Under the pieces are notes generated by a model. That model did no database searches and was not told the DNA's origin. It worked only from the letters and a program-made list of their open reading frames with translations. A program made the translations under genes and the position numbers. A stretch of DNA of 64,000 nucleotides, taken from an uncultured Clostridium sp. Lineage in GTDB: Bacteria > Bacillota > Clostridia > TANB77 > CAG-508. Within the stretch, counting starts at the first letter, position 1; every line of letters begins with the position of its first letter. The stretch covers positions 1,580-65,579 of the forward strand of contig URZW01000007.1 in the NCBI GenBank assembly GCA_900552555.1, read 5' to 3'. This document shows, one piece after another, positions 1 to 64,000 of the stretch.

Positions 1-336
1 AACTCCTGTCCATAATACTTTCCAAATAGACCTCTACAAGTTTATTTTATCATTTAAATTCATTTTTTATTCGAGGATAAACACCCTAATTAAAAATATA
101 GTTTTATAAAATACCCACCATTCCTAAAACAAAAATGGCTTTGTTTCCTACTTTGTTATAACACCCTTACCAAATCAGTAGGCTATTTGGTTCGGATGAC
201 GCCGCAAACTAGGCAGCGTAAGCTAATTCTTCATTGTTAGCGTTTATTTTTAGTTTCTCGTTTATTTAAGTGGCCAACGAGAATCCACTACTTGCTATCT
301 ATTTTTCTGGTAATATGTCGAAACCTTTACATCCCC
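1..336 (-). ncRNA. ssrA: tmRNA (SsrA), 3' end cut by window edge
   Basis: The reverse complement from 336 reads GGGGATGTAAAGGTTTCGAC, the canonical tmRNA 5' end. The internal tag frame GCT AAC AAT GAA GAA TTA GCT TAC GCT GCC TAG (241..209) encodes ANNEELAYAA*. The reverse complement of 1..11 (GGACAGGAGTT) looks like the start of the T-arm. Confidence 0.9.
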
Positions 337-595
337 ATATTACTTAATTATTATACTATATTTAAACTTGTTTATCAATATTTATTTTGAGAAAATTAAA
401 AAATAAATAAATCTTTGTTACAATTCACTTCTTATAAATTTCAAATATATATTTTATTATACTGTGAATTGAAAAAATATATTGAAAAACTATGTAAAAC
501 ATGATAAGATTGTTGAGTAACTAAAATATCTTGCTAATAAGCAAGCTTTATATGTAACAACTTTTAACAATGAATATTGTGAAGGAGGAAAAAAT

Positions 596-1174
596 ATGGA
601 AATTGATTTAACCAAACTGGAAACAGAGGTAAAAATTGTGATGGCGGGTTCTGCTATGATACCAATTGAGGCTCTTGACTTTTTTTCTAGAGATAAAAGT
701 CAAGAGGTTCGGGCAAGTGCATTTGCTAATTTGATTGCAACTGAAGAAATTTTAGATAGGGGGTTGAAAGACGAAGTGACAGCTGTTAAGATTGCAGCAC
801 TTCGAAATCCAAACGTTTCAGGTGAACAAATAGATAGGACAGTAAGAGAGAATGAGGATAATGATGATGTAAAGTTTTATGCTGCAAAGAGCCCCAATGC
901 ATTGGAGAAAACATTAGATTATCTGGCACATGACAAACATCCTGTAATTAGAAGATGTGTTGCTTGGAATCCCATTACACCATCAGGTATTTTAAGATGG
1001 TTGGGAAATAATAAAGACAGCGGATTTTCTGTTCGGTTACAGGTTGAAGATAATGAAAATACCCCTAAAGATGTAAGAAATAGATTAAAAAAAGAACTTC
1101 CAAGTGGACGGATAGCTCTCGAACCATCCATAGAGCTTCTCCATAATTGGGGTGAGCCGGAGGACGATGATTAA
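596..1174 (+). CDS. Repeat protein (leucine-rich-repeat-variant / HEAT-like), hypothetical
   Basis: Iterated units occur: VRASAFANL, VKIAALRNPNV, VKFYAAKSPNA, VIRRCVAWNPIT. A GAAGGAGG RBS lies upstream. The region is visibly more GC-rich than its neighbours. Confidence 0.6.
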   Translation: MEIDLTKLETEVKIVMAGSAMIPIEALDFFSRDKSQEVRASAFANLIATEEILDRGLKDEVTAVKIAALRNPNVSGEQIDRTVRENEDNDDVKFYAAKSPNALEKTLDYLAHDKHPVIRRCVAWNPITPSGILRWLGNNKDSGFSVRLQVEDNENTPKDVRNRLKKELPSGRIALEPSIELLHNWGEPEDDD

Positions 1175-1185
1175 ATTAATTAATA

Positions 1186-1225
1186 GAAATAGCCTACTTT
1201 TTTGTAGGCTATTTCTATTTTTCTC
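1186..1225 (+). terminator. Rho-independent terminator
   Basis: Hairpin GAAATAGCCTAC-TTTTTT-GTAGGCTATTTC is followed by a T-rich tract. Confidence 0.7.
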
Positions 1226-1247
1226 CAATCAAACAAATATAATATCA

Positions 1248-1467
1248 TATAATGTTTTCCTTATGGTAGTTTGCAGTATAATGGTATTTTTAATTGCCTT
1301 CGGTTCAATACACAATATAATAATTTCTAAAATCTTTTTTGGACTCCCTTCCACTAAAGTGAACTCTTGTCCAAAAAAGATTTAATAAATTTTAATATTG
1401 TTTCAATCACATTCAGACAATTTAAAAATTCCATTATACCGCAAACTACCATAAGAAAAACATTATA
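1248..1467. repeat. Long rod-like palindromic element, family PE-1, copy a
   Basis: The 123-nt core (1294..1416) is identical to 22150..22272. About 38-nt inverted arms start TTATGGTAGTTTGC. The apical 15-bp stem is 1330..1344 / 1369..1383. The track ORFs 1152..1385(+) and 1354..1611(-) are mirror-image artefacts of the palindrome. Confidence 0.85.
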
Positions 1468-1570
1468 TAGTAACACAGACTGTAAATTTTCTGTAAAATC
1501 TCTTGTAAAATTCCATAACTTGGTGTAAAATACGAATAATTGCAAATAATAATAGGAGGAAAAAATAAAA

Positions 1571-2632
1571 ATGAGATTTGTAGAAGATGAAGACTCGAAA
1601 CAACAATACAAAAAATTTTTAGAAGGACACGAAAGATGTAACTTTCAACAATCATTAGAATGGGCAGAAATAAAGAAACCAAACTGGAAACCAGAAGTAA
1701 TATTAGCAGAAGACGAAGACAAAAACATAATAGGATCACTATGTGTATGGATAAGAAAAATGCCAATATTTGGTAACATTATGTATGCATCAAGAGGACC
1801 AGTATGTGACATACATGACATATCAGTAATGAAACAATTAACAGATGGAGCAAAAGAACTAGCAAAAAAATACAATGCAATAGGACTAAGAATAGAACCA
1901 GATATAGAAAAAGACGATAAAGCATTTAGAGATATAGTAACAAATTTAGGATACAAAATAAAAGATGATGCAAAAGACTTTAAAGACGAAATTCAACCAA
2001 GATTTGTATTCAGATTAGATATAAAAGATAAAACAGAAGAAGAAATAATGGCAGGATTTCATCAAAAATGGAGATATAATATTCGTCTAGCAGGAAGAAA
2101 AGGAGTAACAGTAAAAGAAGGAACAAGAGAAGACTTAAAAGACTTCCACAAAATCATGATAGAAACAGGAAACAGAGATGGATTTATAACAAGACCATTA
2201 TCATATTTTGAAAAAATGTATGATAACATGGTACCAGATGGACATATGAAATTATTAATGGCTTATTATGATGGAAAGCCAATATCAGGTGTAATACCAA
2301 TATTTTATGGAAATAAAACATGGTATTTATATGGAGCAAGTAGTAATCAACACAGAAATTTAATGCCAAACTATTTATTACAATGGGAAATGATAAAAAT
2401 GGCAATAGCAAGACATGATGATATATATGACTTTAGAGGTGTATCTGGAGTAGTTGACGAAAACCATCCACAATATGGATTATATAGATTTAAAAAAGGG
2501 TTCGGAGCAAAATTTACAGAGTTTATAGGTGAGATATACATACCATTTAAACCAGTTAAATATAGATTATACAAATTCTCAGAAAAAGCATTTAGAACAT
2601 TAAGACAAATGAAGAGAAAAATGTCCTTTTAG
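1571..2632 (+). CDS. FemAB-family peptidoglycan interpeptide-bridge aminoacyltransferase
   Basis: The N-terminal FQQSLEWAEIK motif and overall layout are typical of FemX/FemAB. An AGGAGG RBS is present. The last three codons and the stop (ATG TCC TTT TAG) lie inside a REP unit. Confidence 0.8.
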   Translation: MRFVEDEDSKQQYKKFLEGHERCNFQQSLEWAEIKKPNWKPEVILAEDEDKNIIGSLCVWIRKMPIFGNIMYASRGPVCDIHDISVMKQLTDGAKELAKKYNAIGLRIEPDIEKDDKAFRDIVTNLGYKIKDDAKDFKDEIQPRFVFRLDIKDKTEEEIMAGFHQKWRYNIRLAGRKGVTVKEGTREDLKDFHKIMIETGNRDGFITRPLSYFEKMYDNMVPDGHMKLLMAYYDGKPISGVIPIFYGNKTWYLYGASSNQHRNLMPNYLLQWEMIKMAIARHDDIYDFRGVSGVVDENHPQYGLYRFKKGFGAKFTEFIGEIYIPFKPVKYRLYKFSEKAFRTLRQMKRKMSF

Positions 2633-2758
2633 GGACGGTTCTTTTTGGGACATCATGTAAAAAAATTACAGTTTTTAATATACTATATATATCAATATTT
2701 AGAGGTAATTACAAATTTTGGAAAAATGTCCTTTTGAGAACCGTCCCCCAAAAGGACA
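2621..2758. repeat. REP family A inverted doublet (REPIN-like)
   Basis: ATGTCCTTTTAGGGACGGTTCTTTTTGGGACAT (2621..2653) is paired with its near reverse complement ATGTCCTTTTGAGAACCGTCCCCCAAAAGGACA (2726..2758). The spacer is 72 nt. Confidence 0.85.
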
Positions 2759-2763
2759 AAAAA

Positions 2764-3903
2764 ATGGAGGAAAATGTGAAAGCAGTAGTAATAAATAAAG
2801 AAGATTTAAGATACAACATTGAAAAAATCAAAGAATATGCAGAAAAAAACTTGCCAGATGATAATGGAAAAAAAACAAAAATAATAGCTGTTGTTAAGGC
2901 GAATGGATATGGATTAGGAATTGAAAAATATTCAAGATTTTTAGTGGATAATGGAATTGATTTTCTTGCAGTTGCAACAATTGAAGAGGCATTAAAAATA
3001 AGACAATCAGGTATCACAGAAAAAGATGCAAAAATTTTAATGTTATCTTCAACAGCTATAAAAGAAGACATAAAAACACTAATAGGAAATGATATAATAT
3101 TAACAATTGGTTCAAAAGAGGCAGCAGAAGCGATTGATAAAATTGGACAAGACATGAATAAAAAAATAAAAGTTCATTTAAAAATTGATACAGGTTTTGG
3201 AAGATATGGTTTTATTTATAGTGATAGAGAAGAAATAATAAAAATAATTAAACCATTAAAAAACATAAAAATAGAAGGAACATTTACACATTTTTCAAAT
3301 TCATATTATGATGATAAATATACAAAAATACAGTTTGATAGATTTATAGATTGTATAGAAACATTAAAAATGAATGAAATAGAAACAGGAATGTTACATG
3401 TATGTAATACATCCGCATTTATAAAATTTCCACAAATGCATCTAAATGCAGTAAGAATTGGTTCAGCTTTTACAGGTAGAATATCTTTTAAAAACTCAAT
3501 GGGATTAAGAAAAATAGGATATTTAAAAGCTAATGTGGCAGAAATAAAAGAGTTACCAAAAGATTTTAATGTTGGATATTCTAATGCATTTAAAACCAAA
3601 AGCAAAACTAAAGTAGCAATAATACCTTGTGGATATATGGATGGTGTAAATATTCAAACTGGTAGAGATATGTTTAGAACTGTTGATAAAATAAGATATA
3701 TTGTAAGGGACATAAAAGATGCGTTTAAAAAGCAACAAATTTTTGTGACAATAAATGGTAAGAGGTGTCAAATTTTAGGAAGAGTAGGAACATATCATGT
3801 TACTGTTGATATATCAGGCAATGATGTAAAAATTGGTGATGAAGTTATTTTTAATGCAAATATAAAACATATTGATAGTAGTATTAGAAGGGAGTGGAAC
3901 TAA
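2764..3903 (+). CDS. alr: Alanine racemase
   Basis: The PLP-lysine motif AVVKANGYGLG is present. I prefer the start at ATG 2764 (MEENVKAVV). The track start at 2734 is a read-through of the REP unit. Confidence 0.85.
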   Translation: MEENVKAVVINKEDLRYNIEKIKEYAEKNLPDDNGKKTKIIAVVKANGYGLGIEKYSRFLVDNGIDFLAVATIEEALKIRQSGITEKDAKILMLSSTAIKEDIKTLIGNDIILTIGSKEAAEAIDKIGQDMNKKIKVHLKIDTGFGRYGFIYSDREEIIKIIKPLKNIKIEGTFTHFSNSYYDDKYTKIQFDRFIDCIETLKMNEIETGMLHVCNTSAFIKFPQMHLNAVRIGSAFTGRISFKNSMGLRKIGYLKANVAEIKELPKDFNVGYSNAFKTKSKTKVAIIPCGYMDGVNIQTGRDMFRTVDKIRYIVRDIKDAFKKQQIFVTINGKRCQILGRVGTYHVTVDISGNDVKIGDEVIFNANIKHIDSSIRREWN

Positions 3904-3904
3904 T

Positions 3905-5017
3905 ATGAAGAAAAAGATGGATAGTGATAACAAAAATACAGAAAAAGAAAATAAAGCAGAAAAAGTAAAAAAAGTAGAAAAAGTTGATAATGAAACAAAT
4001 GAATTGAAAAAGGGATTTTTCAAAAAAGTATGGTATTCGATTTATAAAATAGAAAAATATTCAGAATTATCAGCGGAAGGGTTTAAAATTGCAATAAAGT
4101 ATTTTGCAATATTGATATTAATAATAGCGGTTATGGCATCATTGGCATCAGTATATAAAACAACTTTAAAGGTAAATGATATTTCAAAATATATAAATGA
4201 TAAAGCTCCAGAATTATCATATAAAGATGGAACATTGTCAGTAGATTCTCAAGACGTAATAACAGATGAAGATAATGATTTTGGAAAAATTATAATAGAT
4301 ACAAATACAGATGATGAACAACAAATAAATCAATACATAAATGATGTAAATGAAGATGAAAACTCAGTAATAATATTAAAAAATAAAATGATATTAAAAG
4401 AAACAGGATTAAGTTCATCAGTAAATTATGAATATAAAGATTTATTTGGAGAATTGGGAATTACAGAGTTTAATAAACAGGATTTAGTAAATTATTTAAC
4501 AGGAAATAATATGATAAAAATATATACTAATTTATTTTTAACATTATTTGTATATGCATTTGCAATATATTTTATAAATACTTTATTTTATGTAATTATA
4601 ATAGCAATAATAGGTTATTTAGCAACAATGATATTAAGATTAAAAATAAGATTTGTTGCAGTGCTTAATATTGGAATATATGCAATAACATTACCAACAA
4701 TTTTAAATATGATTTATATAATAATAAATACATTATTTAACTATCAAATTAATTATTTTGAAGTTATGTACATTTTGGTAGCATCAATTTATGTGATAGC
4801 TGCAATATTTATATTAAAAATGGAATTTGATAAAAAACAAGGAGAAGTTCAAAAAATTGTTGAAGTTGAAAAGGAAGTAAAAGAGGAAGCAGAAAAGCAA
4901 GAAGAGAAAGAAGAAAATAAGGATACAGAAAAAAATAAAGATACAAGTAAAAACAAGAAAGAAGATAAAAAAGAAGAAACAGAAGATGGAGGAGAACCTG
5001 AAGGTTCAAATGCTTAA
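3905..5017 (+). CDS. Multi-pass membrane protein with K/E-rich termini (DUF1189-like by appearance)
   Basis: ATG 3905 follows the alr stop (3901..3903). Several hydrophobic helices lie in the C-terminal half. The family assignment was not verified. Confidence 0.6.
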   Translation: MKKKMDSDNKNTEKENKAEKVKKVEKVDNETNELKKGFFKKVWYSIYKIEKYSELSAEGFKIAIKYFAILILIIAVMASLASVYKTTLKVNDISKYINDKAPELSYKDGTLSVDSQDVITDEDNDFGKIIIDTNTDDEQQINQYINDVNEDENSVIILKNKMILKETGLSSSVNYEYKDLFGELGITEFNKQDLVNYLTGNNMIKIYTNLFLTLFVYAFAIYFINTLFYVIIIAIIGYLATMILRLKIRFVAVLNIGIYAITLPTILNMIYIIINTLFNYQINYFEVMYILVASIYVIAAIFILKMEFDKKQGEVQKIVEVEKEVKEEAEKQEEKEENKDTEKNKDTSKNKKEDKKEETEDGGEPEGSNA

Positions 5018-5097
5018 TATCATTTGATATTAGATTATAATGGTTTATAGGTGTATCCTCATACAAAAACCTAAATATATTATAAGGAACAATATAA

Positions 5098-6888
5098 ATG
5101 GATAAAAAGAAAAATAGCAAAGATAACAAAAAAATATTGATATCATCAATTGCTTTGATTGCATTAGTTGTAATTTTGGCAGGAATAGCTATTTATTATA
5201 TGAGCAAAAATCAAAGTAAAGATGATAAAACATTAGCATATACAGATTTAATAAAAGAAATGTCATATGGAAATATAGAAAAAATTGAAATGACAGTAGG
5301 AAGTACATCTGTAAAAGTAAAAATGAAAAATGTAGATGAAGAAAAAAAATCAGTAGTTCCAAATACGGAAGCATTTATTGAATTAGTACAGCAAAAGGTA
5401 GCAGAAGGAAATGAAATAGAATTAATACAAAAACCCAAAAGTGTTGTGACACAAATTTCATCAACATTATTTGCATTACTTCCAACAATAATAATGGTTG
5501 CATTATTTGTAATGATTTTTAAAATGCAAGGTTTGGGAGAAAAAGGTCAAGTATATGATGATACAGAAAGAAAAACAAAAATAAAATTTAAAGATGTTGC
5601 TGGATTAGATGAAGAAAAAGAGGAATTAATAGAAATAGTTGATTTCTTGAAGAAACCTGAAAAATTCAGTAGAATGGGTGCTAAGATTCCAAAAGGTGTT
5701 TTGTTATATGGAAAACCTGGAACAGGTAAAACATTAATAGCAAAGGCAATTGCTGGTGAAGCAGATGTGCCATTCATATCAATGAGTGGTTCAGAATTTA
5801 TTGAAATGTTTGCTGGACTTGGTGCTTCAAGAGTTAGAAAATTATTTGAAAAGGCAAGAAAATTATCACCTTGCATAGTATTTATAGATGAAATAGATGC
5901 AATAGGAGCTAGAAGAACGTCAAACAGTGGTGCAGAAACAGAAAATAACCAAACATTAAACCAATTATTAGTTGAGATGGACGGTTTTAGTTCAGAGGAA
6001 ACGATAATAGTATTAGCTGCAACAAATAGACCTGAAATGCTTGATAAAGCTTTATTGAGACCAGGAAGATTTGATAGACAAATAACAATTCCAGTTCCTG
6101 ATTTAAAAGGAAGATTGGAAATTTTAAAAATTCATGCTGAAGATAAAAAATTGGCTGAGGATGTTAACTTGGAAAGCATTGCAGAAGATACAGCAGGATT
6201 TACAGGTGCAGAACTTGCCAATATTTTAAATGAAGCGGCAATTATAGCAACAATTAATAAACATGATGAAATAGAAAATTCTGATATAGAAGAAGCAGTT
6301 AAAAAGGTAACAGTAGGACTTGAAAAGAAAACAAGAGTATATTCAGAAAAAGATAAAAAATTAACAGCATACCATGAAGCGGGACATGCAGTTGTAAGTA
6401 GATATTTACCAACACAAACAGATGTAAAAGAAGTATCTATTATACCAAGAGGTGTTGCTGGTGGATATACAATGTATAAATCTGACGAAGATAAATATTA
6501 TATATCAAAAACAGAAATGAAAGAAAAATTGGTTGCATTACTTGGTGGTAGAGCTGCTGAAAAATTGGTTTTAGATGATATTTCAACAGGTGCTAGCAAT
6601 GATATAGAGGTTGCAACAAAAATAGCAAGAGAAATGGTTACAAAATATGGTATGAGTGACAACCTAGGACCAATTGATTTCCAAGGTAAAGAACAAAATG
6701 ATATGTTTGTTTTTGGTGAAAATATTGGTGATAAAATTGGGGCAGAGGTTAAGTCATTAATTGATGAGGCATATGTTAATGCTCAAAAATTGTTAATTGA
6801 ACATAGAGATAAATTAGATGCTATTGCTCAAACATTACTTGTTCAAGAGAAGATAAATGAACAAGAATTTAATAAAATTTTTGAATAA
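5098..6888 (+). CDS. ftsH: ATP-dependent zinc metalloprotease FtsH (paralogue 1)
   Basis: Contains an N-terminal TM segment, Walker A GKPGTGKT, Walker B IVFIDEIDA and the zinc motif HEAGHAVV. Confidence 0.92.
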   Translation: MDKKKNSKDNKKILISSIALIALVVILAGIAIYYMSKNQSKDDKTLAYTDLIKEMSYGNIEKIEMTVGSTSVKVKMKNVDEEKKSVVPNTEAFIELVQQKVAEGNEIELIQKPKSVVTQISSTLFALLPTIIMVALFVMIFKMQGLGEKGQVYDDTERKTKIKFKDVAGLDEEKEELIEIVDFLKKPEKFSRMGAKIPKGVLLYGKPGTGKTLIAKAIAGEADVPFISMSGSEFIEMFAGLGASRVRKLFEKARKLSPCIVFIDEIDAIGARRTSNSGAETENNQTLNQLLVEMDGFSSEETIIVLAATNRPEMLDKALLRPGRFDRQITIPVPDLKGRLEILKIHAEDKKLAEDVNLESIAEDTAGFTGAELANILNEAAIIATINKHDEIENSDIEEAVKKVTVGLEKKTRVYSEKDKKLTAYHEAGHAVVSRYLPTQTDVKEVSIIPRGVAGGYTMYKSDEDKYYISKTEMKEKLVALLGGRAAEKLVLDDISTGASNDIEVATKIAREMVTKYGMSDNLGPIDFQGKEQNDMFVFGENIGDKIGAEVKSLIDEAYVNAQKLLIEHRDKLDAIAQTLLVQEKINEQEFNKIFE

Positions 6889-6890
6889 TA

Positions 6891-6928
6891 AAAAGCTGTC
6901 CAAAATAAATCTTTTGGATAGCTTTTTA
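6891..6928. terminator. Bidirectional terminator hairpin
   Basis: AAAAGCTGTCCAAAA-TAAATC-TTTTGGATAGCTTTT. Confidence 0.7.
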
Positions 6929-6930
6929 AT

Positions 6931-7161
6931 TTACAGTACGGCGGAAATTGTTAAGTTTAACAATTTCTCGTATAATTTTTTTGACCCCTCAACCGAAGGG
7001 AGTATTGCAGTATTTGTGTCGTAACTAAGTTCTCCTTTCAACTCTGCAATATATTTGCAGATAAGTGACATGTTTGGAGAAAACACATCATAGCCACAAC
7101 TTATAGTGGTTGCAATTGGTGTGTCTTTTACTTTAATCTTGAATTGATATGGTGTCTTCAT
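6931..7161 (-). CDS. Hypothetical small protein (76 aa)
   Basis: Its own promoter on the minus strand is TTGACT-17nt-TAATAT. GC is locally higher. I recognise no family. Confidence 0.4.
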   Translation of the reverse strand: MKTPYQFKIKVKDTPIATTISCGYDVFSPNMSLICKYIAELKGELSYDTNTAILPSVEGSKKLYEKLLNLTISAVL

Positions 7162-7243
7162 ATAAAACTGCCTGCCTTTCTTTTTGGTGCATATGTTTTT
7201 AACAACAATAATATATTACCAAATTTTAGGCAAAAAGTCAAAT

Positions 7244-8671
7244 TTACATAATTAACAATTCTCTGATAGCTCTACAATAAATTTCATAAGCTAATAACAA
7301 ATTATCAATAGAAATAAATTCATCAGTTTGATGGCACATATCTTTTTGACCAGGTAAATTTGCTCCAAAAGAAACAAAATTATCAAAAGCACGAGCATAA
7401 GTAGCACCACCAATAGCAATAGGTTCTGCGTTAGAGTTAGTAACATCGTTATAAATTTTGCAAAGAGTTTTTACCAAAAATGAATCTTTTGGAATATGTA
7501 AAGGATTCATTTTTCCAGCAAGTTCACAACGAATGTCACTATACTTTTTACTAACTTCTGTAAATTTATCGGCTATAAAATCAAAAGTAGTATTAATAGG
7601 AACTCTTAAATTAAATCCGATTTTTAATTCGTCATTTTTAAAATAAAATTTACCAACATTTAAAGTAAGTGAACCGGACTCGTCAGGAACATTGATGCCT
7701 AATTTATCTCCATTATAATCAAGTCCAATATATTGTGTAAATAAATCTAATAAAGGTATAACAATATTATAATTTTTAAATAATTTATTTAAAACAATTA
7801 TTAAATGTGATATCGCATTTATACCTAAATCAGGATGAGCAGCATGTGCTTGAATACCATGAGATATTATTTTTAATTGATTGTTATTCAAAATTTCAAT
7901 ATCAATTTTAAAAGAAAGTTTAGAAGCTGTATCTTTTATAAAAGATGTTACATCATTTATGTTGATATTGTTTTTTACTGAAATTATACAACTACAATAT
8001 TTTGGTACTACATTTAGCGGATTATTATTGCAGTTAATATCACTTAAAACAATATCTTTATTTTTAAAAGTAGAATAATCCATAATTAAAAATGGAGAGA
8101 TAAGGCCTTTTTCGGCATATATACAAGGAAAATCAGCATCAGGACTAAATCCTATTGAAGGAATTTCTTCATGTTCTTTATAATAATTAATACATTTCCA
8201 ATCTCTTTCTTCATTAAGTCCTAAGATTAATCTAACTCTTTTATTTATATTGATATTGTTTTCAGAACAATAGTCCATAACTGCTTTCATGGCGTATAGA
8301 CTAGCTATAACAGGGCCTTTGTCATCAATTGCACCTCTACCATAAATTTTATTATCTGCAATATGTGCTTCGAATGGAGGGTAAGTCCAGTTTTCACCTT
8401 CAGGTACTACATCTAGATGACCAACAATTCCAATTAGTTCAGTGCCTTCTCCAAATTCAATATAACCACAATAGCCGTCAATATTTTTGGTTTTAAATCC
8501 AAGTTTTTTTCCTAAATTTAGTGTGTATTCAAGGGCTTTTATGGTGTTTTTTCCAAATGGTTCGCTGGGGTTATTAGATTCTGAGTGAACACTTGGAATT
8601 TTGATTAATTCTTGCAAGTTTGTTATAAGTTCGTCTTTCTTTAAATATTTTTCAAACATATTATCATACAC
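7244..8671 (-). CDS. pepV: M20-family dipeptidase PepV-like
   Basis: The GHLDVVPEG..W..PPF motif, a length of 475 aa, and the catalytic and lid domain layout fit PepV. Confidence 0.85.
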   Translation of the reverse strand: MYDNMFEKYLKKDELITNLQELIKIPSVHSESNNPSEPFGKNTIKALEYTLNLGKKLGFKTKNIDGYCGYIEFGEGTELIGIVGHLDVVPEGENWTYPPFEAHIADNKIYGRGAIDDKGPVIASLYAMKAVMDYCSENNININKRVRLILGLNEERDWKCINYYKEHEEIPSIGFSPDADFPCIYAEKGLISPFLIMDYSTFKNKDIVLSDINCNNNPLNVVPKYCSCIISVKNNININDVTSFIKDTASKLSFKIDIEILNNNQLKIISHGIQAHAAHPDLGINAISHLIIVLNKLFKNYNIVIPLLDLFTQYIGLDYNGDKLGINVPDESGSLTLNVGKFYFKNDELKIGFNLRVPINTTFDFIADKFTEVSKKYSDIRCELAGKMNPLHIPKDSFLVKTLCKIYNDVTNSNAEPIAIGGATYARAFDNFVSFGANLPGQKDMCHQTDEFISIDNLLLAYEIYCRAIRELLIM

Positions 8672-8702
8672 CTTTCTATTTTATTTAACAAATACATTAT
8701 GG

Positions 8703-8900
8703 TTAAGTAATGAGAACGGTTGAGATAACTATAAATGATATTTTTCATAACGTTAACAAATTCTAATGTAAATACTCTAACAATACCCGAATACAGGACC
8801 CTTTAGAGCATTTACTTAAGAATTTGTAACACTATTTTGGTCACATTCGAAATATATTCAAAATATCATTTATACTTATTTTAATTATGCCCATTACTTT
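8703..8900 (+). repeat. Long palindromic element, family PE-2, copy a
   Basis: About 120 nt are near-identical to the reverse complement of 28551..28672. The central imperfect stem of about 27 bp is GTTAACAAATTCTAATGTAAATACTCT / AGAGCATTTACTTAAGAATTTGTAAC. It encloses the loop CAATACCCGAATACAGGACCC. Confidence 0.8.
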
Positions 8901-8996
8901 ACTGTAATACATTATATCATAAATTATATTAAAAAGGTTGAATAAAATGAACATTAATTATATAATAATCACAACAAAAACCAAGGAGGAAGAAAC

Positions 8997-9818
8997 ATGG
9001 AAAAAATAAAAGACATTACAAAATTAAGTGAAATAGCAAAAAATATCAGAAAAGGAATTATTGAATCAGTATATAGTGGACAATCAGGCCATCCAGGAGG
9101 ATCACTTTCAATTGCAGACATAATGACAGTATTATATTTTTATGAAATGAACATTGACCCCCAAAATACAAAAGATGAAAATAGAGATAGACTTGTACTA
9201 TCAAAAGGACATTGTGCACCTGCATTATATTCGACATTAGCAAATAGAGGATATTTTGATGTTGAAGAATTAACAACATTAAGAAATATAGAAAGTAGAT
9301 TACAAGGTCATCCAGACATGAACAAAGTACCAGGTGTTGATATGACTACAGGCTCATTAGGTCAAGGGCTATCTGTTGCAAATGGTATGGCAATAGCTGG
9401 AAAATTGGATAATAAAGATTATAGAGTATATTGCATAATGGGTGATGGAGAAATAGAAGAAGGTCAAGTTTGGGAGGCTGCAATGGCTTCAAACAAATAC
9501 AAATTAGATAATTTGTGTGTTATTGTTGACAATAATAATTTACAAATTGATGGTACAATTGAAGAGGTTATGAGTTCATATCCAATTGATGAAAAGTTTA
9601 AAAGCTTTGGATTTCAAGTTATAAATATTGATGGTCATAATCTTCAGGAAATTATTGATGCTTTTGATGTTGCAAGAAATGTAAAAGGTAAACCTGTTTG
9701 TATTATTGCTAAAACTACAAAGGGAAAAGGTGTTTCTTTTATGGAAAATAAAGCAGAATGGCATGGAAAAGCACCAAATGAAGAGCAATATCTTCAAGCA
9801 ATGAAAGAATTGTCTTGA
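8997..9818 (+). CDS. Transketolase, N-terminal (TPP-binding) subunit
   Basis: GHPGGSLS and GDGEIEEGQVWEA motifs are present. At 273 aa it matches the split-type N-terminal subunit. No C-terminal subunit gene follows. Confidence 0.85.
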   Translation: MEKIKDITKLSEIAKNIRKGIIESVYSGQSGHPGGSLSIADIMTVLYFYEMNIDPQNTKDENRDRLVLSKGHCAPALYSTLANRGYFDVEELTTLRNIESRLQGHPDMNKVPGVDMTTGSLGQGLSVANGMAIAGKLDNKDYRVYCIMGDGEIEEGQVWEAAMASNKYKLDNLCVIVDNNNLQIDGTIEEVMSSYPIDEKFKSFGFQVINIDGHNLQEIIDAFDVARNVKGKPVCIIAKTTKGKGVSFMENKAEWHGKAPNEEQYLQAMKELS

Positions 9819-9959
9819 TTTTTTGGCTTTTTTGAAGTATAATTTAAAACATAAAAATAAAAGGTTCTTGAACTGTAACAACAAAAGTGCAGATTAGAAA
9901 ACATTTGTTTTTGAAAAATATTGATTATTAAATTATAAAAAGAGAAAGAGGGAAAATAA

Positions 9960-11723
9960 ATGAAAGCAATAGAAATAAGAAATAAATACCTAAATTTTTT
10001 TAAAGAACATGGACACGCTGTAATACCATCAGCACCATTAATACCAGAAAATGACCCATCAGTACTATTTACAACTGCAGGAATGCAACCATTAGTACCA
10101 TATTTATTAGGGGAAAAACATCCATCAGGAACAAGACTTACAGATTACCAAAAATGCTTAAGAACAAATGACATAGAAGAAGTAGGAGATAACAGACATT
10201 TAACATATTTTGAGATGTTAGGAAACTGGTCATTAGGAGATTACTTTAAAGAAGAATCAATTCAAATGAGTTTTGATTTCTTAACAAAAGAATTACAAAT
10301 TCCAGTAGAAAAATTATCTGTAACAGTATTTGCAGGGGATGACGATTGCCCAAAGGACGAAGTAGCAGCAGAATGCTGGAAAAAAGCAGGAATTTTAGAT
10401 GGACATATCTATTATTATGGAAAAGACGATAACTGGTGGATAGCTGGAGAAGAAGGACCATGTGGACCAGACACAGAAATGTTCTATGATACAGGAAAAC
10501 CAGCATGTGGACCGGACTGTCAACCTTCATGTGACTGTGGTAAATATGTTGAAATATGGAACAATGTATTTATGGAATATTTCAAAAGCAAAGATGGAAA
10601 ATATTCAAAATTAGCTCAAAGAAATGTTGATACAGGACTTGGACTAGAAAGAATGACAATGTTGTTACAAGGAAAAGAAACACCATTTGATACAGAATTA
10701 TTCAAACCAGTAATGGACAGACTATCAGAATTACAAAAAGTTGATAACATAGAAAGTAGAAGAATCATAGCAGAACACTTACGTTCAAGTATGATGGTAA
10801 TTAGTGATGGTGGAAGACCAAGCAATGTTGACAGAGGATATATTTTAAGAAGATTAATTCGTAGAATGGTAAGACATATGAACAAACTACAAATAAATCT
10901 AGATGAAATATCAACACTAATAGATATCAATGTTGAAAACTTAAAAGAAATGTATCCAGACTTAGCAAAAAATCAAGAATTAATAAAAAATGTAATAATT
11001 GAAGAAAAAAATAAATTTGTAAAAACACTTGCACATGGTGAAAAAGAATTCGAAAAAGAAATGAATAAAGCTAAAGAACAAGGAAAAACTAAAATAGATG
11101 GAAAAGTAGTATTTAAACTATATGACACATATGGATTTCCACCAGAAGTTACAAGTGAATTAGCACAAGAAAACAATATGACTGTTGATATGAAAGAATT
11201 TGACGAATTATTTAAAGTACATCAAGAAAAGTCAAGAATGGGTTCAGAACAAAAATTTAAAGGTGGACTAGCAGAACAAAATGACACAACAATCGCATAT
11301 CATACAGCAACACATTTATTAAATGCAGCACTTAAAGTAGTTTTAGGACCAGAAACACATCAAAGAGGTTCAAACATTACAATAGATAGAATGAGATTTG
11401 ACTTCAACTGTGACCACAAAATGACATACGAAGAAAAGAAACAAACAGAAGATTTAGTAAACAAATGGATTCAAGACGCTTTACCTGTAACAGTAGAAAA
11501 AATGAAAAAAGAAGATGCTGTTAAATCAGGTGCAGAATGTATGTTTATTGAAAAATATCCAGATGTTGTAACTGTTTACACAATAGGAGATGTTTCAAAA
11601 GAACTTTGCGGTGGACCTCATGTTAAAAACACAAGTGAACTTGGAAAATTCAAGATCAAAAAAGAAGAAGCAAGTTCAGCAGGAGTTAGAAGAATAAAAG
11701 CAATTTTGGAAAAAGGGATTTAG
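9960..11723 (+). CDS. alaS: Alanine--tRNA ligase, short form lacking the C-Ala domain
   Basis: Contains FTTAGMQP, GNWSLGDYFK and the editing-domain motifs HTATHLLNAALK and CGGPHV. The ORF ends 6 aa after RRIKAIL, and its stop codon lies inside a REP unit. Confidence 0.85.
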   Translation: MKAIEIRNKYLNFFKEHGHAVIPSAPLIPENDPSVLFTTAGMQPLVPYLLGEKHPSGTRLTDYQKCLRTNDIEEVGDNRHLTYFEMLGNWSLGDYFKEESIQMSFDFLTKELQIPVEKLSVTVFAGDDDCPKDEVAAECWKKAGILDGHIYYYGKDDNWWIAGEEGPCGPDTEMFYDTGKPACGPDCQPSCDCGKYVEIWNNVFMEYFKSKDGKYSKLAQRNVDTGLGLERMTMLLQGKETPFDTELFKPVMDRLSELQKVDNIESRRIIAEHLRSSMMVISDGGRPSNVDRGYILRRLIRRMVRHMNKLQINLDEISTLIDINVENLKEMYPDLAKNQELIKNVIIEEKNKFVKTLAHGEKEFEKEMNKAKEQGKTKIDGKVVFKLYDTYGFPPEVTSELAQENNMTVDMKEFDELFKVHQEKSRMGSEQKFKGGLAEQNDTTIAYHTATHLLNAALKVVLGPETHQRGSNITIDRMRFDFNCDHKMTYEEKKQTEDLVNKWIQDALPVTVEKMKKEDAVKSGAECMFIEKYPDVVTVYTIGDVSKELCGGPHVKNTSELGKFKIKKEEASSAGVRRIKAILEKGI

Positions 11724-11854
11724 GGACGTTCCTGAAAATCCCTTTTTCAGGGGAATGGGGGACACTCCTTTTTGATTATGAATAGTTTTAAATTTAAAAA
11801 GGACTGTCCCCTTATCCCAATTTGAAGGGAATTTAAGGAACGTCCCTAAATCCC
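11715..11854. repeat. REP family B inverted doublet (REPIN-like)
   Basis: GGGATTTAGGGACGTTCCTGAAAATCCC...GGGGGACACTCC (11715..11768) is paired with its inverted partner GGACTGTCCCC...AAGGAACGTCCCTAAATCCC (11801..11854). The spacer is 32 nt. Confidence 0.85.
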
Positions 11855-11879
11855 TCTTCGAGAGAAAGGAAAGATAAAA

Positions 11880-12224
11880 ATGGAAGATTGTTTATTTTGT
11901 AAAATTATAAAAGGTGAAATTCCTTCAACAAAAGTATATGAAGATGATGAAATATTAGCATTCAATGATATAAATCCAGCAGCTCCAATTCATATATTGG
12001 TAATTCCTAAAAAACATATAACTTCATTAGCACATATGGAAAAAGAAGATGAAGTAATTGTTGGAAAAATATATGGTGTTATAAATAAAATAGCGGAAGA
12101 AAAAGGTTTTAAGGAAAGTGGATATAGAGTTATTGTTAATTGTGGAAAAGATGCTGGACAAGAAGTTATGCATTTACATTTTCATGTTTTAGCAGGTGCT
12201 AAATTTGGAGATAAAATTGTGTAA
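11880..12224 (+). CDS. HIT-family (histidine triad) nucleotide hydrolase
   Basis: The HLHFHVL triad motif is present. Length is 114 aa. Confidence 0.9.
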   Translation: MEDCLFCKIIKGEIPSTKVYEDDEILAFNDINPAAPIHILVIPKKHITSLAHMEKEDEVIVGKIYGVINKIAEEKGFKESGYRVIVNCGKDAGQEVMHLHFHVLAGAKFGDKIV

Positions 12225-12244
12225 ATGGTGTTTTAAAAAATTAT

Positions 12245-12277
12245 AAAAAAATATCACTATTTAGTGATATTTTTTTG
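12245..12277. terminator. Bidirectional terminator
   Basis: AAAAAAATATCAC-TATTTA-GTGATATTTTTTT. Confidence 0.75.
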
Positions 12278-12293
12278 ACTAAATGAAGATGCT

Positions 12294-13589
12294 TTAATTT
12301 ATAACAATATTTTTAAAATCTAAATTAGCAAAAGAAGTTTTCTCAAAAGCAAGAGAATAAACATCAGTTGCAAAAGTATCTTTGTTAAACATATTTTGTA
12401 AATCAATATCAGAATTATTGTCAATAAACTTTTTAACTGAAGTAATTAATGCAAGTTCTGGGTGATTTTTTGCGATTTTTGAAACTATTTTTTTACCATT
12501 ATCATTAAATCCAAGAATTCTAATATATGGTTTTTCTATTTTTTTTGAAAGTTGCATATCTTCTTTAGAAATATTAAGTAAAGTATACAAAAGAATTCTT
12601 TGTAATCTAGTTATAGTATATCTTTTAGACTTGACAATATCTAAAAAATTATTAAGAGTGTTACAAGAATTAGCAGCTTTTTTTATAGAAAATTCTAATC
12701 CTTCTGAAACATCAGGAAGATTAGCAATTTCTTCAATATTCATTTTCCTTAAATTATAAATGATTTCTTTTTCAAAGCAATTTAAATCAGGGACGATGGT
12801 ACCATTAGTTAAACAATTAATTAAAATAGAATAAGATTTTTCAGGAATAACAGATTTAATTGCATTAAAATCTTTATTTTTAACAATTTTTCGAATGGCA
12901 GTTGCACTTGCAAAATTTTGAAGATTACCATTTGAAGTTGGGTTATTACTTTTTGACAAATCTGTACTATTATAATTTGTCGCAAATCTATTAATACAAA
13001 CAGGTTGTATTGAGCTATTATATTTTTTTAAAGCTTTTAAGTATTCAATACCTAAAATATTATTAGGTGAAGACAAAGCTTTTTTATATTCTTCAAAATC
13101 TAATTTATCATTTTTTAAGAGATTATCATTTTTTATATAACCAAGTAGAGCGTTTTCACGAGCTTTAGGAAAAGATAATCCTTTATTTAACTCATCAGAT
13201 AATAAATTTTTATATTTATTTGGTTCATTATATAAAATATTAGCAATATTTTCTAAAATCTTAATATTTGAAGTTTCCGAACCAAATGATAAATAATCGA
13301 TAACTCCCAAAGAATTTAAAATTTTGACTGCTCCATCTGCAAAATTTTCGGCACTTGAAATGGAATATAAAACAGGAAGTTCTATAACTAAATCAATTCC
13401 ATTTTGTATGGCCATTTTAGTTTTTGACCATTTATCTATAATTGATGTTGAACCACGTTGAGTGAAATTACCACTAATTATAGCAACTGAAAAATCACAA
13501 TTGGTTAATTTTTTTGATGTTTCTAAATGATATAAGTGTCCATTATGAAATGGATTATATTCGGCAATTATTCCTAAAATTTTACTCAA
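12294..13589 (-). CDS. tmcAL: tRNA(Met) cytidine acetate ligase TmcAL / UPF0348 nucleotidyltransferase
   Basis: The N-terminal IIAEYNPFHNGHLYH (HIGH-like) motif and the 431-aa architecture resemble B. subtilis YlbM. Confidence 0.75.
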   Translation of the reverse strand: MSKILGIIAEYNPFHNGHLYHLETSKKLTNCDFSVAIISGNFTQRGSTSIIDKWSKTKMAIQNGIDLVIELPVLYSISSAENFADGAVKILNSLGVIDYLSFGSETSNIKILENIANILYNEPNKYKNLLSDELNKGLSFPKARENALLGYIKNDNLLKNDKLDFEEYKKALSSPNNILGIEYLKALKKYNSSIQPVCINRFATNYNSTDLSKSNNPTSNGNLQNFASATAIRKIVKNKDFNAIKSVIPEKSYSILINCLTNGTIVPDLNCFEKEIIYNLRKMNIEEIANLPDVSEGLEFSIKKAANSCNTLNNFLDIVKSKRYTITRLQRILLYTLLNISKEDMQLSKKIEKPYIRILGFNDNGKKIVSKIAKNHPELALITSVKKFIDNNSDIDLQNMFNKDTFATDVYSLAFEKTSFANLDFKNIVIN

Positions 13590-13707
13590 TTAAAACGCCT
13601 TCTTTCTAAACTTTTTTATATTATCAAAATTCTATAAATACTTGTTAAATTAAAACTATATTGATATAATAACATAAAAAAAGAGAAAAGACAAGGAAGT
13701 GTTAATT

Positions 13708-14142
13708 ATGGAAAAGGTAGTTATATATACAGATGGAGCATGTTCGGGAAATCCAGGCCCAGGAGGTTGGGGTGCAATATTAATGTATAAAGGAACAAAA
13801 AAAGAAATATCAGGAGCAAAAAATAATACAACAAATAATGTAATGGAACTTACAGCTGCATTAGAAGGGCTAAAAATGTTGAAGTTTCCATGTGAAGTCG
13901 AGTTGTATAGTGATAGTGCATATTTAGTAAATGGATTTTTACAAGGATGGATTTATAATTGGCAAAGAAATAATTGGAAGACATCTAATAAGGAGCCGGT
14001 TAAAAATAAGGAAATATGGCAAGAACTTTATAAGATGACACAGATACATGAAGTTAAATTTATCAAAGTTAAAGGTCATGCTGATAATGATTTTAATAAT
14101 AGATGTGATGAACTTGCACGTAATGCAATAAAAACATTGTAA
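13708..14142 (+). CDS. rnhA: Ribonuclease HI
   Basis: YTDGACSGNPGPGGWGAIL and the C-terminal HADNDFNNRCDELA motif are present. ATG 13708 is preferred over the upstream GTG. Confidence 0.9.
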   Translation: MEKVVIYTDGACSGNPGPGGWGAILMYKGTKKEISGAKNNTTNNVMELTAALEGLKMLKFPCEVELYSDSAYLVNGFLQGWIYNWQRNNWKTSNKEPVKNKEIWQELYKMTQIHEVKFIKVKGHADNDFNNRCDELARNAIKTL

Positions 14143-14350
14143 TTTACGCACCAATTATTTATATGAACTGAAAACTTTAACAACAAAATATTACATTTGT
14201 ATTACATTTTAAAATAATATTGCAAAAAATTAGGCTTTAATTTATAATAAAATTGGATATAGTTTATACATATGAGATAAGGGGAAAATAATTACAATTT
14301 TGACTATGTCAAATTTTATTGTTTATGCCTTGAGAAAGGATGAGATTAAA

Positions 14351-14914
14351 ATGGAAACATTTGCAGAATACCTTTTAAATGAAAAAGATTTAGTAAGTAA
14401 AATGGACATTTTATACAGATTACAAAAGATGTTAAGAGAAAGAAAAAATATATCAATATACTTTAATAATGCAGTAATATTTAAAACAGAAATAGCAAGA
14501 ATGTTTTTAGAATACACAGACATGGGAAAAGAAGTAGATGAAAACTTAGTGCTAACAGCATGCCTAGTATGCAACTGCAAAAAAATAGATGGACCACAAA
14601 GTTTAGAAAGTTTATATAGTTACGCAAAAAAAGGAGCAGAATTTTTATCAACATTAGGATTTAATAGGAGATTTTGCAAAATCTGTGAAGAAGTTAATAG
14701 ATATAGTGGAAGTACTCCAAGAGAACCAGAAAGTGATATACTAGAATTAATAGATAATTTTGGAGGTTTATTACTCGATAGACCAGAAAGATTTGGTTTT
14801 TCACCAGAAAATGCTATTATACAAATGGAAACAGCTATATTTAAAGATAAGAAAAATCAATATTTTAAAGAATTTAAAGATTTTGTGGAATTTATGCAGG
14901 AGGTTGAAGTATAA
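14351..14914 (+). CDS. Hypothetical protein
   Basis: ATG 14351 has an AAGGA RBS. The upstream TTG start used by the track has none. I recognise no family. Confidence 0.5.
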   Translation: METFAEYLLNEKDLVSKMDILYRLQKMLRERKNISIYFNNAVIFKTEIARMFLEYTDMGKEVDENLVLTACLVCNCKKIDGPQSLESLYSYAKKGAEFLSTLGFNRRFCKICEEVNRYSGSTPREPESDILELIDNFGGLLLDRPERFGFSPENAIIQMETAIFKDKKNQYFKEFKDFVEFMQEVEV

Positions 14915-15204
14915 TGGATGCAAAAGAAAAAAATAAAAGTGTAAAAATGAAAGCTTTTGATAAATTAAAAAAAATTAATGATAAATGTTCAACAGTCAAA
15001 ATAATTAGAAGCGGAGTACTAAAAAATTTTGAATTTAATACTAACAAAGAAGTAAGAAAACATGAAATAAAAGAAGAAATGTTAAATTTAAGTGAAACTA
15101 ATAATTCAATGTTTGGAAAAGACGTTCTAGATGAATATGGCATAAAAAGAGAAGAAAATGGAGAATATGTAATGAATAATCAACCAAATGAAAAAGAAAG
15201 ATAG
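14914..15204 (+). CDS. Hypothetical Lys/Glu-rich protein (96 aa)
   Basis: A TAATG stop/start overlap with the upstream gene suggests translational coupling. The stop TAG shares its last base with a REP C unit. Confidence 0.5.
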   Translation: MDAKEKNKSVKMKAFDKLKKINDKCSTVKIIRSGVLKNFEFNTNKEVRKHEIKEEMLNLSETNNSMFGKDVLDEYGIKREENGEYVMNNQPNEKER

Positions 15205-15234
15205 TTGTCAATAGGGACGCCCCTTTTTGACAAC
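15204..15234 (+). repeat. REP family C singlet
   Basis: GTTGTCAATAGGGACGCCCCTTTTTGACAAC has an 8-bp stem and a 15-nt loop. Confidence 0.85.
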
Positions 15235-15280
15235 TTCAATTTTGTAAAATGTATAATAAAGAAAGAAGAGGAACAAAGAT

Positions 15281-16468
15281 ATGTATGAAGTATTTGCAGA
15301 TTTACATGTACACATAGGAAGATCAGAAAATGGAAAACCAATAAAAATAACAGCAGCAAGAAGCCTAAATTTTGCAAACATTGCAAAAGAATGTGCAGAA
15401 AGAAAAGGAATAAACATAGTAGGAATAATAGATTGTGCATCACCATATGTTATTGAAGATATTGAAAACTTTTTAAGAACAGGAGATGCATATGAACTAA
15501 AAAACGGAGGAATTATATATAAAGATAAGGTTTGCATTCTTTTAGGAAGTGAAGTAGAAACATCAGAAAAAGGAAGAAACGGAAAATGTGGTGCAGCACA
15601 TAATGTATGTTTTTTTCCACATTTAGAAGATATAAAAGCATTTTCAAACGAAATGAGTAAGCATATTAAAAATATAACGTTAAGCACACAAAGATCAGAT
15701 ATATCAGGATATGAGTTAATTGATATAGTTGAAAAATATAATGGGATTTTAATACCAGCACATATATTTACACCATTCAAAAGCTATTATGGAAATTGTA
15801 CAGATAGATTAGAAAACATATTTAAGGAAAAATATGATAAAATATTTGCTGTTGAATTAGGATTAAGTTCAGATACATTTTTAGCAGATGAAATATCAGA
15901 ACTAGAAAATAAGACATTTGTAACAAATTCTGATGCTCATTCGTTGCCTAAAATTGCAAGAGAATACAACAAAATGCAAGTAGAGGATATATCATTTAAA
16001 GAAGTTGTTAAAGCTTTGAAAAATGAAGATGGAAGAAAAATAATTGCAAACTACGGATTAGACCCTAAACTTGGAAAATATCATAGAACTTTTTGTGATA
16101 ATTGTAATAAAACTATTGAAACAAAGGAACCAGTTGAGGTATGTCCATATTGTGGAAGTAACAAGGTTACTTTTGGTGTTTTTGATAGAATTGAATTAAT
16201 CAAAGATAAAAAAGAAATTAAGAGCCCGGAAAATAGACCACCATATATTTATCAAGTTCCTCTTGGATTTATCCCAGGTGTTGGCGGAAAAACTATTGAA
16301 AAGTTATTAGATAATTTTGAAACTGAAATGAATATATTACATAGATTATCAAAAGACGATATAGAAGCGGTTGTTGGAGAAAAAGTCGCAAACTCTATTG
16401 AAAAAGCTAGAACTGGAAATGCAAAAGTGCAATCTGGTGGTGGCGGAAATTACGGAAAGATTTTGTAA
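15281..16468 (+). CDS. Endonuclease Q-like PHP-domain nuclease
   Basis: The N-terminal ADLHVHIGRS (PHP) motif, the zinc ribbon CDNC..(14)..CPYC and a C-terminal helical tail are present. Confidence 0.7.
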   Translation: MYEVFADLHVHIGRSENGKPIKITAARSLNFANIAKECAERKGINIVGIIDCASPYVIEDIENFLRTGDAYELKNGGIIYKDKVCILLGSEVETSEKGRNGKCGAAHNVCFFPHLEDIKAFSNEMSKHIKNITLSTQRSDISGYELIDIVEKYNGILIPAHIFTPFKSYYGNCTDRLENIFKEKYDKIFAVELGLSSDTFLADEISELENKTFVTNSDAHSLPKIAREYNKMQVEDISFKEVVKALKNEDGRKIIANYGLDPKLGKYHRTFCDNCNKTIETKEPVEVCPYCGSNKVTFGVFDRIELIKDKKEIKSPENRPPYIYQVPLGFIPGVGGKTIEKLLDNFETEMNILHRLSKDDIEAVVGEKVANSIEKARTGNAKVQSGGGGNYGKIL

Positions 16469-16480
16469 AATATTAATAGT

Positions 16481-16547
16481 TCTAAAAATCTCTTTATCGA
16501 ATACACATTATGTATAAAAGTGTAAAACGATAAGGAGATTTTTAGAT
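16481..16547 (+). promoter_or_regulatory. 19-bp stem-loop occluding the spoIIM RBS and start codon
   Basis: TCTAAAAATCTCTTTATCG (16481..16499) pairs with CGATAAGGAGATTTTTAGA (16529..16547). The second arm contains the GGAG RBS and the first two bases of the ATG. Confidence 0.55.
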
Positions 16548-17184
16548 GAAAAGAAACAAACGATTAAAAATTTTAGAAACAATAAGTAACCATATAATAA
16601 ACAACAAAAAAGAATACATATTAGTAACACTAATATTTTTGGTAGGAATATTTTTAGGAGTAATGTTCATAAACAACACACAAGAAGAACAAATGACAGA
16701 AATAACATCATACTTAAACAATTTTAAAGACAAATTAAAAAACACAGAAAAATTAGAAACAATGGGCATATTAAAAACAACCATTTTACAAAATATAACA
16801 TTAGCACTAACATTATGGTTTTTTGGAACAACAGTAATAGGAATACCAATTGTTTTTGGAATAATATTATATAGAGGATTTTGTTTAGGATATTCAATAG
16901 CATCGATAATTACAATAATGGGTGTCGGCAAAGGAATTATATTTGTTCTGATAACTCTATTATTACAAAATATATTATTTATACCAGCAATAATAGCAAT
17001 TGGAGTAAGTGGATTTAAATTATATAAATCGATAGTAAAAGACAGAAATAAAGATAACATAAAAGTAGAAATTTTAAGACACACAATATTTTCAGCATTA
17101 ATGTTAATAGTTTTATGTATATCTGCAATCATAGAAATTTTGATTTCAACTAACATTTTAAAAAAATTTGTAAAATATTTTTGA
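16546..17184 (+). CDS. spoIIM: Stage II sporulation protein M
   Basis: A 212-aa multi-TM protein with SpoIIM-like topology. It lies next to xerD, as in many Clostridia. Confidence 0.75.
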   Translation: MKRNKRLKILETISNHIINNKKEYILVTLIFLVGIFLGVMFINNTQEEQMTEITSYLNNFKDKLKNTEKLETMGILKTTILQNITLALTLWFFGTTVIGIPIVFGIILYRGFCLGYSIASIITIMGVGKGIIFVLITLLLQNILFIPAIIAIGVSGFKLYKSIVKDRNKDNIKVEILRHTIFSALMLIVLCISAIIEILISTNILKKFVKYF

Positions 17185-17271
17185 AAAATGTATTTACTTT
17201 TTTTAAATAGTTTGATATAACATATAAAGAATTTATGTAAATAGAAAATTTTGATATAGGGGTAGGGAAAA

Positions 17272-18153
17272 ATGGAAAAACAATTAAAACTTTTTTTTGA
17301 ATTTTTAGAAAATGATAAAAAATTATCAAACAACACATTACAATCATACAAAAGAGATTTAAAACAATTCAGAAGATACATAGAAGGATGCGAAGTAGCA
17401 TATACAAAAGTAGACGAAGAAGTAATGCAAAACTACATTGAATATTTAGAAGAATTAGGAAAAAAACCTTCAACTATTTCAAGATGTATAGCATCAATAA
17501 GATCTTTTTATCAATATGTATTAAAAAAAGGAAAAGTAAAAAAAGACCCAACAAAAAATATACAATCTCCAAAAGTGGAAAAAAGAACACCATGTGTCTT
17601 AACATCTAAGGAAGTTGAATTATTACTAGAACAACCAAAAGATATTGATTTAAAAGGAATAAGAGATAAGGCAATGCTTGAATTTGCATATGCAACAGGA
17701 ATGAGAGTTACAGAGATAATATCATTAGACATAGATGATATAAACTTTACAGAAGGATATGTAAATTGTAGAAAAGCAAATAAACAAAGAATAATACCAC
17801 TTGGAAAAATGTCTTTAAAAGCATTAAAAGAATATACAGACCATGCAAGAGAAATATTACTTAAAGATGATAATGAAAAAGCATTATTTGTAAATGTTAA
17901 TGGACAAAGATTAACAAGACAAGGATTCTGGAAAATTATAAAATATTATAAAGAACAAGCTCATATAACAAAAGATATAACACCACATGTTTTAAGACAT
18001 TCTTTTGCAACACATTTATTACAAAATGGAGCAGATTTAAAAGCAATTCAAACAATGCTTGGACATTCAGATATTTCTTCAACACAAGTATATATGCAAT
18101 TTCAAGATGAAGGATTAAAAGATATTTATCAAAAAGCTCATCCAAGAGCTTAA
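17272..18153 (+). CDS. xerD: Tyrosine recombinase XerD
   Basis: The C-terminal LRHSFATHLLQNGADLKAIQTMLGHSDISSTQVY matches the R-H-R-Y catalytic box. Confidence 0.9.
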   Translation: MEKQLKLFFEFLENDKKLSNNTLQSYKRDLKQFRRYIEGCEVAYTKVDEEVMQNYIEYLEELGKKPSTISRCIASIRSFYQYVLKKGKVKKDPTKNIQSPKVEKRTPCVLTSKEVELLLEQPKDIDLKGIRDKAMLEFAYATGMRVTEIISLDIDDINFTEGYVNCRKANKQRIIPLGKMSLKALKEYTDHAREILLKDDNEKALFVNVNGQRLTRQGFWKIIKYYKEQAHITKDITPHVLRHSFATHLLQNGADLKAIQTMLGHSDISSTQVYMQFQDEGLKDIYQKAHPRA

Positions 18154-18166
18154 TTTGAGATTCAGA

Positions 18167-18220
18167 GGGATTGAGGGACGTTCCTTAAAATCCCTTTTTT
18201 GAGGGATTAGGTGACACTCC
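18167..18220 (+). repeat. REP family B singlet
   Basis: GGGATTGAGGGACGTTCCTTAAAATCCCTTTTTTGAGGGATTAGGTGACACTCC. Confidence 0.85.
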
Positions 18221-18264
18221 TTGAAAATTTCAATAAAAAGATTAAAAAAAAAGATGTAAATTTC

Positions 18265-18292
18265 TTGACAAATGGGAAATTTATGGTATAAT
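18265..18292 (+). promoter_or_regulatory. Sigma-A type promoter of the infC operon
   Basis: TTGACA (18265..18270), a 16-nt spacer, then TATAAT (18287..18292). Confidence 0.7.
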
Positions 18293-18432
18293 AATTTATG
18301 GTTACAAGAAGAAGCAATAACTTCTCACCTTAGCAAATAAGCAAAAGGTTAGAAAATAAATAAAATTTTAAAGTGAAACTTTAAATTTATTTTGTGTATT
18401 GATTGACTTGTAACAAAAGTCAATTTTTTTTA
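18293..18432 (+). promoter_or_regulatory. infC-rpmI-rplT leader with intrinsic terminator (L20-leader-like attenuator)
   Basis: Contains hairpins ACCTT..AAGGT and AAATTTTAAAGT-GAA-ACTTTAAATTT. The terminator TTGACTT-GTAACAA-AAGTCAA plus T8 lies just before the infC RBS. Its position matches the Firmicute L20 leader. Confidence 0.5.
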
Positions 18433-18447
18433 TGGAGGTGTTTTAAC

Positions 18448-18957
18448 ATAAAACAAGAATTACCAATTAATGGTCAAATAAGAGAAAAAGAAGTTCAATT
18501 GATAGGAGTAAATGGTGAAAAACTAGGAATTGTATCTACAAGAGAGGCTTTAGAAAAAGCAGGAGAAAACAATTTAGACTTAGTATTAGTTGCACCAAAT
18601 TCAAAACCAGTAGTTTGTAAAATAATGAACTATGGTAAATATAAATTTGAACAAGCAAAAAAAGAAAAAGAAGCTAAGAAAAAACAAAAAATATTAGAAG
18701 TAAAAGAATTAAGAGTTACTCCAAATATTGAAGAACATGATTTTGAATTTAAAGCAAAAAATGCTAGAAAATTCTTAACAGATGGAAACAAAGTTAAAAT
18801 AACAGTAAGATTTAGAGGAAGAGAAGTAAATAACTCTAAGGCAGGAGAAAAAGTTTTAAATAACTTCATAGAAAATTTAGAAGACATAGCTACTGTAGAA
18901 AAGAAACCAAAACTTGAAGGTAGAAATATGTTCACAATTCTAGCTAAAAAAGCGTAA
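18448..18957 (+). CDS. infC: Translation initiation factor IF-3 (non-AUG start)
   Basis: GGAGG lies 9 nt before in-frame ATA 18448. The product begins (M)IKQELPINGQIREKEVQLIG. The upstream part of the track ORF overlaps the terminator. Confidence 0.85.
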   Translation: MKQELPINGQIREKEVQLIGVNGEKLGIVSTREALEKAGENNLDLVLVAPNSKPVVCKIMNYGKYKFEQAKKEKEAKKKQKILEVKELRVTPNIEEHDFEFKAKNARKFLTDGNKVKITVRFRGREVNNSKAGEKVLNNFIENLEDIATVEKKPKLEGRNMFTILAKKA

Positions 18958-19012
18958 AAACAACGCTTTAGATATAAAATAACTAAGATAAAAAGATAAG
19001 GGAGGAACTATC

Positions 19013-19216
19013 ATGGCAAAATTAAAAACAAACAAAGCTGCAAAGAAAAGATATTCATTAACAGCAACAGGAAAAATTAAAAGAACAAAATCTAACAGAA
19101 GACATTTATTAGCAAATAAAACAAAAAGACAAAAGAAATCTGGAAAAGTTCAAAATGCTTATGCAAGCAAAACATGTGAAAATACAATTAAAAAATTATT
19201 ACCATATGGTGGATAA
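19013..19216 (+). CDS. rpmI: 50S ribosomal protein L35
   Basis: Begins MAKLKTNKAAKKR. It is 67 aa and lies between infC and rplT. Confidence 0.9.
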   Translation: MAKLKTNKAAKKRYSLTATGKIKRTKSNRRHLLANKTKRQKKSGKVQNAYASKTCENTIKKLLPYGG

Positions 19217-19288
19217 TATTTAATTAAAAATTCAAATTATAATTAACAAAAAAGATTTGATAGACGAAAAGAAAGTGAGGAAATAAAA

Positions 19289-19639
19289 ATGGCAAGAGTA
19301 AAAACAGCTAGAACAACAAGAGCAAGACATAAAAAAATATTAAAACAAGCAAAAGGATATTTTGGAGCAAAACATTATAGATTCAGAAATGCAAATCAAG
19401 CAGTAATGAAATCATTATCATATGCGTATGTAGGAAGAAAAGATAAGAAAAGTGATTTTAGAAAATTATGGATAACAAGAATTAATGCTGCTGCAAGAAT
19501 GAATGGAACAACATACAGCAAAATGATTGCTGGTCTTAAAAAAGCAAATGTTACAATAAACAGAAAAATGTTAGCTGAAATAGCTGTAAGTGATCCAAAA
19601 GCATTTACAGAAATAGCTGAAATAGCAAAAAATGCATAG
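19289..19639 (+). CDS. rplT: 50S ribosomal protein L20
   Basis: Begins [26 protein letters not shown]. Confidence 0.95.
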
Positions 19640-19646
19640 ATTATAA

Positions 19647-19676
19647 GAAGAACACAGAAAAGTGTTCTTTTTGTTT
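19647..19676 (+). terminator. Terminator after rplT
   Basis: AAGAACAC-AGAAAA-GTGTTCTT is followed by TTTGTTT. Confidence 0.7.
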
Positions 19677-19687
19677 AAACTATGGTT

Positions 19688-20080
19688 TTATTGTTTCTTC
19701 ATTTTTGGTTTAGAAATCAAAGAAGCCAAATATCCAAAAAATACAGCAGCAGCAATTCCACCAGCAGCAGCCTTAACACCACCAGTAAAAGCACCAACTA
19801 AACCAGTCTCATTAACACCTTCAATTGCACCTTTAGCTAGGTTGTAACCAAAACCAGTTAAAGGAACAGTAGCACCGGCACCAGCGAAATCAACTAAATA
19901 TTTATAAATTCCAAGACCACCTAAAATTGCACCGGTTGTTACAAAAATAACTAAGATTCTTGCAGGTGTAAGCTTTGTTTTATCTATCAAAATTTGACCA
20001 ATTACGCAAATAAGTCCACCAACAACAAAACATTTTAACAGTGGTAACCAATTAAAAACATTTATCCAATTTATATCCAT
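19688..20080 (-). CDS. spoVAEB: Stage V sporulation protein AE (SpoVAEB-type)
   Basis: Shows SpoVAC/SpoVAEB-type membrane protein similarity. The real start is ATG 20080 (MDINWINVF) with an AGGAGAG RBS. The track extension to 20143 reads through a REP unit. Confidence 0.8.
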   Translation of the reverse strand: MDINWINVFNWLPLLKCFVVGGLICVIGQILIDKTKLTPARILVIFVTTGAILGGLGIYKYLVDFAGAGATVPLTGFGYNLAKGAIEGVNETGLVGAFTGGVKAAAGGIAAAVFFGYLASLISKPKMKKQ

Positions 20081-20110
20081 ATAATTATACACTCTCCTAA
20101 CTATGTTTTT

Positions 20111-20247
20111 TTGTCCTTTTGGGGACGGTTCTTTTTGGGACATTATTACTAAAAAGAATATTCTGTGTAACCGCTCTGTTTCTAAGATTTTATATTATGC
20201 TTAATTTTAAAAAAATGTCCCAAAAAGAACCGTCCCCAAAAGGACAT
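20111..20247. repeat. REP family A inverted doublet (REPIN-like) inside the spoVA operon
   Basis: TGTCCTTTTGGGGACGGTTCTTTTTGGGACAT (20112..20143) has its exact reverse complement within 20215..20247. The spacer is 71 nt. Confidence 0.9.
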
Positions 20248-21248
20248 TAAAGTTCTATACTGATTGCATGAGCTATTCCAGGAATGGATTCGCCCTGTTG
20301 AGAACTGGTAGAATTCATTAAAGCACCAGTTGCAACAAGTAATAATTTTTTAATTTTCTTTTCTCTTAATTGCTTAAATAAATAACCTGAAAATACAGTA
20401 CCACAACAAGCACATCCACTTCCACCAGAATGAGTATCTTGCTTAGCTTTGTCAAAAATTAAAACACCACAATCATTATAATTAGATTTAATATTATAAC
20501 CTTGAGATTTTGCAATATCAATAGAAAGCTCTTTTCCGATGTGACCAAGGTCACCACTTATAATTGCATCATAATAACTTGGATTTCTGCCTGTATCTTT
20601 AAAATGTGTTATTAAACTATCGACAAATGCAGGAGCCATTGCCGCACCCATGTTATTAGCGTCTTTTATACCCATGTCAACAATTTTTCCTGGGGTGATG
20701 TGAGTTATATATGGACCCGTACCTGTTTTAGAAATTATAGCAGCACCACTTCCAGTAACAGTCCATTGAGAAGTAGGTGGACGTTGATTACCAAGCTCAA
20801 GTGGAAATCTAAATTGTTTTTCAGCACTACAAAAATGACTAGAAGTTGCACATAATGCATGTTCAGCAAAGCTTTCAACAGCAATGGCAGATAATGCCAT
20901 AGATTCTACAAAAGTAGAACATGCACCAAATACACCGAAAAATGGAATGTTTAATTCGCGAAGACCAAAACTAGAAGAAATACATTGGTTAAGCAAATCA
21001 CCAGCAAAGCAACAATCAATTTGCTCAGAAGGAATACCAGATTTACTAATTACTGTATTTACAGTTTCCTTTATAATTTTACTTTCAGCTTTTTCCCAGG
21101 TTTTTTCACCCCAAAACTCATCATCTAAGGTTTGGTCAAAATATTTGGCAAGAGGACCTTGGGATTCCTTAGGACCAACAATAGAAGCACATTCTGTTAT
21201 AGTTGGGGGATTATCAAATTTAATAGTTTGTTTTCCTATTTTTTTCAA
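20247..21248 (-). CDS. spoVAD: Stage V sporulation protein AD
   Basis: A thiolase-like SpoVAD with KIGKQTIKFDNPP at the N-terminus and AGDLLNQ. The likely start is TTG 21248 behind AGGAG. The track ATG at 21284 has no RBS. Confidence 0.85.
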   Translation of the reverse strand: MKKIGKQTIKFDNPPTITECASIVGPKESQGPLAKYFDQTLDDEFWGEKTWEKAESKIIKETVNTVISKSGIPSEQIDCCFAGDLLNQCISSSFGLRELNIPFFGVFGACSTFVESMALSAIAVESFAEHALCATSSHFCSAEKQFRFPLELGNQRPPTSQWTVTGSGAAIISKTGTGPYITHITPGKIVDMGIKDANNMGAAMAPAFVDSLITHFKDTGRNPSYYDAIISGDLGHIGKELSIDIAKSQGYNIKSNYNDCGVLIFDKAKQDTHSGGSGCACCGTVFSGYLFKQLREKKIKKLLLVATGALMNSTSSQQGESIPGIAHAISIEL

Positions 21249-21342
21249 AAAATCAACTCCTTTTTTGACAAAATTATATTGCACAGGTTATAGTTTAGAA
21301 AGTATCCTTAATAAACTATAACTTGTCAAAATTATTTCTTTT

Positions 21343-21807
21343 CTAAACAAGTGTCATACTTTGTGTATTAAAAATTAAATAAACGATACCGACAATTATA
21401 GAGGCAGAAATACCAAATACAAGGACAGGACCTGCAACAGTAAACATTTTTCCACCAACACCCATTACATATCCCTCTGATTTGTATTCCATTGCTGGTG
21501 AAACGATAGAGTTTGCAAAACCTGTTATGGGAATTAAAGAACCAGCACCAGCAAATTTTCCTATTTTATTAAAAATATTAAGTCCTGTTAAAAAAGCAGC
21601 AATTCCAATTAAAATTATAGATACAATAGTACCAGATAAATTTTGGTCAAAACCACGTTCTTTACAAATATTCATTATTATTTGCCCAATTGTACAAATT
21701 AATCCACCAACCCAAAATGCATTAAAACAATTCTTCCAAATAGGGGAATTAGGTGATTTTTTATTAACATAGTCTTGATATGTTTGTTTTGTTTCAATAG
21801 GATTCAT
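21343..21807 (-). CDS. spoVAC: Stage V sporulation protein AC
   Basis: A 154-aa membrane protein paralogous to the spoVAEB product. It is in the expected operon position. Confidence 0.85.
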   Translation of the reverse strand: MNPIETKQTYQDYVNKKSPNSPIWKNCFNAFWVGGLICTIGQIIMNICKERGFDQNLSGTIVSIILIGIAAFLTGLNIFNKIGKFAGAGSLIPITGFANSIVSPAMEYKSEGYVMGVGGKMFTVAGPVLVFGISASIIVGIVYLIFNTQSMTLV

Positions 21808-22028
21808 TAATTATCACCCTTTCTATTTAAATCTATAAAAAACGTTAAATCTAAATCTACAAAATATTCTGATATTTTATTTCCATTTATTTTTGCTCTT
21901 TGTTCTAAAACTTTTACACCTGATAGATAATCTATTGTTTTTGAAGCTTCTTCTATAGTTTTTACAATTGCATCTTTCCATGATGTTTCAGATGAGCCCG
22001 TTATTATTAAGTGTTTTTCTATATCCAT
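21807..22028 (-). CDS. Dodecin-like small protein
   Basis: The sequence IITGSSETSWKDAIVKTIEEASKTIDYLSGVKVLEQ resembles the dodecin fold signature. ATG 22028 has an AGGAGG RBS. Confidence 0.55.
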   Translation of the reverse strand: MDIEKHLIITGSSETSWKDAIVKTIEEASKTIDYLSGVKVLEQRAKINGNKISEYFVDLDLTFFIDLNRKGDN

Positions 22029-22103
22029 ACTAAACCTCCTAAAAAATCTTTTACAAATATTTTTTCCGTTTTTAGAAAATTTATACATTATGATTCATTA
22101 TTA

Positions 22104-22322
22104 TAAAGTGGCTTTCTTATGGTAGTTTGCTGTATAATAGTATTTTCAATTGCCTTCGGTTCAATACACAATATAATAATTTCTAAAATCTTTTTTGGAC
22201 TCCCTTCCACTAAAGTGAACTCTTGTCCAAAAAAGATTTAATAAATTTTAATATTGTTTCAATCACATTCAGGCAATTGAAAATACTATTATACAGCAAA
22301 CTACCATAATAAAATCACTTTA
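22104..22322. repeat. Long rod-like palindromic element, family PE-1, copy b
   Basis: The core 22150..22272 is identical to 1294..1416. Perfect 38-nt inverted arms are TTATGGTAGTTTGCTGTATAATAGTATTTTCAATTGCC and its reverse complement. Confidence 0.85.
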
Positions 22323-22412
22323 CGGTGACAATGTTTCTCATATATTATAAAAAATCACATTGCAAAAAAACAAAAAAAGATATATAATTCAAAAAAATAA
22401 CGGAGGTAAAAA

Positions 22413-23756
22413 ATGATAGACAAAACAAGAGAAATAGCTTTAAAAACTCTATACAAAATAGACCAAGAACAAGCATACTCAAATATAGAATTAAACGAAC
22501 AAATAAAACAAAACAGAAAAAACATAAACGAAAAAGACATAGGATTAATATCAGAAATAGTATATGGAGTAACAACATGGAAACTAACACTAGACGAAAT
22601 AATAAAAAAACACTCAAAAATAAAACTAAAAAAAATATCACCATGGATAAAAAACATACTAAGGATGGGAATGTACCAAATAATATTCCTAGACAAAATA
22701 CCAAAATCAGCAGCAGTAAATGAAAGTGTAAATCTAGCAAAAAGATATGGACATGCATCAAGTTCAAACTTTGTAAATGCAATATTAAGAAAAGTAGAAA
22801 AAATAGATTACGAAGAATTTTTCAAAATAGAAGATGATGCAGATAGAATTTCTAAAACAACATCTATGCCAAAATGGATTGTTGAAGAATTAATTAAAGA
22901 AAATGGTATAAAACAGGCGGAACAAATTTGTAAAAACTCTAATTTAAAACCAAGTATTTCGATACGAGTAAATAGATTAAAAACAACGAAAGAAGAATTG
23001 ATACAAAAATTAAAACAAAAAGGTATTGAAATAAATGAAGCACAACAGCAGTCAAATAAAAACAAAGAAGAAACAAGTAAGCAAGAAATAAAAGAACAAA
23101 ACTTTTTAATTTTAAACAAAGTAAAAAATATTGAAAATTTAAAAGAATTTAAAGAGGGATTATTTACAATCCAAGACATATCAGCAGGTCAAACAGCAAA
23201 ATTATTAAATCCAAAATCAGGAGAAAAAGTGTTAGATGCATGTTCAGCGCCTGGAGGAAAAACAACATATTTGGCAGAGATTATGGAAAATACAGGTATG
23301 ATAGATGCATGGGACATACATGAACATAGAACAAAACTAGTTGAACAAAATGCTAAAAGATTAGGAATAAGCATTATAAAAACACATGTTAGAGATGCAA
23401 GTATTTATGACGAAAATTTAAAAGAAAAATATGATAAAATTTTATTAGATGTTCCATGTTTAGGTATTGGAGTTATAAAAAGAAAACCTGATATTAAGTG
23501 GCAGAGAAAGCCAGAAGACATAGAAGAAATTACAAAAATACAAAAACAAATATTAGAAAATTGTTCTAAATATTTAAAAAAAGGTGGAACTTTAGTATAT
23601 TCAACATGTAGCATTTTAAAAGAAGAAAATGAGGATGTTGTTAATTGTTTTTTAAGTAAAAATAACCAATTTTTTACAAGTAAAGAGGAAAAAATAAATA
23701 TACTTCCAAGTGCTAATGAAGATGGATTCTTTATATGTATAATTCACAAAAAATAA
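22413..23756 (+). CDS. rsmB: 16S rRNA (cytosine967-C5)-methyltransferase RsmB
   Basis: An N-terminal NusB-like domain, LDACSAPGGKT and DVPCLGIGV motifs are present. Confidence 0.9.
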   Translation: MIDKTREIALKTLYKIDQEQAYSNIELNEQIKQNRKNINEKDIGLISEIVYGVTTWKLTLDEIIKKHSKIKLKKISPWIKNILRMGMYQIIFLDKIPKSAAVNESVNLAKRYGHASSSNFVNAILRKVEKIDYEEFFKIEDDADRISKTTSMPKWIVEELIKENGIKQAEQICKNSNLKPSISIRVNRLKTTKEELIQKLKQKGIEINEAQQQSNKNKEETSKQEIKEQNFLILNKVKNIENLKEFKEGLFTIQDISAGQTAKLLNPKSGEKVLDACSAPGGKTTYLAEIMENTGMIDAWDIHEHRTKLVEQNAKRLGISIIKTHVRDASIYDENLKEKYDKILLDVPCLGIGVIKRKPDIKWQRKPEDIEEITKIQKQILENCSKYLKKGGTLVYSTCSILKEENEDVVNCFLSKNNQFFTSKEEKINILPSANEDGFFICIIHKK

Positions 23757-23986
23757 ACATAAACAACAGGTATTTTAAGCATTATTTTTCTTGGATTTTA
23801 ATCCAAAACAACAAATGTTACAGAAATATTACAAACAGTTTACAATTGTATTATAAATTAGTAAAACCTATTGACTTTTTATCTAAAAAAGATAAAATAA
23901 AAGAGAAGCAATTGTAGTAATTTGCAAAATTAAGTATGAAAATAAAAATGAAATTTAATATATAAAAAAATATAAAAGGAGCAGAA

Positions 23987-25612
23987 ATGTCAACTTGTCT
24001 TGGATTGTATATAGAAGAAAACCTAATTAAATATGCAAAAGTTTCAAAAGAACATGACCAAATAAAAGTCGAAACATTTGGTGTAAAGTTTTATGATGAT
24101 TTAGATAAAGTTATAAAACAAATAGTTGAAGAAACATATAGTTATAAAACACCAATTAGCATAAACTTATCAGAAGAAATGTACAATTATTTTGATGTGT
24201 TTGCAATGCTAAGTAAAAAAGACTTACCAAAAGCAATCAAAACAGAATTTGAAGCATATTGTGGAGATAAAAATTACAATCCAAACGTATTTGAAACAAG
24301 ATATGCGATAACACCAAATACACAAAATAAGGAAAAATTAAAAGTAATACATATAAGTGAAAACAAAATAGAATTAAACAAAGTATTACAAAGATTTAGT
24401 TCTTACAAATTACAGGGAATTGTACCTGTATCAATGTCAATATCAAGTGTGACTAAATTTGATGAAAAGGAAAATTGCTTAATTGTAAATATAGAAGCAA
24501 ACACAACAGTAACAACAATAATTGACCAAAATATTTATGATATAAATAAAATAGATGTGGGAAGTCAAGAAATATTAGACAAAATTAATTTAAAAGAAAA
24601 TTCATATCAAAAAGCATATGAAATTTGTAAAGAAACAACAATTTATACATCAGAGGGTAAAGAGTTAACAAATGAAGAAACAAGTTATTTAGAAGACATG
24701 ATGCCAACATTATATGAAATAGTTGGAAGTATAAGAAAAATAATAAATGAAAGTTTAGATAAAATAGAAAAAGTGTATATTACAGGAACAGGTGCTTTAA
24801 TTAACAATATAGATTTATATTTTGAAGAGTATTTAGAAAATGTAAGATGTGAAATATTAAAACCTGGATTTGTAAAAATATCACCTGATGTAAATATAAA
24901 AGATTATGTAGAAGTTAATTCGGCTATATCTTTAGCATTAAGTGCTTTAGGACAAGGAATATCAGGAATGAACTTCAAAAAAAATACATTGATGGATAAA
25001 TTGCCAGATATACTAAAAATGGAAGTTGGTAGTAAAAAGAAATCACCAGTTACAGCATCAAAAAAATCTTTCAAATTTGTCACAATGGACTTTAATATAC
25101 CATTAGATAAAATAGAAAAAGGAATGCTAAGAGGTGTTGCGGGATTATTGGTTCTTTTCTTTGTATATTGTGGATTTTCAACAATGATATTAAAACAAAT
25201 AAATCTAAAAAATGATGAGGCTAATAAATCTATACAAGATACAAATTCACAAATTTCATTAGTAGACAAAGATATTCAAAGCATACAAAATAAAACAAGT
25301 GATTATACAACAAAAATAAACAATTTAAAACAAATAAATGAACAAATTGAAGAAAATAACAAAACAAAAAAAGCTATACCAAATTTATTAAATAGACTAA
25401 TGTATGTTATGCCTACAGAGGTACAGCTAACATCAATTAAAAATACATCATCTACACATATAGAAATACAAGCACAATCATCAAGCTATGCAGATCTGGG
25501 ATATTTGGCAGCTAGTATAAAAACAAATGGTATACTTACAAATGTTATAACTACTTCTGGACAAAAAGATAACAATATAGTAACAATAAAGATAGAAGGT
25601 GATTTGCCATGA
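23987..25612 (+). CDS. pilMN: Type IV pilus assembly protein, PilM-PilN fusion
   Basis: An actin-like N-terminal domain is followed by a TM segment (GVAGLLVLFFVYCGFSTMIL) and a coiled-coil PilN-like tail. Fused pilMN genes are reported for Clostridia. Confidence 0.7.
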   Translation: MSTCLGLYIEENLIKYAKVSKEHDQIKVETFGVKFYDDLDKVIKQIVEETYSYKTPISINLSEEMYNYFDVFAMLSKKDLPKAIKTEFEAYCGDKNYNPNVFETRYAITPNTQNKEKLKVIHISENKIELNKVLQRFSSYKLQGIVPVSMSISSVTKFDEKENCLIVNIEANTTVTTIIDQNIYDINKIDVGSQEILDKINLKENSYQKAYEICKETTIYTSEGKELTNEETSYLEDMMPTLYEIVGSIRKIINESLDKIEKVYITGTGALINNIDLYFEEYLENVRCEILKPGFVKISPDVNIKDYVEVNSAISLALSALGQGISGMNFKKNTLMDKLPDILKMEVGSKKKSPVTASKKSFKFVTMDFNIPLDKIEKGMLRGVAGLLVLFFVYCGFSTMILKQINLKNDEANKSIQDTNSQISLVDKDIQSIQNKTSDYTTKINNLKQINEQIEENNKTKKAIPNLLNRLMYVMPTEVQLTSIKNTSSTHIEIQAQSSSYADLGYLAASIKTNGILTNVITTSGQKDNNIVTIKIEGDLP

Positions 25613-26343
25613 AAAAACTATTAATAGGGATTGTAATAATTTTAGTTTTAGTATTAACTGGAGTAACAATAGTAAAAGGTCTTCAAATAGGAAATATAAA
25701 AATTCTGGGAATATTAGAAATAAAAAATGAAAATGAAAAATTAGATGAAACAGTAAAAAAAGCAACAAAATTGGCAAGTACTGATTATCAAAAAAAGATA
25801 GATGATTTAAATTCAGCAACAAAAAAATTAGAAACAGAAAAAAGTAGTTATGAAGATATGGTAAGTGTAAGTACAGATTCTCAAGTTGAAACAGCAAATC
25901 AAAGTTCTAATTATATGAGTGATTTCTTATGGATAAGAGTAGAAAATCACGCTAAAAGTGTTGGAGTAATAATGAAGATGGATATTACAAGAAGCTCAAC
26001 AGGTGCTGAAAATGTATATAACCTAAATTTTACTGCAACAGGAAGTTATGTGGGAATTGAAGAATTTATTACAGGAATAGAAGATGACTCTAAACTGGGA
26101 TTTAAAATTGAAAACTTTGCAATGACTTCTTCATCAGAAAATGGTGGAGAGGTACAAGCAACATTTGTATGTAAAGATATAAAAATTCAAGGATTATCTA
26201 ATAGCTCTGTAACAACAGATTCTACAAGTACAATAAACCAAACAAATACAAATAATTCAACAAACACAACAAATACAAATAGTACAACAAATACAACAAT
26301 TCAAGTTGATTCATCAAATGCCCAAAACAATACGGCACAATAA
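25609..26343 (+). CDS. pilO: PilO-like pilus assembly protein with an N/T-rich tail
   Basis: A 4-nt ATGA overlap with pilMN, an N-terminal TM segment and a coiled coil are present. The C-terminal 45 aa are almost only N, T and S. Confidence 0.6.
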   Translation: MKKLLIGIVIILVLVLTGVTIVKGLQIGNIKILGILEIKNENEKLDETVKKATKLASTDYQKKIDDLNSATKKLETEKSSYEDMVSVSTDSQVETANQSSNYMSDFLWIRVENHAKSVGVIMKMDITRSSTGAENVYNLNFTATGSYVGIEEFITGIEDDSKLGFKIENFAMTSSSENGGEVQATFVCKDIKIQGLSNSSVTTDSTSTINQTNTNNSTNTTNTNSTTNTTIQVDSSNAQNNTAQ

Positions 26344-26367
26344 AGATTTAGAAAGGAGTAGAACAAA

Positions 26368-26835
26368 ATGAAAACAGCTAAAAATATAATAAAAGAATTA
26401 ATAATATTTTTATTGTTAGTACTTGCAATTATATTAATTCTTGGAGTATTACTTTATGAATATGTACCAACAAATAAGATAATTCCTGAAAAGGTTTCGT
26501 ATACTACTCCAGAAAATATAAAATCTGAATTACAAACAGATGAAAGTGTTGATAATACTGAAGTAGTGGTTACATATCAAATTGATTCAACAGACTTGAG
26601 TAATTACAAAAAAATAAATGAATATGTTCCAGGAAAGAAAAATCCATTTGCATCAATAAAACAAGATAATACAACAACAGATGGAAATACAACAAGTGAT
26701 ACAACAGCTAATGCAAATACAACATCAAATGGAAACGCTAATACAAGCAAAAATAATGATGCAAATCAACAAAGTAGTTCAAACACAAAAAATAATACAA
26801 GCAATGGATATCTTCCGGATAAAGGAACAAAATAA
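26368..26835 (+). CDS. Membrane-anchored hypothetical protein in the pilus cluster
   Basis: It has a single N-terminal TM segment and an N/T/S-rich low-complexity C-terminus. Confidence 0.5.
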   Translation: MKTAKNIIKELIIFLLLVLAIILILGVLLYEYVPTNKIIPEKVSYTTPENIKSELQTDESVDNTEVVVTYQIDSTDLSNYKKINEYVPGKKNPFASIKQDNTTTDGNTTSDTTANANTTSNGNANTSKNNDANQQSSSNTKNNTSNGYLPDKGTK

Positions 26836-26915
26836 ATTAGTTATTAACATTATATTTATTTTTATAAATATAGTATATATATATTATATCTAAAGAAAAA
26901 GGAGGGAAACATACG

Positions 26916-27134
26916 ATGAAACAACAAAAAGGTATTACTTTAGTAGCATTAGTTATCACAATAATCATTCTTTTAATATTAGCTGGTATATCAATAGCAA
27001 CATTACAAGGAAGTGGATTATTCAGTAAAACAAAAGAGGCTAAAAATGCTTCAGAAAATGCTCAAATAAAAGAAAATTCAACACTAAATGACTATGAGTA
27101 TCAAATGAATACATATTTAAATGATGTTAAATAG
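26916..27134 (+). CDS. Short type IV pilin-like protein (72 aa)
   Basis: The prepilin-like leader is MKQQKG|ITLVALVITIIILLILAGISI. A strong AAGGAGGG RBS precedes it and its own terminator follows. Confidence 0.75.
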   Translation: MKQQKGITLVALVITIIILLILAGISIATLQGSGLFSKTKEAKNASENAQIKENSTLNDYEYQMNTYLNDVK

Positions 27135-27151
27135 TATTATAAGAACTAAGC

Positions 27152-27187
27152 AAAGGCATATGCATAATAAATATGTATATGCCTTTT
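27152..27187 (+). terminator. Terminator after the pilin gene
   Basis: AAAGGCATATGCATA-ATAAA-TATGTATATGCCTTTT. Confidence 0.75.
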
Positions 27188-27241
27188 AGAACAAATATGA
27201 GTAATTTTATATGTTAGAAAATATGAATAAATTTTTAATAT

Positions 27242-28075
27242 ATGAAAAGTAAAAGTAAGGAAAAAGCAATGGAAATATTTTTTTATATTATAATTTTTAT
27301 GATTGGAATAACATTTGGCAGTTTCTATACTCTAGCAGTATATAGAATACCAAAAGGACAAGATATAACTCATACACATTCATATTGCCCAAAATGTAAC
27401 CATAAATTAAATATATTTGACTTAATACCAGTATTTAGTTATATATTTTTAGGTGGAAAATGTAGATACTGTAAACAAAAAATAAGACCAAGATATTTAA
27501 TTTTAGAAACAATATCAGGCTTAGCTTTTGTGGGATTTGCATACTTAATGGGGCTAAGTGTATATAATTTGGATGCAATAAAAATAACTGAATATGTATT
27601 TTTTGCTTTATATTTTACATTTATTATTTTAATGGCAGGAATAGATAAAGAATATAAAACAATAAATAAACCAGTATTAATGTATGGAGTAATAATTTCA
27701 ATTATGTATATATTATATCTATACATAATAGAAAAAAATAGTATATATAGATATGGTATATATTTACTAGCTTTTGCAGTACTATTATTACTAGACACAA
27801 TTAAACTAAGAAAAAAAGCACAAGATAGTTATACATACTCAATATTGATGGTTATTATAATAATGGCAATATTTACAGGAGAATATGCAACAATAAATGC
27901 AATAATTTCAACATTACTTATGATAGCAATAACAATACTTGTAAAAAAATTAAAACAACCTAAAAGCACAAAAACAACACAACAATATAGCAGTACGATA
28001 AAAATAGGATTATATTTAGCAATAACAAACATTATTTATTTGATTATGGTTTTAGCATATTGTAAATTTATCTAG
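27242..28075 (+). CDS. pilD: Prepilin peptidase (A24 family) PilD-like
   Basis: The N-terminal CPKC..(17)..CRYC zinc module and multi-TM body are present, with the first Asp in AGIDKEY. The expected GxGDxKL motif appears only as LLLDTIKL. Confidence 0.7.
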   Translation: MKSKSKEKAMEIFFYIIIFMIGITFGSFYTLAVYRIPKGQDITHTHSYCPKCNHKLNIFDLIPVFSYIFLGGKCRYCKQKIRPRYLILETISGLAFVGFAYLMGLSVYNLDAIKITEYVFFALYFTFIILMAGIDKEYKTINKPVLMYGVIISIMYILYLYIIEKNSIYRYGIYLLAFAVLLLLDTIKLRKKAQDSYTYSILMVIIIMAIFTGEYATINAIISTLLMIAITILVKKLKQPKSTKTTQQYSSTIKIGLYLAITNIIYLIMVLAYCKFI

Positions 28076-28086
28076 AGAGGAAAAAA

Positions 28087-28518
28087 ATGTTAGTAAAAGA
28101 GGAAAAAGGATTAACGGGTGTAGATATAGCAATTTCAATTGTTGTTATGACAATATTTATAGCTATGATAGCTAATTTGATAGCAAATATAAATTTGAAC
28201 ACACAAGATATAAAAAGAAAAGCAACAGCAACATCATATGCGATACAAGAAATTGAAAAAGTTAAAGCACAAGGTTACATAGATGATTATAATTCAAAAG
28301 GAATTGATAGTGAAGATGTATTAAAAGATGAAGATATCTACAGTAATTCTGAATTTTCGGGATATCACAAAAAAGTAACAATAAAGGATTATGTATTAGT
28401 AACAAATAATAAGAATAAAAAACAAGATGTTGTAAAAGAAATAATGGTGGAAATGTCTTATAAATTGGGAGGTAAAGATAAAAAAGTTACTATTACAACT
28501 TATGTTGCAAGAAAATAG
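28087..28518 (+). CDS. Minor pilin / pseudopilin-like protein
   Basis: The leader is MLVKEEKG|LTGVDIAISIVVMTIFIAMI, with an acidic residue at +5. Confidence 0.6.
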   Translation: MLVKEEKGLTGVDIAISIVVMTIFIAMIANLIANINLNTQDIKRKATATSYAIQEIEKVKAQGYIDDYNSKGIDSEDVLKDEDIYSNSEFSGYHKKVTIKDYVLVTNNKNKKQDVVKEIMVEMSYKLGGKDKKVTITTYVARK

Positions 28519-28520
28519 TT

Positions 28521-28740
28521 ACGGTTTTGTAATTATAATTTATAGAATATGATATTTTGAATATATTTCGAATGTGACCAAAATAGTGCTACAAATTCTT
28601 AAGTAAATACTCAAAAGGGTCCTGTATTCGGGTATTGTTTGAGTATTTACATTAGAATTTGTTAACATTATGTCGGAAACATGAGAAAAATATGAAAAAT
28701 ATCATTTATAAGTATTTTAACCAGTATCATTACTGAACTA
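28521..28740 (-). repeat. Long palindromic element, family PE-2, copy b (inverted relative to copy a)
   Basis: The reverse complement of 28551..28672 matches 8745..8866 with a few substitutions. A roughly 21-nt insertion lies near 28672..28692. Confidence 0.8.
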
Positions 28741-28817
28741 TAACTAAAAACATTTTAAATTTTTTGTATAATTTTATTTTATATGATATAATAAGCAAAA
28801 AAATAAGGAACCAAAAA

Positions 28818-29324
28818 ATGAAAGTATTATATAAAAATAAAACAAAATATACAAAAGAAACATATGCAAAATATCTACAATTTCATCAAAAAAAATTTGG
28901 AAATAGATACACTTTTACCACAATAATAACTATATTATTACTATGCTTTTGTATCATTACAAATTTACAATATTATAACAAACCATTAGCTTTTATATTA
29001 TTAATTGTTTTACTAATTTTCTGTTCTTATAGATTTTTTCACCCAATAAAACTAGTAAAAAAAGAATTAAAAACAGAAAAATTCGAAAAAGAAAAAGAAT
29101 TCACATTTAAATTCTATGAAAAATTTTTTACAATTTCCGATACAAAAAATTTAGAAAAAATAAGATATTGGCAATTGCATAAAATATACGAAACAGAAGC
29201 TTTTTTCTACATTTATATAGATAAAAGTCATGCTTTCCTATTAGACAAATCAACATTTACTAAATGTAATGTATCAGAATTCTTAAAATTTATAAAAAGA
29301 AAAATTTGGTTTAAAATACTATAA
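28818..29324 (+). CDS. YcxB-like membrane protein
   Basis: Two TM helices are followed by FTFKFYEKFFTISD..WQLHKIYETEAFFYIYIDKSHAFLLDK, which resembles YcxB. The start is at MKVLYKNK. Confidence 0.55.
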   Translation: MKVLYKNKTKYTKETYAKYLQFHQKKFGNRYTFTTIITILLLCFCIITNLQYYNKPLAFILLIVLLIFCSYRFFHPIKLVKKELKTEKFEKEKEFTFKFYEKFFTISDTKNLEKIRYWQLHKIYETEAFFYIYIDKSHAFLLDKSTFTKCNVSEFLKFIKRKIWFKIL

Positions 29325-29380
29325 ATTTTTAGATATTTTCGGAATCCAATTCCAAAAATATCTAAAATCTCCATAATTGA

Positions 29381-29411
29381 AAAAAGATGAAGTCACCCCT
29401 CATCTTTTTTT
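29381..29411. terminator. Bidirectional terminator
   Basis: AAAAAGATGA-AGTCACCCC-TCATCTTTTT. Confidence 0.7.
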
Positions 29412-29415
29412 ACAT

Positions 29416-31227
29416 TTACTCACCTTCAAAAATTCTTTCAAATTCATCAGCTTCAATTTTCTCTTTTTCAAGTAAAACTGCAGCAACCGCATGTAATTTA
29501 TCAACATGGTCTGTAAGAATTTGTTTAGCTCTGTTATAGCCTTTATCAATAATAGCCTTTGTTTCCTCATCTATTATACCTGCTGTTTCCTCTGAATATT
29601 CTTTAGATTGAGCAAAATCTCTACCCAAGAACACTTCACTTTGATCAGAACCAAGCATTAATGTTCCTATTCTTTCACTCATACCATATTTTGTAACCAT
29701 GCTTCTAGCAATTTTTGTTGCTCTTTCTATATCATTACTTGCCCCTGTTGAAACATCATTTAATATTAATGCTTCTGCAACTCTACCACCTAAAAGAGAT
29801 ACAATATTTTCTTCCATTTCTGTTTTTGACATAAAGTTTTTATCTTCTGTTGGTCTATACATTGTATAACCACCAGCCATGCCTCTTGGTACAATTGATA
29901 TTTGATGTACTGGGTCTTGTGTTTCTAAGTAATGACTTACTACTGCGTGACCGGCTTCATGGTATGATACAAGTCTATTTTCTTTTTCACTTCTAACTCT
30001 TGTTTTCTTTTCAGGTCCCATAGTTACTTTAACCATAGCATCTTCAATTTCTTTCATTCCAATTTCAGTTAGATTTCTTCTTGCTGCAAGTAATGCCGCT
30101 TCATTTAATACATTTTCTAGGTCCGCACCTGCAAATCCAGATGTATTTTTTGCAATTACTTTTAAGTCAACATCGTCTGCTAATCTTTTCTTTCTAGAAT
30201 GAACCTCTAATATTTGCTCTCTTGCTTTAACATCAGGAGCTCCAACAACTATTTGTCTGTCAAATCTTCCTGCTCTTAATAAGGCTTTGTCTAATACATC
30301 AGGTCTATTTGTTGCTGCTAAAACGATAACACCTTCATTATCTGAGAAACCATCCATTTCAACTAATAATTGATTTAATGTTTGTTCCCTTTCATCATGT
30401 CCACCGCCTAGGCCAGCACCCCTTTGACGTCCAACTGCATCAATTTCATCTATAAATATGATACATGGTGCATTTTTCTTAGCTTGTTCAAATAAATCCC
30501 TAACTCTTGAAGCACCAACACCAACAAACATTTCAACAAAGTCTGAACCACTTATAATAAAGAATGGTACACCAGCTTCACCTGCAACTGCTTTTGCAAG
30601 TAATGTTTTACCAGTTCCTGGTTGACCTACTAATAAAACACCTTTTGGTATTCTTGCTCCCATATCTGTAAATTTCTTTGGATTTCTTAAAAATTCAACA
30701 ATTTCTTGTAATTCTTCTTTTTCTTCGTCAACACCTGCAACATCGTCAAAAGAAATTTTATTTCTGTCTGCTGGTGTCATCATTCTAGCTTTGCTCTTAC
30801 CAAATGACATTGATTTTCCACCATTTTGTCCATTTGCTGCTCCACCCATCATAAAGAACCAGAATATAAAGAATATTATCAAAATTCCAAATGGTGTAAG
30901 TAAACCTAATATAATTGATAATACTGATTCAGAACTTTCTTCTAAAGTGAATGCTCCATTTTTAATAAATTCATCAGTATAATTCATAAAGTTTTCCATA
31001 TTTGGAATATTTACTTGTTTTTTTATTTTATCATCAGATAGTTGAACCGTTGCAGAAGTTCCATCTGCATCTATAACTATTGACTCTACTTTTCCCTCAT
31101 TTATCTTCGCAATTAATTCTGAATATTTTAGTTTTGTATTTGTGTTTGTCATTATTGATGACAACAATACTATAAATATTACTCCGATTATTAGCCACAT
31201 TGCTAATGTTTTAATTCCGTTTTTCAA
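29416..31227 (-). CDS. ftsH: ATP-dependent zinc metalloprotease FtsH (paralogue 2)
   Basis: [17 protein letters not shown] and HEAGHAVV motifs are present. It lies downstream of tilS, as is canonical. Confidence 0.92.
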
Positions 31228-31491
31228 AATAATTCCTCCTTCTGCTTACTTTTAATAATTTTACTTTTGCAATCAATCTTTTTTTTTATTTCTTTTAGCA
31301 AAATATACTAAAGTTTTGCACTACTATCAACTATAAAAATTTTATAACACATATATTTTGGTTTTGCAAGAATTTTTGTATTACTTTTTTATTACAAAAA
31401 ACTGTTGACTTTCTAAGCATTACGGATAGTCAACTTATGACAAATTATAGTTTATAAAATAAATTTTATTATTTTTTAAGCAATTTTATTA

Positions 31492-32520
31492 TTACATCAA
31501 ATTTATAAAATAAATTTTTTGATTTTTTACTAAAACTTTTATATTTTTATTTGGAGTTAGATATTTATTACCTATATTTTTTTTACATAATTTTATAATA
31601 TCTTCTATATGTATTTTTTCTATTCCTTTTGTTGTTCCCAAAAGTCTTGATATAGTATATAACAAAAGTCTTGATTTTATAACCTTTTCTTGCTTGTTAA
31701 AACCTTTTAAATCCATTACAATTTGTTTTTTTTCTTCATGTTGCACATATTCTTTATACTTTTCTTCAACAACTTTTTCTAAATATTCATCTTCCTCTTT
31801 TACTAAATCTGATAGTCTATCCATTGTTTGAATTATATTTGGATTAAATTCTTCTTTAATGAATGGAATAACAATATTTCTTACTTTATTTCTAGTATAA
31901 ACATTTTCAAAATTTGTTCTATCAATTCTTGGTTCAATTCCATTTTGAGCACAATATTCTTCTATTTCAAATCTTTCACACTCAATTAAAGGTCGTATAT
32001 ATTTGTTATTCTTTATTGGTTCAATTCCCTTCAAACCTGCTATTCCGCTACCTCTTAGCATATTCATAATAATAGTTTCTATTTTATCATTTTTATTATG
32101 AGCAATAGCAATTTTATTTGCATTCTCTTTTTCCAAAATTTCATCAAAAAATTCATATCTTGCATTTCTTCCCGCTTCTTCTGTTCCTATTTTTTTATTA
32201 TTAGCAATTTTTTGAACATCTATACTTTTTGCATAAAAAGTAACTCCTATTTTTTTGCAAAAATTTTCAACAAATTTTTGATCATCTATTGCTTCTTCCC
32301 TTATCATATGATTCACATGTGCAACTATTATATCAAAGTTCATGTGTTGTTTTTTGTCATTTCTTATGTCATTTAAAATATTTAACATAGCAATAGAGTC
32401 CGGTCCTCCTGAAACACCAAGAACCAGCCTATCTCCATCTTTTATTAAATTATATTTTTTTATTGTTTCCAAAACTTCTGTCAATAGGGACGCCCCTTTT
32501 TGACAACTTTTCTTTTCCAT
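31492..32520 (-). CDS. tilS: tRNA(Ile)-lysidine synthase
   Basis: The PP-loop LVLGVSGGPDS is present. The start ATG 32520 gives MEKKSCQKGASLLTEV, in which residues 5-14 are encoded by a REP C unit. Confidence 0.8.
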   Translation of the reverse strand: MEKKSCQKGASLLTEVLETIKKYNLIKDGDRLVLGVSGGPDSIAMLNILNDIRNDKKQHMNFDIIVAHVNHMIREEAIDDQKFVENFCKKIGVTFYAKSIDVQKIANNKKIGTEEAGRNARYEFFDEILEKENANKIAIAHNKNDKIETIIMNMLRGSGIAGLKGIEPIKNNKYIRPLIECERFEIEEYCAQNGIEPRIDRTNFENVYTRNKVRNIVIPFIKEEFNPNIIQTMDRLSDLVKEEDEYLEKVVEEKYKEYVQHEEKKQIVMDLKGFNKQEKVIKSRLLLYTISRLLGTTKGIEKIHIEDIIKLCKKNIGNKYLTPNKNIKVLVKNQKIYFINLM

Positions 32521-32573
32521 TTGACTATCATTCCTTTCTGTCAATAGGGACGCCCCTTTTTGACAACTTTTCT
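32476..32573 (+). repeat. Two tandem REP family C units (identical 38-mers, 60-nt period)
   Basis: TTCTGTCAATAGGGACGCCCCTTTTTGACAACTTTTCT occurs at 32476..32513 and again at 32536..32573. Confidence 0.9.
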
Positions 32574-33309
32574 ATTTTAATTCTTTTGCTATATTTCGTA
32601 CAGTTTCTCTTCCTACATTTATGTATATAGATATTTGCCTTAATGAAAGACCATAATACTCTTTTAACATATTAATTATCTCTTTTAAATTCTTTCTCTC
32701 ATTTTTCAAAGTATCAAAATTAATATTATTAATTTTCATATACTCTTCTATAGCATTTTTTATCTCTACTTCTTTTTCTTCTTCTATTTCTAAAAAATTT
32801 TCTTTCTTATCTAAAATATCTTCTTTTATCAATAGCCCATTGATATTTCGTTGAATTTCTTCCATATTTTTTATATATTCGTTGTAACTTGAATACTCAT
32901 ATTCAGATGCTAACCTACAAATACCTGCTTTTACAGGATTATTATGTATATAATTTATACATGTATACAATTGTTTTTCCGAATAAATTACCTGACTTTT
33001 ATATCTATCTCTAAATACATAACCTACCCTGTTATATTTTTTATTGTAATACATCGCATATAAAGTATTTACCTTATGCATAAAACGACTTAAGCATTCT
33101 ATATATTCTTCTTTTATCAATATGTGAACATGATTATCCATGATACAATATGAAACAATATAAACATCAATTTCCTTTTTTACTTTATTAATAAATTTTA
33201 AATATTGCCTTTTATCTTCAACCTCATTAAGAATATACTCCTTATTTATTCCTTGAACCACGATATGATAAAAAAACATATTAGTACATTTTCTTGGACC
33301 TCTTGCCAT
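32572..33309 (-). CDS. REP-associated tyrosine transposase (RAYT)-like HUH/Y1 protein with C-terminal HTH
   Basis: The HUH motif lies in IMDNHVHILIKE and the Tyr motif in GYVFRDRYKSQVI. The C-terminal tail is LSLRQISIYINVGRETVRNIAKELK. An AGGAGG RBS precedes ATG 33309. Confidence 0.75.
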   Translation of the reverse strand: MARGPRKCTNMFFYHIVVQGINKEYILNEVEDKRQYLKFINKVKKEIDVYIVSYCIMDNHVHILIKEEYIECLSRFMHKVNTLYAMYYNKKYNRVGYVFRDRYKSQVIYSEKQLYTCINYIHNNPVKAGICRLASEYEYSSYNEYIKNMEEIQRNINGLLIKEDILDKKENFLEIEEEKEVEIKNAIEEYMKINNINFDTLKNERKNLKEIINMLKEYYGLSLRQISIYINVGRETVRNIAKELK

Positions 33310-33408
33310 ATTTTCCTCCTTACTTCTTAAGGTCCCACAAAATTTATCCCCCAAAATGTATTTACATAATACTATATTCTTTTATAAAAGTCAATCATAA
33401 AAGTAAAA

Positions 33409-33439
33409 GTTGTCAAAAAGGGGCGTCCCTATTGACAAC
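33409..33439 (-). repeat. REP family C unit, inverted relative to 32476..32573
   Basis: GTTGTCAAAAAGGGGCGTCCCTATTGACAAC is the exact reverse complement of the 15204 unit. It shares one base with the dnaB stop codon. Confidence 0.9.
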
Positions 33440-34773
33440 TAATCATTATATCTTCTTTCCAAATTAACAAATTTTGTATAACTTCCAAGCCATCCTAAAT
33501 CCACAGTTCCAGTTGAACCACCTCTGTGTTTAGCAATAATGACTTCTGCCACATTTTTCTTTTCGCTATCTTCATTATAATAATCGTCTCTATATAAAAA
33601 CATAACAATATCAGCATCTTGTTCAATAGCTCCAGATTCACGCAAATCTGAAAGCATAGGTCTATGATCAGGCCTTTGTTCAACAGCTCTTGACAACTGT
33701 GAAAGTGCAATTACAGGCACATTTAATTCTTTTGCAAGAATTTTTAAAGATCTACTTATTTCTGATATTTCTTGTTCACGGCTAGCGTTACGCTTATTAC
33801 TTCCTTGTACCAATTGCAAGTAATCTATTACAACTAAACCAATATTTTTTTCTAATTTTAGTTTTCTACATTTAGCTCTTATTTCCATTACAGATATACC
33901 TGGTGTATCATCTATGTAAATTCCTGTTTCTGAAAGCGGGCCAATTGCTTCTGCTAATTTTCCCCAATCTTCATCTTCCAACTTACCTGTTCTGACTTTA
34001 TTACTATCAACCATGGCTTCACTACATAAAATTCTGTTTACCAATTGTTCTTTTGACATCTCCAAACTGAATATTGCCACTGGTGTATTTCCTCTTACTG
34101 CTGCATTTGTAGCAATATTTAATGCAAATGCAGATTTACCCATTGCAGGTCTTGCAGCAACTAATATAAGTTCTGAGCCATGTAAACCTGCTGTTCTGTA
34201 ATCCAAGTCTGAGAATCCTGTTGGAACACCTGTTATATGTTGTTTTCTATTATATAACTCTTCCAATTGAGTAAAACTATCAACCAAAATATCTTTTATA
34301 GGTGCATATCCTTTTTGATTTTTATCTTGCATTATATTAAAAATCTTCTTTTCCGCACCTTCCATAATATCTTCAACATCTTCTGTTGGGTCATATCCTA
34401 AATCTATTATTTCATTTGCAGTTTTTATCAAATTTCTTAATACAGATTTTTCTTCAACAATTTTAATATATTTAGTTGCATTTGCCGTTGTTGGAACCTT
34501 TTCAGGTAATTCTGCCAAATATTCAAAACCACCTACTTGCTCAAATTTTCCCATTGATTCTAATTCGGATTTTAATGTTATTAAATCAATTGGCTCTGCT
34601 CTGTTATACAAGTTCAACATTGCTGAATATATTATTCTATTATCTTCTCTATAAAAATCTTCTTCCTTTAAAACTTCTATACTACTTGCCACAGCTTCTT
34701 TATCTGTAAGCATACTTCCTATTACTGCTTGCTCTGCTTCTACATCATGTGGTGGTATCTTTCCTATGTCCAT
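33439..34773 (-). CDS. dnaB: Replicative DNA helicase
   Basis: Walker A ARPAMGKSAF is present. The 444-aa product follows rplI, as is usual in Firmicutes. Confidence 0.95.
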   Translation of the reverse strand: MDIGKIPPHDVEAEQAVIGSMLTDKEAVASSIEVLKEEDFYREDNRIIYSAMLNLYNRAEPIDLITLKSELESMGKFEQVGGFEYLAELPEKVPTTANATKYIKIVEEKSVLRNLIKTANEIIDLGYDPTEDVEDIMEGAEKKIFNIMQDKNQKGYAPIKDILVDSFTQLEELYNRKQHITGVPTGFSDLDYRTAGLHGSELILVAARPAMGKSAFALNIATNAAVRGNTPVAIFSLEMSKEQLVNRILCSEAMVDSNKVRTGKLEDEDWGKLAEAIGPLSETGIYIDDTPGISVMEIRAKCRKLKLEKNIGLVVIDYLQLVQGSNKRNASREQEISEISRSLKILAKELNVPVIALSQLSRAVEQRPDHRPMLSDLRESGAIEQDADIVMFLYRDDYYNEDSEKKNVAEVIIAKHRGGSTGTVDLGWLGSYTKFVNLERRYND

Positions 34774-34869
34774 TGCTATTCCCCCAAAAAAATTTGTTAA
34801 TTTTTATTAATTAATGTTTTATTGTAATTTGATAATATATTTTTTGTCATACCGCGTAAGCAACCAAAA

Positions 34870-35316
34870 TTACTCAGAAATTATATCTACTTTTACTTTT
34901 CCAATTACTCCCTCAAATAATTTAATATCAACAGTAACTGTCCCTAAAGTTTTTATTGTTTCTTTTAAATCAATTTTCTTTTTATCAACTTTTATCTGAT
35001 ATTGTTTTTCCAAATTTTCCGCTATATCTTTTGAAGAAACTCCACCAAATATTTTTCCATTTGCACCTGATTTTACTTTTATTTTTAATAAAATTTTTGA
35101 TAATTTGTCTGCTGTTCTTTCCGCTTCTTCTTTTTCTTGTGATTTTTTAAATGCTTTTGAATCTTGCATTCCCTTTAGTTTGCTCATGTTCTCTGCATTT
35201 GCTTCTACTGCTAAATTTTTTGGAAATAAAAAGTTTCTAGCATATCCATCTGATGCATTTATTACTTGGTCTTTTTTTCCTACTCCTTTTATATCTGCTT
35301 TTAATATTACTTTCAT
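34870..35316 (-). CDS. rplI: 50S ribosomal protein L9
   Basis: Begins MKVILKADIKGVGKKDQVINASDGYARNFLFP. Confidence 0.92.
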   Translation of the reverse strand: MKVILKADIKGVGKKDQVINASDGYARNFLFPKNLAVEANAENMSKLKGMQDSKAFKKSQEKEEAERTADKLSKILLKIKVKSGANGKIFGGVSSKDIAENLEKQYQIKVDKKKIDLKETIKTLGTVTVDIKLFEGVIGKVKVDIISE

Positions 35317-35416
35317 TAAAATCACAACCTTTCGCTTTTTTCTAACTTTATATAGTTTACACTATTTTTGAGGATTTTTCAACCGAACACAGTAACTTTT
35401 GTTTAATACATAAAGT

Positions 35417-35451
35417 AAAAAATACTAGAGTTTGCCGACTCTAGTATTTTT
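35417..35451. terminator. Terminator hairpin between gdpP and rplI
   Basis: AAAAATACTAGAG-TTTGCCGAC-TCTAGTATTTTT. Confidence 0.65.
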
Positions 35452-35510
35452 GTCATTTTTACAAATAAAAATTTCCTTAAAATTTTATTTTAGAAATGAT
35501 TTTTCATTTT

Positions 35511-37529
35511 CTAATTTTCTATTTCTGTAAAATACTCATTAATTCTAATAATCAATTCCTGTTTAACTTCTTCAATAGTCATGCCCTCAACTTGTGCGCC
35601 AGCCAAAGTAATATGACCACCACCACCAAGTTTTTCCAAGATAACTTGAACATTAATATCTCCAATAGAACGACCACTAATGCAGATTTTTTCACCTGTA
35701 TCACCTAAAACAAATGACGCCGTAACATCACTTATTGTAAGTAATTCGTCTGCTGCCTTAGCACACAATAAACTGATATCTTTAGATTTTTCAGTATCAC
35801 ATAAAGCAATTGCTATTGAATCATTAACAATTTCCGCTTTTTTAACTATATCTGCTATTTTATTAAATGATTCTAAGTCACTTTGGAACCATTTCTTAAC
35901 TCTTATAATGTCAACACCACATCTTCTTAAATATGCTGCTGCCTCAAAAGTTCTAACACCTGTTTTAAATGTAAAACTCTTTGTATCCATCATAATACCT
36001 GCATATAATGCTTCAGCTTCTATTTTCTTTAATTCAACATTAACTTCTGCATATTGTAATAACTCTGTTACAAGCTCTGCAGCTGATGAAGCATACACTT
36101 CTTGGAATGTTAGTGTTGCATTTTCTATATAATCTGCACTTCTTCTATGATGATCTATAATAACTATTTTACTAGCCTTTTTCAACACTTCTTCAGATTC
36201 AACATAATTAACCTTGTGAGTATCTACAACCACCAATAAAGTATCTTCATCAATATTTTCTTCAGCTACTTCTTTGTTAATTATTACATCCTCATATTCT
36301 GGTTCTTCTTTTAAGCTCTCCATAAAGTTTTGTAGAGCAGGTCTATTATCTGCAATTATATATGCATTTTTATCTAAACTCTTAGCAAGTCTATATACAC
36401 CTATAGCAGACCCTATTGCATCTATATCAGGATTTGCATGTCCCATAACCATTACTTTGCTTGACTCTTTTATAAGATTCTCTAATGCATGTGCCACAAC
36501 TCTTGCCTTAACTTTAGTTCTTTTTTCAACTTCTTGTGACCTACCACCAAAGAATTTATAAATATCATTTTGCCTTACAACCGCTTGGTCTCCACCTCTA
36601 CCAAGTACAATATCCATTGCTGTTTGAGCTGATTTGTATTTGTCTTTGTCAACTTCACCTTCATTAGAAATTGCGATACTTAATGTAAATTGTATTTTTT
36701 GTTTTGGGTCAAGTTCTTTTATTTTATCTAAAATACTAAATTTATCTTCTTTAATTTTTTCCAAATACCTTTGTTCAAAAATGTAAATATATCTATCTCT
36801 GTCTGATTTTATCAATATACCATTTGTCTCATTTGTCCATTCATAAATTACTTTATCTATTTCTGCAATATATTGAGCTTTTTCCTCACTCTCTAGCATT
36901 TGCATATTTTCTTCATAATTATCTATCATGATAATTCCAACACATGATTTTGAATCATTATATTCATTTTGCAATTTGATATTTTCTGTTTCGTCTATAA
37001 AGTACAAAATTGCCATGTATTCATTTTTTTCATTTTTAGAATATCTTTTAGAATTGACAAATTTTCCAACCATTCTGTATTGTCTTTTATTCACTTGAAT
37101 ATTTTTTAATATTGATTTATCTGTATTATCTTTTTTATTTTTAATTTCCTCTTTTAAATCATATATTAAATCATTTACAAAAGTGTTTATATCTATATCT
37201 TCAAATTCTGTTGCAAATTTTGAACTTTTCCATACTACATTTCCATCTGTTTCTAATATGATTAGTGGAAATGGTGAATTTATTAAACTTGTTTTTGCAG
37301 CTGAATCTACAGTTAATGTTAAATCTTGGAGTGTTTCTGATATCTCACTTTTTCTTTTGTTGTTAGCAAAGTATGTGTATGCTAATATTAATACATATAG
37401 TGCAATTGCTGGTATTATTAGCATTTTGTTTTGCCAACATATTCCTATTAATAAGATTAGTATTATTATTAGGTATATTTTTGTTCTTGATACTAAATTA
37501 TCAAAAATTTTTTTATTACTTGTTTGCAT
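35511..37529 (-). CDS. gdpP: Cyclic-di-AMP phosphodiesterase GdpP (DHH/DHHA1)
   Basis: Two N-terminal TM segments and a PAS/GGDEF-like middle region are present. Motifs include GHANPDIDAIGS, IIDHHRR and GGGH. Confidence 0.88.
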   Translation of the reverse strand: MQTSNKKIFDNLVSRTKIYLIIILILLIGICWQNKMLIIPAIALYVLILAYTYFANNKRKSEISETLQDLTLTVDSAAKTSLINSPFPLIILETDGNVVWKSSKFATEFEDIDINTFVNDLIYDLKEEIKNKKDNTDKSILKNIQVNKRQYRMVGKFVNSKRYSKNEKNEYMAILYFIDETENIKLQNEYNDSKSCVGIIMIDNYEENMQMLESEEKAQYIAEIDKVIYEWTNETNGILIKSDRDRYIYIFEQRYLEKIKEDKFSILDKIKELDPKQKIQFTLSIAISNEGEVDKDKYKSAQTAMDIVLGRGGDQAVVRQNDIYKFFGGRSQEVEKRTKVKARVVAHALENLIKESSKVMVMGHANPDIDAIGSAIGVYRLAKSLDKNAYIIADNRPALQNFMESLKEEPEYEDVIINKEVAEENIDEDTLLVVVDTHKVNYVESEEVLKKASKIVIIDHHRRSADYIENATLTFQEVYASSAAELVTELLQYAEVNVELKKIEAEALYAGIMMDTKSFTFKTGVRTFEAAAYLRRCGVDIIRVKKWFQSDLESFNKIADIVKKAEIVNDSIAIALCDTEKSKDISLLCAKAADELLTISDVTASFVLGDTGEKICISGRSIGDINVQVILEKLGGGGHITLAGAQVEGMTIEEVKQELIIRINEYFTEIEN

Positions 37530-37656
37530 AAATCTCTCCTTTTACATCTTCTATTTTACTTCGGATTTGGAGATTTGTCAATAGAGCAAAAATAGCAATC
37601 AACGGCACAACGCCAGTTACCACAAGAGGAACAAAGTTAATTGTTCCTTTATTCGT

Positions 37657-38256
37657 TTATTTAATTCCATAAATATGTGATATATAGTGTCCTGTCCAAC
37701 CGTATAGATTTTCATAAGCAATATAAAAAGTATTTTTATTTATAAATCCAACATTCATTCTACTAGAATACGAAGAATTCGCAATTGCAGACATTTCTAT
37801 TGCTGGATAACCATAATTTTCCTTAATTAAATCTATCGGAAATAATGTCGAATGATATTCTGGAATTGTTGAACCAGTAAGATTTATAGCCGTTATTATT
37901 AAAACAAATTCATAATCCTCAATATTATAATTATTATTTGATTTACATCCGCCTGAACTTTGTTTATCCACTGTATTAACTGAGGTATTATATTTTCCTG
38001 ACCATAATAAATCTTTATGCGTAGCAAAAGACTCTCTATTACTTGCAACTGTATTAAAATCATCGATCTGAGATACATAATTATCTAATGTTTGATTTTC
38101 CTCTAATTGAGCATTTTGACTTTTTTCTTTAGCCTCTTTGGCCTTTTCAAAAATCCCTGTTTGTGTTAACACCATTATTGAAATTCCCGACAAAATAAGC
38201 AAAATTATTATTGTTACTACTAATGCAACCAATGTTATTCCTTTGTTTTCTTTCAT
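37657..38256 (-). CDS. Pilin-like protein with an unknown ~130-aa C-terminal domain
   Basis: The leader is MKENKG|ITLVALVVTIIILLILSGISI. It is followed by GIFEKAKEAKEKSQNAQLEENQTLDNY, which is paralogous to the pilin at 26916. Confidence 0.7.
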   Translation of the reverse strand: MKENKGITLVALVVTIIILLILSGISIMVLTQTGIFEKAKEAKEKSQNAQLEENQTLDNYVSQIDDFNTVASNRESFATHKDLLWSGKYNTSVNTVDKQSSGGCKSNNNYNIEDYEFVLIITAINLTGSTIPEYHSTLFPIDLIKENYGYPAIEMSAIANSSYSSRMNVGFINKNTFYIAYENLYGWTGHYISHIYGIK

Positions 38257-38415
38257 TTACCTTCTCCTTTGTTTCATACTCTTAGCACTATTTTAAAACA
38301 TATTGTTTTAAAAGTTAGTATAACAATTTGTTTTATTTTATAATCTTATTACTTAACTTGATAATATTTAAGAGAAAAACATATGCCATAAAAAATTAAA
38401 GGAGAAATTTAGCTA

Positions 38416-38472
38416 ATGAAAACTAGAATTAAAGATTTAAGAGAAGATAAAGATTTAACACAACAAGAACTG
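38416..38472 (+). pseudogene. 5' stub of an XRE-type HTH gene
   Basis: AAAGGAG RBS plus ATG encodes MKTRIKDLREDKDLTQQEL, a typical XRE N-terminus. The frame then runs into antisense MMPL sequence and terminates. Confidence 0.55.
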
Positions 38473-39307
38473 TTTTTAATATTGCATGAGCCATTGCATC
38501 ATCATTATCACTATAATTTTGTTTTTCTGCTTTATAACTGTGGTATAAGAATATTGCAAAATCCATTGTTACACCAAGTTGTAAAACAGCACTAATTGCT
38601 TTTGTTATATAAGATATTTCTCCTAAAAGTATATTTGAACCCATATTATACAAAATTGCAATTCCTATGCTTGCTAAAAGAAACATTGGAGCTAAATATG
38701 AATCCATTGCAAATTGTAAAACTAACATACATAAGATTATTGCTATAACTACATATGTTACAATTTCTGAATTAGCAATATTTTTTGTATCTAGTACTAA
38801 AGCAGACATTCCGCTTATTTTGCATTGTTTATCGGCAATTTTCCTTAATTGTTCTATTGATTCTAATGTTTTGTCTGAAGAAATTCCTTCTTTGAAAGTT
38901 ACTAAAATTGCTGTATCTCCATCTTTATATGCTATATCTTTTACTTCGTCTGGTAGCATTTCTTCTGGTATATTCGAACCAAGTAAATCTGCCACACTTG
39001 CTACTTTTTCTACATTATCTAATTCTTTAAACTTGTCCTCTAATTTTTGAATATCTTTTGTACTCATATTTTCTGTAATTACAATTGAATATGAACCCAT
39101 ATTAAATTCATTTGTTAGTATGTTTTCACCCTTAACCGTATCTACATCATCTGGTAAGTATGCCAATATATCATAATTGATTCTTGTTGCTTGCATTCCT
39201 ATAAATGATGGTATTAGTAACAATAATGCAATTATGAGAATGATTTTTTTATGCTTACATATTTTCTCTGCAAATTTTAACATTTTTAAACTCCTTTCAA
39301 ATTTCAA
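38429..39307 (-). pseudogene. MMPL/RND-type transporter, 3'-truncated
   Basis: Only the first roughly 280 aa are present (N-terminal TM, periplasmic loop, first TM bundle). Full-length members are more than twice this size. The last residues are the reverse complement of the HTH stub. Confidence 0.65.
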
Positions 39308-39310
39308 GAT

Positions 39311-39335
39311 TGAAGACCCGTCCCCCTAATCCCGA
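39311..39335 (-). repeat. Possible degenerate REP family B remnant
   Basis: GAAGACCCGTCCCCCTAATCCCG resembles the GTCCCCnnAATCCC part of family B. Confidence 0.3.
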
Positions 39336-39378
39336 TTTTTTATGATCGTCAGTCACTTTCTATATAGCACTACTTTTG

Positions 39379-39435
39379 TGACTATTGGTCAACACTTTTT
39401 ACAAAATTTATATAAATTTATTGACCGAAAGTCAA
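39379..39435. promoter_or_regulatory. Two TGAC-N5-GTCA palindromes (candidate TetR operators)
   Basis: TGACTATTGGTCA (39379..39391) and TTGACCGAAAGTCAA (39421..39435) lie in the divergent tetR/MMPL intergenic region. Confidence 0.45.
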
Positions 39436-39506
39436 ATTTATGCAATAATATTAATATATACGATATAAAATTAATTTTTTATATTTTTTAAGGGGACAGA
39501 GCAACT

Positions 39507-40112
39507 ATGAAAAATGATAAAGAAGAAAAAGAAAACAGACTACTAAACACAGCCTTCAAACTTTTTACAGAAAAAGGACTAAAAGAAACATCAATACAAG
39601 AAATAGTAGATAATGCAAGCGTTGCAAAGGGAACATTTTATCTTTATTTTAGAGATAAATACGAAATACGAGACATTTTAATTGTAAAAAAATCTCAAAA
39701 ATTATTTTCTGATGCATTAAAATCTTTAAGAAAAAATTATATATCAAATTTTTCTGATAGTATTATTTATATAATAAATTATGTAATAGACGAATTGACA
39801 AAAAATCCTTTACTTTTGAAATTTATTTCTAAAAATTTATCTTGGGGAGTTTTTAGCAAAACAGTTCTAAATTTATATGATAAAAGTACTGACGAAGAAG
39901 AAACTGTTTATGATTTATTTTTAAAAGGTATTGAAGAAAATAATATTAAATTAAGCAATCCCGAGGTTACTTTTTTTATGATTATTGAACTTGTTGGCTC
40001 TACTTGTTTTAATTCTATTTTGTATAAAGAGCCTTTACCAATTGAAGAATATAAACCTTATCTATATAGAACTATTCGTAATTTGATTAAAGATGAAGAA
40101 ATTAAAAAATAA
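39507..40112 (+). CDS. TetR/AcrR-family transcriptional regulator
   Basis: The HTH TSIQEIVDNASVAKGTFYLYFRDK is present. The gene is divergent from the MMPL gene. Confidence 0.88.
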   Translation: MKNDKEEKENRLLNTAFKLFTEKGLKETSIQEIVDNASVAKGTFYLYFRDKYEIRDILIVKKSQKLFSDALKSLRKNYISNFSDSIIYIINYVIDELTKNPLLLKFISKNLSWGVFSKTVLNLYDKSTDEEETVYDLFLKGIEENNIKLSNPEVTFFMIIELVGSTCFNSILYKEPLPIEEYKPYLYRTIRNLIKDEEIKK

Positions 40113-40175
40113 ATATTATAGAACAAATCTGAAAATTTTCAATTTTCAGTCTTAACTCTACTTTTTATCATACTC

Positions 40176-40227
40176 AAAAAAATTGATAATATATCATTTT
40201 CCAAAACAATATATTATCAATTTTTTT
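40176..40227. terminator. Bidirectional terminator
   Basis: The 12-bp stem TTGATAATATAT/ATATATTATCAA is flanked by A7 and T7. Confidence 0.75.
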
Positions 40228-40244
40228 AACTTTTTATATGATTT

Positions 40245-40904
40245 CTAATTTTCAAAAACTATTCCATCAATACAATTCTCATATATAAATTGTTTGATTT
40301 TTTCTTTTTCATTCGTAGTATAAAACTCTGATAGTAATGTTGTAAATTCTTGCAATTTATCATCCGGAATTTTTATTATTCCACTACCATTTTGAATCAT
40401 AATTTTATTAGCGCAAATTGTACTAGTTCTTTTATTGCCATCCCAAAACAATTGATTTCTCATGCCATACAACATATATTCAATTGCTCTTTCTGTTGGA
40501 TTTTCAATTTCTAATATTTTTGTAATATCTTTTTTAACCTTTTCTCCATTTGGAATTTCTGGAATATAACTAGTTCCTGTAATTTCAACCTTTCCATTGC
40601 GTAATTGTCCCCATACTATACTTTCATTTCTTGCAACAAATTCATTTACTTTGCTTATAAATTCTAAATTGAAATCCAAGTCTATATTATTTATTACATA
40701 TTTCCAAGCATCTCTTAAATTTAAAATACATTGTATTTCATCAATTTTCAATTCTGGTACATTAACTCCTTCTAAAATTGTTTTAGTTTGAGGAAATGTT
40801 ATATTAAGTCCTTCAAGCCTTGCATTTGAATATATATTATCTACTAGATTTCTTTTTGCTAAAAATATATTTTGTTCTTGTGTCATATTATATTTATTTT
40901 CCAT
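40245..40904 (-). CDS. Fic/Doc-like protein with a non-canonical active-site motif
   Basis: QLFWDGNKR (40428..40454) aligns to the Doc-type HxFxDxNKR motif, with Gln in place of the catalytic His. Confidence 0.55.
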   Translation of the reverse strand: MENKYNMTQEQNIFLAKRNLVDNIYSNARLEGLNITFPQTKTILEGVNVPELKIDEIQCILNLRDAWKYVINNIDLDFNLEFISKVNEFVARNESIVWGQLRNGKVEITGTSYIPEIPNGEKVKKDITKILEIENPTERAIEYMLYGMRNQLFWDGNKRTSTICANKIMIQNGSGIIKIPDDKLQEFTTLLSEFYTTNEKEKIKQFIYENCIDGIVFEN

Positions 40905-40975
40905 TTTATCAACTCCTAATATCCAAATTATAACATATTACTTACCATAAATCAAAATTTTGTTTTCAATTAATA

Positions 40976-41203
40976 CTATTTAATTTTAATATATTTAGCA
41001 TCCTCTTTCCTTATAGCAATAATAGTTCCTCTAACTAAAAAAGCTCTTGGGTCTCCAGATGGACTCACTAATATAGGTACAATATTTGTTCCTTTAACAA
41101 GTCCCATGTCTAGTAATCTTCTTTTAATTCCCTCACCACATTCAATTTTATCTATTCTTCCATTTTTATTTAATGGTAATTGACTCAAGTTTTCTACTTT
41201 CAT
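40976..41203 (-). CDS. feoA: FeoA-domain protein (orphan)
   Basis: A 75-aa SH3-like FeoA sequence (RRLLDMGLVKGTNI...). No feoB is present in the window. Confidence 0.8.
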   Translation of the reverse strand: MKVENLSQLPLNKNGRIDKIECGEGIKRRLLDMGLVKGTNIVPILVSPSGDPRAFLVRGTIIAIRKEDAKYIKIK

Positions 41204-41267
41204 ATGTTCTCCTCCAAAATATGATATACTAATATATTATATTTTGTCGAAATATAAATGTGACAAA

Positions 41268-42686
41268 CTATCTTTTATTTTCTCTTTCTAAATTCTCTGC
41301 ATCTAAATTCATTTCTTTTTTAACATTTTCAATAATTTGCTCTTGTGGTAATTTATCTTCATTTTCTTTTAATTCTCTTAACAACTTGTCTCTGACTTCG
41401 TTTTCAGTAAATACTTCTTTAATTTGTTCTTCTCCCTGTTCATTTTCATAATTTAATATTTCTTGGACAAAATATTCTAAATCAAAATGTTCATGAGTTT
41501 CAGTATTTTCATCACCATCAAAGTCTTTAACATCTTTAGGCGTACAACCCTCATCAGTATGCTCTTGTATTTCATCTTGAACTTTTTCTTTTTGATACAT
41601 ACCTTTATTTCTATTCATTATTTCTCTAGTTTCAATTGGAATAACTGAAGTTTGAGAAGTCTCTATTTGAATTCCAACATTTTCATTTTCTTCTATTGTT
41701 TTTTGATATAAAAACATATTAACATTTCCCATATCATTTTCACAGCCAATACTCATTCCGTTAGATTTTCTAGTATATACAGACATATCTTTATTATCTC
41801 TAGTTGCAGTACTATTAGCTCTTATCTTTGTTTGCTCTCTTGTTGCACCATTTCCAACAGTATTATCCATTTCAAATTCGTCATTTAAAACCTTTGCAGT
41901 ACCATCACTTTTTACACCTACCAAAGAATATGTCGTATTATTTCTTTTTTCTCCTGATGTAATTTCATCAACATTTTCTGAATATACTACATACATATTT
42001 TCATACCCATTCAAATCTAATCTTTTACCTAAAGTCTCTTTTCCATCGACTTTTTTATTTAAATCAACTTTTTGTATTCCATTAACTTTTATTTTGTCAG
42101 CCTGTTTTTTAGATAAAGTATTTTTCTTTTTTTCTTTTCCGTCATTTTCTTGTTCTTTTTTCTCAGAAAGTCCCTCTAATTCTTGTTTATCCATCTCCTC
42201 TAGCAATTTTTCAACTTCATTCTCTTTCACTTTTCTTCCTAGATGAGCAGTTAAAACTTCAGCTATTTCTTTAGTTTGCAATTTGTTCATAGAATTATTT
42301 TCAATTTCTTCTTCTGGTATTTTTTCTAGTAAATCTTTTATTGCTCCCATCTTATCTGGTTCAGAAGTAGCAAATGTTTCTCCATATAATATTTCTCCAT
42401 TTCCTAATTCACCAGCAACACATTTATCTCCTAAATAATAGCTTTTTTGTTCAGTAACTCTTTCTTTACCATCTTCGCTTTTTTCTATTATTTCTTTTTC
42501 AACTATAAATACAACGTCAGCCGTTTCTTGTCCATTTATTTTGTCTTTCCATTCTGCTGAGCCAACAAATTTTATATCTTTTATTTTTATTTTTTTGTTT
42601 TCTGTTTGTTGCTTTAAAATATCATTTTCTATTATATCTCTAAAGCTTTCTTCTAATTTTAATATTTCTCTTTCTTTTTGGTTCAT
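41268..42686 (-). CDS. Highly acidic E/K/N-rich hypothetical protein (472 aa)
   Basis: It is a long ORF with an RBS and has neither a signal peptide nor a TM segment. I recognise no family. Confidence 0.6.
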   Translation of the reverse strand: MNQKEREILKLEESFRDIIENDILKQQTENKKIKIKDIKFVGSAEWKDKINGQETADVVFIVEKEIIEKSEDGKERVTEQKSYYLGDKCVAGELGNGEILYGETFATSEPDKMGAIKDLLEKIPEEEIENNSMNKLQTKEIAEVLTAHLGRKVKENEVEKLLEEMDKQELEGLSEKKEQENDGKEKKKNTLSKKQADKIKVNGIQKVDLNKKVDGKETLGKRLDLNGYENMYVVYSENVDEITSGEKRNNTTYSLVGVKSDGTAKVLNDEFEMDNTVGNGATREQTKIRANSTATRDNKDMSVYTRKSNGMSIGCENDMGNVNMFLYQKTIEENENVGIQIETSQTSVIPIETREIMNRNKGMYQKEKVQDEIQEHTDEGCTPKDVKDFDGDENTETHEHFDLEYFVQEILNYENEQGEEQIKEVFTENEVRDKLLRELKENEDKLPQEQIIENVKKEMNLDAENLERENKR

Positions 42687-42890
42687 ATAAATACCTCCTA
42701 TATAATATTATACTCCAAAATCCAATAATTTCAAGGGATTTGTAACTATTCTTGCAAAATGTGATTTCATAAACACATACAATTTTATGTTTTATATAAG
42801 TATATTTTAAATCTAAAAATAACTTTTTTATCCAGAACAAAAGCGAACATTAATAACATAGGAAGTTCGGAGAACTTTCCTATAATATAA

Positions 42891-42933
42891 AAAAAGAGGA
42901 ATTTTCTGTGATAATTTCTCAATTCCTCTTTTT
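42891..42933 (-). terminator. Terminator after the 766-aa pilin-like gene
   Basis: AAAAAGAGGAATT...AATTCCTCTTTTT has a 13-bp stem. Confidence 0.75.
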
Positions 42934-42936
42934 AAT

Positions 42937-45237
42937 TTATTCACTTAATTGATACTTACTCATCCAATAGCCTGTCAATTGTTTTTCTCCATTATCTCCC
43001 CAAGTAAATGCCTCTGGTACTTTATAACCTGTTGAACAATTATCATTAGTAGTATCAATAGTTATAAAATTAACATCTGTTCTTTTATTATCTAAACTTT
43101 CATTTTCTCTATCTTCTAAAATTCTATACTCATACCTTGGAATCCATACGAAATAGCTCTCTGTTCCATTTGCTATTGTAACAATGTTTGCCCATTTTCT
43201 ATTACTATAGTCATACCAATTATCTGGAACTTTTTTCTTTATTGATATTCTTTCTTTTTCAGAGCCATCATCATTATAAATCACATAAAATGTGTTATTT
43301 TTATCAAATCCTGTTAAATCTGGTGCATATGCATCTATTGTTTTTATTTTCTTTGTTATTGCTCCTACATAAGCATTTGTTGATGCATTTCTTGCTATAA
43401 TATTAATTGTATATGTTGCATTCATATTAAGTCCAGTATAATTATATTTTTCAGTTGCACTTGTTCCATCATGAACTTTATTTCCATTCAAGTAATATTC
43501 ATATTTTAATGATACTGGTGTTGAATTGCCCCCTGTATCTGTTGTAGTCAATACTTTTCCTGTTATATCTCCAACTCTAATAATATTTCCGCCAGCAGAT
43601 ACCTGAGCATTTATTTTTGCATTTGTTTCCTCACTAGATAATTGATATTTAGCCATCCAATAACCTGTCAATTGTTTCTCTCCATTATCGCCCCAGGTGA
43701 ATGCCTCTGGTATTTGATAACCAGCATCAGTTTTTGTATCTGTTCCTTTTATAAATTTTATAGAAGATGTCTGTGTATTTTGATTTAAACTATATTGATA
43801 ACGAGGAATCCATACATAATAACTTTCCAAGCCATCATTTCTTGTAACTATATTAGCCCAATTTCTTGTACCATAATCATACCATTCTTCTGGTGCACTT
43901 TGGCTAATTGGAATTTCGTTATGTTCATTTCCATTCCCATCCCAATACACATAAAATGTAGTATCTTTATCAAAACCTGTTAAATCCGGTGGATTAACAT
44001 CTGCAACTTCATATAATTTTGTCATGCTTCCAATAATACAACCATTTAAATCTAATGCCGTTACCGTTAATGTTTTATTTCCTTTTGCTAGTCCTGTAAT
44101 TGTATAATCTTCAGGATTTTTACTTTCATGTAGAACATTTCCATTTACAGCATAAGTATATTTAGCAATTGTTTTATCTGTATTTGTTGATATTTCTTGT
44201 ACTTTTATTGTTGTCGCAGTAGCTACAGTTTTATAATCAATTGTATAATTGTCTCCTTTTTGGAATTCTGATAATTGATATTTACTCATCCAATATCCTG
44301 GTATTGGTGTTTTATTTGAATCATCATCTCCCCAAGAAAACGCTTCTGGTAATTGATATCCTTGAGATTGTAATGTAGTCCAATCTGTTTTTTCATCTGT
44401 TTCAGGATTTTTGTAACTATTGTCAATGTCAACAAATTTTACATCTGTTCTTTCATTTCCAGTAACAGATTTTTCATCATCTACCTTATATACATATCTT
44501 GGAATCCATACATAATAACTTGCAATTCCTTCTGATTCAACATAAATGTTAGCCCACTTTTGATTTTTATAGTCATACCAGTCATTATCTGGTTTTTTAC
44601 TTATCCAACTGCCAGCAACTAAATTTCCATTTACGTCTTTAACATATCTAGTATTTGATTTTACAAAGCCTTCATTTAATTGTGGAGTACATAAGTACAC
44701 TCCGTTTACCAATTCATAATTACCATTAACAACTTTAATTCCACTATTACTATCACCACTGTCATATTCCCAAATAGCTATTCCCATTTGTTGACACCAT
44801 TTTACTTGGTTGGCATTATTTTTTATTTTACTTTGTGAAACATAATATAACTTACTTTCATGAACTATTACATACTCTTCTTCTTTTTTTCCGACTTTTT
44901 TTAATAGTTTTCTAATGTCTTGTACGTTACTTTCGTCTACTTCTAATTTTTCGTCTTCAATTATATTTTTCAGAACTTTTCCTGCATATATTTTTATTTC
45001 TTCATTACTGTCTAAATTATTAACTTTTTGTTCTGTTAAATACATATTAAACTCTTCTGCAATTTCTGACATCTTTGTTTTGAATGACGCTTCTTTTGCT
45101 CTTTGTATTAGTCCATTTTCACCAAATATTCCTCTTATTGATACCATTGCTAATATTAACAATGCAACAATTGTTATAATTAAAGCTATTAAGGTTATTC
45201 CTTTTTTGTTTTTTAGTTTTAACCTATTTTCTTTCAA
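42937..45237 (-). CDS. Giant pilin-like protein with a triplicated C-terminal module and two Ig/Fn3-like spacers
   Basis: The leader is NKKG|ITLIALIITIVALLILAMVSI. The three modules span aa ~185-324, 414-534 and 637-766. Each carries WYDY..WANI..SY(Y/F)VWIPRY and GY(Q/K)xPEAF(S/T)WGD..GYWM(S/A)KYQLS. Confidence 0.8.
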   Translation of the reverse strand: MKENRLKLKNKKGITLIALIITIVALLILAMVSIRGIFGENGLIQRAKEASFKTKMSEIAEEFNMYLTEQKVNNLDSNEEIKIYAGKVLKNIIEDEKLEVDESNVQDIRKLLKKVGKKEEEYVIVHESKLYYVSQSKIKNNANQVKWCQQMGIAIWEYDSGDSNSGIKVVNGNYELVNGVYLCTPQLNEGFVKSNTRYVKDVNGNLVAGSWISKKPDNDWYDYKNQKWANIYVESEGIASYYVWIPRYVYKVDDEKSVTGNERTDVKFVDIDNSYKNPETDEKTDWTTLQSQGYQLPEAFSWGDDDSNKTPIPGYWMSKYQLSEFQKGDNYTIDYKTVATATTIKVQEISTNTDKTIAKYTYAVNGNVLHESKNPEDYTITGLAKGNKTLTVTALDLNGCIIGSMTKLYEVADVNPPDLTGFDKDTTFYVYWDGNGNEHNEIPISQSAPEEWYDYGTRNWANIVTRNDGLESYYVWIPRYQYSLNQNTQTSSIKFIKGTDTKTDAGYQIPEAFTWGDNGEKQLTGYWMAKYQLSSEETNAKINAQVSAGGNIIRVGDITGKVLTTTDTGGNSTPVSLKYEYYLNGNKVHDGTSATEKYNYTGLNMNATYTINIIARNASTNAYVGAITKKIKTIDAYAPDLTGFDKNNTFYVIYNDDGSEKERISIKKKVPDNWYDYSNRKWANIVTIANGTESYFVWIPRYEYRILEDRENESLDNKRTDVNFITIDTTNDNCSTGYKVPEAFTWGDNGEKQLTGYWMSKYQLSE

Positions 45238-45264
45238 TTTTCTCTCCTGTTTATTTCTTTTGTT

Positions 45265-45954
45265 TTATATTCCTGTTCCTACAACGATGCAAGCACGAGA
45301 AGCATACTTTTTATTTTTGGCCGCTGCTCCTTGATACTGTCCACCATTATACCCACTAAATGAAAATATACTATCTTTGTAACCACGTAAAATTGAAACA
45401 TGATTATCATAATCAATCCAATCATTAGTTATCGTATTTGTACTACCATGCCAATTTTGTGTTTCCAATATAGCATCTCCTAGTTTTGCTTTATATGCTT
45501 CTACTTCATATATATCTTTATATCTATTACTTGCTTTTCTAAAATTTTGGTCAGTAATTGTTGGACATACTGCAGATGTTCTTTCACCATTTAAATTAAT
45601 AACTATACCAGATGAATTTCCTGTTGTAGTTTCTCCAACATTTATTTTATTAGGATTACCATAAGCTGAAGCCGAAAGAATAGCCATTGCTCCATATTCA
45701 GTATTCTTTTCCATATGAATATCTAAATCCGTTGCCCCACTTGTTAAATTCGTAGTATTAATTGTATCTATCCTACCAAGTGTTCCTCCCATTTCCTGCA
45801 TTTGCCTTATTTGTAATACCCAATCACCTTGCAATTTAACTGCAGGTGTTCCTCCATTAGACTGCAAAGCAGCATTTGATTTATTTGGCATAATTAGGGC
45901 AGACAAAGCCACACCTGTAACCATAATTGTTAAAATCTTATTTTTTATTTTCAT
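45265..45954 (-). CDS. Secreted hypothetical protein (SUMF1/FGE-like C-terminal motifs by eye)
   Basis: AGGAGG RBS plus ATG 45954. The signal peptide is MKIKNKILTIMVTGVALSALIMPNKSNA. Motifs are HMEKNTEYGAMAILSASAYG, TTGNSSGI, ILRG..SIFSF and SRACIVVG. Confidence 0.65.
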   Translation of the reverse strand: MKIKNKILTIMVTGVALSALIMPNKSNAALQSNGGTPAVKLQGDWVLQIRQMQEMGGTLGRIDTINTTNLTSGATDLDIHMEKNTEYGAMAILSASAYGNPNKINVGETTTGNSSGIVINLNGERTSAVCPTITDQNFRKASNRYKDIYEVEAYKAKLGDAILETQNWHGSTNTITNDWIDYDNHVSILRGYKDSIFSFSGYNGGQYQGAAAKNKKYASRACIVVGTGI

Positions 45955-46243
45955 AACTTCCTCCTTTTTTTCTACTGTACTTTTATTATTTTTTCCAAAT
46001 TCCGGCATTTAAAACCTATATACATAAATTTTATAATCCCTCCTTTTCTTTTGTATAATTTTATAAATTTAAATACGATTTTTATCAATTATAATTTTAT
46101 CATTAATGTCTTTTTCTGTAAATATTTTTTGCGATTTTTGTCAATTTATAATAGATAATTATCAAATATAAAATCATTCACAAAACAAGTAAAAGATTAT
46201 ACTATAATAAATAAGTAAATAAAAAAAGAAGGAGACTTAAAAT

Positions 46244-46573
46244 ATGAAAAACAAGAATATCAATGACCACATAGGAAAAATATGCCAATATTACAGACAA
46301 AAAAATAACTTAACACAAAACCAAGTTGCAGAATTAACAGGATTAGAACCAAGACACATAAGTCAAATTGAAAGAGGTCTATCTAAAGGTAGTATTGATA
46401 CATTAATAAAATTATGCAATGCATATAAAATTACTCCAGATATAATTTTATACGACCTATTAGATGAAGATATTAAAAACTCAGTTTCTATATATGACGA
46501 AAAATTCAAAAAGCTAAGTAAAAGTGACAAAGAAAGTATACTACATTTTATTGATTATTTTCTCTCAAAATAA
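46244..46573 (+). CDS. XRE-family HTH regulator
   Basis: The HTH LTQNQVAELTGLEPRHISQIERG is present. The gene is divergent from the secreted-protein/pilin-like genes. Confidence 0.88.
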   Translation: MKNKNINDHIGKICQYYRQKNNLTQNQVAELTGLEPRHISQIERGLSKGSIDTLIKLCNAYKITPDIILYDLLDEDIKNSVSIYDEKFKKLSKSDKESILHFIDYFLSK

Positions 46574-46586
46574 AAAACTTATAAAA

Positions 46587-46874
46587 CTATAAGTTTTTTA
46601 AATAACACCCATACTTAACTCCTAATGAATAAGCTAATGCAAAATAATATTCTTCTGTTTCATAAAATAATTTTACAATTTCATTAAATTTTTCCTTTTG
46701 CTTATCATCAAATAATAGCTCAATATCATCCATTAAATCATATAGTTTCTGATATTTTTTATCAAACTCTTCACATTCTCTTAGTTTATCCATTCTTTCA
46801 CTTATTAGATTAGTAATAAATTTATAATCTCCATTTTCAAAAAATTCTATTTTATTATCCATATTTAATCTCAT
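46587..46874 (-). CDS. Hypothetical small helical protein
   Basis: The call rests on the ORF only. The choice of start (46874 or 46862) is unresolved. Confidence 0.4.
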   Translation of the reverse strand: MRLNMDNKIEFFENGDYKFITNLISERMDKLRECEEFDKKYQKLYDLMDDIELLFDDKQKEKFNEIVKLFYETEEYYFALAYSLGVKYGCYLKNL

Positions 46875-47166
46875 TCCATCCTTAAAACATAAATCTCATT
46901 AAAAATTAATTAAGATTTAACACAACAAAATTATAATTCTTTTTCAAGCCTATTTTAAGTATACCAAATTTAAATAATTTTAAATATCCCGAACTCATAT
47001 ATAAACATTTATATACTACTTAACAATATTATACTTTTAATTTAAATAATTGTCAATATTTATTTGAAAGTTAATATTTTGGTCTATATTTGGTATTGAC
47101 ACATATACTATTATATACTAAAATAAAATATAGAGATAAATAATTTAAATTTACCAAAGGAGAATC

Positions 47167-47703
47167 ATGGAAAATTTATTACAAAAAATTTATGATAATA
47201 AAGAATTTATACATATAATAAATAATTTAATAAAAAACGATACTGTACAACAAATGAAAAATTATAAACAACATTATGAAACAACATGTTTTGACCATTG
47301 TTTAACCGCATCATACTACTGCTATAAAATTTGTAAAAAATTAGGTCTAGATTACATATCTTGCAGTAGAGCTGCTATGTTACATGATTTATTTTTATAT
47401 GATTGGCGAAAAAGAGAAAATGGTAGAAAAGGTTTACATGCTTTTACACATCCCAAAACAGCATATGAAAATGCTTCTAAATTGTTTGAATTAAATAATA
47501 AAGAAACAGATGTTATTTTAAAACATATGTGGCCTGTTACATTTTTTGCTTTTCCAAAATATAAAGAGAGCTTCATTTTAACATTAGTTGACAAGTATTG
47601 TGCATTAACGGAATCATATGAAGAAATTTTTAACCGCTTTTGCCAGAAAAAAGCTTTCCGATATGCTTATGTATTTTTGTGTTTATTATTTATAAAAGTT
47701 TAA
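47167..47703 (+). CDS. HD-domain phosphohydrolase
   Basis: H..(27)..HD metal-binding pattern is present (FDHCLTASYY ... AAMLHDLFLYDW). An AAGGAG RBS precedes it. Confidence 0.75.
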   Translation: MENLLQKIYDNKEFIHIINNLIKNDTVQQMKNYKQHYETTCFDHCLTASYYCYKICKKLGLDYISCSRAAMLHDLFLYDWRKRENGRKGLHAFTHPKTAYENASKLFELNNKETDVILKHMWPVTFFAFPKYKESFILTLVDKYCALTESYEEIFNRFCQKKAFRYAYVFLCLLFIKV

Positions 47704-47735
47704 AAGAGATTACATTTTATGTTTGTAATCTCTTT
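47702..47735. terminator. Bidirectional terminator
   Basis: AAAAGAGATTACA-TTTTATGTTT-GTAATCTCTTTT. Confidence 0.75.
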
Positions 47736-47790
47736 TAATATTTAACTATTAGTAAACTTCATATTTCATTACAATAAGTTCATTATTACT

Positions 47791-48789
47791 TTATTTTAAT
47801 TTTTCAATCTCATCATCTCTTAATCCTGTTATTTCTGATATTTCTTTTTTAGAAAGATTTTTATTTAATAATTTTTTTGCAATTTCCTTTATTCCCTCAA
47901 TTTTTCCTTCAACCTTACCCTGTTTTCTACCATTCATAAAAATCTCTCTATTTTCTTTTTGTATCATTTCAAAGACAGCCATCATCGCTACATCACCACC
48001 TTCCTTATCTAAATTTTTTAAAATTTTATTAGTTTCATTTTCACCAATTTTAATTCTAATTATTTTATTTAAAATATTTCTAAACATTTCCTTAGTTTCT
48101 ATAGGATAAGTTTGTTTATCATTATTAATTATCTCCGCTATTTTTTCCAAATAATTTACAGTATCAGTTACTGTTTTTGTTTTTTCTATTAACATTGCTT
48201 TTGTATAAAAAGATTTTGATTTCAATAATTGTTCTTCACTATATTCATTAACATCAACTATATTAAACTTTGCAAATTGAATCTCCTCAATATTATCTAA
48301 TCTTTCCTGAATATCACTTATATATGTCCCTGCATTCCATCTTCTATTACCAGTATATAATACTATCGGATATACAATAGGCAACTTATAATTTTTATGT
48401 CCATATCTTTTTCTATTAATTGCATTTTCCATTATCAAAACCTCATATTTAAGTATTCTAAACGGCATTGTATAATCAATTTTTGTTTGATGCTCTATTA
48501 AAAAGAAAATATTTTTATTTTTTAACTTATATATAATATCAGATTCTTGATTATTAAAGTTCATATCAATAAAACTACTATTATATTTTTCTAAATCTTT
48601 TTCTAATACTTGAACATTAAATATATCTTTTATTAATTTTGATACCTCTCCATTATTATTAAATATTGTTCTAAATGTTTTATCATGTTCATTATTTACT
48701 TTATTTTTAATTAGTTCATATTTCTCTGATTCTTCTCTAATATCACAATTATTATATACTTTCTCTTTTTTTATATAAGTTATATACAT
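47791..48789 (-). CDS. Rpn-family recombination-promoting nuclease / PD-(D/E)XK putative transposase
   Basis: HDKTFRTIF and IFFLIEHQTKIDYTMPFRILKYEVLI are typical of the YhgA/Rpn family. Confidence 0.75.
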   Translation of the reverse strand: MYITYIKKEKVYNNCDIREESEKYELIKNKVNNEHDKTFRTIFNNNGEVSKLIKDIFNVQVLEKDLEKYNSSFIDMNFNNQESDIIYKLKNKNIFFLIEHQTKIDYTMPFRILKYEVLIMENAINRKRYGHKNYKLPIVYPIVLYTGNRRWNAGTYISDIQERLDNIEEIQFAKFNIVDVNEYSEEQLLKSKSFYTKAMLIEKTKTVTDTVNYLEKIAEIINNDKQTYPIETKEMFRNILNKIIRIKIGENETNKILKNLDKEGGDVAMMAVFEMIQKENREIFMNGRKQGKVEGKIEGIKEIAKKLLNKNLSKKEISEITGLRDDEIEKLK

Positions 48790-48977
48790 TTTATAATTTT
48801 TATAATCTTTATATGTAAATATTTCTATACCACTTCATCTCCTTTATTATAATATGTTCGTTAAATTTTGTCAACATTTATTTTATAGTTAATTTTATAC
48901 TATTTTAATTACATCTATTCTATTATTTTCTTTTTGTATTTTACAATTTTTTCATCGCAATTTTCGACAAAAATCGC

Positions 48978-49013
48978 AAAAAAAAGTAGGACAATTCGTA
49001 CTGTCCCACTTTT
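48978..49013 (-). terminator. Terminator after rplS
   Basis: The minus strand reads AAAGTGGGACA-GTACGAAT-TGTCCTACTTTTTTTT. Confidence 0.75.
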
Positions 49014-49025
49014 CACTTTTATTAA

Positions 49026-49493
49026 TTATTCTGCTTTGTTTTCTGCTGTTTCAGCAACTGGAATTTCAACAACTTCTTCTTTAACTTCTTCAGCAGCTGG
49101 TTCTTCTGCTAAATCTTCTTTAATAGTAATTTCTCTATTTTCAATTCTAGCTCCAACCATTTCTTTAGTTTTAGCGGCTTTACCTACTCTATCTCTTAAA
49201 TAGAATAATCTAGCACGTCTTGCTTTACCTACTCTAACTAATTCAACTTTTTCAACTAATGGTGAATGGATTAAGAATGTTTTTTCAACACCAACACCGT
49301 AAGATGTTTTTCTTACTGTAAATGTTTGGTTAACTCCTCCACCTTGAACTTTAATTATAATTCCTTCGAAAACTTGGATTCTTTCTTTGTTTCCTTCTTT
49401 AATTCTAACATGTACTCTAACTGTATTACCAACTTTTAATTCTGGTATTTTATTCTTAAGTTGTTCGTGTTCTATTGATTTAATAATATCCAT
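49026..49493 (-). CDS. rplS: 50S ribosomal protein L19 with an acidic C-terminal extension
   Basis: The conserved L19 core covers the first ~115 aa. It is followed by about 40 extra residues rich in E, A and V. Confidence 0.92.
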
Positions 49494-49531
49494 TTTAGAA
49501 TTTCCTCCTTTTTCTTATTTTTGAGCGGTGC

Positions 49532-50329
49532 CTACTTTGTTTGGCACGTCATTTCTATTTTTTCTAAAATTTTCTTATCCTCATCAGATAAATCAACTTT
49601 TTCCAAAAGGTCTGGCCTTTTTTCCAAAGTTCTTTTCAAACTTTGCTCTCTTCTCCATTTGTCTATCATTTGATGGTTACCTGAGCGTAATACTTTTGGA
49701 ACTTGTTTTCCTTCAAAAATTTCTGGTCTTGTATATTGTGGATATTCTAAAAGTCCTTGTGAAAATGATTCTTCTGTTGTTGAACCATCTTTCAAAACTC
49801 CTTCTACATATCTACTTACAGAATCGATTAACACCATTGCTGGTAACTCTCCTCCTGTTAATACATAATCACCAATTGAAATTTCTTCGTCAACTATGCT
49901 GTCCAGTACTCTCTGGTCAATTCCTTCATAATGACCACATAGAAGAATTAAGTGTTCTTGCTTTGATAGTTCCTCTACTTTTTGTTGATCTAATTTTTTT
50001 CCTTGTGGCGACATATAGATAACTCTTGTTTTTGCTGATTTTTCAACATTTTCTATATTTTCTATTTTCTTTGAATTTGTAACATTCCTTACATCTTCAA
50101 TATTTGAAATAACAGATTTATATGCATCATAAACAACATCTGGTTGAATTACCATTCCAGCACCACCACCATAAGGAGTATCATCAACTTTTTTGTGTTT
50201 ATTTTTTGAAAAATCTCTAATATTTATTAAATTAACATTTATTAGTCCTTTTTCTTTTGCTCTTCCAATAATGCTCTCATTTAAAATATTGAACATTTCT
50301 GGAAAAAGTGTTAAAACATCAAATTGCAT
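49532..50329 (-). CDS. trmD: tRNA (guanine37-N1)-methyltransferase
   Basis: Begins MQFDVLTLFPEMF and contains YGGGAGMV. A roughly 25-aa insert (SNIEDVRNVTNSKKIENIENVEKSA) is present. Confidence 0.92.
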   Translation of the reverse strand: MQFDVLTLFPEMFNILNESIIGRAKEKGLINVNLINIRDFSKNKHKKVDDTPYGGGAGMVIQPDVVYDAYKSVISNIEDVRNVTNSKKIENIENVEKSAKTRVIYMSPQGKKLDQQKVEELSKQEHLILLCGHYEGIDQRVLDSIVDEEISIGDYVLTGGELPAMVLIDSVSRYVEGVLKDGSTTEESFSQGLLEYPQYTRPEIFEGKQVPKVLRSGNHQMIDKWRREQSLKRTLEKRPDLLEKVDLSDEDKKILEKIEMTCQTK

Positions 50330-50371
50330 TTAATTTATACCCCCATAACGACGCTAAACAGCAGTTATTTT

Positions 50372-50878
50372 TTAAACTAGCCCTTTAAGTAAATGTGCAA
50401 CTATCTTCTTTTCTTCTAAATTAATTTCTTTAATTACATCAGATATTGCAGGCAATAATAATTGTTTTCCAAGTTCGTCTTTTACAACATATATGTCACA
50501 ACTTCCACTATTAAAAACATCATCTAATTTACCAAGTAATTTGCCTTCATCAGAATATACATCTAATCCAATTAAATCAACAATATAATATGTACCTTTT
50601 TCAAGTTCAGGTTCATCTTGTCTATTAACTTTCAAATATGAATTACGCAACAATTCTGCATCTTCCACTCTGTCTATCCCTTTGAATTTAATTAATACCA
50701 TATCTTTATGATATTTTACTTCTTCAATTTCATATTGTTTTTTAGTTTTATTTGATTCAACATATACTTTATCTAATTTATCAAATCTAGTTATATCATC
50801 TGTAAAAGGTTTGACCTTGACCATTCCTTTTATTCCAAATGTATTAACTATTTGACCTATTTCTAAAAATTCTTGCAT
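50372..50878 (-). CDS. rimM: Ribosome maturation factor RimM
   Basis: Contains IGQIVNTFGIKGMVKVKPFTD and a PRC-barrel C-terminus. Confidence 0.9.
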   Translation of the reverse strand: MQEFLEIGQIVNTFGIKGMVKVKPFTDDITRFDKLDKVYVESNKTKKQYEIEEVKYHKDMVLIKFKGIDRVEDAELLRNSYLKVNRQDEPELEKGTYYIVDLIGLDVYSDEGKLLGKLDDVFNSGSCDIYVVKDELGKQLLLPAISDVIKEINLEEKKIVAHLLKGLV

Positions 50879-50960
50879 TAAATTATTTCCTTTTTTATAA
50901 ATTTAAATTTGGAAAAATTGTTATTTGGCTTATACCAAATGGCGATTATTTTTCAAATTT

Positions 50961-51191
50961 CTAATCAATAAATTCTACAGAAACTTTCTTATGTTCTCTA
51001 GCACCAACTGATTTTGCAACAGTTCTTATAGATTTTGCAAGTCTTCCTTGTTTACCAATTACTCTACCCATATCTTCATTTGCAACTTTTACTTCAAATA
51101 CTACAGATTTTTCATCTTGTTTTTCAGTTATTTCAACTGCATCTTTGTTATCAACAAGATTTAAAATTATAGTTTCAATAATTTCTTTCAT
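50961..51191 (-). CDS. KH-domain RNA-binding protein (YlqC-like)
   Basis: The VIGKQGRLAKSIRTV GXXG motif is present. It lies between rpsP and rimM. Confidence 0.88.
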   Translation of the reverse strand: MKEIIETIILNLVDNKDAVEITEKQDEKSVVFEVKVANEDMGRVIGKQGRLAKSIRTVAKSVGAREHKKVSVEFID

Positions 51192-51256
51192 AGCTTAATA
51201 TCCTTTCACTACGTTTCAATTTGTTATTACATTAAATTCTAATAACAATAACAAAA

Positions 51257-51493
51257 TTATTTTGCTGCATTTTCGATTAATTTTTTAACAGTATCTGTTG
51301 GTTTTGCACCATTTTTAATCCATTGTGCAACTTTTTCTTGATCTAAAACTATTGTAGATGGTTCTGTCATTGGGTTGTATGTTCCTATTTTTTCGATTAT
51401 TTTACCATCTCTTGGAAATTTAGAATCAGCAACTACTATATGATAGAAAGGAGCTTTTTTCTTTCCTTCTCTTTGTAATCTGATTTTTACCAT
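51257..51493 (-). CDS. rpsP: 30S ribosomal protein S16
   Basis: Begins [24 protein letters not shown]. Confidence 0.95.
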
Positions 51494-51509
51494 TTTAATT
51501 TCACCTCCT

Positions 51510-51563
51510 GGGATTGAGGGACGTTCCTTAAAATCCCCTTTTAAAGGGATTGTGGGACAGTCC
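51510..51563 (+). repeat. REP family B singlet directly upstream of the rpsP RBS
   Basis: GGGATTGAGGGACGTTCCTTAAAATCCCCTTTTAAAGGGATTGTGGGACAGTCC. Confidence 0.85.
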
Positions 51564-51597
51564 TCTAATTTTTTATATAAACTTAAAAAGTTAATAA

Positions 51598-52947
51598 CTA
51601 TATTTTAAAATTTTTCAAAGCATTTTCATCAATACCATTCATAAATTTTTTCATTCCACCTTTACTCTTCATTTGCTTCATCATTTTTTGTGTCATTTCA
51701 TAAGATTTAATGAATTTATTTATATCTTGTACTGTTGTTCCACTACCCTTTGCAATTCTAATTCTTCTACTTGCATTTAAAAGTTTTGTATTTCTTTTTT
51801 CCTTAGAAGTCATAGAACATATAATTGCTTCAATTTTCCCAAATTCCTTGTCATCAACTTTGATATCTTTAAATTGATTCATACCAGGAATTAGTTTTAA
51901 TAATGATGAAAAAGAACCCATTTTTTTCATTTGTCTGATTTGAGCCAAATAATCATCTAAATCTAACTCACTCTTTCTCATCTTTTTTTCTAATTTTTCA
52001 GCTTCTTCTAAATCAAAAGCCTCTTCTGCTTTTTCTATAACTGCTAAAATGTCACCCATTCCTAAAATTCTTGATGCCATTCTATCTGGATGGAAAACTT
52101 CTATATCACTCATTTTCTCACCAGTTGCAGCAAATTTTATCGGCCTACCAGTAACTTTTTTAACTGAAAGTGCCGCACCACCACGAGTATCACCATCTAA
52201 CTTTGTTAGAACAATTCCATCTATTCCAACTTTTTCGTTAAATGTTTCTGCAACATTTACTGCCTCTTGACCAGTCATAGAATCTACAACTAATAGTATT
52301 TCGTGAGGTTTTACACTCTTTTTAACATTTTGTAATTCTTCCATTAACTGCTCGTCTATTTGTAAACGTCCAGCCGTATCTAGAATAATTACATCATTCA
52401 ATTTTGACATTGCCACATTTATTGCTTGTTTTGCAATATGTACAACATCTTTTGATTGTTCATTTGCATATACAGGGATATTTAATTGTGCTCCAACAAC
52501 TTGTAATTGCTTGATAGCTGCCGGTCTATAAACATCACATGCAACTAATAATGGCTTTTTACCTTGTTTTCTAAATAAATTTGCAAGTTTTCCAGATGTA
52601 GTTGTTTTACCTGAACCTTGAAGTCCAACCATCATTATTATTGTTGGTGGATTTGGTGAAAAATTGACTTTGCTTTCTGTTCCACCTAAAAGTTCAACTA
52701 ACTCATCTTTAACTATTTTTACAACTTGTTGTCCCGGAGTTAATGATTTTAAAACATCTTGCCCCAAAGCTTTTTCTTGAATATTTGATATAAATTCTTT
52801 TACGATTTTATAGTTTACATCCGCTTCTAATAATGCAAGTTTGACCTCTCTTAGCATTTCTTTTAAGTCAGAGTCTGTAATTCTTGCCTTACCTTTAAAT
52901 TTTCTTGTTATTTCTTGCAATCTAGAAGATAATCCTTCAAAAGCCAT
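51598..52947 (-). CDS. ffh: Signal recognition particle protein Ffh
   Basis: The GLQGSGKTT and DTAGR motifs and a Met-rich M domain are present. Confidence 0.95.
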
Positions 52948-53038
52948 AAGTTTTTTTCATTCCTTCCTAGTTTTAATTAATTTGGAAAAGAATCATTATT
53001 TGGCTAGATACAACGCCAAATGATAATTATTTTTCAAA

Positions 53039-53386
53039 TTATACTAAACAATTTAATTCTTTTTTTACACTCTCTAAAATTTGAGCAACCTTTTTATCAG
53101 ATGAAGTTTTTTCTATTTTTGTTAGTTCTGATAGTACATGCTCTATTGTTTTTTCTTGATTCGACATCCTTTTCATAAATAACAACTTCTCTTCGTATTC
53201 GAAAAGCTTTTTCTCCCCTTTCTTTATTATGTCTCTAACAGCTTGCCTTGTTATTTGGTTGTTTTCTGCTATTTCTGATAGTGACAAGTCATTATTGTAG
53301 TAGTCATTTAAGAAGTCAAATTGTTTTTGGGTTAACAATTTTCCATATAAATCACACAATATACTTATTTCTACGTTTTTTTCCAT
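53039..53386 (-). CDS. ylxM: YlxM/UPF0122 putative DNA-binding protein
   Basis: A sigma-70 region-4-like HTH (LSLSEIAENNQITRQAVRDIIKKG) is present. The gene lies upstream of ffh. Confidence 0.88.
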   Translation of the reverse strand: MEKNVEISILCDLYGKLLTQKQFDFLNDYYNNDLSLSEIAENNQITRQAVRDIIKKGEKKLFEYEEKLLFMKRMSNQEKTIEHVLSELTKIEKTSSDKKVAQILESVKKELNCLV

Positions 53387-53555
53387 AATAACTACCCTCT
53401 TTTTTGTAATGCTATTATACTTTACACTATTTTTGTGTATTTGTCAAGGGTTTTGCACAATTTTTTCAATATTCATTACTATATTTGTTACAATTCACAG
53501 TATAACAAAAATATATTACATTACACTTTTTTTCTGTAGATATGCTTTTTTTTAG

Positions 53556-53584
53556 TTGACAAATTATGTAAAGTACTGTACAAT
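53556..53584 (+). promoter_or_regulatory. Sigma-A type promoter
   Basis: TTGACA (53556..53561), a 17-nt spacer, then TACAAT (53579..53584). Confidence 0.6.
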
Positions 53585-53623
53585 ATGTTTATATATTTTT
53601 TGTTACCCAAAAAGTTTTTTAAT

Positions 53624-53662
53624 CTTGGAGGGTAAAACCTCCAAGCAAATAAAAGGAGGTTT
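53624..53662 (+). promoter_or_regulatory. Bistable SD / anti-SD leader
   Basis: Helix 1 is CTTGGAGG (53624..53631) paired with CCTCCAAG (53638..53645). Helix 2 is AAACCTCC (53635..53642) paired with GGAGGTTT (53655..53662), which contains the real RBS. The two helices are mutually exclusive. Confidence 0.5.
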
Positions 53663-53666
53663 CCAA

Positions 53667-54014
53667 ATGAATCTTTTACCAATAATACAAATTGCAAATT
53701 TAAACGAAAGGTATGAAAATCCAAGTACTGAAGAACGCTTAAAAAATATTCATGAAATTCCAAATATTTTTAAAAGACATTGCAAATTATGCAATTCAAA
53801 ACCAGAAAAAATTTGGAAAACAGTAAGATGGGGTTATATCATTGGAGATACCGTTAACATTTACTATTGTAAAAAGTGCTTACAAACCAAAGAAGATGTG
53901 TTATATGAAATTGATACTGATGAATCACAAATGGGTATAGCTTTTTGTGATTCACCCATAGGCATAGAAAAATTGGATTATTCCAGAAGCACACTTCCAC
54001 CAATTGATGAATAA
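53667..54014 (+). CDS. Small Cys-rich (CxxC...CxxC) zinc-ribbon-like hypothetical protein
   Basis: ATG 53667 lies behind AAGGAGG. The CKLC and CKKC pairs are present. The track start at 53556 coincides with the -35 box of the predicted promoter (53556..53584), upstream of the predicted transcription start. Confidence 0.55.
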   Translation: MNLLPIIQIANLNERYENPSTEERLKNIHEIPNIFKRHCKLCNSKPEKIWKTVRWGYIIGDTVNIYYCKKCLQTKEDVLYEIDTDESQMGIAFCDSPIGIEKLDYSRSTLPPIDE

Positions 54015-54050
54015 CTTTTTATCTAAATGCAAATTGTATAGTGTAAAATT

Positions 54051-54089
54051 AATATAGAACAATCATTTTATTTATGATTGTTCTATATT
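54051..54089. terminator. Bidirectional terminator
   Basis: AATATAGAACAATCAT-TTTATTT-ATGATTGTTCTATATT. Confidence 0.75.
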
Positions 54090-54120
54090 AATTTTAGAGT
54101 TATACCTTACAATTATAATG

Positions 54121-54882
54121 CTATTTTTCTAATTTTCTTTTTTGTACTCTATAAGTAATTTTCGCAACAAAACTACTAGGCACAAAATGACTAAAGAAAA
54201 TACCCAACTTTACATCAAAACCAGGTACAATATAAAATTTTCCCTTAAGCAATTCCTTTATTGCAAAATTAGCCACACTATAACTATTAGCCTCTCTCAT
54301 ATGAAACCTAACATTTGCAACATTATTAAAATTAGTATTTACTGGACCTGGACATAAAATACTAATTTGAACATTAGACTTTTCCTTTTTTAATTCTTCT
54401 CTAATAGATTCCGAAAGTCTTACAACATACGCCTTTGTTGAATAATAAGTTGCCATTAATGGTCCTGGCATAAAACCTGCAATTGATGCAACATTTAAAA
54501 TTTTACCACTATTTTTTGCTTTCATATCAACTAAATATAATTTTGTTAAAATATGATATGCAATAATATTTGTTTTTATCATTGTCAATTCCTTGTTTAA
54601 ATCTGTATGCGTAAAGTTTCCACAATCCCCAAAACCCGCATTATTGATTAAGATATCCACATCTTTTACACTTTTGTGCAAATCTTTACAATTCTGTTCT
54701 ATTGATAAATCCATTGATATCACTTGAGTTTCTATATCATTTTCTTTTCGCAATTCTTCTGCTAATTCATTTAATTTTAGTTCATCTCTTGCAACTAATA
54801 CTAAATTATATCCTTTTTTTGCTAATACTCTCGCCATATCTCTTCCTATTCCAGAAGATGCTCCTGTTATTAACGCTTTCAT
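54121..54882 (-). CDS. Short-chain dehydrogenase/reductase
   Basis: The TGASSGIG cofactor-binding motif and the YSTKAYV (YxxxK) motif are present. Confidence 0.9.
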   Translation of the reverse strand: MKALITGASSGIGRDMARVLAKKGYNLVLVARDELKLNELAEELRKENDIETQVISMDLSIEQNCKDLHKSVKDVDILINNAGFGDCGNFTHTDLNKELTMIKTNIIAYHILTKLYLVDMKAKNSGKILNVASIAGFMPGPLMATYYSTKAYVVRLSESIREELKKEKSNVQISILCPGPVNTNFNNVANVRFHMREANSYSVANFAIKELLKGKFYIVPGFDVKLGIFFSHFVPSSFVAKITYRVQKRKLEK

Positions 54883-54898
54883 AACCTTCCCCCATTTT

Positions 54899-55561
54899 TT
54901 ATACTATATTCAAAATCTCATTCATTGATTCTATCTTATAATCAGGTTCCATAAGAACTGTTTCTTTTTTCTTCCATTTGTTATCTATTTTTTGCTCATA
55001 CCAAACAGTTTTTACACCTAGTATCTTTACCCCTAACAAATCTTCTAATAATTCATCACTAACAAAAACAATATTATTATACTCTTCTTTTGGAATATCT
55101 TCAAAAGCCTTCATATACACTTTCAAATTATGTTTTCTTTCTTTAACCTCTTCAGAAATAACTATTTTATTAAAATATTTTTTTATTCCTTCACGTTCCA
55201 AAATATATTCTACATTTCTAATTGAATTGTTACTTATAATTCCCAAATAATATCCTTGTTCATATAATTTAATAATTGTATCTTTTGTTTCTTCATCTAA
55301 AATATGAGATTCCAATAATAACATATCAATTTTTTCTAAATCTTCTTCAGATATATTCAAAATTAATGATAAATCTTTATAAATTTCTTTTTCTGTAACT
55401 TTTCCTAGAGAATTTAAAATTTGATAATTTTTCCATTTTCTAAATATATCATCCCATTTTAAATTATATTTTACTAATATTGAATTGATTTCACTATCAA
55501 CATTTTTAAATTTATTAATCAAAGTATATCCCCAGTCAAAAAAAATATATTTATATTTCAT
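54899..55561 (-). CDS. HAD-superfamily hydrolase
   Basis: Motif I-like FFDWGYTL, then IISNN and VSDE, occur in the expected order. Confidence 0.7.
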   Translation of the reverse strand: MKYKYIFFDWGYTLINKFKNVDSEINSILVKYNLKWDDIFRKWKNYQILNSLGKVTEKEIYKDLSLILNISEEDLEKIDMLLLESHILDEETKDTIIKLYEQGYYLGIISNNSIRNVEYILEREGIKKYFNKIVISEEVKERKHNLKVYMKAFEDIPKEEYNNIVFVSDELLEDLLGVKILGVKTVWYEQKIDNKWKKKETVLMEPDYKIESMNEILNIV

Positions 55562-55793
55562 AATTATTATCCTCTCTTTTAACCAAATTATAATAAACCA
55601 TAACTATATATTAATCGTTTTTCAAAAAAAATAACAATAATAGTACTGTCTCAATTGACTTTATTATATCAAAAATATTGTTCCTAAACAATAAACTTTA
55701 TAAAATATTGTTTTATCGACCTCAGTAAGCCAATTAAAAACAGACTATAAAATGTATCTATATTACATCTTATAGTCCTTTTTATTAAATAAT

Positions 55794-56339
55794 CTATTTT
55801 TTACTAAATTTATTTAAAACAATACCAACTTTATGCACAATTTCAGTAGACTTTTTATTAGCAATATCCTTGCCAAAAGCCTTACCACTAACTGTAAAAG
55901 CTGACACTAAAGCACTCAAAACAAACTGAATATTAAAAGGCAAATTCATTTGAGTTGAAATCTTTATAGAAATCAATGCACTTATAGAACCACTTAATAC
56001 ACCACAAATATCACCAATAACGTCTGCACAAATATTTGCAACCTTTGGGGCATTTTTGATTAATTTAATTGAATCTTTTGAACCTTTTACTTTTTTGGTT
56101 GCTTTTGCATGAAATTCCTCTTCATTAGCAACTGTAACCGCTACACCTATAATATCAAAAAATATTCCTAAAAATACTACTAATACCAATATTAAAAGTG
56201 CAGGTATCAAGCTTAAATTTGATACTCCATTTGTTGATACATATGCAAATATCATTGATAAAATAAATGTCATTATAAATGATTGTATAACCCATTTCAT
56301 ATTCGAGTGTTCCTTTTTACTTTCTTGATTCTTTTTCAT
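55794..56339 (-). CDS. Small multi-pass membrane protein (candidate OapA-like partner of the upstream ncRNA)
   Basis: The 181-aa product has about 4 hydrophobic segments and an AGAGGGA RBS. It lies immediately downstream of, and co-oriented with, the large ncRNA candidate. Confidence 0.6.
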   Translation of the reverse strand: MKKNQESKKEHSNMKWVIQSFIMTFILSMIFAYVSTNGVSNLSLIPALLILVLVVFLGIFFDIIGVAVTVANEEEFHAKATKKVKGSKDSIKLIKNAPKVANICADVIGDICGVLSGSISALISIKISTQMNLPFNIQFVLSALVSAFTVSGKAFGKDIANKKSTEIVHKVGIVLNKFSKK

Positions 56340-56471
56340 TAATTATTTTTCCCTCTTTCTTGCTATTTATTAATTATTTTATGCTTATCATATATTCACA
56401 TACGGAAGACCCTATGCATCATTTTTTCTAAAATATTAATATATGATAAGTCCCAAATAAAAACTATAAAT

Positions 56472-57092
56472 ATAAAATTAAAACAAGCACTAAGGCTTGC
56501 CATTAATTTCTAAATTAAAATATAGATGGTAAAAATCTAAGTAAATTTTACGGTTTAGGTCTGGTTGAATTTCTCTACTTCCCGCTTAGCATTACTGCTA
56601 GAACCGTTTCCGTTTAAGGGAACCAGCTAAATTTATTTTAGCCACCAGATCGCCACTCAAATCCGTACCTTAATCCCCAGATTTTCAAGCTTTTGATAAA
56701 GCAAACATTCTAGAAGTTTTCCTTGACATACTTTTGCAAACTTACTAGTCTTTTTTGCAAGTATAATTTCATAATCCAGAATAAAAATTATTTGGCCGAA
56801 CAATTTTCATTCCCGTCAAATTAATCCCAATACACTCACTCGAGACAGGCTACACTATGTATTTTGTGTCTTGGCACTCAACATAGGTTTAACTTAAATT
56901 TTTCTATTTAAGCCTCCGCGAAACTAGGGAATCACATATATGCCATTATATATTACCCTAACCCCTTTACTCCCTGGTTACACACAAAACTGGCATTTCG
57001 CGCACAAACAAGAAACTTCAACGATGTGCCCTTTAGTGGATTTTTAGCCCCACCCTCGTAAGTTTAAGTACGACTAGAATAATGCACCATCA
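56472..57092 (-). ncRNA. Large structured ncRNA candidate (~620 nt; OLE-like by size and context)
   Basis: It lies within a 923-bp gap without ORFs, where GC is clearly above the local background. It has its own promoter and a 3' hairpin CAAGC-CTTAGT-GCTTG plus a T-tract. Many local helices and one long-range helix are visible (TCTGGTGG...CAACCAGA). Confidence 0.6.
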
Positions 57093-57098
57093 ATTAAT

Positions 57099-57127
57099 AT
57101 TATAACTTATTTCTAGAAATATTCCAA
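57099..57127 (-). promoter_or_regulatory. Promoter of the ncRNA
   Basis: The minus strand reads TTGGAA (57127..57122), a 17-nt spacer, then TATAAT (57104..57099). Confidence 0.6.
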
Positions 57128-57262
57128 TTTCTTTTAAATCTTTTCTTTAACTTTTAATGTATTTGTAGATTATATTTTTGTTATTTATGTTGTTTTTTCT
57201 TAAATTATCTCTATAAATCTCACTTTATCTTAATTTTACGCATATTAATAATTCATATATAA

Positions 57263-64000: not shown

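Follow-up and report, generated by a model that had tools for sequence, protein, structure and literature searches.

PE-1, a new family of palindromic MITEs in uncultured gut Clostridia whose arms are probably kept complementary by DNA-level copying

Introduction

The described bacterial MITEs include the Correia/NEMIS elements of Neisseria, RUP of S. pneumoniae, bcr1 of the B. cereus group, and ERIC. The palindromic element treated here, PE-1, resembles these families, in a comparison of general properties drawn from what is commonly known of them and not from sequence, in that it is small, non-coding, multi-copy and intergenic, has terminal inverted repeats and a duplication of fixed length, folds into a stable hairpin, and is present or absent at a given site depending on the strain. 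It differs from typical MITEs in that its palindrome runs almost the full length of the element, its centre is better conserved than its termini, and its inner arms are far better matched. Elements that consist mostly of long inverted arms, with homogenization of one arm by the other, are also known from eukaryotes as foldback (FB) transposons. The foldback arms are made up of tandem subrepeats and are much longer than those of PE-1; these elements belong to another domain of life, and we imply no homology.

Three other kinds of system bear on the interpretation of a long, mobile palindrome. Template switching homogenizes the arms of inverted repeats and inverts the spacers between them (PMC8604942, PMC7202029, PMC8794818). 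The quasipalindromes in which it has been studied share with PE-1 clustered paired changes that keep or restore perfect complementarity, a lack of bias against transversions, and the occasional inversion of the segment between the arms. They are short, however, with arms of about 5-20 bp and spacers of a few bp, whereas PE-1 has arms of at least 39 bp around a structured spacer of 115-125 bp and is mobile; for PE-1, template switching is one likely route. The REPINs associated with RAYT genes (PMC3116915) are inverted doublets that form a long hairpin, frequently show compensatory changes and persist for long periods within one lineage, all of which is reminiscent of PE-1. In REPINs, however, the two REP ends are conserved and the spacer varies, whereas PE-1 has variable arms around a conserved centre. 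Lastly, invertons resemble PE-1 in having inverted repeats around an asymmetric segment that is found in both orientations. They differ from it in that inversion of PE-1 is rare across samples, no invertase gene lies next to it, its repeats differ from copy to copy, and the element is itself transposable.

Results

Extent and internal layout of PE-1

We analysed a stretch of 64,000 nucleotides, referred to below as the window, in which a preliminary description had placed two copies of PE-1 at 1248-1467 (copy A) and 22104-22322 (copy B). Both placements hold. The identical core that had been reported as 123 nt long is also real, and the longest run of identity between the copies is in fact 125 nt (1292-1416, identical to 22148-22272), with the two centres aligning without gaps. 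The apical 15-bp stem AAATCTTTTTTGGAC/GTCCAAAAAAGATTT with its 24-nt loop was found in both copies as described; it occurs exactly twice in the window, where no occurrence is expected by chance. Each copy is predicted to fold into a single long rod, at -80.9 kcal/mol for copy A (z = -14.1) and -97.2 kcal/mol for copy B (z = -15.8), and none of 200 shuffles folded as well in either case. We likewise find the 39-nt arms of copy B to be perfectly complementary and the arms in general to be copy-specific yet self-complementary, the differences between A and B falling at positions that are paired within each copy.

One claim that needed revision concerns the sequences just outside the arms, which had been taken for inverted repeats peculiar to each copy. 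They are decayed forms of a terminal motif common to the entire family, GTTACTATATAATGGTTTTC / GAAAACCATTATATAGTAAC, which reads GTTACTATATAATGGTTTTC on the left and its complement on the right, and beyond which the similarity among aligned copies falls to background. The element therefore extends past the arms as first drawn and is about 233 bp long (Table 1), with ends of the form GTTAC(T)ATATAATGG...CCATTATATAGTAAC.

Copy A lies after the terminator (1182-1219) of a gene for a 192-aa protein and before the promoter and start (1571) of a FemAB-family gene. Copy B lies between a divergent dodecin-family gene (start 22028, minus strand) and rsmB (22413), upstream of the promoter-like site that rsmB has of its own (22360-22388). 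A more distant, degenerate palindromic element with PE-1-like architecture was also seen in the window (Table 1). Its apical loop differs, the arm motif ATAAATGATATTT and the junction motif GGTCACATTCG are kept, and the direct repeat AATACATTAT flanks it; it is probably an old member of a sister MITE family.

Table 1. Coordinates of PE-1 copies A and B, their parts, and a related palindromic element in the window
Feature	Position	Strand	Remarks
PE-1 copy A, full element, 234 bp	1241..1474	+	ends from alignment to family termini
Copy A, left terminus AATATCATATAATGTTTTCC	1241..1260	+	decayed form of GTTACTATATAATGGTTTTC
Copy A, left inner arm	1261..1299	+	pairs with 1416-1454; 4 mismatches or indels in 39
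Copy A, conserved centre	1300..1415	+	~90% pairwise identity between copies, against ~60% for arms
Copy A, asymmetric internal loops TTCGGTTCAATACAC / GTTTCAATCACATTCAG and short stems	within 1300..1415	+	contents of the centre
Copy A, apical 15-bp stem	1330-1344 / 1369-1383	+	apical 24-nt loop at 1345-1368
Copy A, right inner arm	1416..1454	+	
Copy A, right terminus GAAAAACATTATATAGTAAC	1455..1474	+	1 mismatch to the family consensus
PE-1 copy B, full element, 233 bp	22097..22329	+	
Copy B, left remnant of 8-bp target duplication, TATGATTC	22089..22096	+	partner AATGTTTC at 22330-22337, 6/8 match
Copy B, left inner arm	22117..22155	+	perfect complement of 22271-22309
Copy B, conserved centre	22156..22270	+	apical stem 22186-22200 / 22225-22239, loop 22201-22224
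Copy B, right inner arm	22271..22309	+	
Degenerate distant palindromic element, PE-1-like architecture	8691..8913	.	DNA fold z = -4.7; relatedness judged by eye

Host and census of copies

The window has a G+C content of 25-32%, and sporulation proteins SpoVAC/SpoVAD are encoded in orthologous loci. The nearest named relative of a flanking protein comes from 'Clostridium sp. CAG:470', and the closest genome record is a human-gut Clostridia MAG. Several other features of the window were recorded along the way. A tmRNA gene (1-336, minus strand, 127 bits) is truncated by the window edge. An OLE (ornate large extremophilic) RNA is matched over its full length by the Rfam model (56510-57106, minus strand, 351 bits), and directly downstream of it lies an ORF for a 181-aa membrane-like protein (55794-56339, minus strand). 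Within ~28000-30000, gene orientation and the sign of the GC skew switch near 29 kb, at a peak of cumulative skew. Genes lie on the plus strand to the left of this point and on the minus strand to its right, and the switch may mark a replication terminus or the boundary of an inversion. The ORF at 33439-34773 is DnaB-like, as judged from its N-terminal sequence only.

The preliminary description had anticipated many copies and had named a pair produced by segmental duplication as the finding that would speak against its reading. The family turned out to be considerably larger than a pair. A metagenome scan with 21 nt of the apical loop returned 24 loci, the named records among them being human-gut assemblies, and a scan of species-representative genomes with an arm 21-mer had as its sole match the orthologous copy-A locus in one MAG, with flanks 96.9% identical. 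Overall, about 17 distinct PE-1 loci are known, and two copies lie in the window. Two scans of viral contigs found no PE-1 copy, blastn against plasmid and phage collections gave no match, and nhmmer with the family profile added no copies in the window or the fetched loci. One sample contributed eight PE-1 contigs, seven of them at 6.0-7.4x coverage and one at 4.6x, which suggests a single genome. An uncultured gut Clostridia species of low GC content, a relative of 'Clostridium sp. CAG:470', appears to carry PE-1 at 8 or more copies per genome. All of the copies are intergenic and they occur in both orientations relative to the neighbouring genes (about 10 co-oriented and 6 opposed). At the three loci that were looked at closely, the element sits between the upstream terminator and the promoter belonging to the downstream gene.

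PE-1 is a mobile element with an 8-bp target duplication

The clearest view of the insertion process comes from the pgsA-greA intergenic region. In 8 samples this region is empty and reads ...GAATTGTTT AAAGATTA GTTTATTTT... (TTT AAAGATTA GTTT) within a spacer of 125 nt; these samples carry a 99%-identical PgsA variant, P0012. About 25 samples of the same species have identical flanks, between which stand the 233-bp element, GTTAC...GTAAC, and a second AAAGATTA. The last codons of pgsA fall inside the target duplication, and the TAG stop codon is rebuilt by the first G of PE-1. A sister species, whose PgsA is 91% identical, is likewise without the element here. The precise empty site and the 8-bp duplication directly demonstrate that PE-1 inserts and is mobile, and the family has been active recently.

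The preliminary description had argued that a target-site duplication would be direct, and that the inverted flanking sequences of the two window copies did not look like one. Direct 8-bp duplications do in fact lie outside the true termini of other copies, and in the window they have decayed to remnants that match at 4/8 positions in copy A and, when scored in the allele of strain L030, at 6/8 in copy B. Among 16 independent loci, the 8-mers beside GTTAC...GTAAC match at 7/8 positions or better in 4, compared with 0.4% of cross-copy controls. With the exception of a parent element, every MITE feature that was looked for is present: small size (233 bp) without coding capacity, terminal inverted repeats (GTTAC(T)ATATAATGG... 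on both ends in most copies), a target duplication of fixed length, multiple copies and insertion polymorphism. PE-1 is therefore a new MITE family in an uncultured lineage, and as such an element of a known kind.

These observations also dispose of the earlier suggestion that a small element, the core, had landed in the loops of unrelated hairpins that were already in place. That suggestion drew on the arms and outer repeats of the two window copies, which differ from each other. The arms and termini can nevertheless be aligned across all copies, where they form subfamilies, the outer repeats are homologous, and at the empty site the termini, arms and centre arrived together, as a palindrome of 233 bp, in a target that is not palindromic. 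We regard loop insertion as having a negligible chance of being correct.

Search for a mobilizing partner

Searches for PE-1 termini in the window and related loci, together with all-against-all repeat detection, revealed no ORF-bearing partner or transposase gene with PE-1 ends in the window, in ~400 kb of related loci, or in plasmid and phage collections. One candidate, a YhgA/Rpn-like Transposase_31 gene (PD-(D/E)XK nuclease) at 47791-48789 on the minus strand, has neither recognisable inverted-repeat ends nor PE-1-like flanks and was set aside. The window also encodes an IS200-like Y1 transposase (32572-33354, minus strand, Pfam Y1_Tnp). Copies of the palindrome TGTCAATAGGGACGCCCCTTTTTGACA stand to either side of its ORF, a pair at 32479-32516 and 32539-32571 and a single inverted copy at 33405-33437, and a further copy is found at 15213. 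The gene and these palindromes look like a RAYT/REP arrangement, and TGTCAATAGGGACGCCCCTTTTTGACA has no similarity to PE-1.

The presence of the Y1 gene raises the question of whether PE-1 could itself be REPIN-like, that is, moved as single-stranded DNA by a Y1 transposase of the IS200/RAYT type, with the hairpin selected for recognition. The tetranucleotide that IS608 targets, TTAC, is present in the ends of PE-1. REPINs, moreover, share with PE-1 the compensatory changes seen across the hairpin (PMC3116915). Against this, Y1 transposition makes no target duplication, whereas PE-1 has one of 8 bp, and the palindrome found on both sides of the Y1 gene is unrelated to PE-1. Mobilization of PE-1 by such an enzyme is accordingly very improbable in our estimation.

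Two other repeats in the window deserve mention. A second dispersed family, characterized by GGGGACGGTTC, occurs in the window at 20107-20251 and 2738 and in loci L003, L005, L019, L021, L023 and L030-L036; at 20107-20251 two copies form an inverted doublet with 41-nt arms (REPIN-like), and single copies are found elsewhere in the window as well as in many related contigs. At 11711-11858, between the ORF at 9960-11723 and the ORF for a 114-aa protein that follows it, there is a near-contiguous palindrome, the arms of which are 72 nt long and 76% complementary and enclose a loop of 4 nt.

Covariation of the arms is strong and DNA-like

The preliminary description had proposed that complementarity of the arms is actively maintained, and covariation among copies supports this. 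In 20 aligned copies, 93.9% of cells are paired compared with 82.0% in shuffles, and 46 of the 74 pairs have changed on both sides, compared with 21.7 in shuffles, none of 500 of which reached the observed value; when partner columns are slid against one another, pairing falls to about 40%. Within copies, mismatches affect 5.5% of positions in the inner 39 nt of the arms and 22.9% in the outer 20 nt (Fisher p = 9e-13). Between copies, identity is ~60% in the arms, ~60% in the termini and ~90% in the centre with the 21-nt probe excluded. Recent insertion by itself does not account for the matched arms: copy B, an old copy that is fixed in all eight sampled strains, has mismatches at 7/20 terminus positions and 2/8 duplication positions and at 0/39 inner-arm positions. 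Its arms are perfect despite decayed ends, so that complementarity of the inner arms must have been kept after insertion and is not merely a sign of a young copy. In one copy (L009, 5789-6059) the inverted repeat reaches about 25 nt past the usual termini (AATGTAGCAATCTAT / ATAGATTGCTACATT), which suggests either insertion next to or within another palindrome or an outward spread of arm homogenization.

Covariation of this strength, combined with a low folding energy and conserved unpaired loops, is what one would look for in a structured RNA, and selection for an RNA hairpin had indeed been put forward. According to this interpretation, PE-1 would be a small or cis-acting RNA under selection for folding, whose C/U-rich loop CUCCCUUCC pairs with Shine-Dalgarno sequences, and a promoter-like TTGCCT-16-TATAAT at the arm/centre junction on the plus strand of both window copies could be taken to drive its transcription. 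The pattern of changes argues otherwise. Selection on one RNA strand should tolerate G:U and not A:C, yet there are 32 G:T and 31 A:C mismatches, so that the pattern lacks strand asymmetry and is DNA-like. Transversion-type swaps are also common, with 39 of the alternative Watson-Crick pairs being of the transversion type and 31 of the transition type. The copies lie in either orientation relative to their neighbours, the window copies have no intrinsic terminator, and the last base of the putative -10 box is T, C or G depending on the copy. A transcript from the junction promoter would, in addition, lack the left arm and thus could not form the rod. Rfam returned nothing for PE-1 at the gathering score and, at E<=10, only spurious sub-threshold matches to long-hairpin models of plant miRNA precursors. 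Considering that PE-1 is also a transposon with a target duplication and an empty site, we find selection for an RNA hairpin unsupported and the RNA interpretation improbable. The data are best explained at the level of DNA, by a hairpin or cruciform or by recombination of one arm with the other.

Paired changes, inversion and recombination at individual sites

Strain comparisons at single sites provide a view of how the arms change in place. At the pgsA-greA site, which was filled recently, the flanks are nearly invariant across strains (one 1-nt indel), and the arms read GCTGTATAATAGTATTTTC / GAAAATATTATTATACAGC in one group of strains and GCTTTATAATAATATTTTC / GAAAATATTATTATAAAGC in another. 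The groups differ by a G:C to T:A double transversion at paired positions and by a change from G:T to A:T, and the GCTTTATAATAATATTTTC / GAAAATATTATTATAAAGC arms are perfect. At a second site, adjacent to murT, one pair is G:C, T:A or a T/C intermediate depending on the strain, and a block in the right terminus alternates between GAAAAAC and GGAAACC. Paired changes that cluster in this way, next to flanks that do not vary, suggest templated events. They are read most simply as one arm having been copied from its partner; conversion from another copy with complementary arms, or selection on the hairpin, could also produce them.

At the murT-adjacent site, the centre and inner arms of strain L017 are inverted relative to 8 other samples. 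Two inner-arm mismatches travel with the centre, which places the exchange in the outer part of the arms, and comparison with a closer relative, L046, makes only the inner boundary firm. The inversion is known from a single metagenome contig of low coverage (7x); the arms of L017 differ at three positions, which makes k-mer collapse during assembly unlikely. Orientation is otherwise uniform, being identical for copy A at the orthologous loci L001, L026, L027, L061 and L062, and for copy B in seven further samples (L030-L036). Inverted alleles number 0/6 at locus A, 0/8 at locus B, 1/9 at locus C and 0/~19 at locus D, or ~1/50 strain-by-locus observations, all from consensus assemblies, which are blind to minority orientations. 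An inversion at this frequency fits occasional recombination or template switching between inverted repeats, and it speaks against a fast programmed switch.

We also considered whether PE-1 might be a programmed inverton, in which the arms would be recombinase sites and the centre an orientation-dependent promoter or terminator that subjects neighbouring genes to phase variation. The breakpoints of the one natural inversion lie inside the arms near a conserved TGTATAAT motif, the motif ATAAT.GTATTT is conserved in arms that otherwise vary, and the centre contains the promoter-like site mentioned above. A gene for a tyrosine recombinase (17272-18153, plus strand) lies 4 kb from copy B. This recombinase looks to be of the ordinary XerC/D type, however, and is not adjacent to PE-1; the elements lie upstream of promoters that the downstream genes have of their own, the -10 box is not conserved, and the uniform orientation at loci A, B and D led us to reject rapid phase variation. 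A programmed inverton is therefore an unlikely explanation of the family.

Recombination between copies appears to have had larger effects as well. In L023/L048, which are one contig, as compared with L003/L049, the pgsA-site element continues from its left half into a different right half, beyond which lies ftsH in place of greA. The join indicates that two PE-1 copies recombined and produced a chromosomal rearrangement in one strain.

The conserved centre

Two parts of the centre break its symmetry: the apical loop of 24 nt, and the internal loops, both sides of which carry TTCAAT(A)CACA in the same direction. The centre is far more strongly conserved than the termini, the presumed recognition sites of a transposase, and this is the reverse of what is seen in typical MITEs. 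Because a 21-nt sequence of the centre served as the retrieval probe, part of this difference is ascertainment bias; the 100 nt of centre beside the probe are, all the same, conserved even where half of the arm positions have changed. Conservation may stem from a requirement for mobilization, from homogenization between copies or from a function at the level of the host. Two specific readings of the centre fared poorly. A 40-aa ORF running through it had no match among 5.8 billion proteins and is interrupted in L020 and altered in L006. A promoter in the centre is disfavoured by the final base of the -10 box, which is not conserved between copies.

Discussion

The data are most readily brought together if PE-1 is a MITE-type, non-autonomous transposon whose arms are kept complementary by arm-to-arm copying of DNA, and we consider this explanation likely to be correct. 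PE-1 is a non-coding element of ~233 bp, with inverted repeats that begin with 5'-GTTAC, and inserts with an 8-bp duplication, mostly between a terminator and the next promoter. According to this proposal, one 39-bp inner arm would, after insertion, serve as the DNA template for the other and so keep the two complementary, probably either by template switching within the hairpin during replication or by recombination and gene conversion of the inverted repeats with each other. A mutation that arises in a single arm would then either be erased or be copied into the partner arm, so that the arms of different copies can diverge without any copy losing its self-complementarity. Now and then, the centre may be flipped by the same means. 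More speculatively, the asymmetric centre of 115-125 bp would most likely either be needed for mobilization in trans, through binding of a transposase or host factor, or be homogenized between copies by recombination. A more elaborate version, in which the centre is a functional cargo, such as a small regulatory RNA gene or an orientation-dependent signal, that is carried by the MITE and flipped by means of its self-homogenizing arms to make a “mobile inverton”, could draw on the conserved centre, the one flip and the promoter-like site, and strikes us as doubtful.

PE-1 has consequences for the way in which covariation is read. The family is a clean natural case in which compensatory change, at 46 of 74 pairs, is better explained by a process acting on DNA than by selection on one RNA strand, and it carries a practical warning for covariation-based RNA discovery in repeat-rich genomes. 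The comparisons that were informative here, namely the symmetry of G:U and A:C mismatches, the frequency of transversion swaps and the mismatch rates of inner and outer arms, can be added to such analyses as tests that separate RNA from DNA readings.

PE-1 copies appear to be an unusually clear record of concerted evolution of arms at the DNA level. The family would also be a tractable system in which to measure how long inverted repeats undergo template switching or conversion of one arm by the other. For the uncultured, reduced-genome lineage of gut Clostridia in which it resides, PE-1 is both a strain marker and a source of rearrangements.

Follow-up and report, generated by a model that had tools for sequence, protein, structure and literature searches.

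A Y1 HUH nuclease gene of the RAYT class flanked by inverted, dispersed hairpins between dnaB and tilS in an uncultured Clostridium sp.

The locus described here is part of a window of 64,000 nucleotides, which is the whole stretch of DNA that was analysed, from contig URZW01000007.1 of an uncultured Clostridium sp. (GCA_900552555.1). Between dnaB and tilS, an open reading frame on the reverse strand (32575-33309, stop codon at 32572-32574) encodes a protein of 245 residues related to REP-associated tyrosine nucleases (RAYTs), which is preceded by a ribosome-binding site (AAGGAGG, 33315-33321) and bracketed by copies of a hairpin that we refer to as REP. As anticipated in the original prediction, which had likened this arrangement to a REPtron, tnpB is absent at the locus. 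The features are as follows:

33408..33440, minus strand: 5' REP, a 33-nt imperfect palindrome (exact 29-mer and hairpin scan)
33366..33394, minus strand: promoter-like TTGACT-17-TATTAT, placed past the 5' REP and ahead of RAYT (consensus match only; with 10/12 the best promoter match of the region)
32842..33309, minus strand: N-terminal Y1 HUH nuclease domain of RAYT, residues 1-156 (Pfam, alignment and model)
33124-33132, minus strand: codons of the HUH motif (H60, V61, H62)
32950-32952, minus strand: codon of the putative catalytic Tyr120, followed by N124-P125
after Tyr120, minus strand: Ser motif Y137-x-Y139-S140 (alignment)
32785..32841, minus strand: acidic linker, residues 157-175 (low model confidence; variable and gapped in the alignment)
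32575..32784, minus strand: C-terminal helical domain with helix-turn-helix (HTH), residues 176-245 (domain model and alignment)
32536..32573, plus strand: 3' REP copy 1 (27-mer core 32539-32565), starting at the RAYT stop codon with a gap of 0
32476..32513, plus strand: 3' REP copy 2 (core 32479-32505), in the same orientation as copy 1 and 60 nt from it
15203..15235, plus strand: lone copy of this REP family between two co-directional genes, immediately past a TAG stop codon

A 29-mer, TGTCAATAGGGACGCCCCTTTTTGACAAC, is present in exactly four copies in the window, with none expected from 100 shuffles. One copy resides upstream of the RAYT gene (33409-33437(-)) and two downstream in opposite orientation (32479-32507(+) and 32539-32567(+)), which agrees with the proposed bracketing by the same hairpin, and the fourth copy that had been placed near 15204..15234 is found at 15206-15234(+). 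The two 38-mers described on the 3' side are contained in a direct repeat of 38-41 nt (32476-32516 and 32536-32576, 60 nt apart), whereas the reverse complement on the 5' side, assigned to 33409..33439, is an exact copy from 33409 that already ends at 33437. The 5' REP precedes the start of RAYT by 95 nt and reads AGTTGTCAA-T-AGGG-ACGC-CCCT-TT-TTGACAACT, with GGGACG on the sense strand of the RAYT gene, while in 3' copy 1 the same motif is on the antisense strand. As single-stranded DNA, the 5' REP is calculated to fold with a dG of -10.7 kcal/mol (z -7.3). Its proposed overlap with the stop codon of dnaB (33439-33441) is real, but with the extended 33-nt hairpin at 33408-33440 it comprises two bases and not one. 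Similarly, dnaB and tilS are indeed the neighbours of the RAYT gene, but the tilS-proximal REP is found inside the annotated tilS frame and not merely adjacent to it: gene calls in 8 contigs place the start ATG at 32520, 52 nt past the RAYT stop, and 3' copy 2 within the annotated 5' end of tilS, where it encodes SCQKGASLLT, a segment that is missing from the N-termini of TilS orthologues.

The classification of the protein is based on profile searches, alignments and structure prediction. Residues 13-124 match the Pfam family Y1_Tnp (PF01797) with 46.1 bits at a cut-off of 23, and this family is also matched by all 21 aligned homologues, which bears out the IS200-type Y1 core that had been assigned to ORF 32572..33309(-). 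The NCBIfam profile REP_Tyr_transpos (NF047646) is matched with 68.3 bits (E 6e-19), short of its equivalog cut-off of 80, and the IS200 profile (NF033573) with 20.2 bits (E 5.5e-4) at a cut-off of 55, and the profile search that had been suggested as a check thus did not refute the assignment. The HUH motif corresponds to H60-V-H62 in the sequence NHVHIL. Conversely, the stretch GYVFRDRY, originally regarded as the context of the catalytic tyrosine, is a conserved motif of a different kind, and it is Y120 in YIHNNP that aligns with Y115, the catalytic tyrosine of E. coli TnpA_REP (PMC3479197). In a PDB profile alignment Y120 and N124 coincide with Y115 and N119 of the TnpA_REP structure 4ER8, and the metal ligand H123 of the E. 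coli protein is replaced by Ala128. In an alignment of 21 sequences with identities down to 45%, H60, H62, Y120, N124 and P125 are unchanged, and Y120-I-H-N-N124-P125 constitutes the invariant Y-x-x-x-N-P signature of class 2, which encompasses RAYT/TnpA_REP proteins (Quentin et al., 2018, PMC6006769). Y137, Y139 and S140 are equally invariant and correspond to a Ser motif just past the catalytic tyrosine that was described for subclass 2.1 (PMC6006769).

The structure of TnpA_REP bound to a REP (4ER8) is the top match in both the PDB profile search and in Foldseek, despite a sequence identity of only about 16% to the E. coli protein. The AlphaFold2 model (pLDDT 80) superimposes on this structure with a TM-score of 0.70 (E 9.5e-9), and the top 30 Foldseek matches in the PDB consist exclusively of TnpA_REP, IS608, ISDra2 or IS200 transposases. 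By class and fold, the open reading frame at 32575-33309(-) therefore encodes a Y1 HUH nuclease, which, judging from its sequence and model, would be expected to be active. Beyond this domain, residues 161-175 of the linker are predicted with a pLDDT below 50 and lead into the C-terminal domain, whose proposed HTH-like character is corroborated by a conserved segment (SLR-I-x6-GRETVR-I, with S222, R224, E235 and R238 invariant in 21 sequences) and by a well-folded model of the isolated domain (pLDDT 94). Its closest folds are the HTHs of DeoR, sigma region 4, ParB, resolvase and the DnaA DNA-binding domain, with E-values that are all weak and matches that are generic. Weak Pfam HTH matches (HTH_11, Sigma70_r4, HTH_23, HTH_28) are found in 10 of the 21 members, and a sequence search of the domain against the PDB provided no significant match.

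The hairpin is not confined to the locus, as had been foreseen, but was identified in 57 distinct sites with unrelated flanks in 15 related metagenome assemblies, nearly all of them extragenic. The number of exact copies is modest, 11-14 in each of these fragmentary assemblies, whereas classical REPs occur in hundreds of copies. In a tally of 59 copies, which includes those near locus ends, 37 are placed between co-directional, 12 between convergent and 2 between divergent genes, 4 are contained in an open reading frame near one of its ends and 4 are found at locus edges, with no copy deep within a long open reading frame. Their orientation with respect to neighbouring genes is about even, about one third of the copies in forward orientation are followed by a T-rich run, and REPs are also found as inverted or direct dimers. 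A terminator scan flagged none of the REPs, which together with their even orientation speaks against intrinsic terminators, and in Rfam the region has no match at gathering threshold, a permissive search returning only a chance-level hit to Hrs13 (E 0.22). Neither GTAG nor any other sequence is conserved at the 5' foot in 57 copies of this REP family. The three REPs at the dnaB-tilS locus are invariant in 8 contigs of the species and thus give no sign of recent mobility.

The window contains three REP families, A, B and C, all of which include GGGACG. Families A and B share TAGGGACG in the context of unrelated stems. Although none of 105 stretches matching the exact family B pattern harbours an adjacent RAYT homologue, family-B-like hairpins flank a RAYT paralogue in other genomes (loci L102, L068, L076, L087 and L092).

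The layout is manifested across the protein family. In 57 of 81 homologous Bacillota loci, but in none of 65 displaced-flank controls, the flanks form an inverted repeat with each other (score at least 20), and 51 of the 57 arms contain GGGAC and are palindromes in their own right (median z -2.5 compared to +0.4). Upstream of the gene, the motif hairpin is found on the sense strand in 53 loci and on the antisense strand in only 4; downstream, it is antisense in 55 and sense in only 4. In most loci, the 3' hairpin borders on the RAYT stop codon or extends into it (within 16 nt in 38 of 57). Among 108 flanking hairpins with 85 distinct stems, GGGGACGG is conserved, defining GGGGACG as apical motif of the family within loops of mostly 11-17 nt, while the stems vary and stem and loop type follow the protein clade. 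The same 108 hairpins display no conserved foot, guide or candidate cleavage sequence. The proposed REPtron reading is thus supported in its layout. Classical REPs, however, are defined by a GTAG foot, and an assignment as GTAG-tagged REPs was rejected since this foot is absent in the 57 family copies and the 108 flanking hairpins alike.

RAYT occupies the dnaB-tilS interval in no fewer than 8 species, and the proteins encoded at this site form one clade. The order rplI-dnaB-RAYT-tilS-ftsH is preserved in loci L048, L050, L059, L065 and L075, and RAYT-tilS-ftsH in L055, which is located at a contig end. In these six syntenic loci, RAYT is 41-63% and DnaB, where present, 82-87% identical. All 23 contigs with an identical DnaB contain the RAYT gene, with one locus in each contig read. 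A contig from the gut sample ERR1190956 agrees with the window at 100% identity over 9.3 kb. Compared to L047, RAYT shows a dN/dS of 0.16 at a dS of 0.43, with dS values of 0.31-0.65 in neighbouring genes, and the gene is under purifying selection. The suggested comparison of the dnaB-tilS interval revealed about 45 related genomes with an empty site, where dnaB is directly followed by tilS at a distance of 20-170 nt. A solo REP-like hairpin occupies this spacer in L135, and degenerate remnants are found in L141. In a sister species, an inversion of rplI-dnaB is bounded by REPs. Across Bacillota, homologues reside in many different contexts, with two copies in some genomes among the matches listed; on plasmids and phages the family is rare, with 17 partial matches in 72,556 plasmid records and a single phage match.

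Among described systems, RAYT fits the HTH-bearing group, subclass 2.1 or TIRYT, by its shared features, with a different hairpin architecture. TIRYTs and the corresponding TIRtrons (Di Nocera et al., 2013, PMC3733652) equal subclass 2.1 of TnpA_REP (Quentin et al., 2018, PMC6006769), which is probably identical to RAYT Group 1, described as 'also found in the Clostridia' (Bertels et al., 2017, PMC5581495). None of the three studies goes further on Firmicutes than a one-line taxonomic mention (PMC3733652, PMC6006769, PMC5581495). Common to TIRYTs and our protein are a RAYT-class core with Y-x3-NP, the Ser motif, a C-terminal HTH (Bac_DnaA_C, HTH_23 or HTH_28-like in subclass 2.1, PMC6006769), a low copy number, moderately abundant dispersed copies that are often dimers and a G-rich motif in the flanking inverted repeats (GGGGACGG or GGGGACAG in relatives, AGGGACGC here). 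The flanks of TIRYTs are terminal inverted repeats with the motif GGGGWSAS (PMC3733652, PMC6006769), which is matched in 6 of 8 positions by AGGGACGC of the dnaB-tilS locus, in 7 of 8 by GGGGACGG of most relatives and fully by GGGGACAG or GGGACAC of one clade. Quentin et al. reported no REP-like secondary structures near subclass 2.1 genes (PMC6006769), whereas at our locus and at most of the 81 examined in Bacillota, both arms fold into hairpins that carry the motif at their tips.

The E. coli REPtron, composed of TnpA_REP (YafM; PDB 4ER8) and REP/BIME sequences (PMC3333891, PMC3479197), resembles our system in that a vertically inherited single-copy gene is flanked in inverted orientation by an extragenic palindrome that is also dispersed, and its nuclease, with HUH motif and a single tyrosine followed by N-P, is the closest solved structure by fold and sequence. 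In contrast to the 245 residues with HTH found here, TnpA_REP comprises 165 residues without HTH, shares only about 16% identity and uses H123 as metal ligand where our protein contains Ala. Its binding and cleavage depend on GTAG 5' of the hairpin, at its foot (PMC3479197), and a stem bulge is needed, whereas in our REPs the foot varies and the bases at the tip are conserved. As in the Pseudomonas REPIN-RAYT systems (Bertels and Rainey, 2011, PMC3116915), where each REPIN family has one RAYT, the repeated unit includes inverted REP dimers, inheritance is vertical, and RAYT and repeat diverge together. Latter systems, however, belong to Groups 2 and 3 without HTH and employ GTAG-type REPs at copy numbers exceeding those found here, and each of the three REP families of our window may or may not have a RAYT of its own. 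CGTC-tagged REPs, which contain a terminal CGTC, a stem of 8-9 bp, a loop of 4-5 nt, a CCA tail and no transposase (Di Nocera et al., 2013, PMC3733652), do not apply, since CGTC, the complement of GACG, is here placed in the loop and not at the end, loops are mostly 11-17 nt long and a transposase gene is present. The IS200/IS605 family, with the TnpA proteins of IS608 and ISDra2, shares the Y1 HUH fold, the active-site logic and the use of hairpins in single-stranded DNA as signals, but its members are multi-copy, mobile and often accompanied by tnpB, differ in the subterminal hairpins of their left and right ends, which operate together with guide and cleavage tetranucleotides, and encode obligate dimers. 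None of this applies to our locus. Membership in this family was rejected in light of 20.2 bits at a cut-off of 55, the single syntenic copy and the missing tnpB.

To our knowledge, no biochemical activity has been described for the HTH-bearing RAYT subgroup. We consider it likely that the locus encodes a domesticated RAYT with dispersed cognate hairpins, whose nuclease spreads or maintains the REPs, while its own gene has become fixed between dnaB and tilS. In such a system, RAYT would be a single-copy REP-associated tyrosine nuclease joined by its acidic linker to a C-terminal HTH with a presumed role in its function, and it would form a REPtron with one upstream and two downstream copies of its cognate hairpin in inverted orientation. 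Wherever DNA becomes single-stranded, as it does at replication forks, either strand of a REP could form a hairpin whose stem varies and whose apex exposes the conserved G-rich motif (GGGACG here, GGGGACGG in most relatives). RAYT would bind this hairpin and, with a metal ion held by His60, His62 and Asn124, Tyr120 would cut nearby single-stranded DNA to form a 5'-phosphotyrosine link, before the cut strand is rejoined to a different 3'-OH. Strand transfer of this kind would spread and maintain single REPs and dimers in extragenic DNA, whereas the RAYT gene itself would stay in place and be inherited vertically.

It is, by comparison, unlikely that REP-gene-REP is still mobile as a whole, in the manner of an autonomous insertion sequence of the IS200 type (a 'TIRtron') whose solo ends or MITE derivatives account for the dispersed hairpins. 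Since many relatives show an empty dnaB-tilS site with a gap of 20-170 nt, the unit must have inserted at some point, and the varied contexts of homologues across Bacillota, with two copies in some genomes among the matches listed, and the few plasmid-borne homologues and the single phage-borne one would be in line with a mobile element. This is opposed by the retention of the site in at least 8 species by RAYTs of one clade, by a dS of RAYT equal to that of the adjoining housekeeping genes and by the one locus in each of 23/23 contigs read, and such an element would also be at odds with the absence of tnpB, with ends that are identical inverted hairpins instead of distinct left and right ones and with an IS200 score of 20 bits at a cut-off of 55.

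We also give little credence to a role of RAYT as mainly an HTH regulator or architectural factor, with the hairpins serving as binding sites, terminators or mRNA stabilisers and a nuclease that is not involved in their spread. The well conserved and confidently folded HTH does resemble domains binding double-stranded DNA, and the 3' hairpin at the stop codon (38/57 loci within 16 nt) and the T-rich run after about a third of forward-orientation copies are reminiscent of RNA 3'-ends, but the catalytic residues are all invariant across wide divergence, REP orientation is about even with no REP flagged as terminator, inverted and direct dimers exist and one copy is found inside a coding region. 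Moreover, stems diversify together with protein clades, a behaviour of mobilised repeats that is not expected for the operator of a regulon. Finally, the dnaB-tilS spacer could be a hot spot for REPs next to an unrelated HUH gene, as might be suggested by the solo hairpin without RAYT in L135 and the remnants in L141. This coincidence is highly improbable and effectively refuted by motif hairpins that flank most of 81 loci in unrelated contexts with a family-wide fixed orientation, compared to 0/65 in displaced controls.

A domesticated RAYT with cognate hairpins thus remains our preferred reading. A more general proposal, which we advance tentatively and as a possibility less likely to be right than wrong, is that HTH-fused RAYTs of Bacillota read the apical GGGGACG and not a GTAG foot, with no constraint on the stem sequence, that a single enzyme could in this way serve several REP families of a genome, such as families A, B and C with their common GGGACG, and that REPs actively remodel core loci; the REP within the tilS frame and the REP-bounded rplI-dnaB inversion of the sister species would be examples of such remodelling.

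The biology of REPs and RAYTs has been worked out nearly entirely in Proteobacteria. The described locus extends it, in a variant form, to Bacillota, with a complete system, in which a domesticated nuclease is accompanied by hairpins both at its flanks and dispersed elsewhere, in uncultured but abundant Clostridia of the human gut and more widely in the phylum. REPs touch essential genes at the dnaB stop codon, in the 5' coding region of tilS and at the rplI-dnaB inversion of the sister species, and thus bear on the stability of these genomes, on the annotation of their genes and on the typing of strains. Hairpins are now found for the HTH-bearing RAYT subgroup, where the main phylogenomic survey had reported none, and their conserved tip and variable stem offer a testable hypothesis for how this subgroup may recognize DNA.

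Profile searches place the protein encoded between dnaB and tilS in the family of Y1 HUH nucleases to which the original prediction had assigned it, with a significant match to Pfam Y1_Tnp (46.1 bits, cut-off 23), a score of 68.3 bits (E 6e-19) for the NCBIfam model of REP-associated tyrosine transposases, which is below its equivalog cut-off of 80, and only 20.2 bits for the NCBIfam IS200 model. In an alignment of 21 homologues with identities down to 45%, both histidines of the proposed HUH motif (H60 and H62 in NHVHIL) are invariant, as are Y120, N124 and P125 of a Y-x3-NP motif (YIHNNP). The first match in a PDB profile search was E. coli TnpA_REP (4ER8), whose catalytic tyrosine Y115 and metal ligand N119 (PMC3479197) align with Y120 and N124. 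The sequence GYVFRDRY, initially taken as the tyrosine context, is therefore a conserved motif nearby and not the nucleophile. A model predicted with AlphaFold (pLDDT 80) likewise has 4ER8 as best structural match (E 9.5e-9, TM 0.70), followed by IS608, ISDra2 and IS200 transposases. Behind an acidic, disordered stretch (residues 157-175), the presumed HTH-like tail was modelled as a confident helical domain (residues 176-245, pLDDT 94) with a helix-turn-helix at its end and a conserved SLR...GRETVR segment, whose closest folds, all with weak E-values, are the dsDNA-binding HTH domains of DeoR, sigma region 4, ParB, resolvase and the DnaA DBD. Enzymatic activity, cleavage site and the role of this HTH are regarded as putative.

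The gene and the exact copies of the 29-mer TGTCAATAGGGACGCCCCTTTTTGACAAC, which defines the hairpin family surrounding it (family A), are located as follows:

15206 (+), solo copy of the 29-mer
32479 (+), copy on the 3' side of the gene
32539 (+), second copy on the 3' side
32575-33309 (-), RAYT gene, with a good Shine-Dalgarno sequence
33409-33437 (-), inverted copy on the 5' side

No copy would be expected in the window by chance, and the orientation of the three copies next to the gene bears out the predicted inverted arrangement. Alignment of homologues favours ATG at 33309 as start codon over an upstream TTG. Both copies on the 3' side are part of a direct repeat of 38-41 nt with a spacing of 60 nt, and the proximal hairpin starts with the stop codon of the gene itself. 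On the 5' side, the extended hairpin (33408-33440) overlaps the stop codon of dnaB, as had been noted before. Folded as ssDNA, the 33-mer forms an outer stem of 9 bp and, beyond a small internal loop, an inner stem of 4 bp closed by an ACGC tetraloop (dG -10.7 kcal/mol; z -7.3 compared to shuffled sequences).

The hairpin-flanked arrangement, originally described as a REPtron, characterizes the protein family as a whole. When genomes were scanned with the alignment, at least 80 loci of 33-85% identity were identified, with those listed originating from Clostridia, Tissierellaceae, Sporomusa, Desulfosporosinus, Syntrophomonas and other taxa. When comparing the two 300-nt flanks, an inverted repeat with a score of at least 20 was found in 57 of the 81 loci among the matches listed, including the window, compared to none of 65 controls with flanks displaced by 1 kb (maximum score 12). 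In 51 of these 57, the arms contain GGGAC and are also palindromic, with a median folding z of -2.5 (controls, +0.4). Upstream of the gene, the motif hairpin occupies the sense strand in 53 loci and has the reverse orientation in just 4; downstream, it occupies the antisense strand in 55 and is reversed in just 4. The 108 flanking hairpins comprise 85 different stems, with (G)GGGAC(G/A)G on the 5' side of the loop and no conserved sequence at the foot; stem and loop types are specific to protein clades. Relative to the stop codon, the 3' arm begins at most 16 nt away in 38 of the 57 loci, with an overlap in 17. The distance from the 5' arm to the gene, with a median of 78 nt, leaves room for a promoter; at the locus in the window, the best promoter-like site of the region falls exactly between arm and gene.

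Family A is dispersed far beyond this locus, as anticipated. Its exact 27-mer was found in uncultured gut Clostridia, where 46 stretches of 15 species-level assemblies contain 57 distinct instances with unrelated flanks, so that the repeated unit consists of the hairpin and about one base on each side. Inverted or direct dimers are common. Among 59 copies scored for placement, including those near locus ends, 37 reside in co-directional gene gaps, 12 in convergent and rarely (2) in divergent ones, 4 within an ORF near one end, 4 at locus edges and none deep within a long ORF; many are at most 20 nt from a gene end. With up to 11-14 exact copies per fragmentary MAG, copy numbers are moderate compared to classical REPs.

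Two further hairpin families in the window carry GGGACG on different stems, and families A and B have TAGGGACG in common:

11709-11858, 18166-18244, 51510-51587, 59455-59520 and 61652-61721, family B, GGGATT-T/G-AGGGACGTTCCT-TAA-AATCCC
2622-2758 and 20112-20248, family C, TGTCC-TTTT-GGGGACGGTTCT-...-GGACA

A family B unit is usually followed by a second one with GGGGACAC or GGGACAGTCC, resulting in doublets and one 150-nt palindrome. Its exact pattern recurs in related MAGs, where it was found in 105 stretches, frequently in inverted pairs with a distance of about 100 nt, and a RAYT gene is present in none of these stretches. One enzyme may serve all of the hairpin families, or paralogues may be encoded elsewhere. 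Family C forms two inverted dimers with spacers of 60-75 nt in a REPIN-like layout. Separately, a 185-nt repeat (1243-1427 and 22099-22283, 94% identical), with inverted arms of 47-52 nt around a spacer of 115-128 nt, looks MITE-like and has no match in Rfam.

At the dnaB-tilS site, we regard the RAYT gene as domesticated rather than as actively transposing. The order rplI-dnaB-RAYT-tilS-ftsH is found in the related loci L048, L050, L059, L065 (Clostridium sp. CAG:440) and L075, and RAYT-tilS-ftsH is retained at the contig end of L055. Where these loci include DnaB, its identity is 82-87%, compared to just 41-63% for the RAYTs, which at this site form one clade. Towards L047, the closest species of the genome set, the dN/dS of the gene is 0.16, with a dS of 0.43 inside the 0.31-0.65 of its neighbours, and homologues are scarce on plasmids and phages. 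All 23 contigs read with identical DnaB carry the gene, with the ORF split in one. In a human-gut metagenome contig (L129, 5466-6202), the RAYT ORF is broken into fragments of 79 and 174 residues and would thus be a pseudogene, unless the contig is misassembled. The empty site sought by the original prediction exists in about 45 related genomes, where dnaB and tilS are adjacent with a gap of 20-170 nt. One of them has nothing but a solo REP-like hairpin at this site, directly after the dnaB stop codon (L135, 2063-2100, AATTGCCAAAAGGGACAGTCCTTTTTGGCAATT), and another related genome without the gene has degenerate GGGGACG remnants there (L141).

The hairpins also extend into core genes. One copy is in frame within the annotated 5' end of tilS (32479-32520), where the N-terminus MEKK-SCQKGASLLT-EVLETIKKY contains a decapeptide absent from orthologues; a possible alternative start is a TTG within the REP, which is preceded by AAAGGGG at a distance of 8 nt. 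In L047, tilS retains a degenerate in-frame copy, and the 2-kb rplI-dnaB segment (CAKPAB010000010.1, 1828-3895; window 33405-35400) is inverted in place compared to the window. Family A REPs in inverted orientation on both of its borders suggest a REP-mediated inversion of these two essential genes.

The window itself displays a mirror-image layout (5098-8869 and 28549-31227) around an interval of about 20 kb, with two ftsH paralogues (~75% identical at the DNA level) and a segment of 124 nt (96% complementary) in inverted orientation, and a sign switch of gene strand and GC skew at ~29.3 kb. It further contains an OLE (ornate large extremophilic) RNA in full length (56510-57106 (-), 351 bits) and a tmRNA gene cut by the window start (1-336 (-)). 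A contig from run ERR1190956 (L130) matches 9.3 kb of the window with 100% identity and thereby assigns the organism to the human gut.

The locus fits a known HTH-bearing group, described as subclass 2.1 or TIRYT and probably also as Group 1. Y-x3-NP is the defining signature of class 2 TnpA_REP proteins, among which subclass 2.1 has an HTH at the C-terminus and, following the tyrosine, a Ser motif (PMC6006769), both of which are found here. Quentin et al. detected no REP-like structure near subclass 2.1 genes (PMC6006769), Di Nocera et al. named such genes TIRYTs for terminal inverted repeats with a common GGGGWSAS, which are at times self-complementary and moderately repeated (PMC3733652), and Bertels et al. 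reported Group 1 RAYTs also in Clostridia, with flanking 16-mers of about 12 copies (PMC5581495). Apart from these three surveys, full-text searches retrieved no account of REP families from Clostridia. What is new here is that the so-called terminal inverted repeats in Bacillota are hairpins, which carry a G-rich motif at their tip instead of the GTAG found at the foot of classical REPs.

Follow-up and report, generated by a model that had tools for sequence, protein, structure and literature searches.

Why would a pilin-like protein carry three copies of one module, each closing on a motif that resembles the start of an FGE/SUMF1-type domain, when the rest of that domain is missing from the same chain? 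We addressed this question in a 64,000-nucleotide stretch of DNA from an uncultured Clostridium (the window). The open reading frame in question encodes 766 amino acids at 42937..45237 on the minus strand, and we refer to it as the scaffold gene; it begins with TTG, with the ribosome binding site AGGAGAG 4 nt 5' of this start codon. WYDY, WANI, VWIPRY, PEAFxWGD and GYWMxKYQLS are each present three times and no more, with WYDY starting at aa 220, 452 and 674 and GYWMxKYQLS at aa 314, 525 and 756. Module 1 (44266..44682, minus strand, aa 186-324) is a WYDY-WANI-VWIPRY beta domain ending in PEAFSWGD...GYWMSKYQLSE. Module 2 follows at 43636..43995 (minus strand, aa 415-534) and module 3 at 42940..43329 (minus strand, aa 637-766), where GYWMSKYQLSE forms the C-terminus of the protein and is followed directly by the stop codon (42937-42939). 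The modules are separated by two Fn3/Ig-like spacers: spacer 1 (43996..44265, minus strand, aa 325-414), assigned by model and Foldseek, and spacer 2 (43330..43635, minus strand, aa 535-636), assigned by model, Foldseek and a sub-threshold Pfam match. An earlier note on this DNA had described the reading frame, the three motif-string modules, the two Fn3-like spacers and the KYQLSE end in the same way, and had placed the modules at coordinates that translate as it described.

We performed AlphaFold on the full protein, which predicted modules, spacers and the N-terminal region as folded (pLDDT 80.6 overall). Each module, its GYWM strand included, was confidently folded by itself (pLDDT about 83-87), and the spacers were all-beta (pLDDT about 80-90), spacer 1 being a seven-strand beta-sandwich. 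Fn3 arrays were the top Foldseek matches of the spacers (prob 1.0), Pfam fn3 gave a sub-threshold match of 13.1 bits to aa 578-619 of spacer 2, and PF00041 is present in scaffold homologues; by profile or by predicted fold, the spacers classify as Fn3-like. At the N-terminus, the leader peptide MKENRLKLKNKKG (45199..45237, minus strand, aa 1-13), with Gly at -1 and a putative cleavage site (↓) at G↓ITLIAL, precedes a pilin-like module (44683..45198, minus strand, aa 14-185) in which a hydrophobic helix runs into a long helix and then a small alpha/beta domain. The description of this region as a linker of about 170 aa was wrong: AlphaFold predicts an N-terminal helix over aa 17-73 (helices 17-38 and 43-73) and a folded alpha/beta domain of helices and strands up to aa 183, with block pLDDT values mostly of 75-88 and two blocks near 61-65.

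The similarity among the modules had been taken as a sign of recent internal duplication. DNA repeats do connect all three modules, and the 3' ends of modules 2 and 3 share 88% DNA identity over 84 nt; in addition, modules 2 and 3 are slightly closer to each other in one protein (0.57) than across proteins (0.52). Both observations would speak for recent duplication or ongoing gene conversion. Against both processes, three matches of both module patterns were found in 103/120 best homologues (51-98% identical), the remainder being mostly one match short, and three modules occur even in homologues of about 51% identity. The three modules of the scaffold share 46-57% protein identity, and same-position modules across proteins are 60-71% identical versus 47-57% for modules within one protein, such that across species the modules at the same position are the more similar. 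Finally, 19 of 26 conserved residues use identical codons, compared with 17.9 expected from codon usage, so the DNA similarity at the 3' ends is what amino-acid conservation and codon bias predict. On these sequence comparisons the triplication is old, not recent; we rejected recent duplication and ongoing gene conversion on module counts, position-wise identity and codon use, and regard either as barely credible.

The remainder of the FGE-type domain was found next door. A 247-aa open reading frame (45265..46008, minus strand), the partner gene, lies 27 nt upstream of the scaffold gene, and the gap between them contains no terminator-like site on the coding strand. Its true start is probably Met19 (nt 45954), as most homologues begin MKxKxKIL. 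The product is a secreted protein whose signal peptide ends ...PNKSNA↓ALQSNGG (cleavage site read by eye), in which an anchor motif is absent; its part of the FGE-type lectin-like domain runs DIHMEKNTEYGAMAILSASAYG ... TTGN ... GDAxxETxxWHGS ... SRACIVVGTGI. The partner gene sits immediately upstream of the scaffold gene in 22 of 27 testable loci, in 1 to 3 tandem copies per locus, and at one locus (L007) it is absent throughout the 14 kb examined. We also considered the downstream gene (41268-42686; 472 aa, acidic and Pfam-negative) as a member of the same cassette, and discarded it, since its conservation is limited to four close relatives.

Most module-family proteins (232/265) terminate no more than 12 residues past the GYWMxKYQLS motif. 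Other proteins join the two halves in cis. One chain (L038) consists of a single module followed by a partner-like domain, and another (L029/P0250) has module 1 with a partner-like domain and, after it, three modules that lack one. L014 joins module 3 in frame to a partner that has no signal peptide (KYQISNANS-ILQAN...), and the junction is at most 3-4 residues away from the point where cleavage of the signal peptide is predicted. In two proteins with 4 and 5 repeats (P0337 and P0355), a partner-like motif occurs about 58-90 aa after every module. Furthermore, a family of unannotated pilins of ~500 aa from gut Bacilli and Clostridia combines a pilin region, a WYDY module and an FGE-like domain in one chain. 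Using hhalign, we found that the module profile matches columns 131-266 of this fused family (prob 99.7, E 3.9e-27), and that the partner matches columns 306-457 (prob 97.5, E 5.8e-12), the latter alignment spanning only partner columns 93-190. By profile comparison, module and partner map onto successive parts of one fused pilin family, and both halves are homologous to one type of fused ancestor.

The fused family also provides the link to known folds. PF03781 was matched at E ≤ 0.01 by 13 of 33 fused members, and five exceeded its gathering score of 23.3 (24.2-24.8 bits), a marginal assignment of the C-terminal domain to the FGE-sulfatase or FGE-type C-type-lectin (CLec) fold. Searched against the PDB, the fused-family profile matched 5vf4 (TaqVP) at E 2.6e-4, and its HPAF..GiWvGKFe segment (pattern HPAF..GxWxGxF) aligned to TaqVP residues 58-77, which precede the CLec core; TaqVP has an FGE-type CLec fold (PMC6328139). 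The PF03781 profile matched neither scaffold nor partner, and a PDB search with the partner profile reached no entry of the FGE type or the CLec fold, the sole match being insignificant (E 0.26). The homology of the window proteins to FGE/CLec domains is thus transitive, running through the intermediate fused family. The resemblance of GYWMxKYQLS to the start of such domains, pointed out in the earlier note, was borne out in that the motif corresponds to the N-terminal part of the FGE-type domain of the fused family. To describe the rest of the domain as absent was misleading, since a conserved upstream gene encodes it; that this second gene supplies the missing part follows from synteny, the cis fusions and the mapping of both profiles onto the fused family.

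The partner gene varies in an unusual way between strains. A hypervariable cassette with conserved flanks occupies 45313..45600 (minus strand, about aa 141-236), where DNA identity to a near-identical strain (L001) is 0.50-0.61, compared with 0.91-1.0 across nearly all of the scaffold gene. At the protein level, 40/100 partner residues are identical to this strain in the cassette versus 106/122 upstream and 11/11 downstream, and the scaffold is 97% identical between strains whose partner C-terminal third is hypervariable. Family-wide column conservation tells the same story (0.42-0.50 in the cassette and 0.80-0.86 at partner aa 46-145). The distant link to TaqVP through the fused family, together with the position of the hypervariable stretch just ahead of the conserved last strand, could suggest that the partner, like TaqVP, is the target of a diversity-generating retroelement (DGR). 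However, we found no reverse transcriptase among the 40 window open reading frames scanned and no stretch of the partner gene that recurs in the window and could serve as a template repeat; moreover, the changes between strains are not specific to adenines, and indels are among them. A DGR was ruled out at the present locus on these grounds, and it is extremely unlikely that one targets the partner.

These features also bear on whether module and partner together might be an FGE/SUMF1-type enzyme that generates formylglycine or acts as a related oxidase, instead of a domain for binding. Fused relatives do reach the Pfam FGE-sulfatase threshold, and the partner alignment contains invariant Asp, His and Glu residues. 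FGE catalysis, however, requires a Cys pair, and the partner alignment has no Cys column that is invariant or nearly so; the YDMSGG/NVWEW-type motif is degenerate in the partner as well. Strain-level hypervariability, surface display and Fn3 spacers all suit a binding role, and among solved structures the nearest relative is the variable (binding) protein of a DGR. We consider an enzymatic role very improbable.

Taken as a whole, the sequence evidence gives an even chance, in our estimation, that the two genes encode a predicted two-gene adhesin, in which a pilin- or membrane-anchored scaffold offers three docking modules to exchangeable lectin-like heads. The scaffold would be tethered to the cell surface or to a type IV filament by its atypical prepilin-type N-terminus, a task that would fall to a plain membrane anchor in paralogues, and would extend an ectodomain of three docking modules with Fn3-like spacers between them. 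The end of each module (PEAFxWG...GYWMSKYQLS) would be the first segment of an FGE-type C-type-lectin-fold domain, and the upstream gene would supply the remainder as a Sec-secreted, anchorless "head" subunit. We infer that this head docks physically on the module tails, probably non-covalently and at one head per module, with up to three per scaffold, and that docking would reconstitute the unit that relatives make as a single chain. The assembly would then act as an adhesin, the hypervariable C-terminal region of the head setting ligand specificity (a glycan or another gut surface ligand) and being swapped between strains.

An alternative is that the scaffold is a self-sufficient repetitive adhesin, that the partner is an independent secreted lectin or enzyme merely co-transcribed with it, and that the FGE-like tails are vestiges of the fused ancestor. 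The confident folding of the modules alone in the AlphaFold model speaks for this alternative and against docking, as a partner may be unneeded. So does the number of partner copies, which ranges from 1 to 3 where there are three modules and does not follow module number, a point that we counted against the two-gene model, and so does the locus that has no partner gene (L007). On the other hand, a self-sufficient scaffold leaves unexplained why conservation within every module is highest at the tail motif (G, Y, W, K, Y and Q are invariant), why the proteins end straight past this motif, why fusions always place the partner domain directly behind it, and how an anchorless secreted protein is retained by a monoderm cell. 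We therefore regard this alternative as unlikely. Other observations were also counted against the two-gene model. The partner itself, like its family of 656 homologues, has no Pfam match, the hhalign alignment covers part of the partner only, and one fused pilin relative (P0395) sits among housekeeping genes and outside any pilus operon. Poor folding of the partner by itself, in turn, was counted for the two-gene model: modelled alone with AlphaFold, it reached a pLDDT of 45, too low for a fold search, versus 80.6 for the scaffold at similar alignment depth. This low value may reflect no more than a shallow alignment of 36 sequences.

How the scaffold in the docking model would be anchored depends on its N-terminus. 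The basic leader KNKKG↓ITLIALIITIVALLILAMV has the pilin features of Gly at -1 and a hydrophobic stretch thereafter, and the geopilin N-terminus gave a weak phmmer match to the N-terminal module. N_methyl (PF07963) scored the leader at 13.1 bits, below the gathering cut-off of 21.2. Across 94 family leaders, position -1 is G in 81 and A in 10, position +1 is I in 92, and position +5 is A in 80 and E in 0; the scaffold has Ala in place of Glu5. Elsewhere in the window we found a 72-aa pilin (26916..27134, plus strand), MKQQKG↓ITLVALVITIIILLILAG, with a leader of the same class as the scaffold and an N_methyl score above the cut-off (22.9 versus 21.2 bits). Near it is a prepilin peptidase-like gene (27242..28075, plus strand; 277 aa) that matches Pfam A24_N_bact at 102.5 bits (cut-off 23); Pfam did not recognize its catalytic domain, and the candidate Asp residues in GIDKEY and LLDTIKL were picked by eye only. 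This peptidase is a candidate enzyme for G↓ITLIAL leaders. The gene at 23987..25612 (plus strand) has a weak PilN match (21.8 bits, cut-off 22.8), and we assigned it as a PilN-like (possibly PilM/N) assembly protein from its position beside the pilin and peptidase genes. A 199-aa protein (37657..38256, minus strand) is the third with a leader of this class, G↓ITLVAL (N_methyl 17.2 bits, sub-threshold). This genome has a candidate cognate prepilin peptidase gene and a PilN-like candidate for an assembly gene, and PilB and PilC genes were not found in the window. PDB searches with the peptidase-like and PilN-like proteins returned nothing useful.

The N-terminus could instead be a mere signal anchor that prepilin peptidase does not cleave, making the scaffold a membrane-tethered protein and not a pilus subunit. 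This would fit the sub-threshold N_methyl score, the replacement of Glu5 by Ala and the lack of PilB and PilC genes in the window, all of which were counted against the two-gene model as well. It would also fit the 731-aa paralogues, in which a plain membrane anchor replaces the pilin-like N-terminal module ahead of the same ectodomain, and an allelic variant (L006) that occupies the identical site in the chromosome and carries an ordinary membrane anchor. Weighing against it are G or A at -1 in 91/94 leaders, behind a basic stretch; the 72-aa pilin of identical leader class, with its N_methyl score above threshold and a prepilin peptidase gene beside it; the long N-terminal helix predicted by AlphaFold; and the canonical GFTLIELL leaders of the fused relatives. 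We consider a mere signal anchor somewhat unlikely; otherwise, PilD would process the leader. The signal-anchor reading touches the anchoring step only and fits both readings of the partner. The term prepilin-type leader, used in the earlier note, holds in so far as this pilin-like class is shared near a peptidase gene, and needs qualifying for the sub-threshold N_methyl score and the Ala in place of Glu5.

Next, we characterized how widespread these proteins are. The module family is very large and comes from gut metagenomes (human, mouse and rabbit). Clustering at 50% identity yields 2,646 clusters, and a single protein has one to seven modules; NCBI labels these proteins "hypothetical protein." In line with the earlier note, the modules match no characterized family in Pfam, NCBIfam, PHROG or PDB sequence and profile searches. 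Specifically, Pfam, NCBIfam and PHROGs returned nothing for scaffold and partner except sub-threshold N_methyl and fn3, and no PDB entry was matched significantly in sequence searches that started from the scaffold protein or from the profile of module or partner. Searched with the complete model, Foldseek found in PDB and BFVD only Fn3 arrays and phage tail proteins at a TM of about 0.1, a result that is uninformative on the module. We considered a phage or plasmid origin and ruled it out, since tblastn of phage and plasmid collections and a scan of IMG/VR revealed no relatives. Literature searches brought up no relevant paper on the leader and motif strings or on FGE-sulfatase combined with a pilin. 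Scaffold and partner look like a two-gene surface adhesin that has so far escaped description, and one that gut Clostridia carry very commonly.

Several known systems resemble this one in part. Modular type IV pilins with grafted modules are documented as widespread, with >1,200 proteins and 264 architectures (Raynaud et al. 2021, PMC8179133), and in Streptococcus sanguinis, for instance, PilB carries a vWA module and PilC a lectin module (PMC8179133). The earlier remark that so much cargo is unusual on a pilin anchor was accordingly overstated, and the ectodomain also occurs on an ordinary membrane anchor. Like these pilins, the scaffold belongs to a monoderm host and has an N-terminal pilin-type leader and helix carrying C-terminal modules with a presumed role in ligand binding. 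Unlike them, its leader has no Glu5 and falls below the N_methyl threshold, its cargo is three copies of an undescribed module that is also found on a non-pilin anchor, and the presumed binding domain is on a separate secreted protein and not on the pilin. The fused pilins are homologous to module and partner in the same order and have pilin leaders, but they are single chains with one module, a canonical GFTLIELL leader with Glu5 and an intact YDMSGGxWE; the window system is split over two genes, with the module triplicated and Fn3 spacers added. The FGE-type CLec proteins (PF03781, and among them the DGR variable proteins TaqVP, PDB 5VF4, TvpA and Mtd) are distantly related through the fused family and likewise have a variable region close to the C-terminal strand. 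In contrast to them, the window proteins lack a direct Pfam or PDB match, a DGR and a conserved catalytic Cys, and two polypeptides share the domain between them.

Two further systems share a logic with the proposed docking. In the cellulosomes of Clostridia, cohesin-dockerin pairs join an anchored scaffold with repeated docking sites to separately secreted, exchangeable subunits, and in chaperone-usher and type V pili, a fold is completed by a segment of another chain (donor strand). Both are analogies only, to a docking step that is itself putative, and neither has a sequence or fold relationship to the window pair.

We tentatively suggest that the pair may represent a new class of two-component adhesin, with an FGE-type lectin-fold domain split between genes, three sockets, hypervariable heads supplied in trans and a Glu5-less leader. 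If so, cellulosome-like mixing and matching would allow binding specificity to be altered with the scaffold unchanged. Split-domain docking, if true, would be a new way of building and diversifying adhesins in abundant uncultured gut Clostridia, and a natural case of a lectin-type fold reconstituted from two chains. The docking model would also imply type IV pilin-like leaders without the near-universal Glu5, which bears on pilin recognition and assembly. Even on a conservative reading, these results provide domain boundaries and a partner gene for the annotation of thousands of proteins.

The open reading frame at 42937..45237 on the minus strand encodes a 766-aa protein and begins with a TTG start codon; an AGGAGAG ribosome-binding site precedes it by 4 nt. 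Each of the five motifs named in the earlier note (WYDY, WANI, VWIPRY, PEAFxWGD, and GYWMxKYQLS) is present exactly three times, always in the same order; as stated there, the protein ends at GYWMSKYQLSE followed by the stop. Identity among the three modules is 46-57%, and each of the two spacers between them is predicted to form a seven-strand beta-sandwich with matches to Fn3 arrays. Motif counts, KYQLSE end, and module and spacer architecture therefore confirm the original observation. One element is revised: the AlphaFold model (mean pLDDT 80.6) has a helix at aa 17-73 and then a folded alpha/beta domain to about aa 185, so that the region previously read as a linker is predicted to be a pilin-like module instead.

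The module has no matching sequence family in Pfam, NCBIfam, PHROG, or PDB. A profile built from 18 diverse modules retrieved proteins with between one and seven modules each, in 2,646 clusters at 50% identity; the family was not found in phage, plasmid, or viral-contig collections. In 232 of 265 retrieved members, the stop lies 12 or fewer residues from the G[YFI]WxSKY[EQK] motif. Homologues of the 766-aa protein itself number at least 1,478, and none has a name. Three matches to both module patterns were found at the same positions in 103 of the 120 best homologues (51-98% identical); most of the others fall short by a single match, and nearly all terminate at KYQLS[E/N]. Modules at the same position in different proteins are 60-71% identical, and different modules within one protein 47-57%. 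The ends of modules 2 and 3 are 84-88% identical in DNA because their residues are conserved and codon usage is biased: codons are identical at 19 of 26 identical residues, with 17.9 expected. Recent internal duplication, proposed from this DNA similarity, is therefore rejected, and these comparisons indicate that the triplication is old.

A second gene, encoding a 247-aa partner (45265..46008), lies 27 nt upstream on the same strand. The protein has a signal peptide, PNKSNA↓ALQSNGG (arrow, cleavage site assigned by eye), and has no anchor motif, Pfam match, or conserved Cys. Of 27 testable loci, 22 have a partner homologue, in one to three copies arranged in tandem, directly upstream of the module gene. 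Among the other five, two have the domain fused in cis, and the partner is 1.9 kb upstream in one, downstream in another, and missing from the last. In natural fusions, the partner-like domain always directly follows the module's KY[EQ]xS end. For example, a 595-aa protein from a Bacilli MAG (L038) has one module and then the domain, L029/P0250 has module 1 plus the domain followed by three bare modules, and L014:7418-9901 has module 3 fused in frame with a partner that lacks its signal peptide, the junction falling 3-4 residues or fewer from the predicted signal-peptidase site. The L014 gene is apparently frameshifted near the pilin N-terminus (6904-7497 vs 7418), perhaps through misassembly or because it is a pseudogene. 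Four giant homologues, P0337 (2338 aa), P0355 (4340 aa), P0336 (3713 aa), and P0329 (4516 aa), carry 4-5 modules. P0337 and P0355 contain 4 and 5 module-plus-domain units, with a partner-like domain about 58-90 aa after every module, and so show module and domain repeated 1:1 in cis.

A search with the C-terminal half of the L038 protein retrieved 3,366 proteins. The typical member of this fused family is about 500 aa long and combines one module and the domain with a canonical GFTLIELL leader, which includes Glu5. Profile-profile comparison placed both window proteins on this single chain, the module on columns 131-266 (probability 99.7, E = 3.9e-27) and the partner on columns 306-457 (probability 97.5, E = 5.8e-12). 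Pfam FGE-sulfatase matched 13 of 33 fused-family members at E ≤ 0.01, five members being barely above the gathering score (24.2-24.8 bits vs 23.3). The family profile also matches PDB 5vf4 (E = 2.6e-4), which is TaqVP, a Thermus aquaticus DGR variable protein with the FGE subtype of the C-type-lectin fold (PMC6328139). In this alignment, HPAF..GiWvGKFe, the equivalent of PEAFxWG..GYWMSKYQLS in the window, aligns to TaqVP residues 58-77, and HmmkNsEWgaVayL, the equivalent of HMEKNTEYGAMAIL in the partner, lies where the core begins. The suspected resemblance of GYWMxKYQLS to the start of an FGE-type domain was therefore right; the rest of that domain, which had been thought absent, appears to be encoded in trans by the partner gene, with the predicted split falling between the pre-core segment and the remainder. 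The partner's lack of a conserved Cys argues against FGE-type catalysis.

To compare strains, we aligned the window with the MAG L001, whose scaffold is 97% identical at the protein level. DNA identity is 0.91-1.0 over nearly all of the 766-aa gene. Within the partner gene, it is 0.81-1.0 for the 5' part and drops to 0.50-0.61 over 45313-45600, the partner's C-terminal third. There, 40 of 100 aligned positions are identical, with indels, as against 106 of 122 preceding positions; the last 11 residues are identical. The same two partner segments are the least conserved family-wide. Against L001:9280-9972, 45313-45600 is a sharply bounded hypervariable cassette with flanks more than 91% identical. 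A DGR was ruled out as its source because neither reverse transcriptase nor template repeat was found in the window, and the variation is therefore probably recombinational or allelic. In L001, moreover, the 766-aa gene is directly followed by an additional paralogue (L001:12345-13847; 500 aa, two modules, membrane-anchored) that the window (compared at 42687-42940) lacks. The junction of this difference falls within the last ~60 nt, encoding the conserved GYWMSKYQLSE end, which suggests whole-gene gain or loss by recombination at this motif.

The leader, KNKKG↓ITLIALIITIVALLILA, is prepilin-signal-like; its Pfam score is below threshold, and its +5 residue is Ala. Of the 94 family members that carry this leader, 91 have G or A at -1, 92 have Ile at +1, and none has Glu at +5. 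Two further window proteins have leaders of this class. One, at 26916-27134 (+), is a pilin of 72 aa whose N_methyl score exceeds the threshold; it is encoded 3' of a PilN-like gene and immediately 5' of a prepilin peptidase-like gene (27242-28075, +; A24_N_bact, 102.5 bits). In Pfam, the latter's product matches only this N-terminal domain, catalytic Peptidase_A24 not being recognised; candidate Asp motifs GIDKEY and LLDTIKL were noted by eye. The proteins at 26916-27134, 37657-38256, and 45199-45237 share the leader K-G↓ITL(I/V)AL, with Ala for Glu5, and a conserved G(L/I)(F/I)xxxKEA motif past the hydrophobic helix. The three leaders look like a lineage-wide Glu5-less pilin class. In about one third of homologues, the pilin-like N-terminal region is exchanged for an ordinary membrane anchor. 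These include a 731-aa allele at the same chromosomal site (L006:4804-6999; trmD 98% identical, partner only 54%), where such an anchor stands in place of the pilin-like module (the first ~166 aa), so the kind of anchor is exchanged between close strains. PilD processing is therefore plausible, and the pilin anchor can be exchanged.

The window is a low-GC (~27%) bacterial chromosome segment with ffh, trmD, rimM, gdpP, dnaB, alaS, spoVAD, OLE RNA, and tmRNA; among public sequences, it is closest to MAGs from uncultured gut Clostridia of the "Clostridium sp. CAG:575" type. The OLE (ornate large extremophilic) RNA is full length (56510-57106, -; 351 bits vs a gathering score of 50) and lies a few kb from ffh on this 27% GC gut Clostridia chromosome, and the tmRNA gene (1-336, -; 126.9 bits) is cut by the window start. 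A highly acidic, Lys/Glu-rich 472-aa protein just downstream of the scaffold (41268-42686, -) has no Pfam match and is conserved in four closely related loci only. Other genes encode a YhgA-like (Transposase_31) protein three genes upstream of the scaffold-partner cassette (47791-48789, -), an IS200-like Y1 transposase (32572-33354, -), a Fic-domain protein (40245-40904, -), and two FtsH paralogues (5098-6888, +; 29416-31227, -).

We propose that the anchored scaffold bears three docking modules and that each would present the initial segment of a lectin-fold domain of the FGE type. The rest of the fold would be supplied by secreted head subunits that can be exchanged and whose hypervariable surface would set specificity. 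We consider the chances of this docking-adhesin model as a whole to be evenly balanced. The analysis demonstrates the architecture, the synteny, the homology of both halves to single-chain relatives, a partner-like domain after each module of P0337 and P0355, the hypervariable cassette, and the co-location of pilin and peptidase genes; physical docking, its stoichiometry, ligand binding, and PilD processing are what we infer. Modelled alone by AlphaFold, the partner reached pLDDT 45, which fits an incomplete fold as weak evidence, and the modules' confident stand-alone prediction argues mildly against that reading. Modular pilins are already known and widespread (PMC8179133), as are FGE-type lectin folds as variable binding scaffolds. 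We found no description of this system in the searchable literature, the sole source name being "hypothetical protein." What is new is an undescribed WYDY module family, its triplication on a scaffold, a lectin-type domain split across two genes, the partner being hypervariable, and an entire group of pilin-type leaders without Glu5.

Follow-up and report, generated by a model that had tools for sequence, protein, structure and literature searches.

An ole-oapA locus of trimmed form in an uncultured, low-GC gut member of Clostridia

This locus raises the question of what a gut bacterium keeps in 923 bp of DNA that hold no open reading frame of at least 90 amino acids. The stretch lies at positions 56340–57262 of the window, by which we mean the whole 64,000 nucleotides that were analysed, and it is the longest of its kind there, the runner-up measuring 719 bp, as a preliminary description made from the letters alone had noticed. 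The same description had called the gap GC-enriched, and so it is, with 30.0% GC in the gap and 35.7% in the RNA core at 56510–57106 against 27.2% in the window, and with sliding-window peaks of 37–40%. It had also proposed a large noncoding RNA, possibly OLE/oapA-like, naming a cmscan search against Rfam as the decisive check. In an Rfam 15 scan of the whole window, the sole match in the gap was OLE RNA (RF01071) at 57106..56510 on the minus strand, which is the strand of all features of the locus described below, with a score of 351.3 bits, or seven times the gathering score of 50, an E-value of 1.4e-99, and coverage of the model from position 1 to position 616 of 616. A permissive Rfam rescan of 55700–57400 at E-values up to 1 returned no family besides OLE, which excludes ROOL, GOLLD, HEARO, raiA, and the riboswitch classes. 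Given this full-length match and a downstream protein that carries the testable features of OapA, the proposal stands: the 923-bp gap holds an OLE RNA gene, and the gene that comes next encodes OapA, the membrane partner of this RNA. The whole is best explained, with a probability of roughly 0.93, as an ole-oapA locus in the published variant 1 form, carried by an uncultured gut bacterium of low GC content from Clostridia, and nothing counted against the OLE identity. The element is already known, being a member of a curated Rfam family whose trimmed form is in print; our refinement concerns the host, which is no extremophile but an anaerobe of the gut that has not been cultured, and the RNA, which is trimmed and lacks the OapB docking site.

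Relatives were collected with the 181-aa protein encoded downstream of the RNA as bait, and 80 loci were fetched from a collection of species-representative genomes. All of them belong to uncultured MAGs titled Clostridium sp., Clostridia bacterium, or Clostridiaceae bacterium, obtained from human, mouse, rabbit, goat, and chicken guts, and their OapA homologues are 70–99% identical. OLE hosts are expected among Bacillota that are anaerobic and/or extremophilic, and those found here are gut anaerobes, not extremophiles. With nhmmer, OLE was found directly upstream of the OapA homologue and on the same strand in 77 of the 80 loci, the remaining three having less than 200 nt of upstream flank. 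The window and 70 full-length OLE copies were then joined in one alignment of 71 sequences (A1), in which about half of the positions are invariant.

The structure of the Rfam model, when projected on the window sequence, keeps 145 of its 159 pairs, nine of them non-canonical, and the 14 missing pairs form a single block, the distal part of P7. Across the 71 sequences, this structure together with a terminal closing helix is paired in 90.8% of cells, and the figure falls to 34–48% when the partners are slid by 1–3 columns. Compensatory changes on both sides were found in 65 pairs, with 0 of 500 shuffles reaching the observed values, and because the structure is derived from the family model and not from these sequences, the covariation is independent support for it. 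In addition, the minimum-free-energy fold of the predicted transcript of about 621 nt has a z-score of -4.05. Strong purifying selection acts on this 597-nt OLE RNA, whose base pairs have changed in a compensatory manner; the preliminary description had named a lack of conservation or covariation in relatives as refuting its proposal, and both are strong.

The ends of the RNA are joined by the closing helix, whose 5' strand GATGGT (57086..57091) pairs with ACCATC (56530..56525). This helix lies outside the Rfam consensus structure, is present in the MFE fold, and is 100% paired in the 71 sequences, one of its pairs having changed from GC to AU in four of them. Next to the 5' end, the P4 hairpin (57035..57054) carries the A-rich loop GCUAAAAA, which is identical in 71/71 sequences and which, in the cryo-EM dimer of Clostridium acetobutylicum, is the site of the intermolecular A-A bridge B1 (PMC12286853). 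At the base of P5, where OLE has a K-turn as its OapC site, the J4a/5 segment AUCGUUGAAG (57025..57016) is near-invariant in the clade and keeps its C and GA positions, so that, judged by inspection only, a K-turn may be present. The P9 multi-stem arm (56748..56846) comprises helices 9–12, with 13 compensatory pairs in its distal stem, and ends in the L9.3 loop, whose palindrome GGCC (56797..56794) is present in 70/71 sequences and corresponds to B3, the bridge that kissing loops make in the OLE dimer seen by cryo-EM (PMC12286853). At the level of sequence, both dimer-bridge elements, L4 and L9.3, are therefore in place in this lineage and would be available for dimer formation. As a separate observation, one relative (L064:2333-2883) has an OLE from which the distal arm of P9 is entirely missing, and with it the GGCC kissing loop of L9.3; this could be either a real deletion or an assembly artefact.

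In the 3' half, P12.2 (56560..56649) encloses P13, P14, and P14.1 (helices 17–20), and its strands TCTGGT and ACCAGA are paired in 99.8% of cells; this is the long-range pairing that had been seen from the letters alone. P14.1 is capped by a GUAA loop of the GNRA type, written GTAA in 69/71 sequences and GCAA in the other 2/71, and the P13 hairpin GCUAAA-AUAAA-UUUAGC (56626..56642) has a perfect 6-bp stem that covaries (helix 18). Among the local helices named in the preliminary description, three correspond to OLE stems, with CTTAAAT/ATTTAAG being the P7 stub, CTATGT/ACATAG the outer P8, and GGCTAAA/TTTAGCT the P13 stem. The fourth, TTGCAAA/TTTGCAA (56760-56754 / 56740-56734), has no place in the consensus: its first arm lies in the invariant P9 3' strand and junction, and it is probably a chance complement, given that the linker holding its second arm differs from relative to relative. 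Another candidate, a CTAGTC/GACTAG pairing of the 5' region with the base of P9, was dropped because it clashes with covarying P9 pairs.

A sigma-70-type promoter precedes the RNA at 57099..57127, with a -35 hexamer TTGGAA(T), a 17-nt spacer, and a -10 hexamer TATAAT (57104..57099), matching the consensus at 10 of 12 positions. Promoter-like sites are not above chance in such an AT-rich window (23 found, 20.6 expected from shuffles), and the promoter is credible only because of its conservation in relatives: TTGGAAT-17-TATAAT is kept in place in nearly all 70 of them, while the spacer and the upstream sequence diverge. The promoter first proposed at 57127..57099 on the minus strand was thus correctly placed. 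Transcription of ole is predicted to start at about 57092, and with the hexamers conserved in nearly all relatives, the first 14 nt or so of the Rfam match are promoter, overlapping the -10 box and probably untranscribed.

At the other end, an intrinsic terminator lies at 56472..56501, with the hairpin GGCAAGC-CTTAGT-GCTTGTT followed by TTTTAATTTTAT. It had been placed at about 56472..56499, and relatives carry a hairpin at this position with different stems, which differ by subclade (GGCAAGC/GCTTGTC, AAGGTAAGC/GCTTACCTT, AAGGCAGA/TCTGCCTT, and CGCCCT/AGGGCG). A scan of the window for terminator-like sites found three against 0.4 expected, and a strict scan of the window and 69 relatives found a hairpin with a T-rich tail at the same position in 38/70 sequences, 17–42 nt beyond the closing helix (one at 7 nt); in most sequences missed by the strict scan, RNAfold gives GC-rich hairpins. 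Independent termination is not universal, since about 12 relatives (L037, L038, L040, L043, L053, L069, L070, and others) have an OLE-oapA spacer of only 10–60 nt with no hairpin, and for the same reason ole and oapA must be co-transcribed in these loci. Some of the short spacers may stem from over-extended calls of the ORF start. In the window, the terminator is a modest one (a stem of 7 bp, three of them G-C pairs) and probably ends most ole transcripts, with some read-through feeding oapA. Judged by its sequence, ole is served by its own conserved promoter of the sigma-70 type and, in the lineage of the window, by a hairpin terminator, whereas in Halalkalibacterium halodurans it lies within a polycistronic transcript.

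This arrangement bears on another reading, in which the region would chiefly serve to control oapA in cis as its 5' leader, like a riboswitch or an attenuator, and would not be a free-standing, trans-acting RNA. The RNA is indeed always upstream of and co-oriented with oapA, and the relatives with short, hairpin-free spacers as well as the modest terminator of the window would agree with a leader; however, a terminator-like hairpin stands between OLE and oapA in most of the 70 sequences, 600 nt with about 20 covarying helices are far beyond any known cis-regulator, the Rfam rescan returned no riboswitch family, and published work describes OLE as a processed RNA, present in abundance, to which the OapA protein binds. 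We regard control in cis as the main function of the region as very unlikely, and we keep to a free-standing OLE RNA.

The actual leader of oapA (56340..56471) contains a lineage-specific insert of about 90 nt and then the Shine-Dalgarno sequence AAGAGGG. The insert (56380-56470, minus strand) contains a perfect 12-bp inverted repeat, CTTATCATATAT / ATATATGATAAG, which forms a long hairpin (z = -2.5), and it is present in the window and in the relatives L003-L006 and L015, absent from L001, L007, L012, and L054, and single-copy in the window. Its interpretation as a conserved regulatory element or as a mobile repeat was rejected, given that close relatives lack it and that it occurs only once; it is a local indel.

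The form of the RNA can be compared with the three described by Fernando and Breaker in 2024 (PMC11332333), namely full-length OLE, variant 1, and variant 2. Like the full-length OLE of H. halodurans and C. acetobutylicum, the window RNA has all the major stems from P4 to P15, the invariant A-rich L4, the L9.3 GGCC palindrome, the P14.1 GNRA loop, and oapA directly downstream; in contrast to it, the window RNA lacks the distal P7 (14 pairs) as well as the GNRA loop and the bulge of P13, and its host is a gut anaerobe with 27% GC and not an extremophile. The P7 stub CTTAAAT-AGAAAA-ATTTAAG (56893..56912) has 5–7 bp, the 14 absent pairs corresponding to model positions 205–236. In the C. acetobutylicum dimer, L7 contributes to bridge B2. 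The P7 element measures 20 nt in the window, 16–23 nt in 55/71 sequences, and 40–73 nt in 16/71, so that P7 is a length hotspot of the clade (A1 columns 209–282), with expansions that differ between subclades, for example in L068:2212-2855, L077:2240-2886, and L025:2223-2860. The OapB protein depends on two features of P13, a GNRA tetraloop and a bulge of one nucleotide (PMC7936274). P13 of the window has the loop AUAAA, with neither the tetraloop nor the bulge, and so its primary OapB site is absent by sequence; across the 71 sequences, the loop of P13 ranges from 3 to 13 nt, is of the GNRA type in 2/71, and never comes with a bulge.

Variant 1 is found mostly in the TANB77 gut clade, has a shorter P7–P9 and scores of 310–390 bits, often lacks the OapB site at the tip of P13, and belongs to hosts largely without OapB and OapC (PMC11332333). 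Since the missing OapB site is a known trait of this published variant, it is no bar to OLE membership. The window RNA shares with variant 1 the full set of conserved OLE nucleotides, the strongly shortened P7, and the P13 without the OapB-binding loop and bulge, and the hosts of both are uncultured low-GC gut MAGs labelled 'Clostridium sp.'. Its 351 bits lie within the published band, although that band was set with a different alignment and covariance model. One difference is that P8 and P9 of the window align with the Rfam model from end to end and are no shorter, whereas published variant 1 has them shortened. Variant 2, from the RF39 clade (PMC11332333), is likewise a reduced OLE of uncultured gut bacteria with small genomes, but it lacks P7 and P8 entirely and scores 235–310 bits, while the window RNA keeps a complete P8 and the P7 stub. 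By P7, P13, host type, and score, the last on a band defined with another covariance model, the window OLE fits variant 1. As for the protein partners, no L7Ae or KOW protein of the OapB/OapC kind was found among the 25 scanned proteins of the window, and because P13 has lost its GNRA loop and bulge, the particle in this lineage most likely works without OapB bound at the primary site.

The same losses could be taken for decay, so that the RNA would be a non-functional OLE relic in a genome-reduced symbiont, with the truncated P7 and the missing OapB site as its marks. That P7 is a stub, that the P13 loop varies freely, and that such hosts are reported in the literature to be mostly without OapB and OapC would all fit with this. 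Relics show no covariation, however, and here 65 pairs have been maintained by compensatory changes. Roughly one position in two never varies, although the OapA proteins of the same species are only 70–99% identical; conservation also extends to the promoter and to both dimer-bridge loops, and the oapA gene is undamaged and encodes the invariant motif. We therefore think decay highly improbable, and read the trimmed RNA as a functional OLE of the variant 1 form. Finally, there is next to no chance that the gap represents another large ncRNA class (ROOL, GOLLD, raiA, HEARO, or other) or hidden small protein genes, as mechanical ORFs of 35–48 aa inside it might suggest, given that no other Rfam family appears at E-values up to 1 and that variation in relatives tracks base-pairing and not codon periodicity.

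The gene that follows the OLE RNA, oapA (55794..56339), encodes the co-oriented 181-aa protein that had been located at 56339 from the sequence, the ORF running from 56339 to 55794. It is a membrane protein with four hydrophobic segments, which an AlphaFold2 model built from 33 close homologues (pLDDT 66) renders as helices 8–39, 44–82, 88–130, and 135–180. Residues 106–110 (56024..56010) read DVIGD, a DxxxD motif that is invariant in alignments of 33 and of 20 homologues, and the DxxxD motif is distinctive for OapA (PMC11332333). Under the CNNM model, OapA is the cluster nearest to MpfA and yet distinct from it (PMC11332333), and the 181-aa protein matches the Pfam CNNM family (PF01595) below threshold, with 19.2 bits against a cutoff of 28.4 and an E-value of 1e-3; similar sub-threshold matches occur in 12 of 20 clade members, the best having an E-value of 1.2e-4. 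Its likeness to the CNNM Mg2+ transporters MpfA and CorB thus consists of weak matches (E-values of 1e-3 to 1e-4), while the protein itself differs from them in having four helices and the DxxxD motif and no CBS or CorC domains. A four-helix membrane protein of about 20 kDa, with DxxxD, sub-threshold CNNM similarity, and a position right after OLE, has what is expected of OapA, and by these features of its sequence we assign the 181-aa protein to OapA and not to the CNNM transporters. An NCBIfam search with it matched no OapA model and gave only a spurious, weak match to CoxD, sequence and profile searches of the PDB gave LolE noise (E-values of at least 0.04) and neither OapA nor CorB, and Foldseek against the PDB with the weak monomer model gave no match at an E-value below 0.9 and none to CorB/CNNM. 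At a pLDDT of 66, the predicted monomer is unusable for or against a CNNM-like fold.

The mechanism that we propose is drawn from work in H. halodurans and C. acetobutylicum (PMC12265935, PMC12286853, PMC11332333), both of which are distant and possess OapB and OapC. By analogy, the RNA of about 600 nt would be made as an abundant, stable transcript, and read-through past the modest terminator would supply the oapA mRNA. The RNA would fold into a 5' domain (P4–P9) and a 3' domain (P12–P15), closed by the terminal helix, and two copies may dimerise by means of the invariant A-rich L4 and the palindromic GGCC kissing loop of L9.3. The RNA dimer would then dock on dimers of the CNNM-like OapA to give a particle at the membrane, and this particle would help the cell adapt to stresses such as cold, too much Mg2+, short-chain alcohols, and carbon sources of poor quality. 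Recent work proposes a membrane-spanning OLE dimer to which OapA is bound. A further idea, for which we see about even odds, is that OLE of the gut lineage has been streamlined into a self-contained unit that has a conserved promoter and terminator to itself and needs no partner but OapA, doing without OapB and perhaps also without OapC, and in which P7 and the P13 loop are freely evolving modules. If this were true, the gut OLE would be a natural minimal OLE particle that shows what the RNA can dispense with. Both the reduced form and the probable loss of OapB and OapC are in print already, and what our analysis adds to them, modestly, is the conserved autonomous promoter-terminator unit and the length variation of P7.

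Among bacterial ncRNAs without an assigned biochemical function, OLE is one of the largest and best conserved. The locus adds no new class, and its value lies in the 71 aligned sequences, which show what survives in the trimmed gut form, namely L4, L9.3, the P12.2–P14.1 core, the closing helix, and the promoter, and what is lost, namely the distal P7 and the OapB site of P13. This list of survivors could guide minimal constructs for structural and functional work.

Around the locus, a P-loop kinase-like gene stands upstream, a dGTPase gene is divergent, and genes for a HAD hydrolase and an SDR oxidoreductase follow downstream, with an ffh-ylxM-rpsP-KH-rimM-trmD-rplS cluster further along. Only the order ole-oapA-SDR is widely syntenic among the related loci, the SDR gene being found downstream in 65 of the 80. 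The HAD-family hydrolase gene (54899-55561, minus strand) stands between oapA and the SDR gene and is in place in only two of the 80 loci (L005 and L054); it seems to have entered the ole-oapA-SDR order recently, by insertion.

Other parts of the window deserve a brief mention. Two genes for SpoVAC/SpoVAEB sporulation membrane proteins (19688-20143 and 21343-21807, minus strand) suggest that the host forms spores, and the presence of OLE has been reported to correlate with sporulation proteins. At positions 1-336 (minus strand), there is a tmRNA gene (RF00023; 126.9 bits, E-value of 3e-49), its 3' end cut by the window edge. The second-largest ORF-free gap holds two small ORFs of 76 and 78 aa (50961-51191 and 51257-51493, minus strand), which look like the KH-domain protein and the ribosomal protein S16 of the ffh-rpsP-rimM-trmD cluster.
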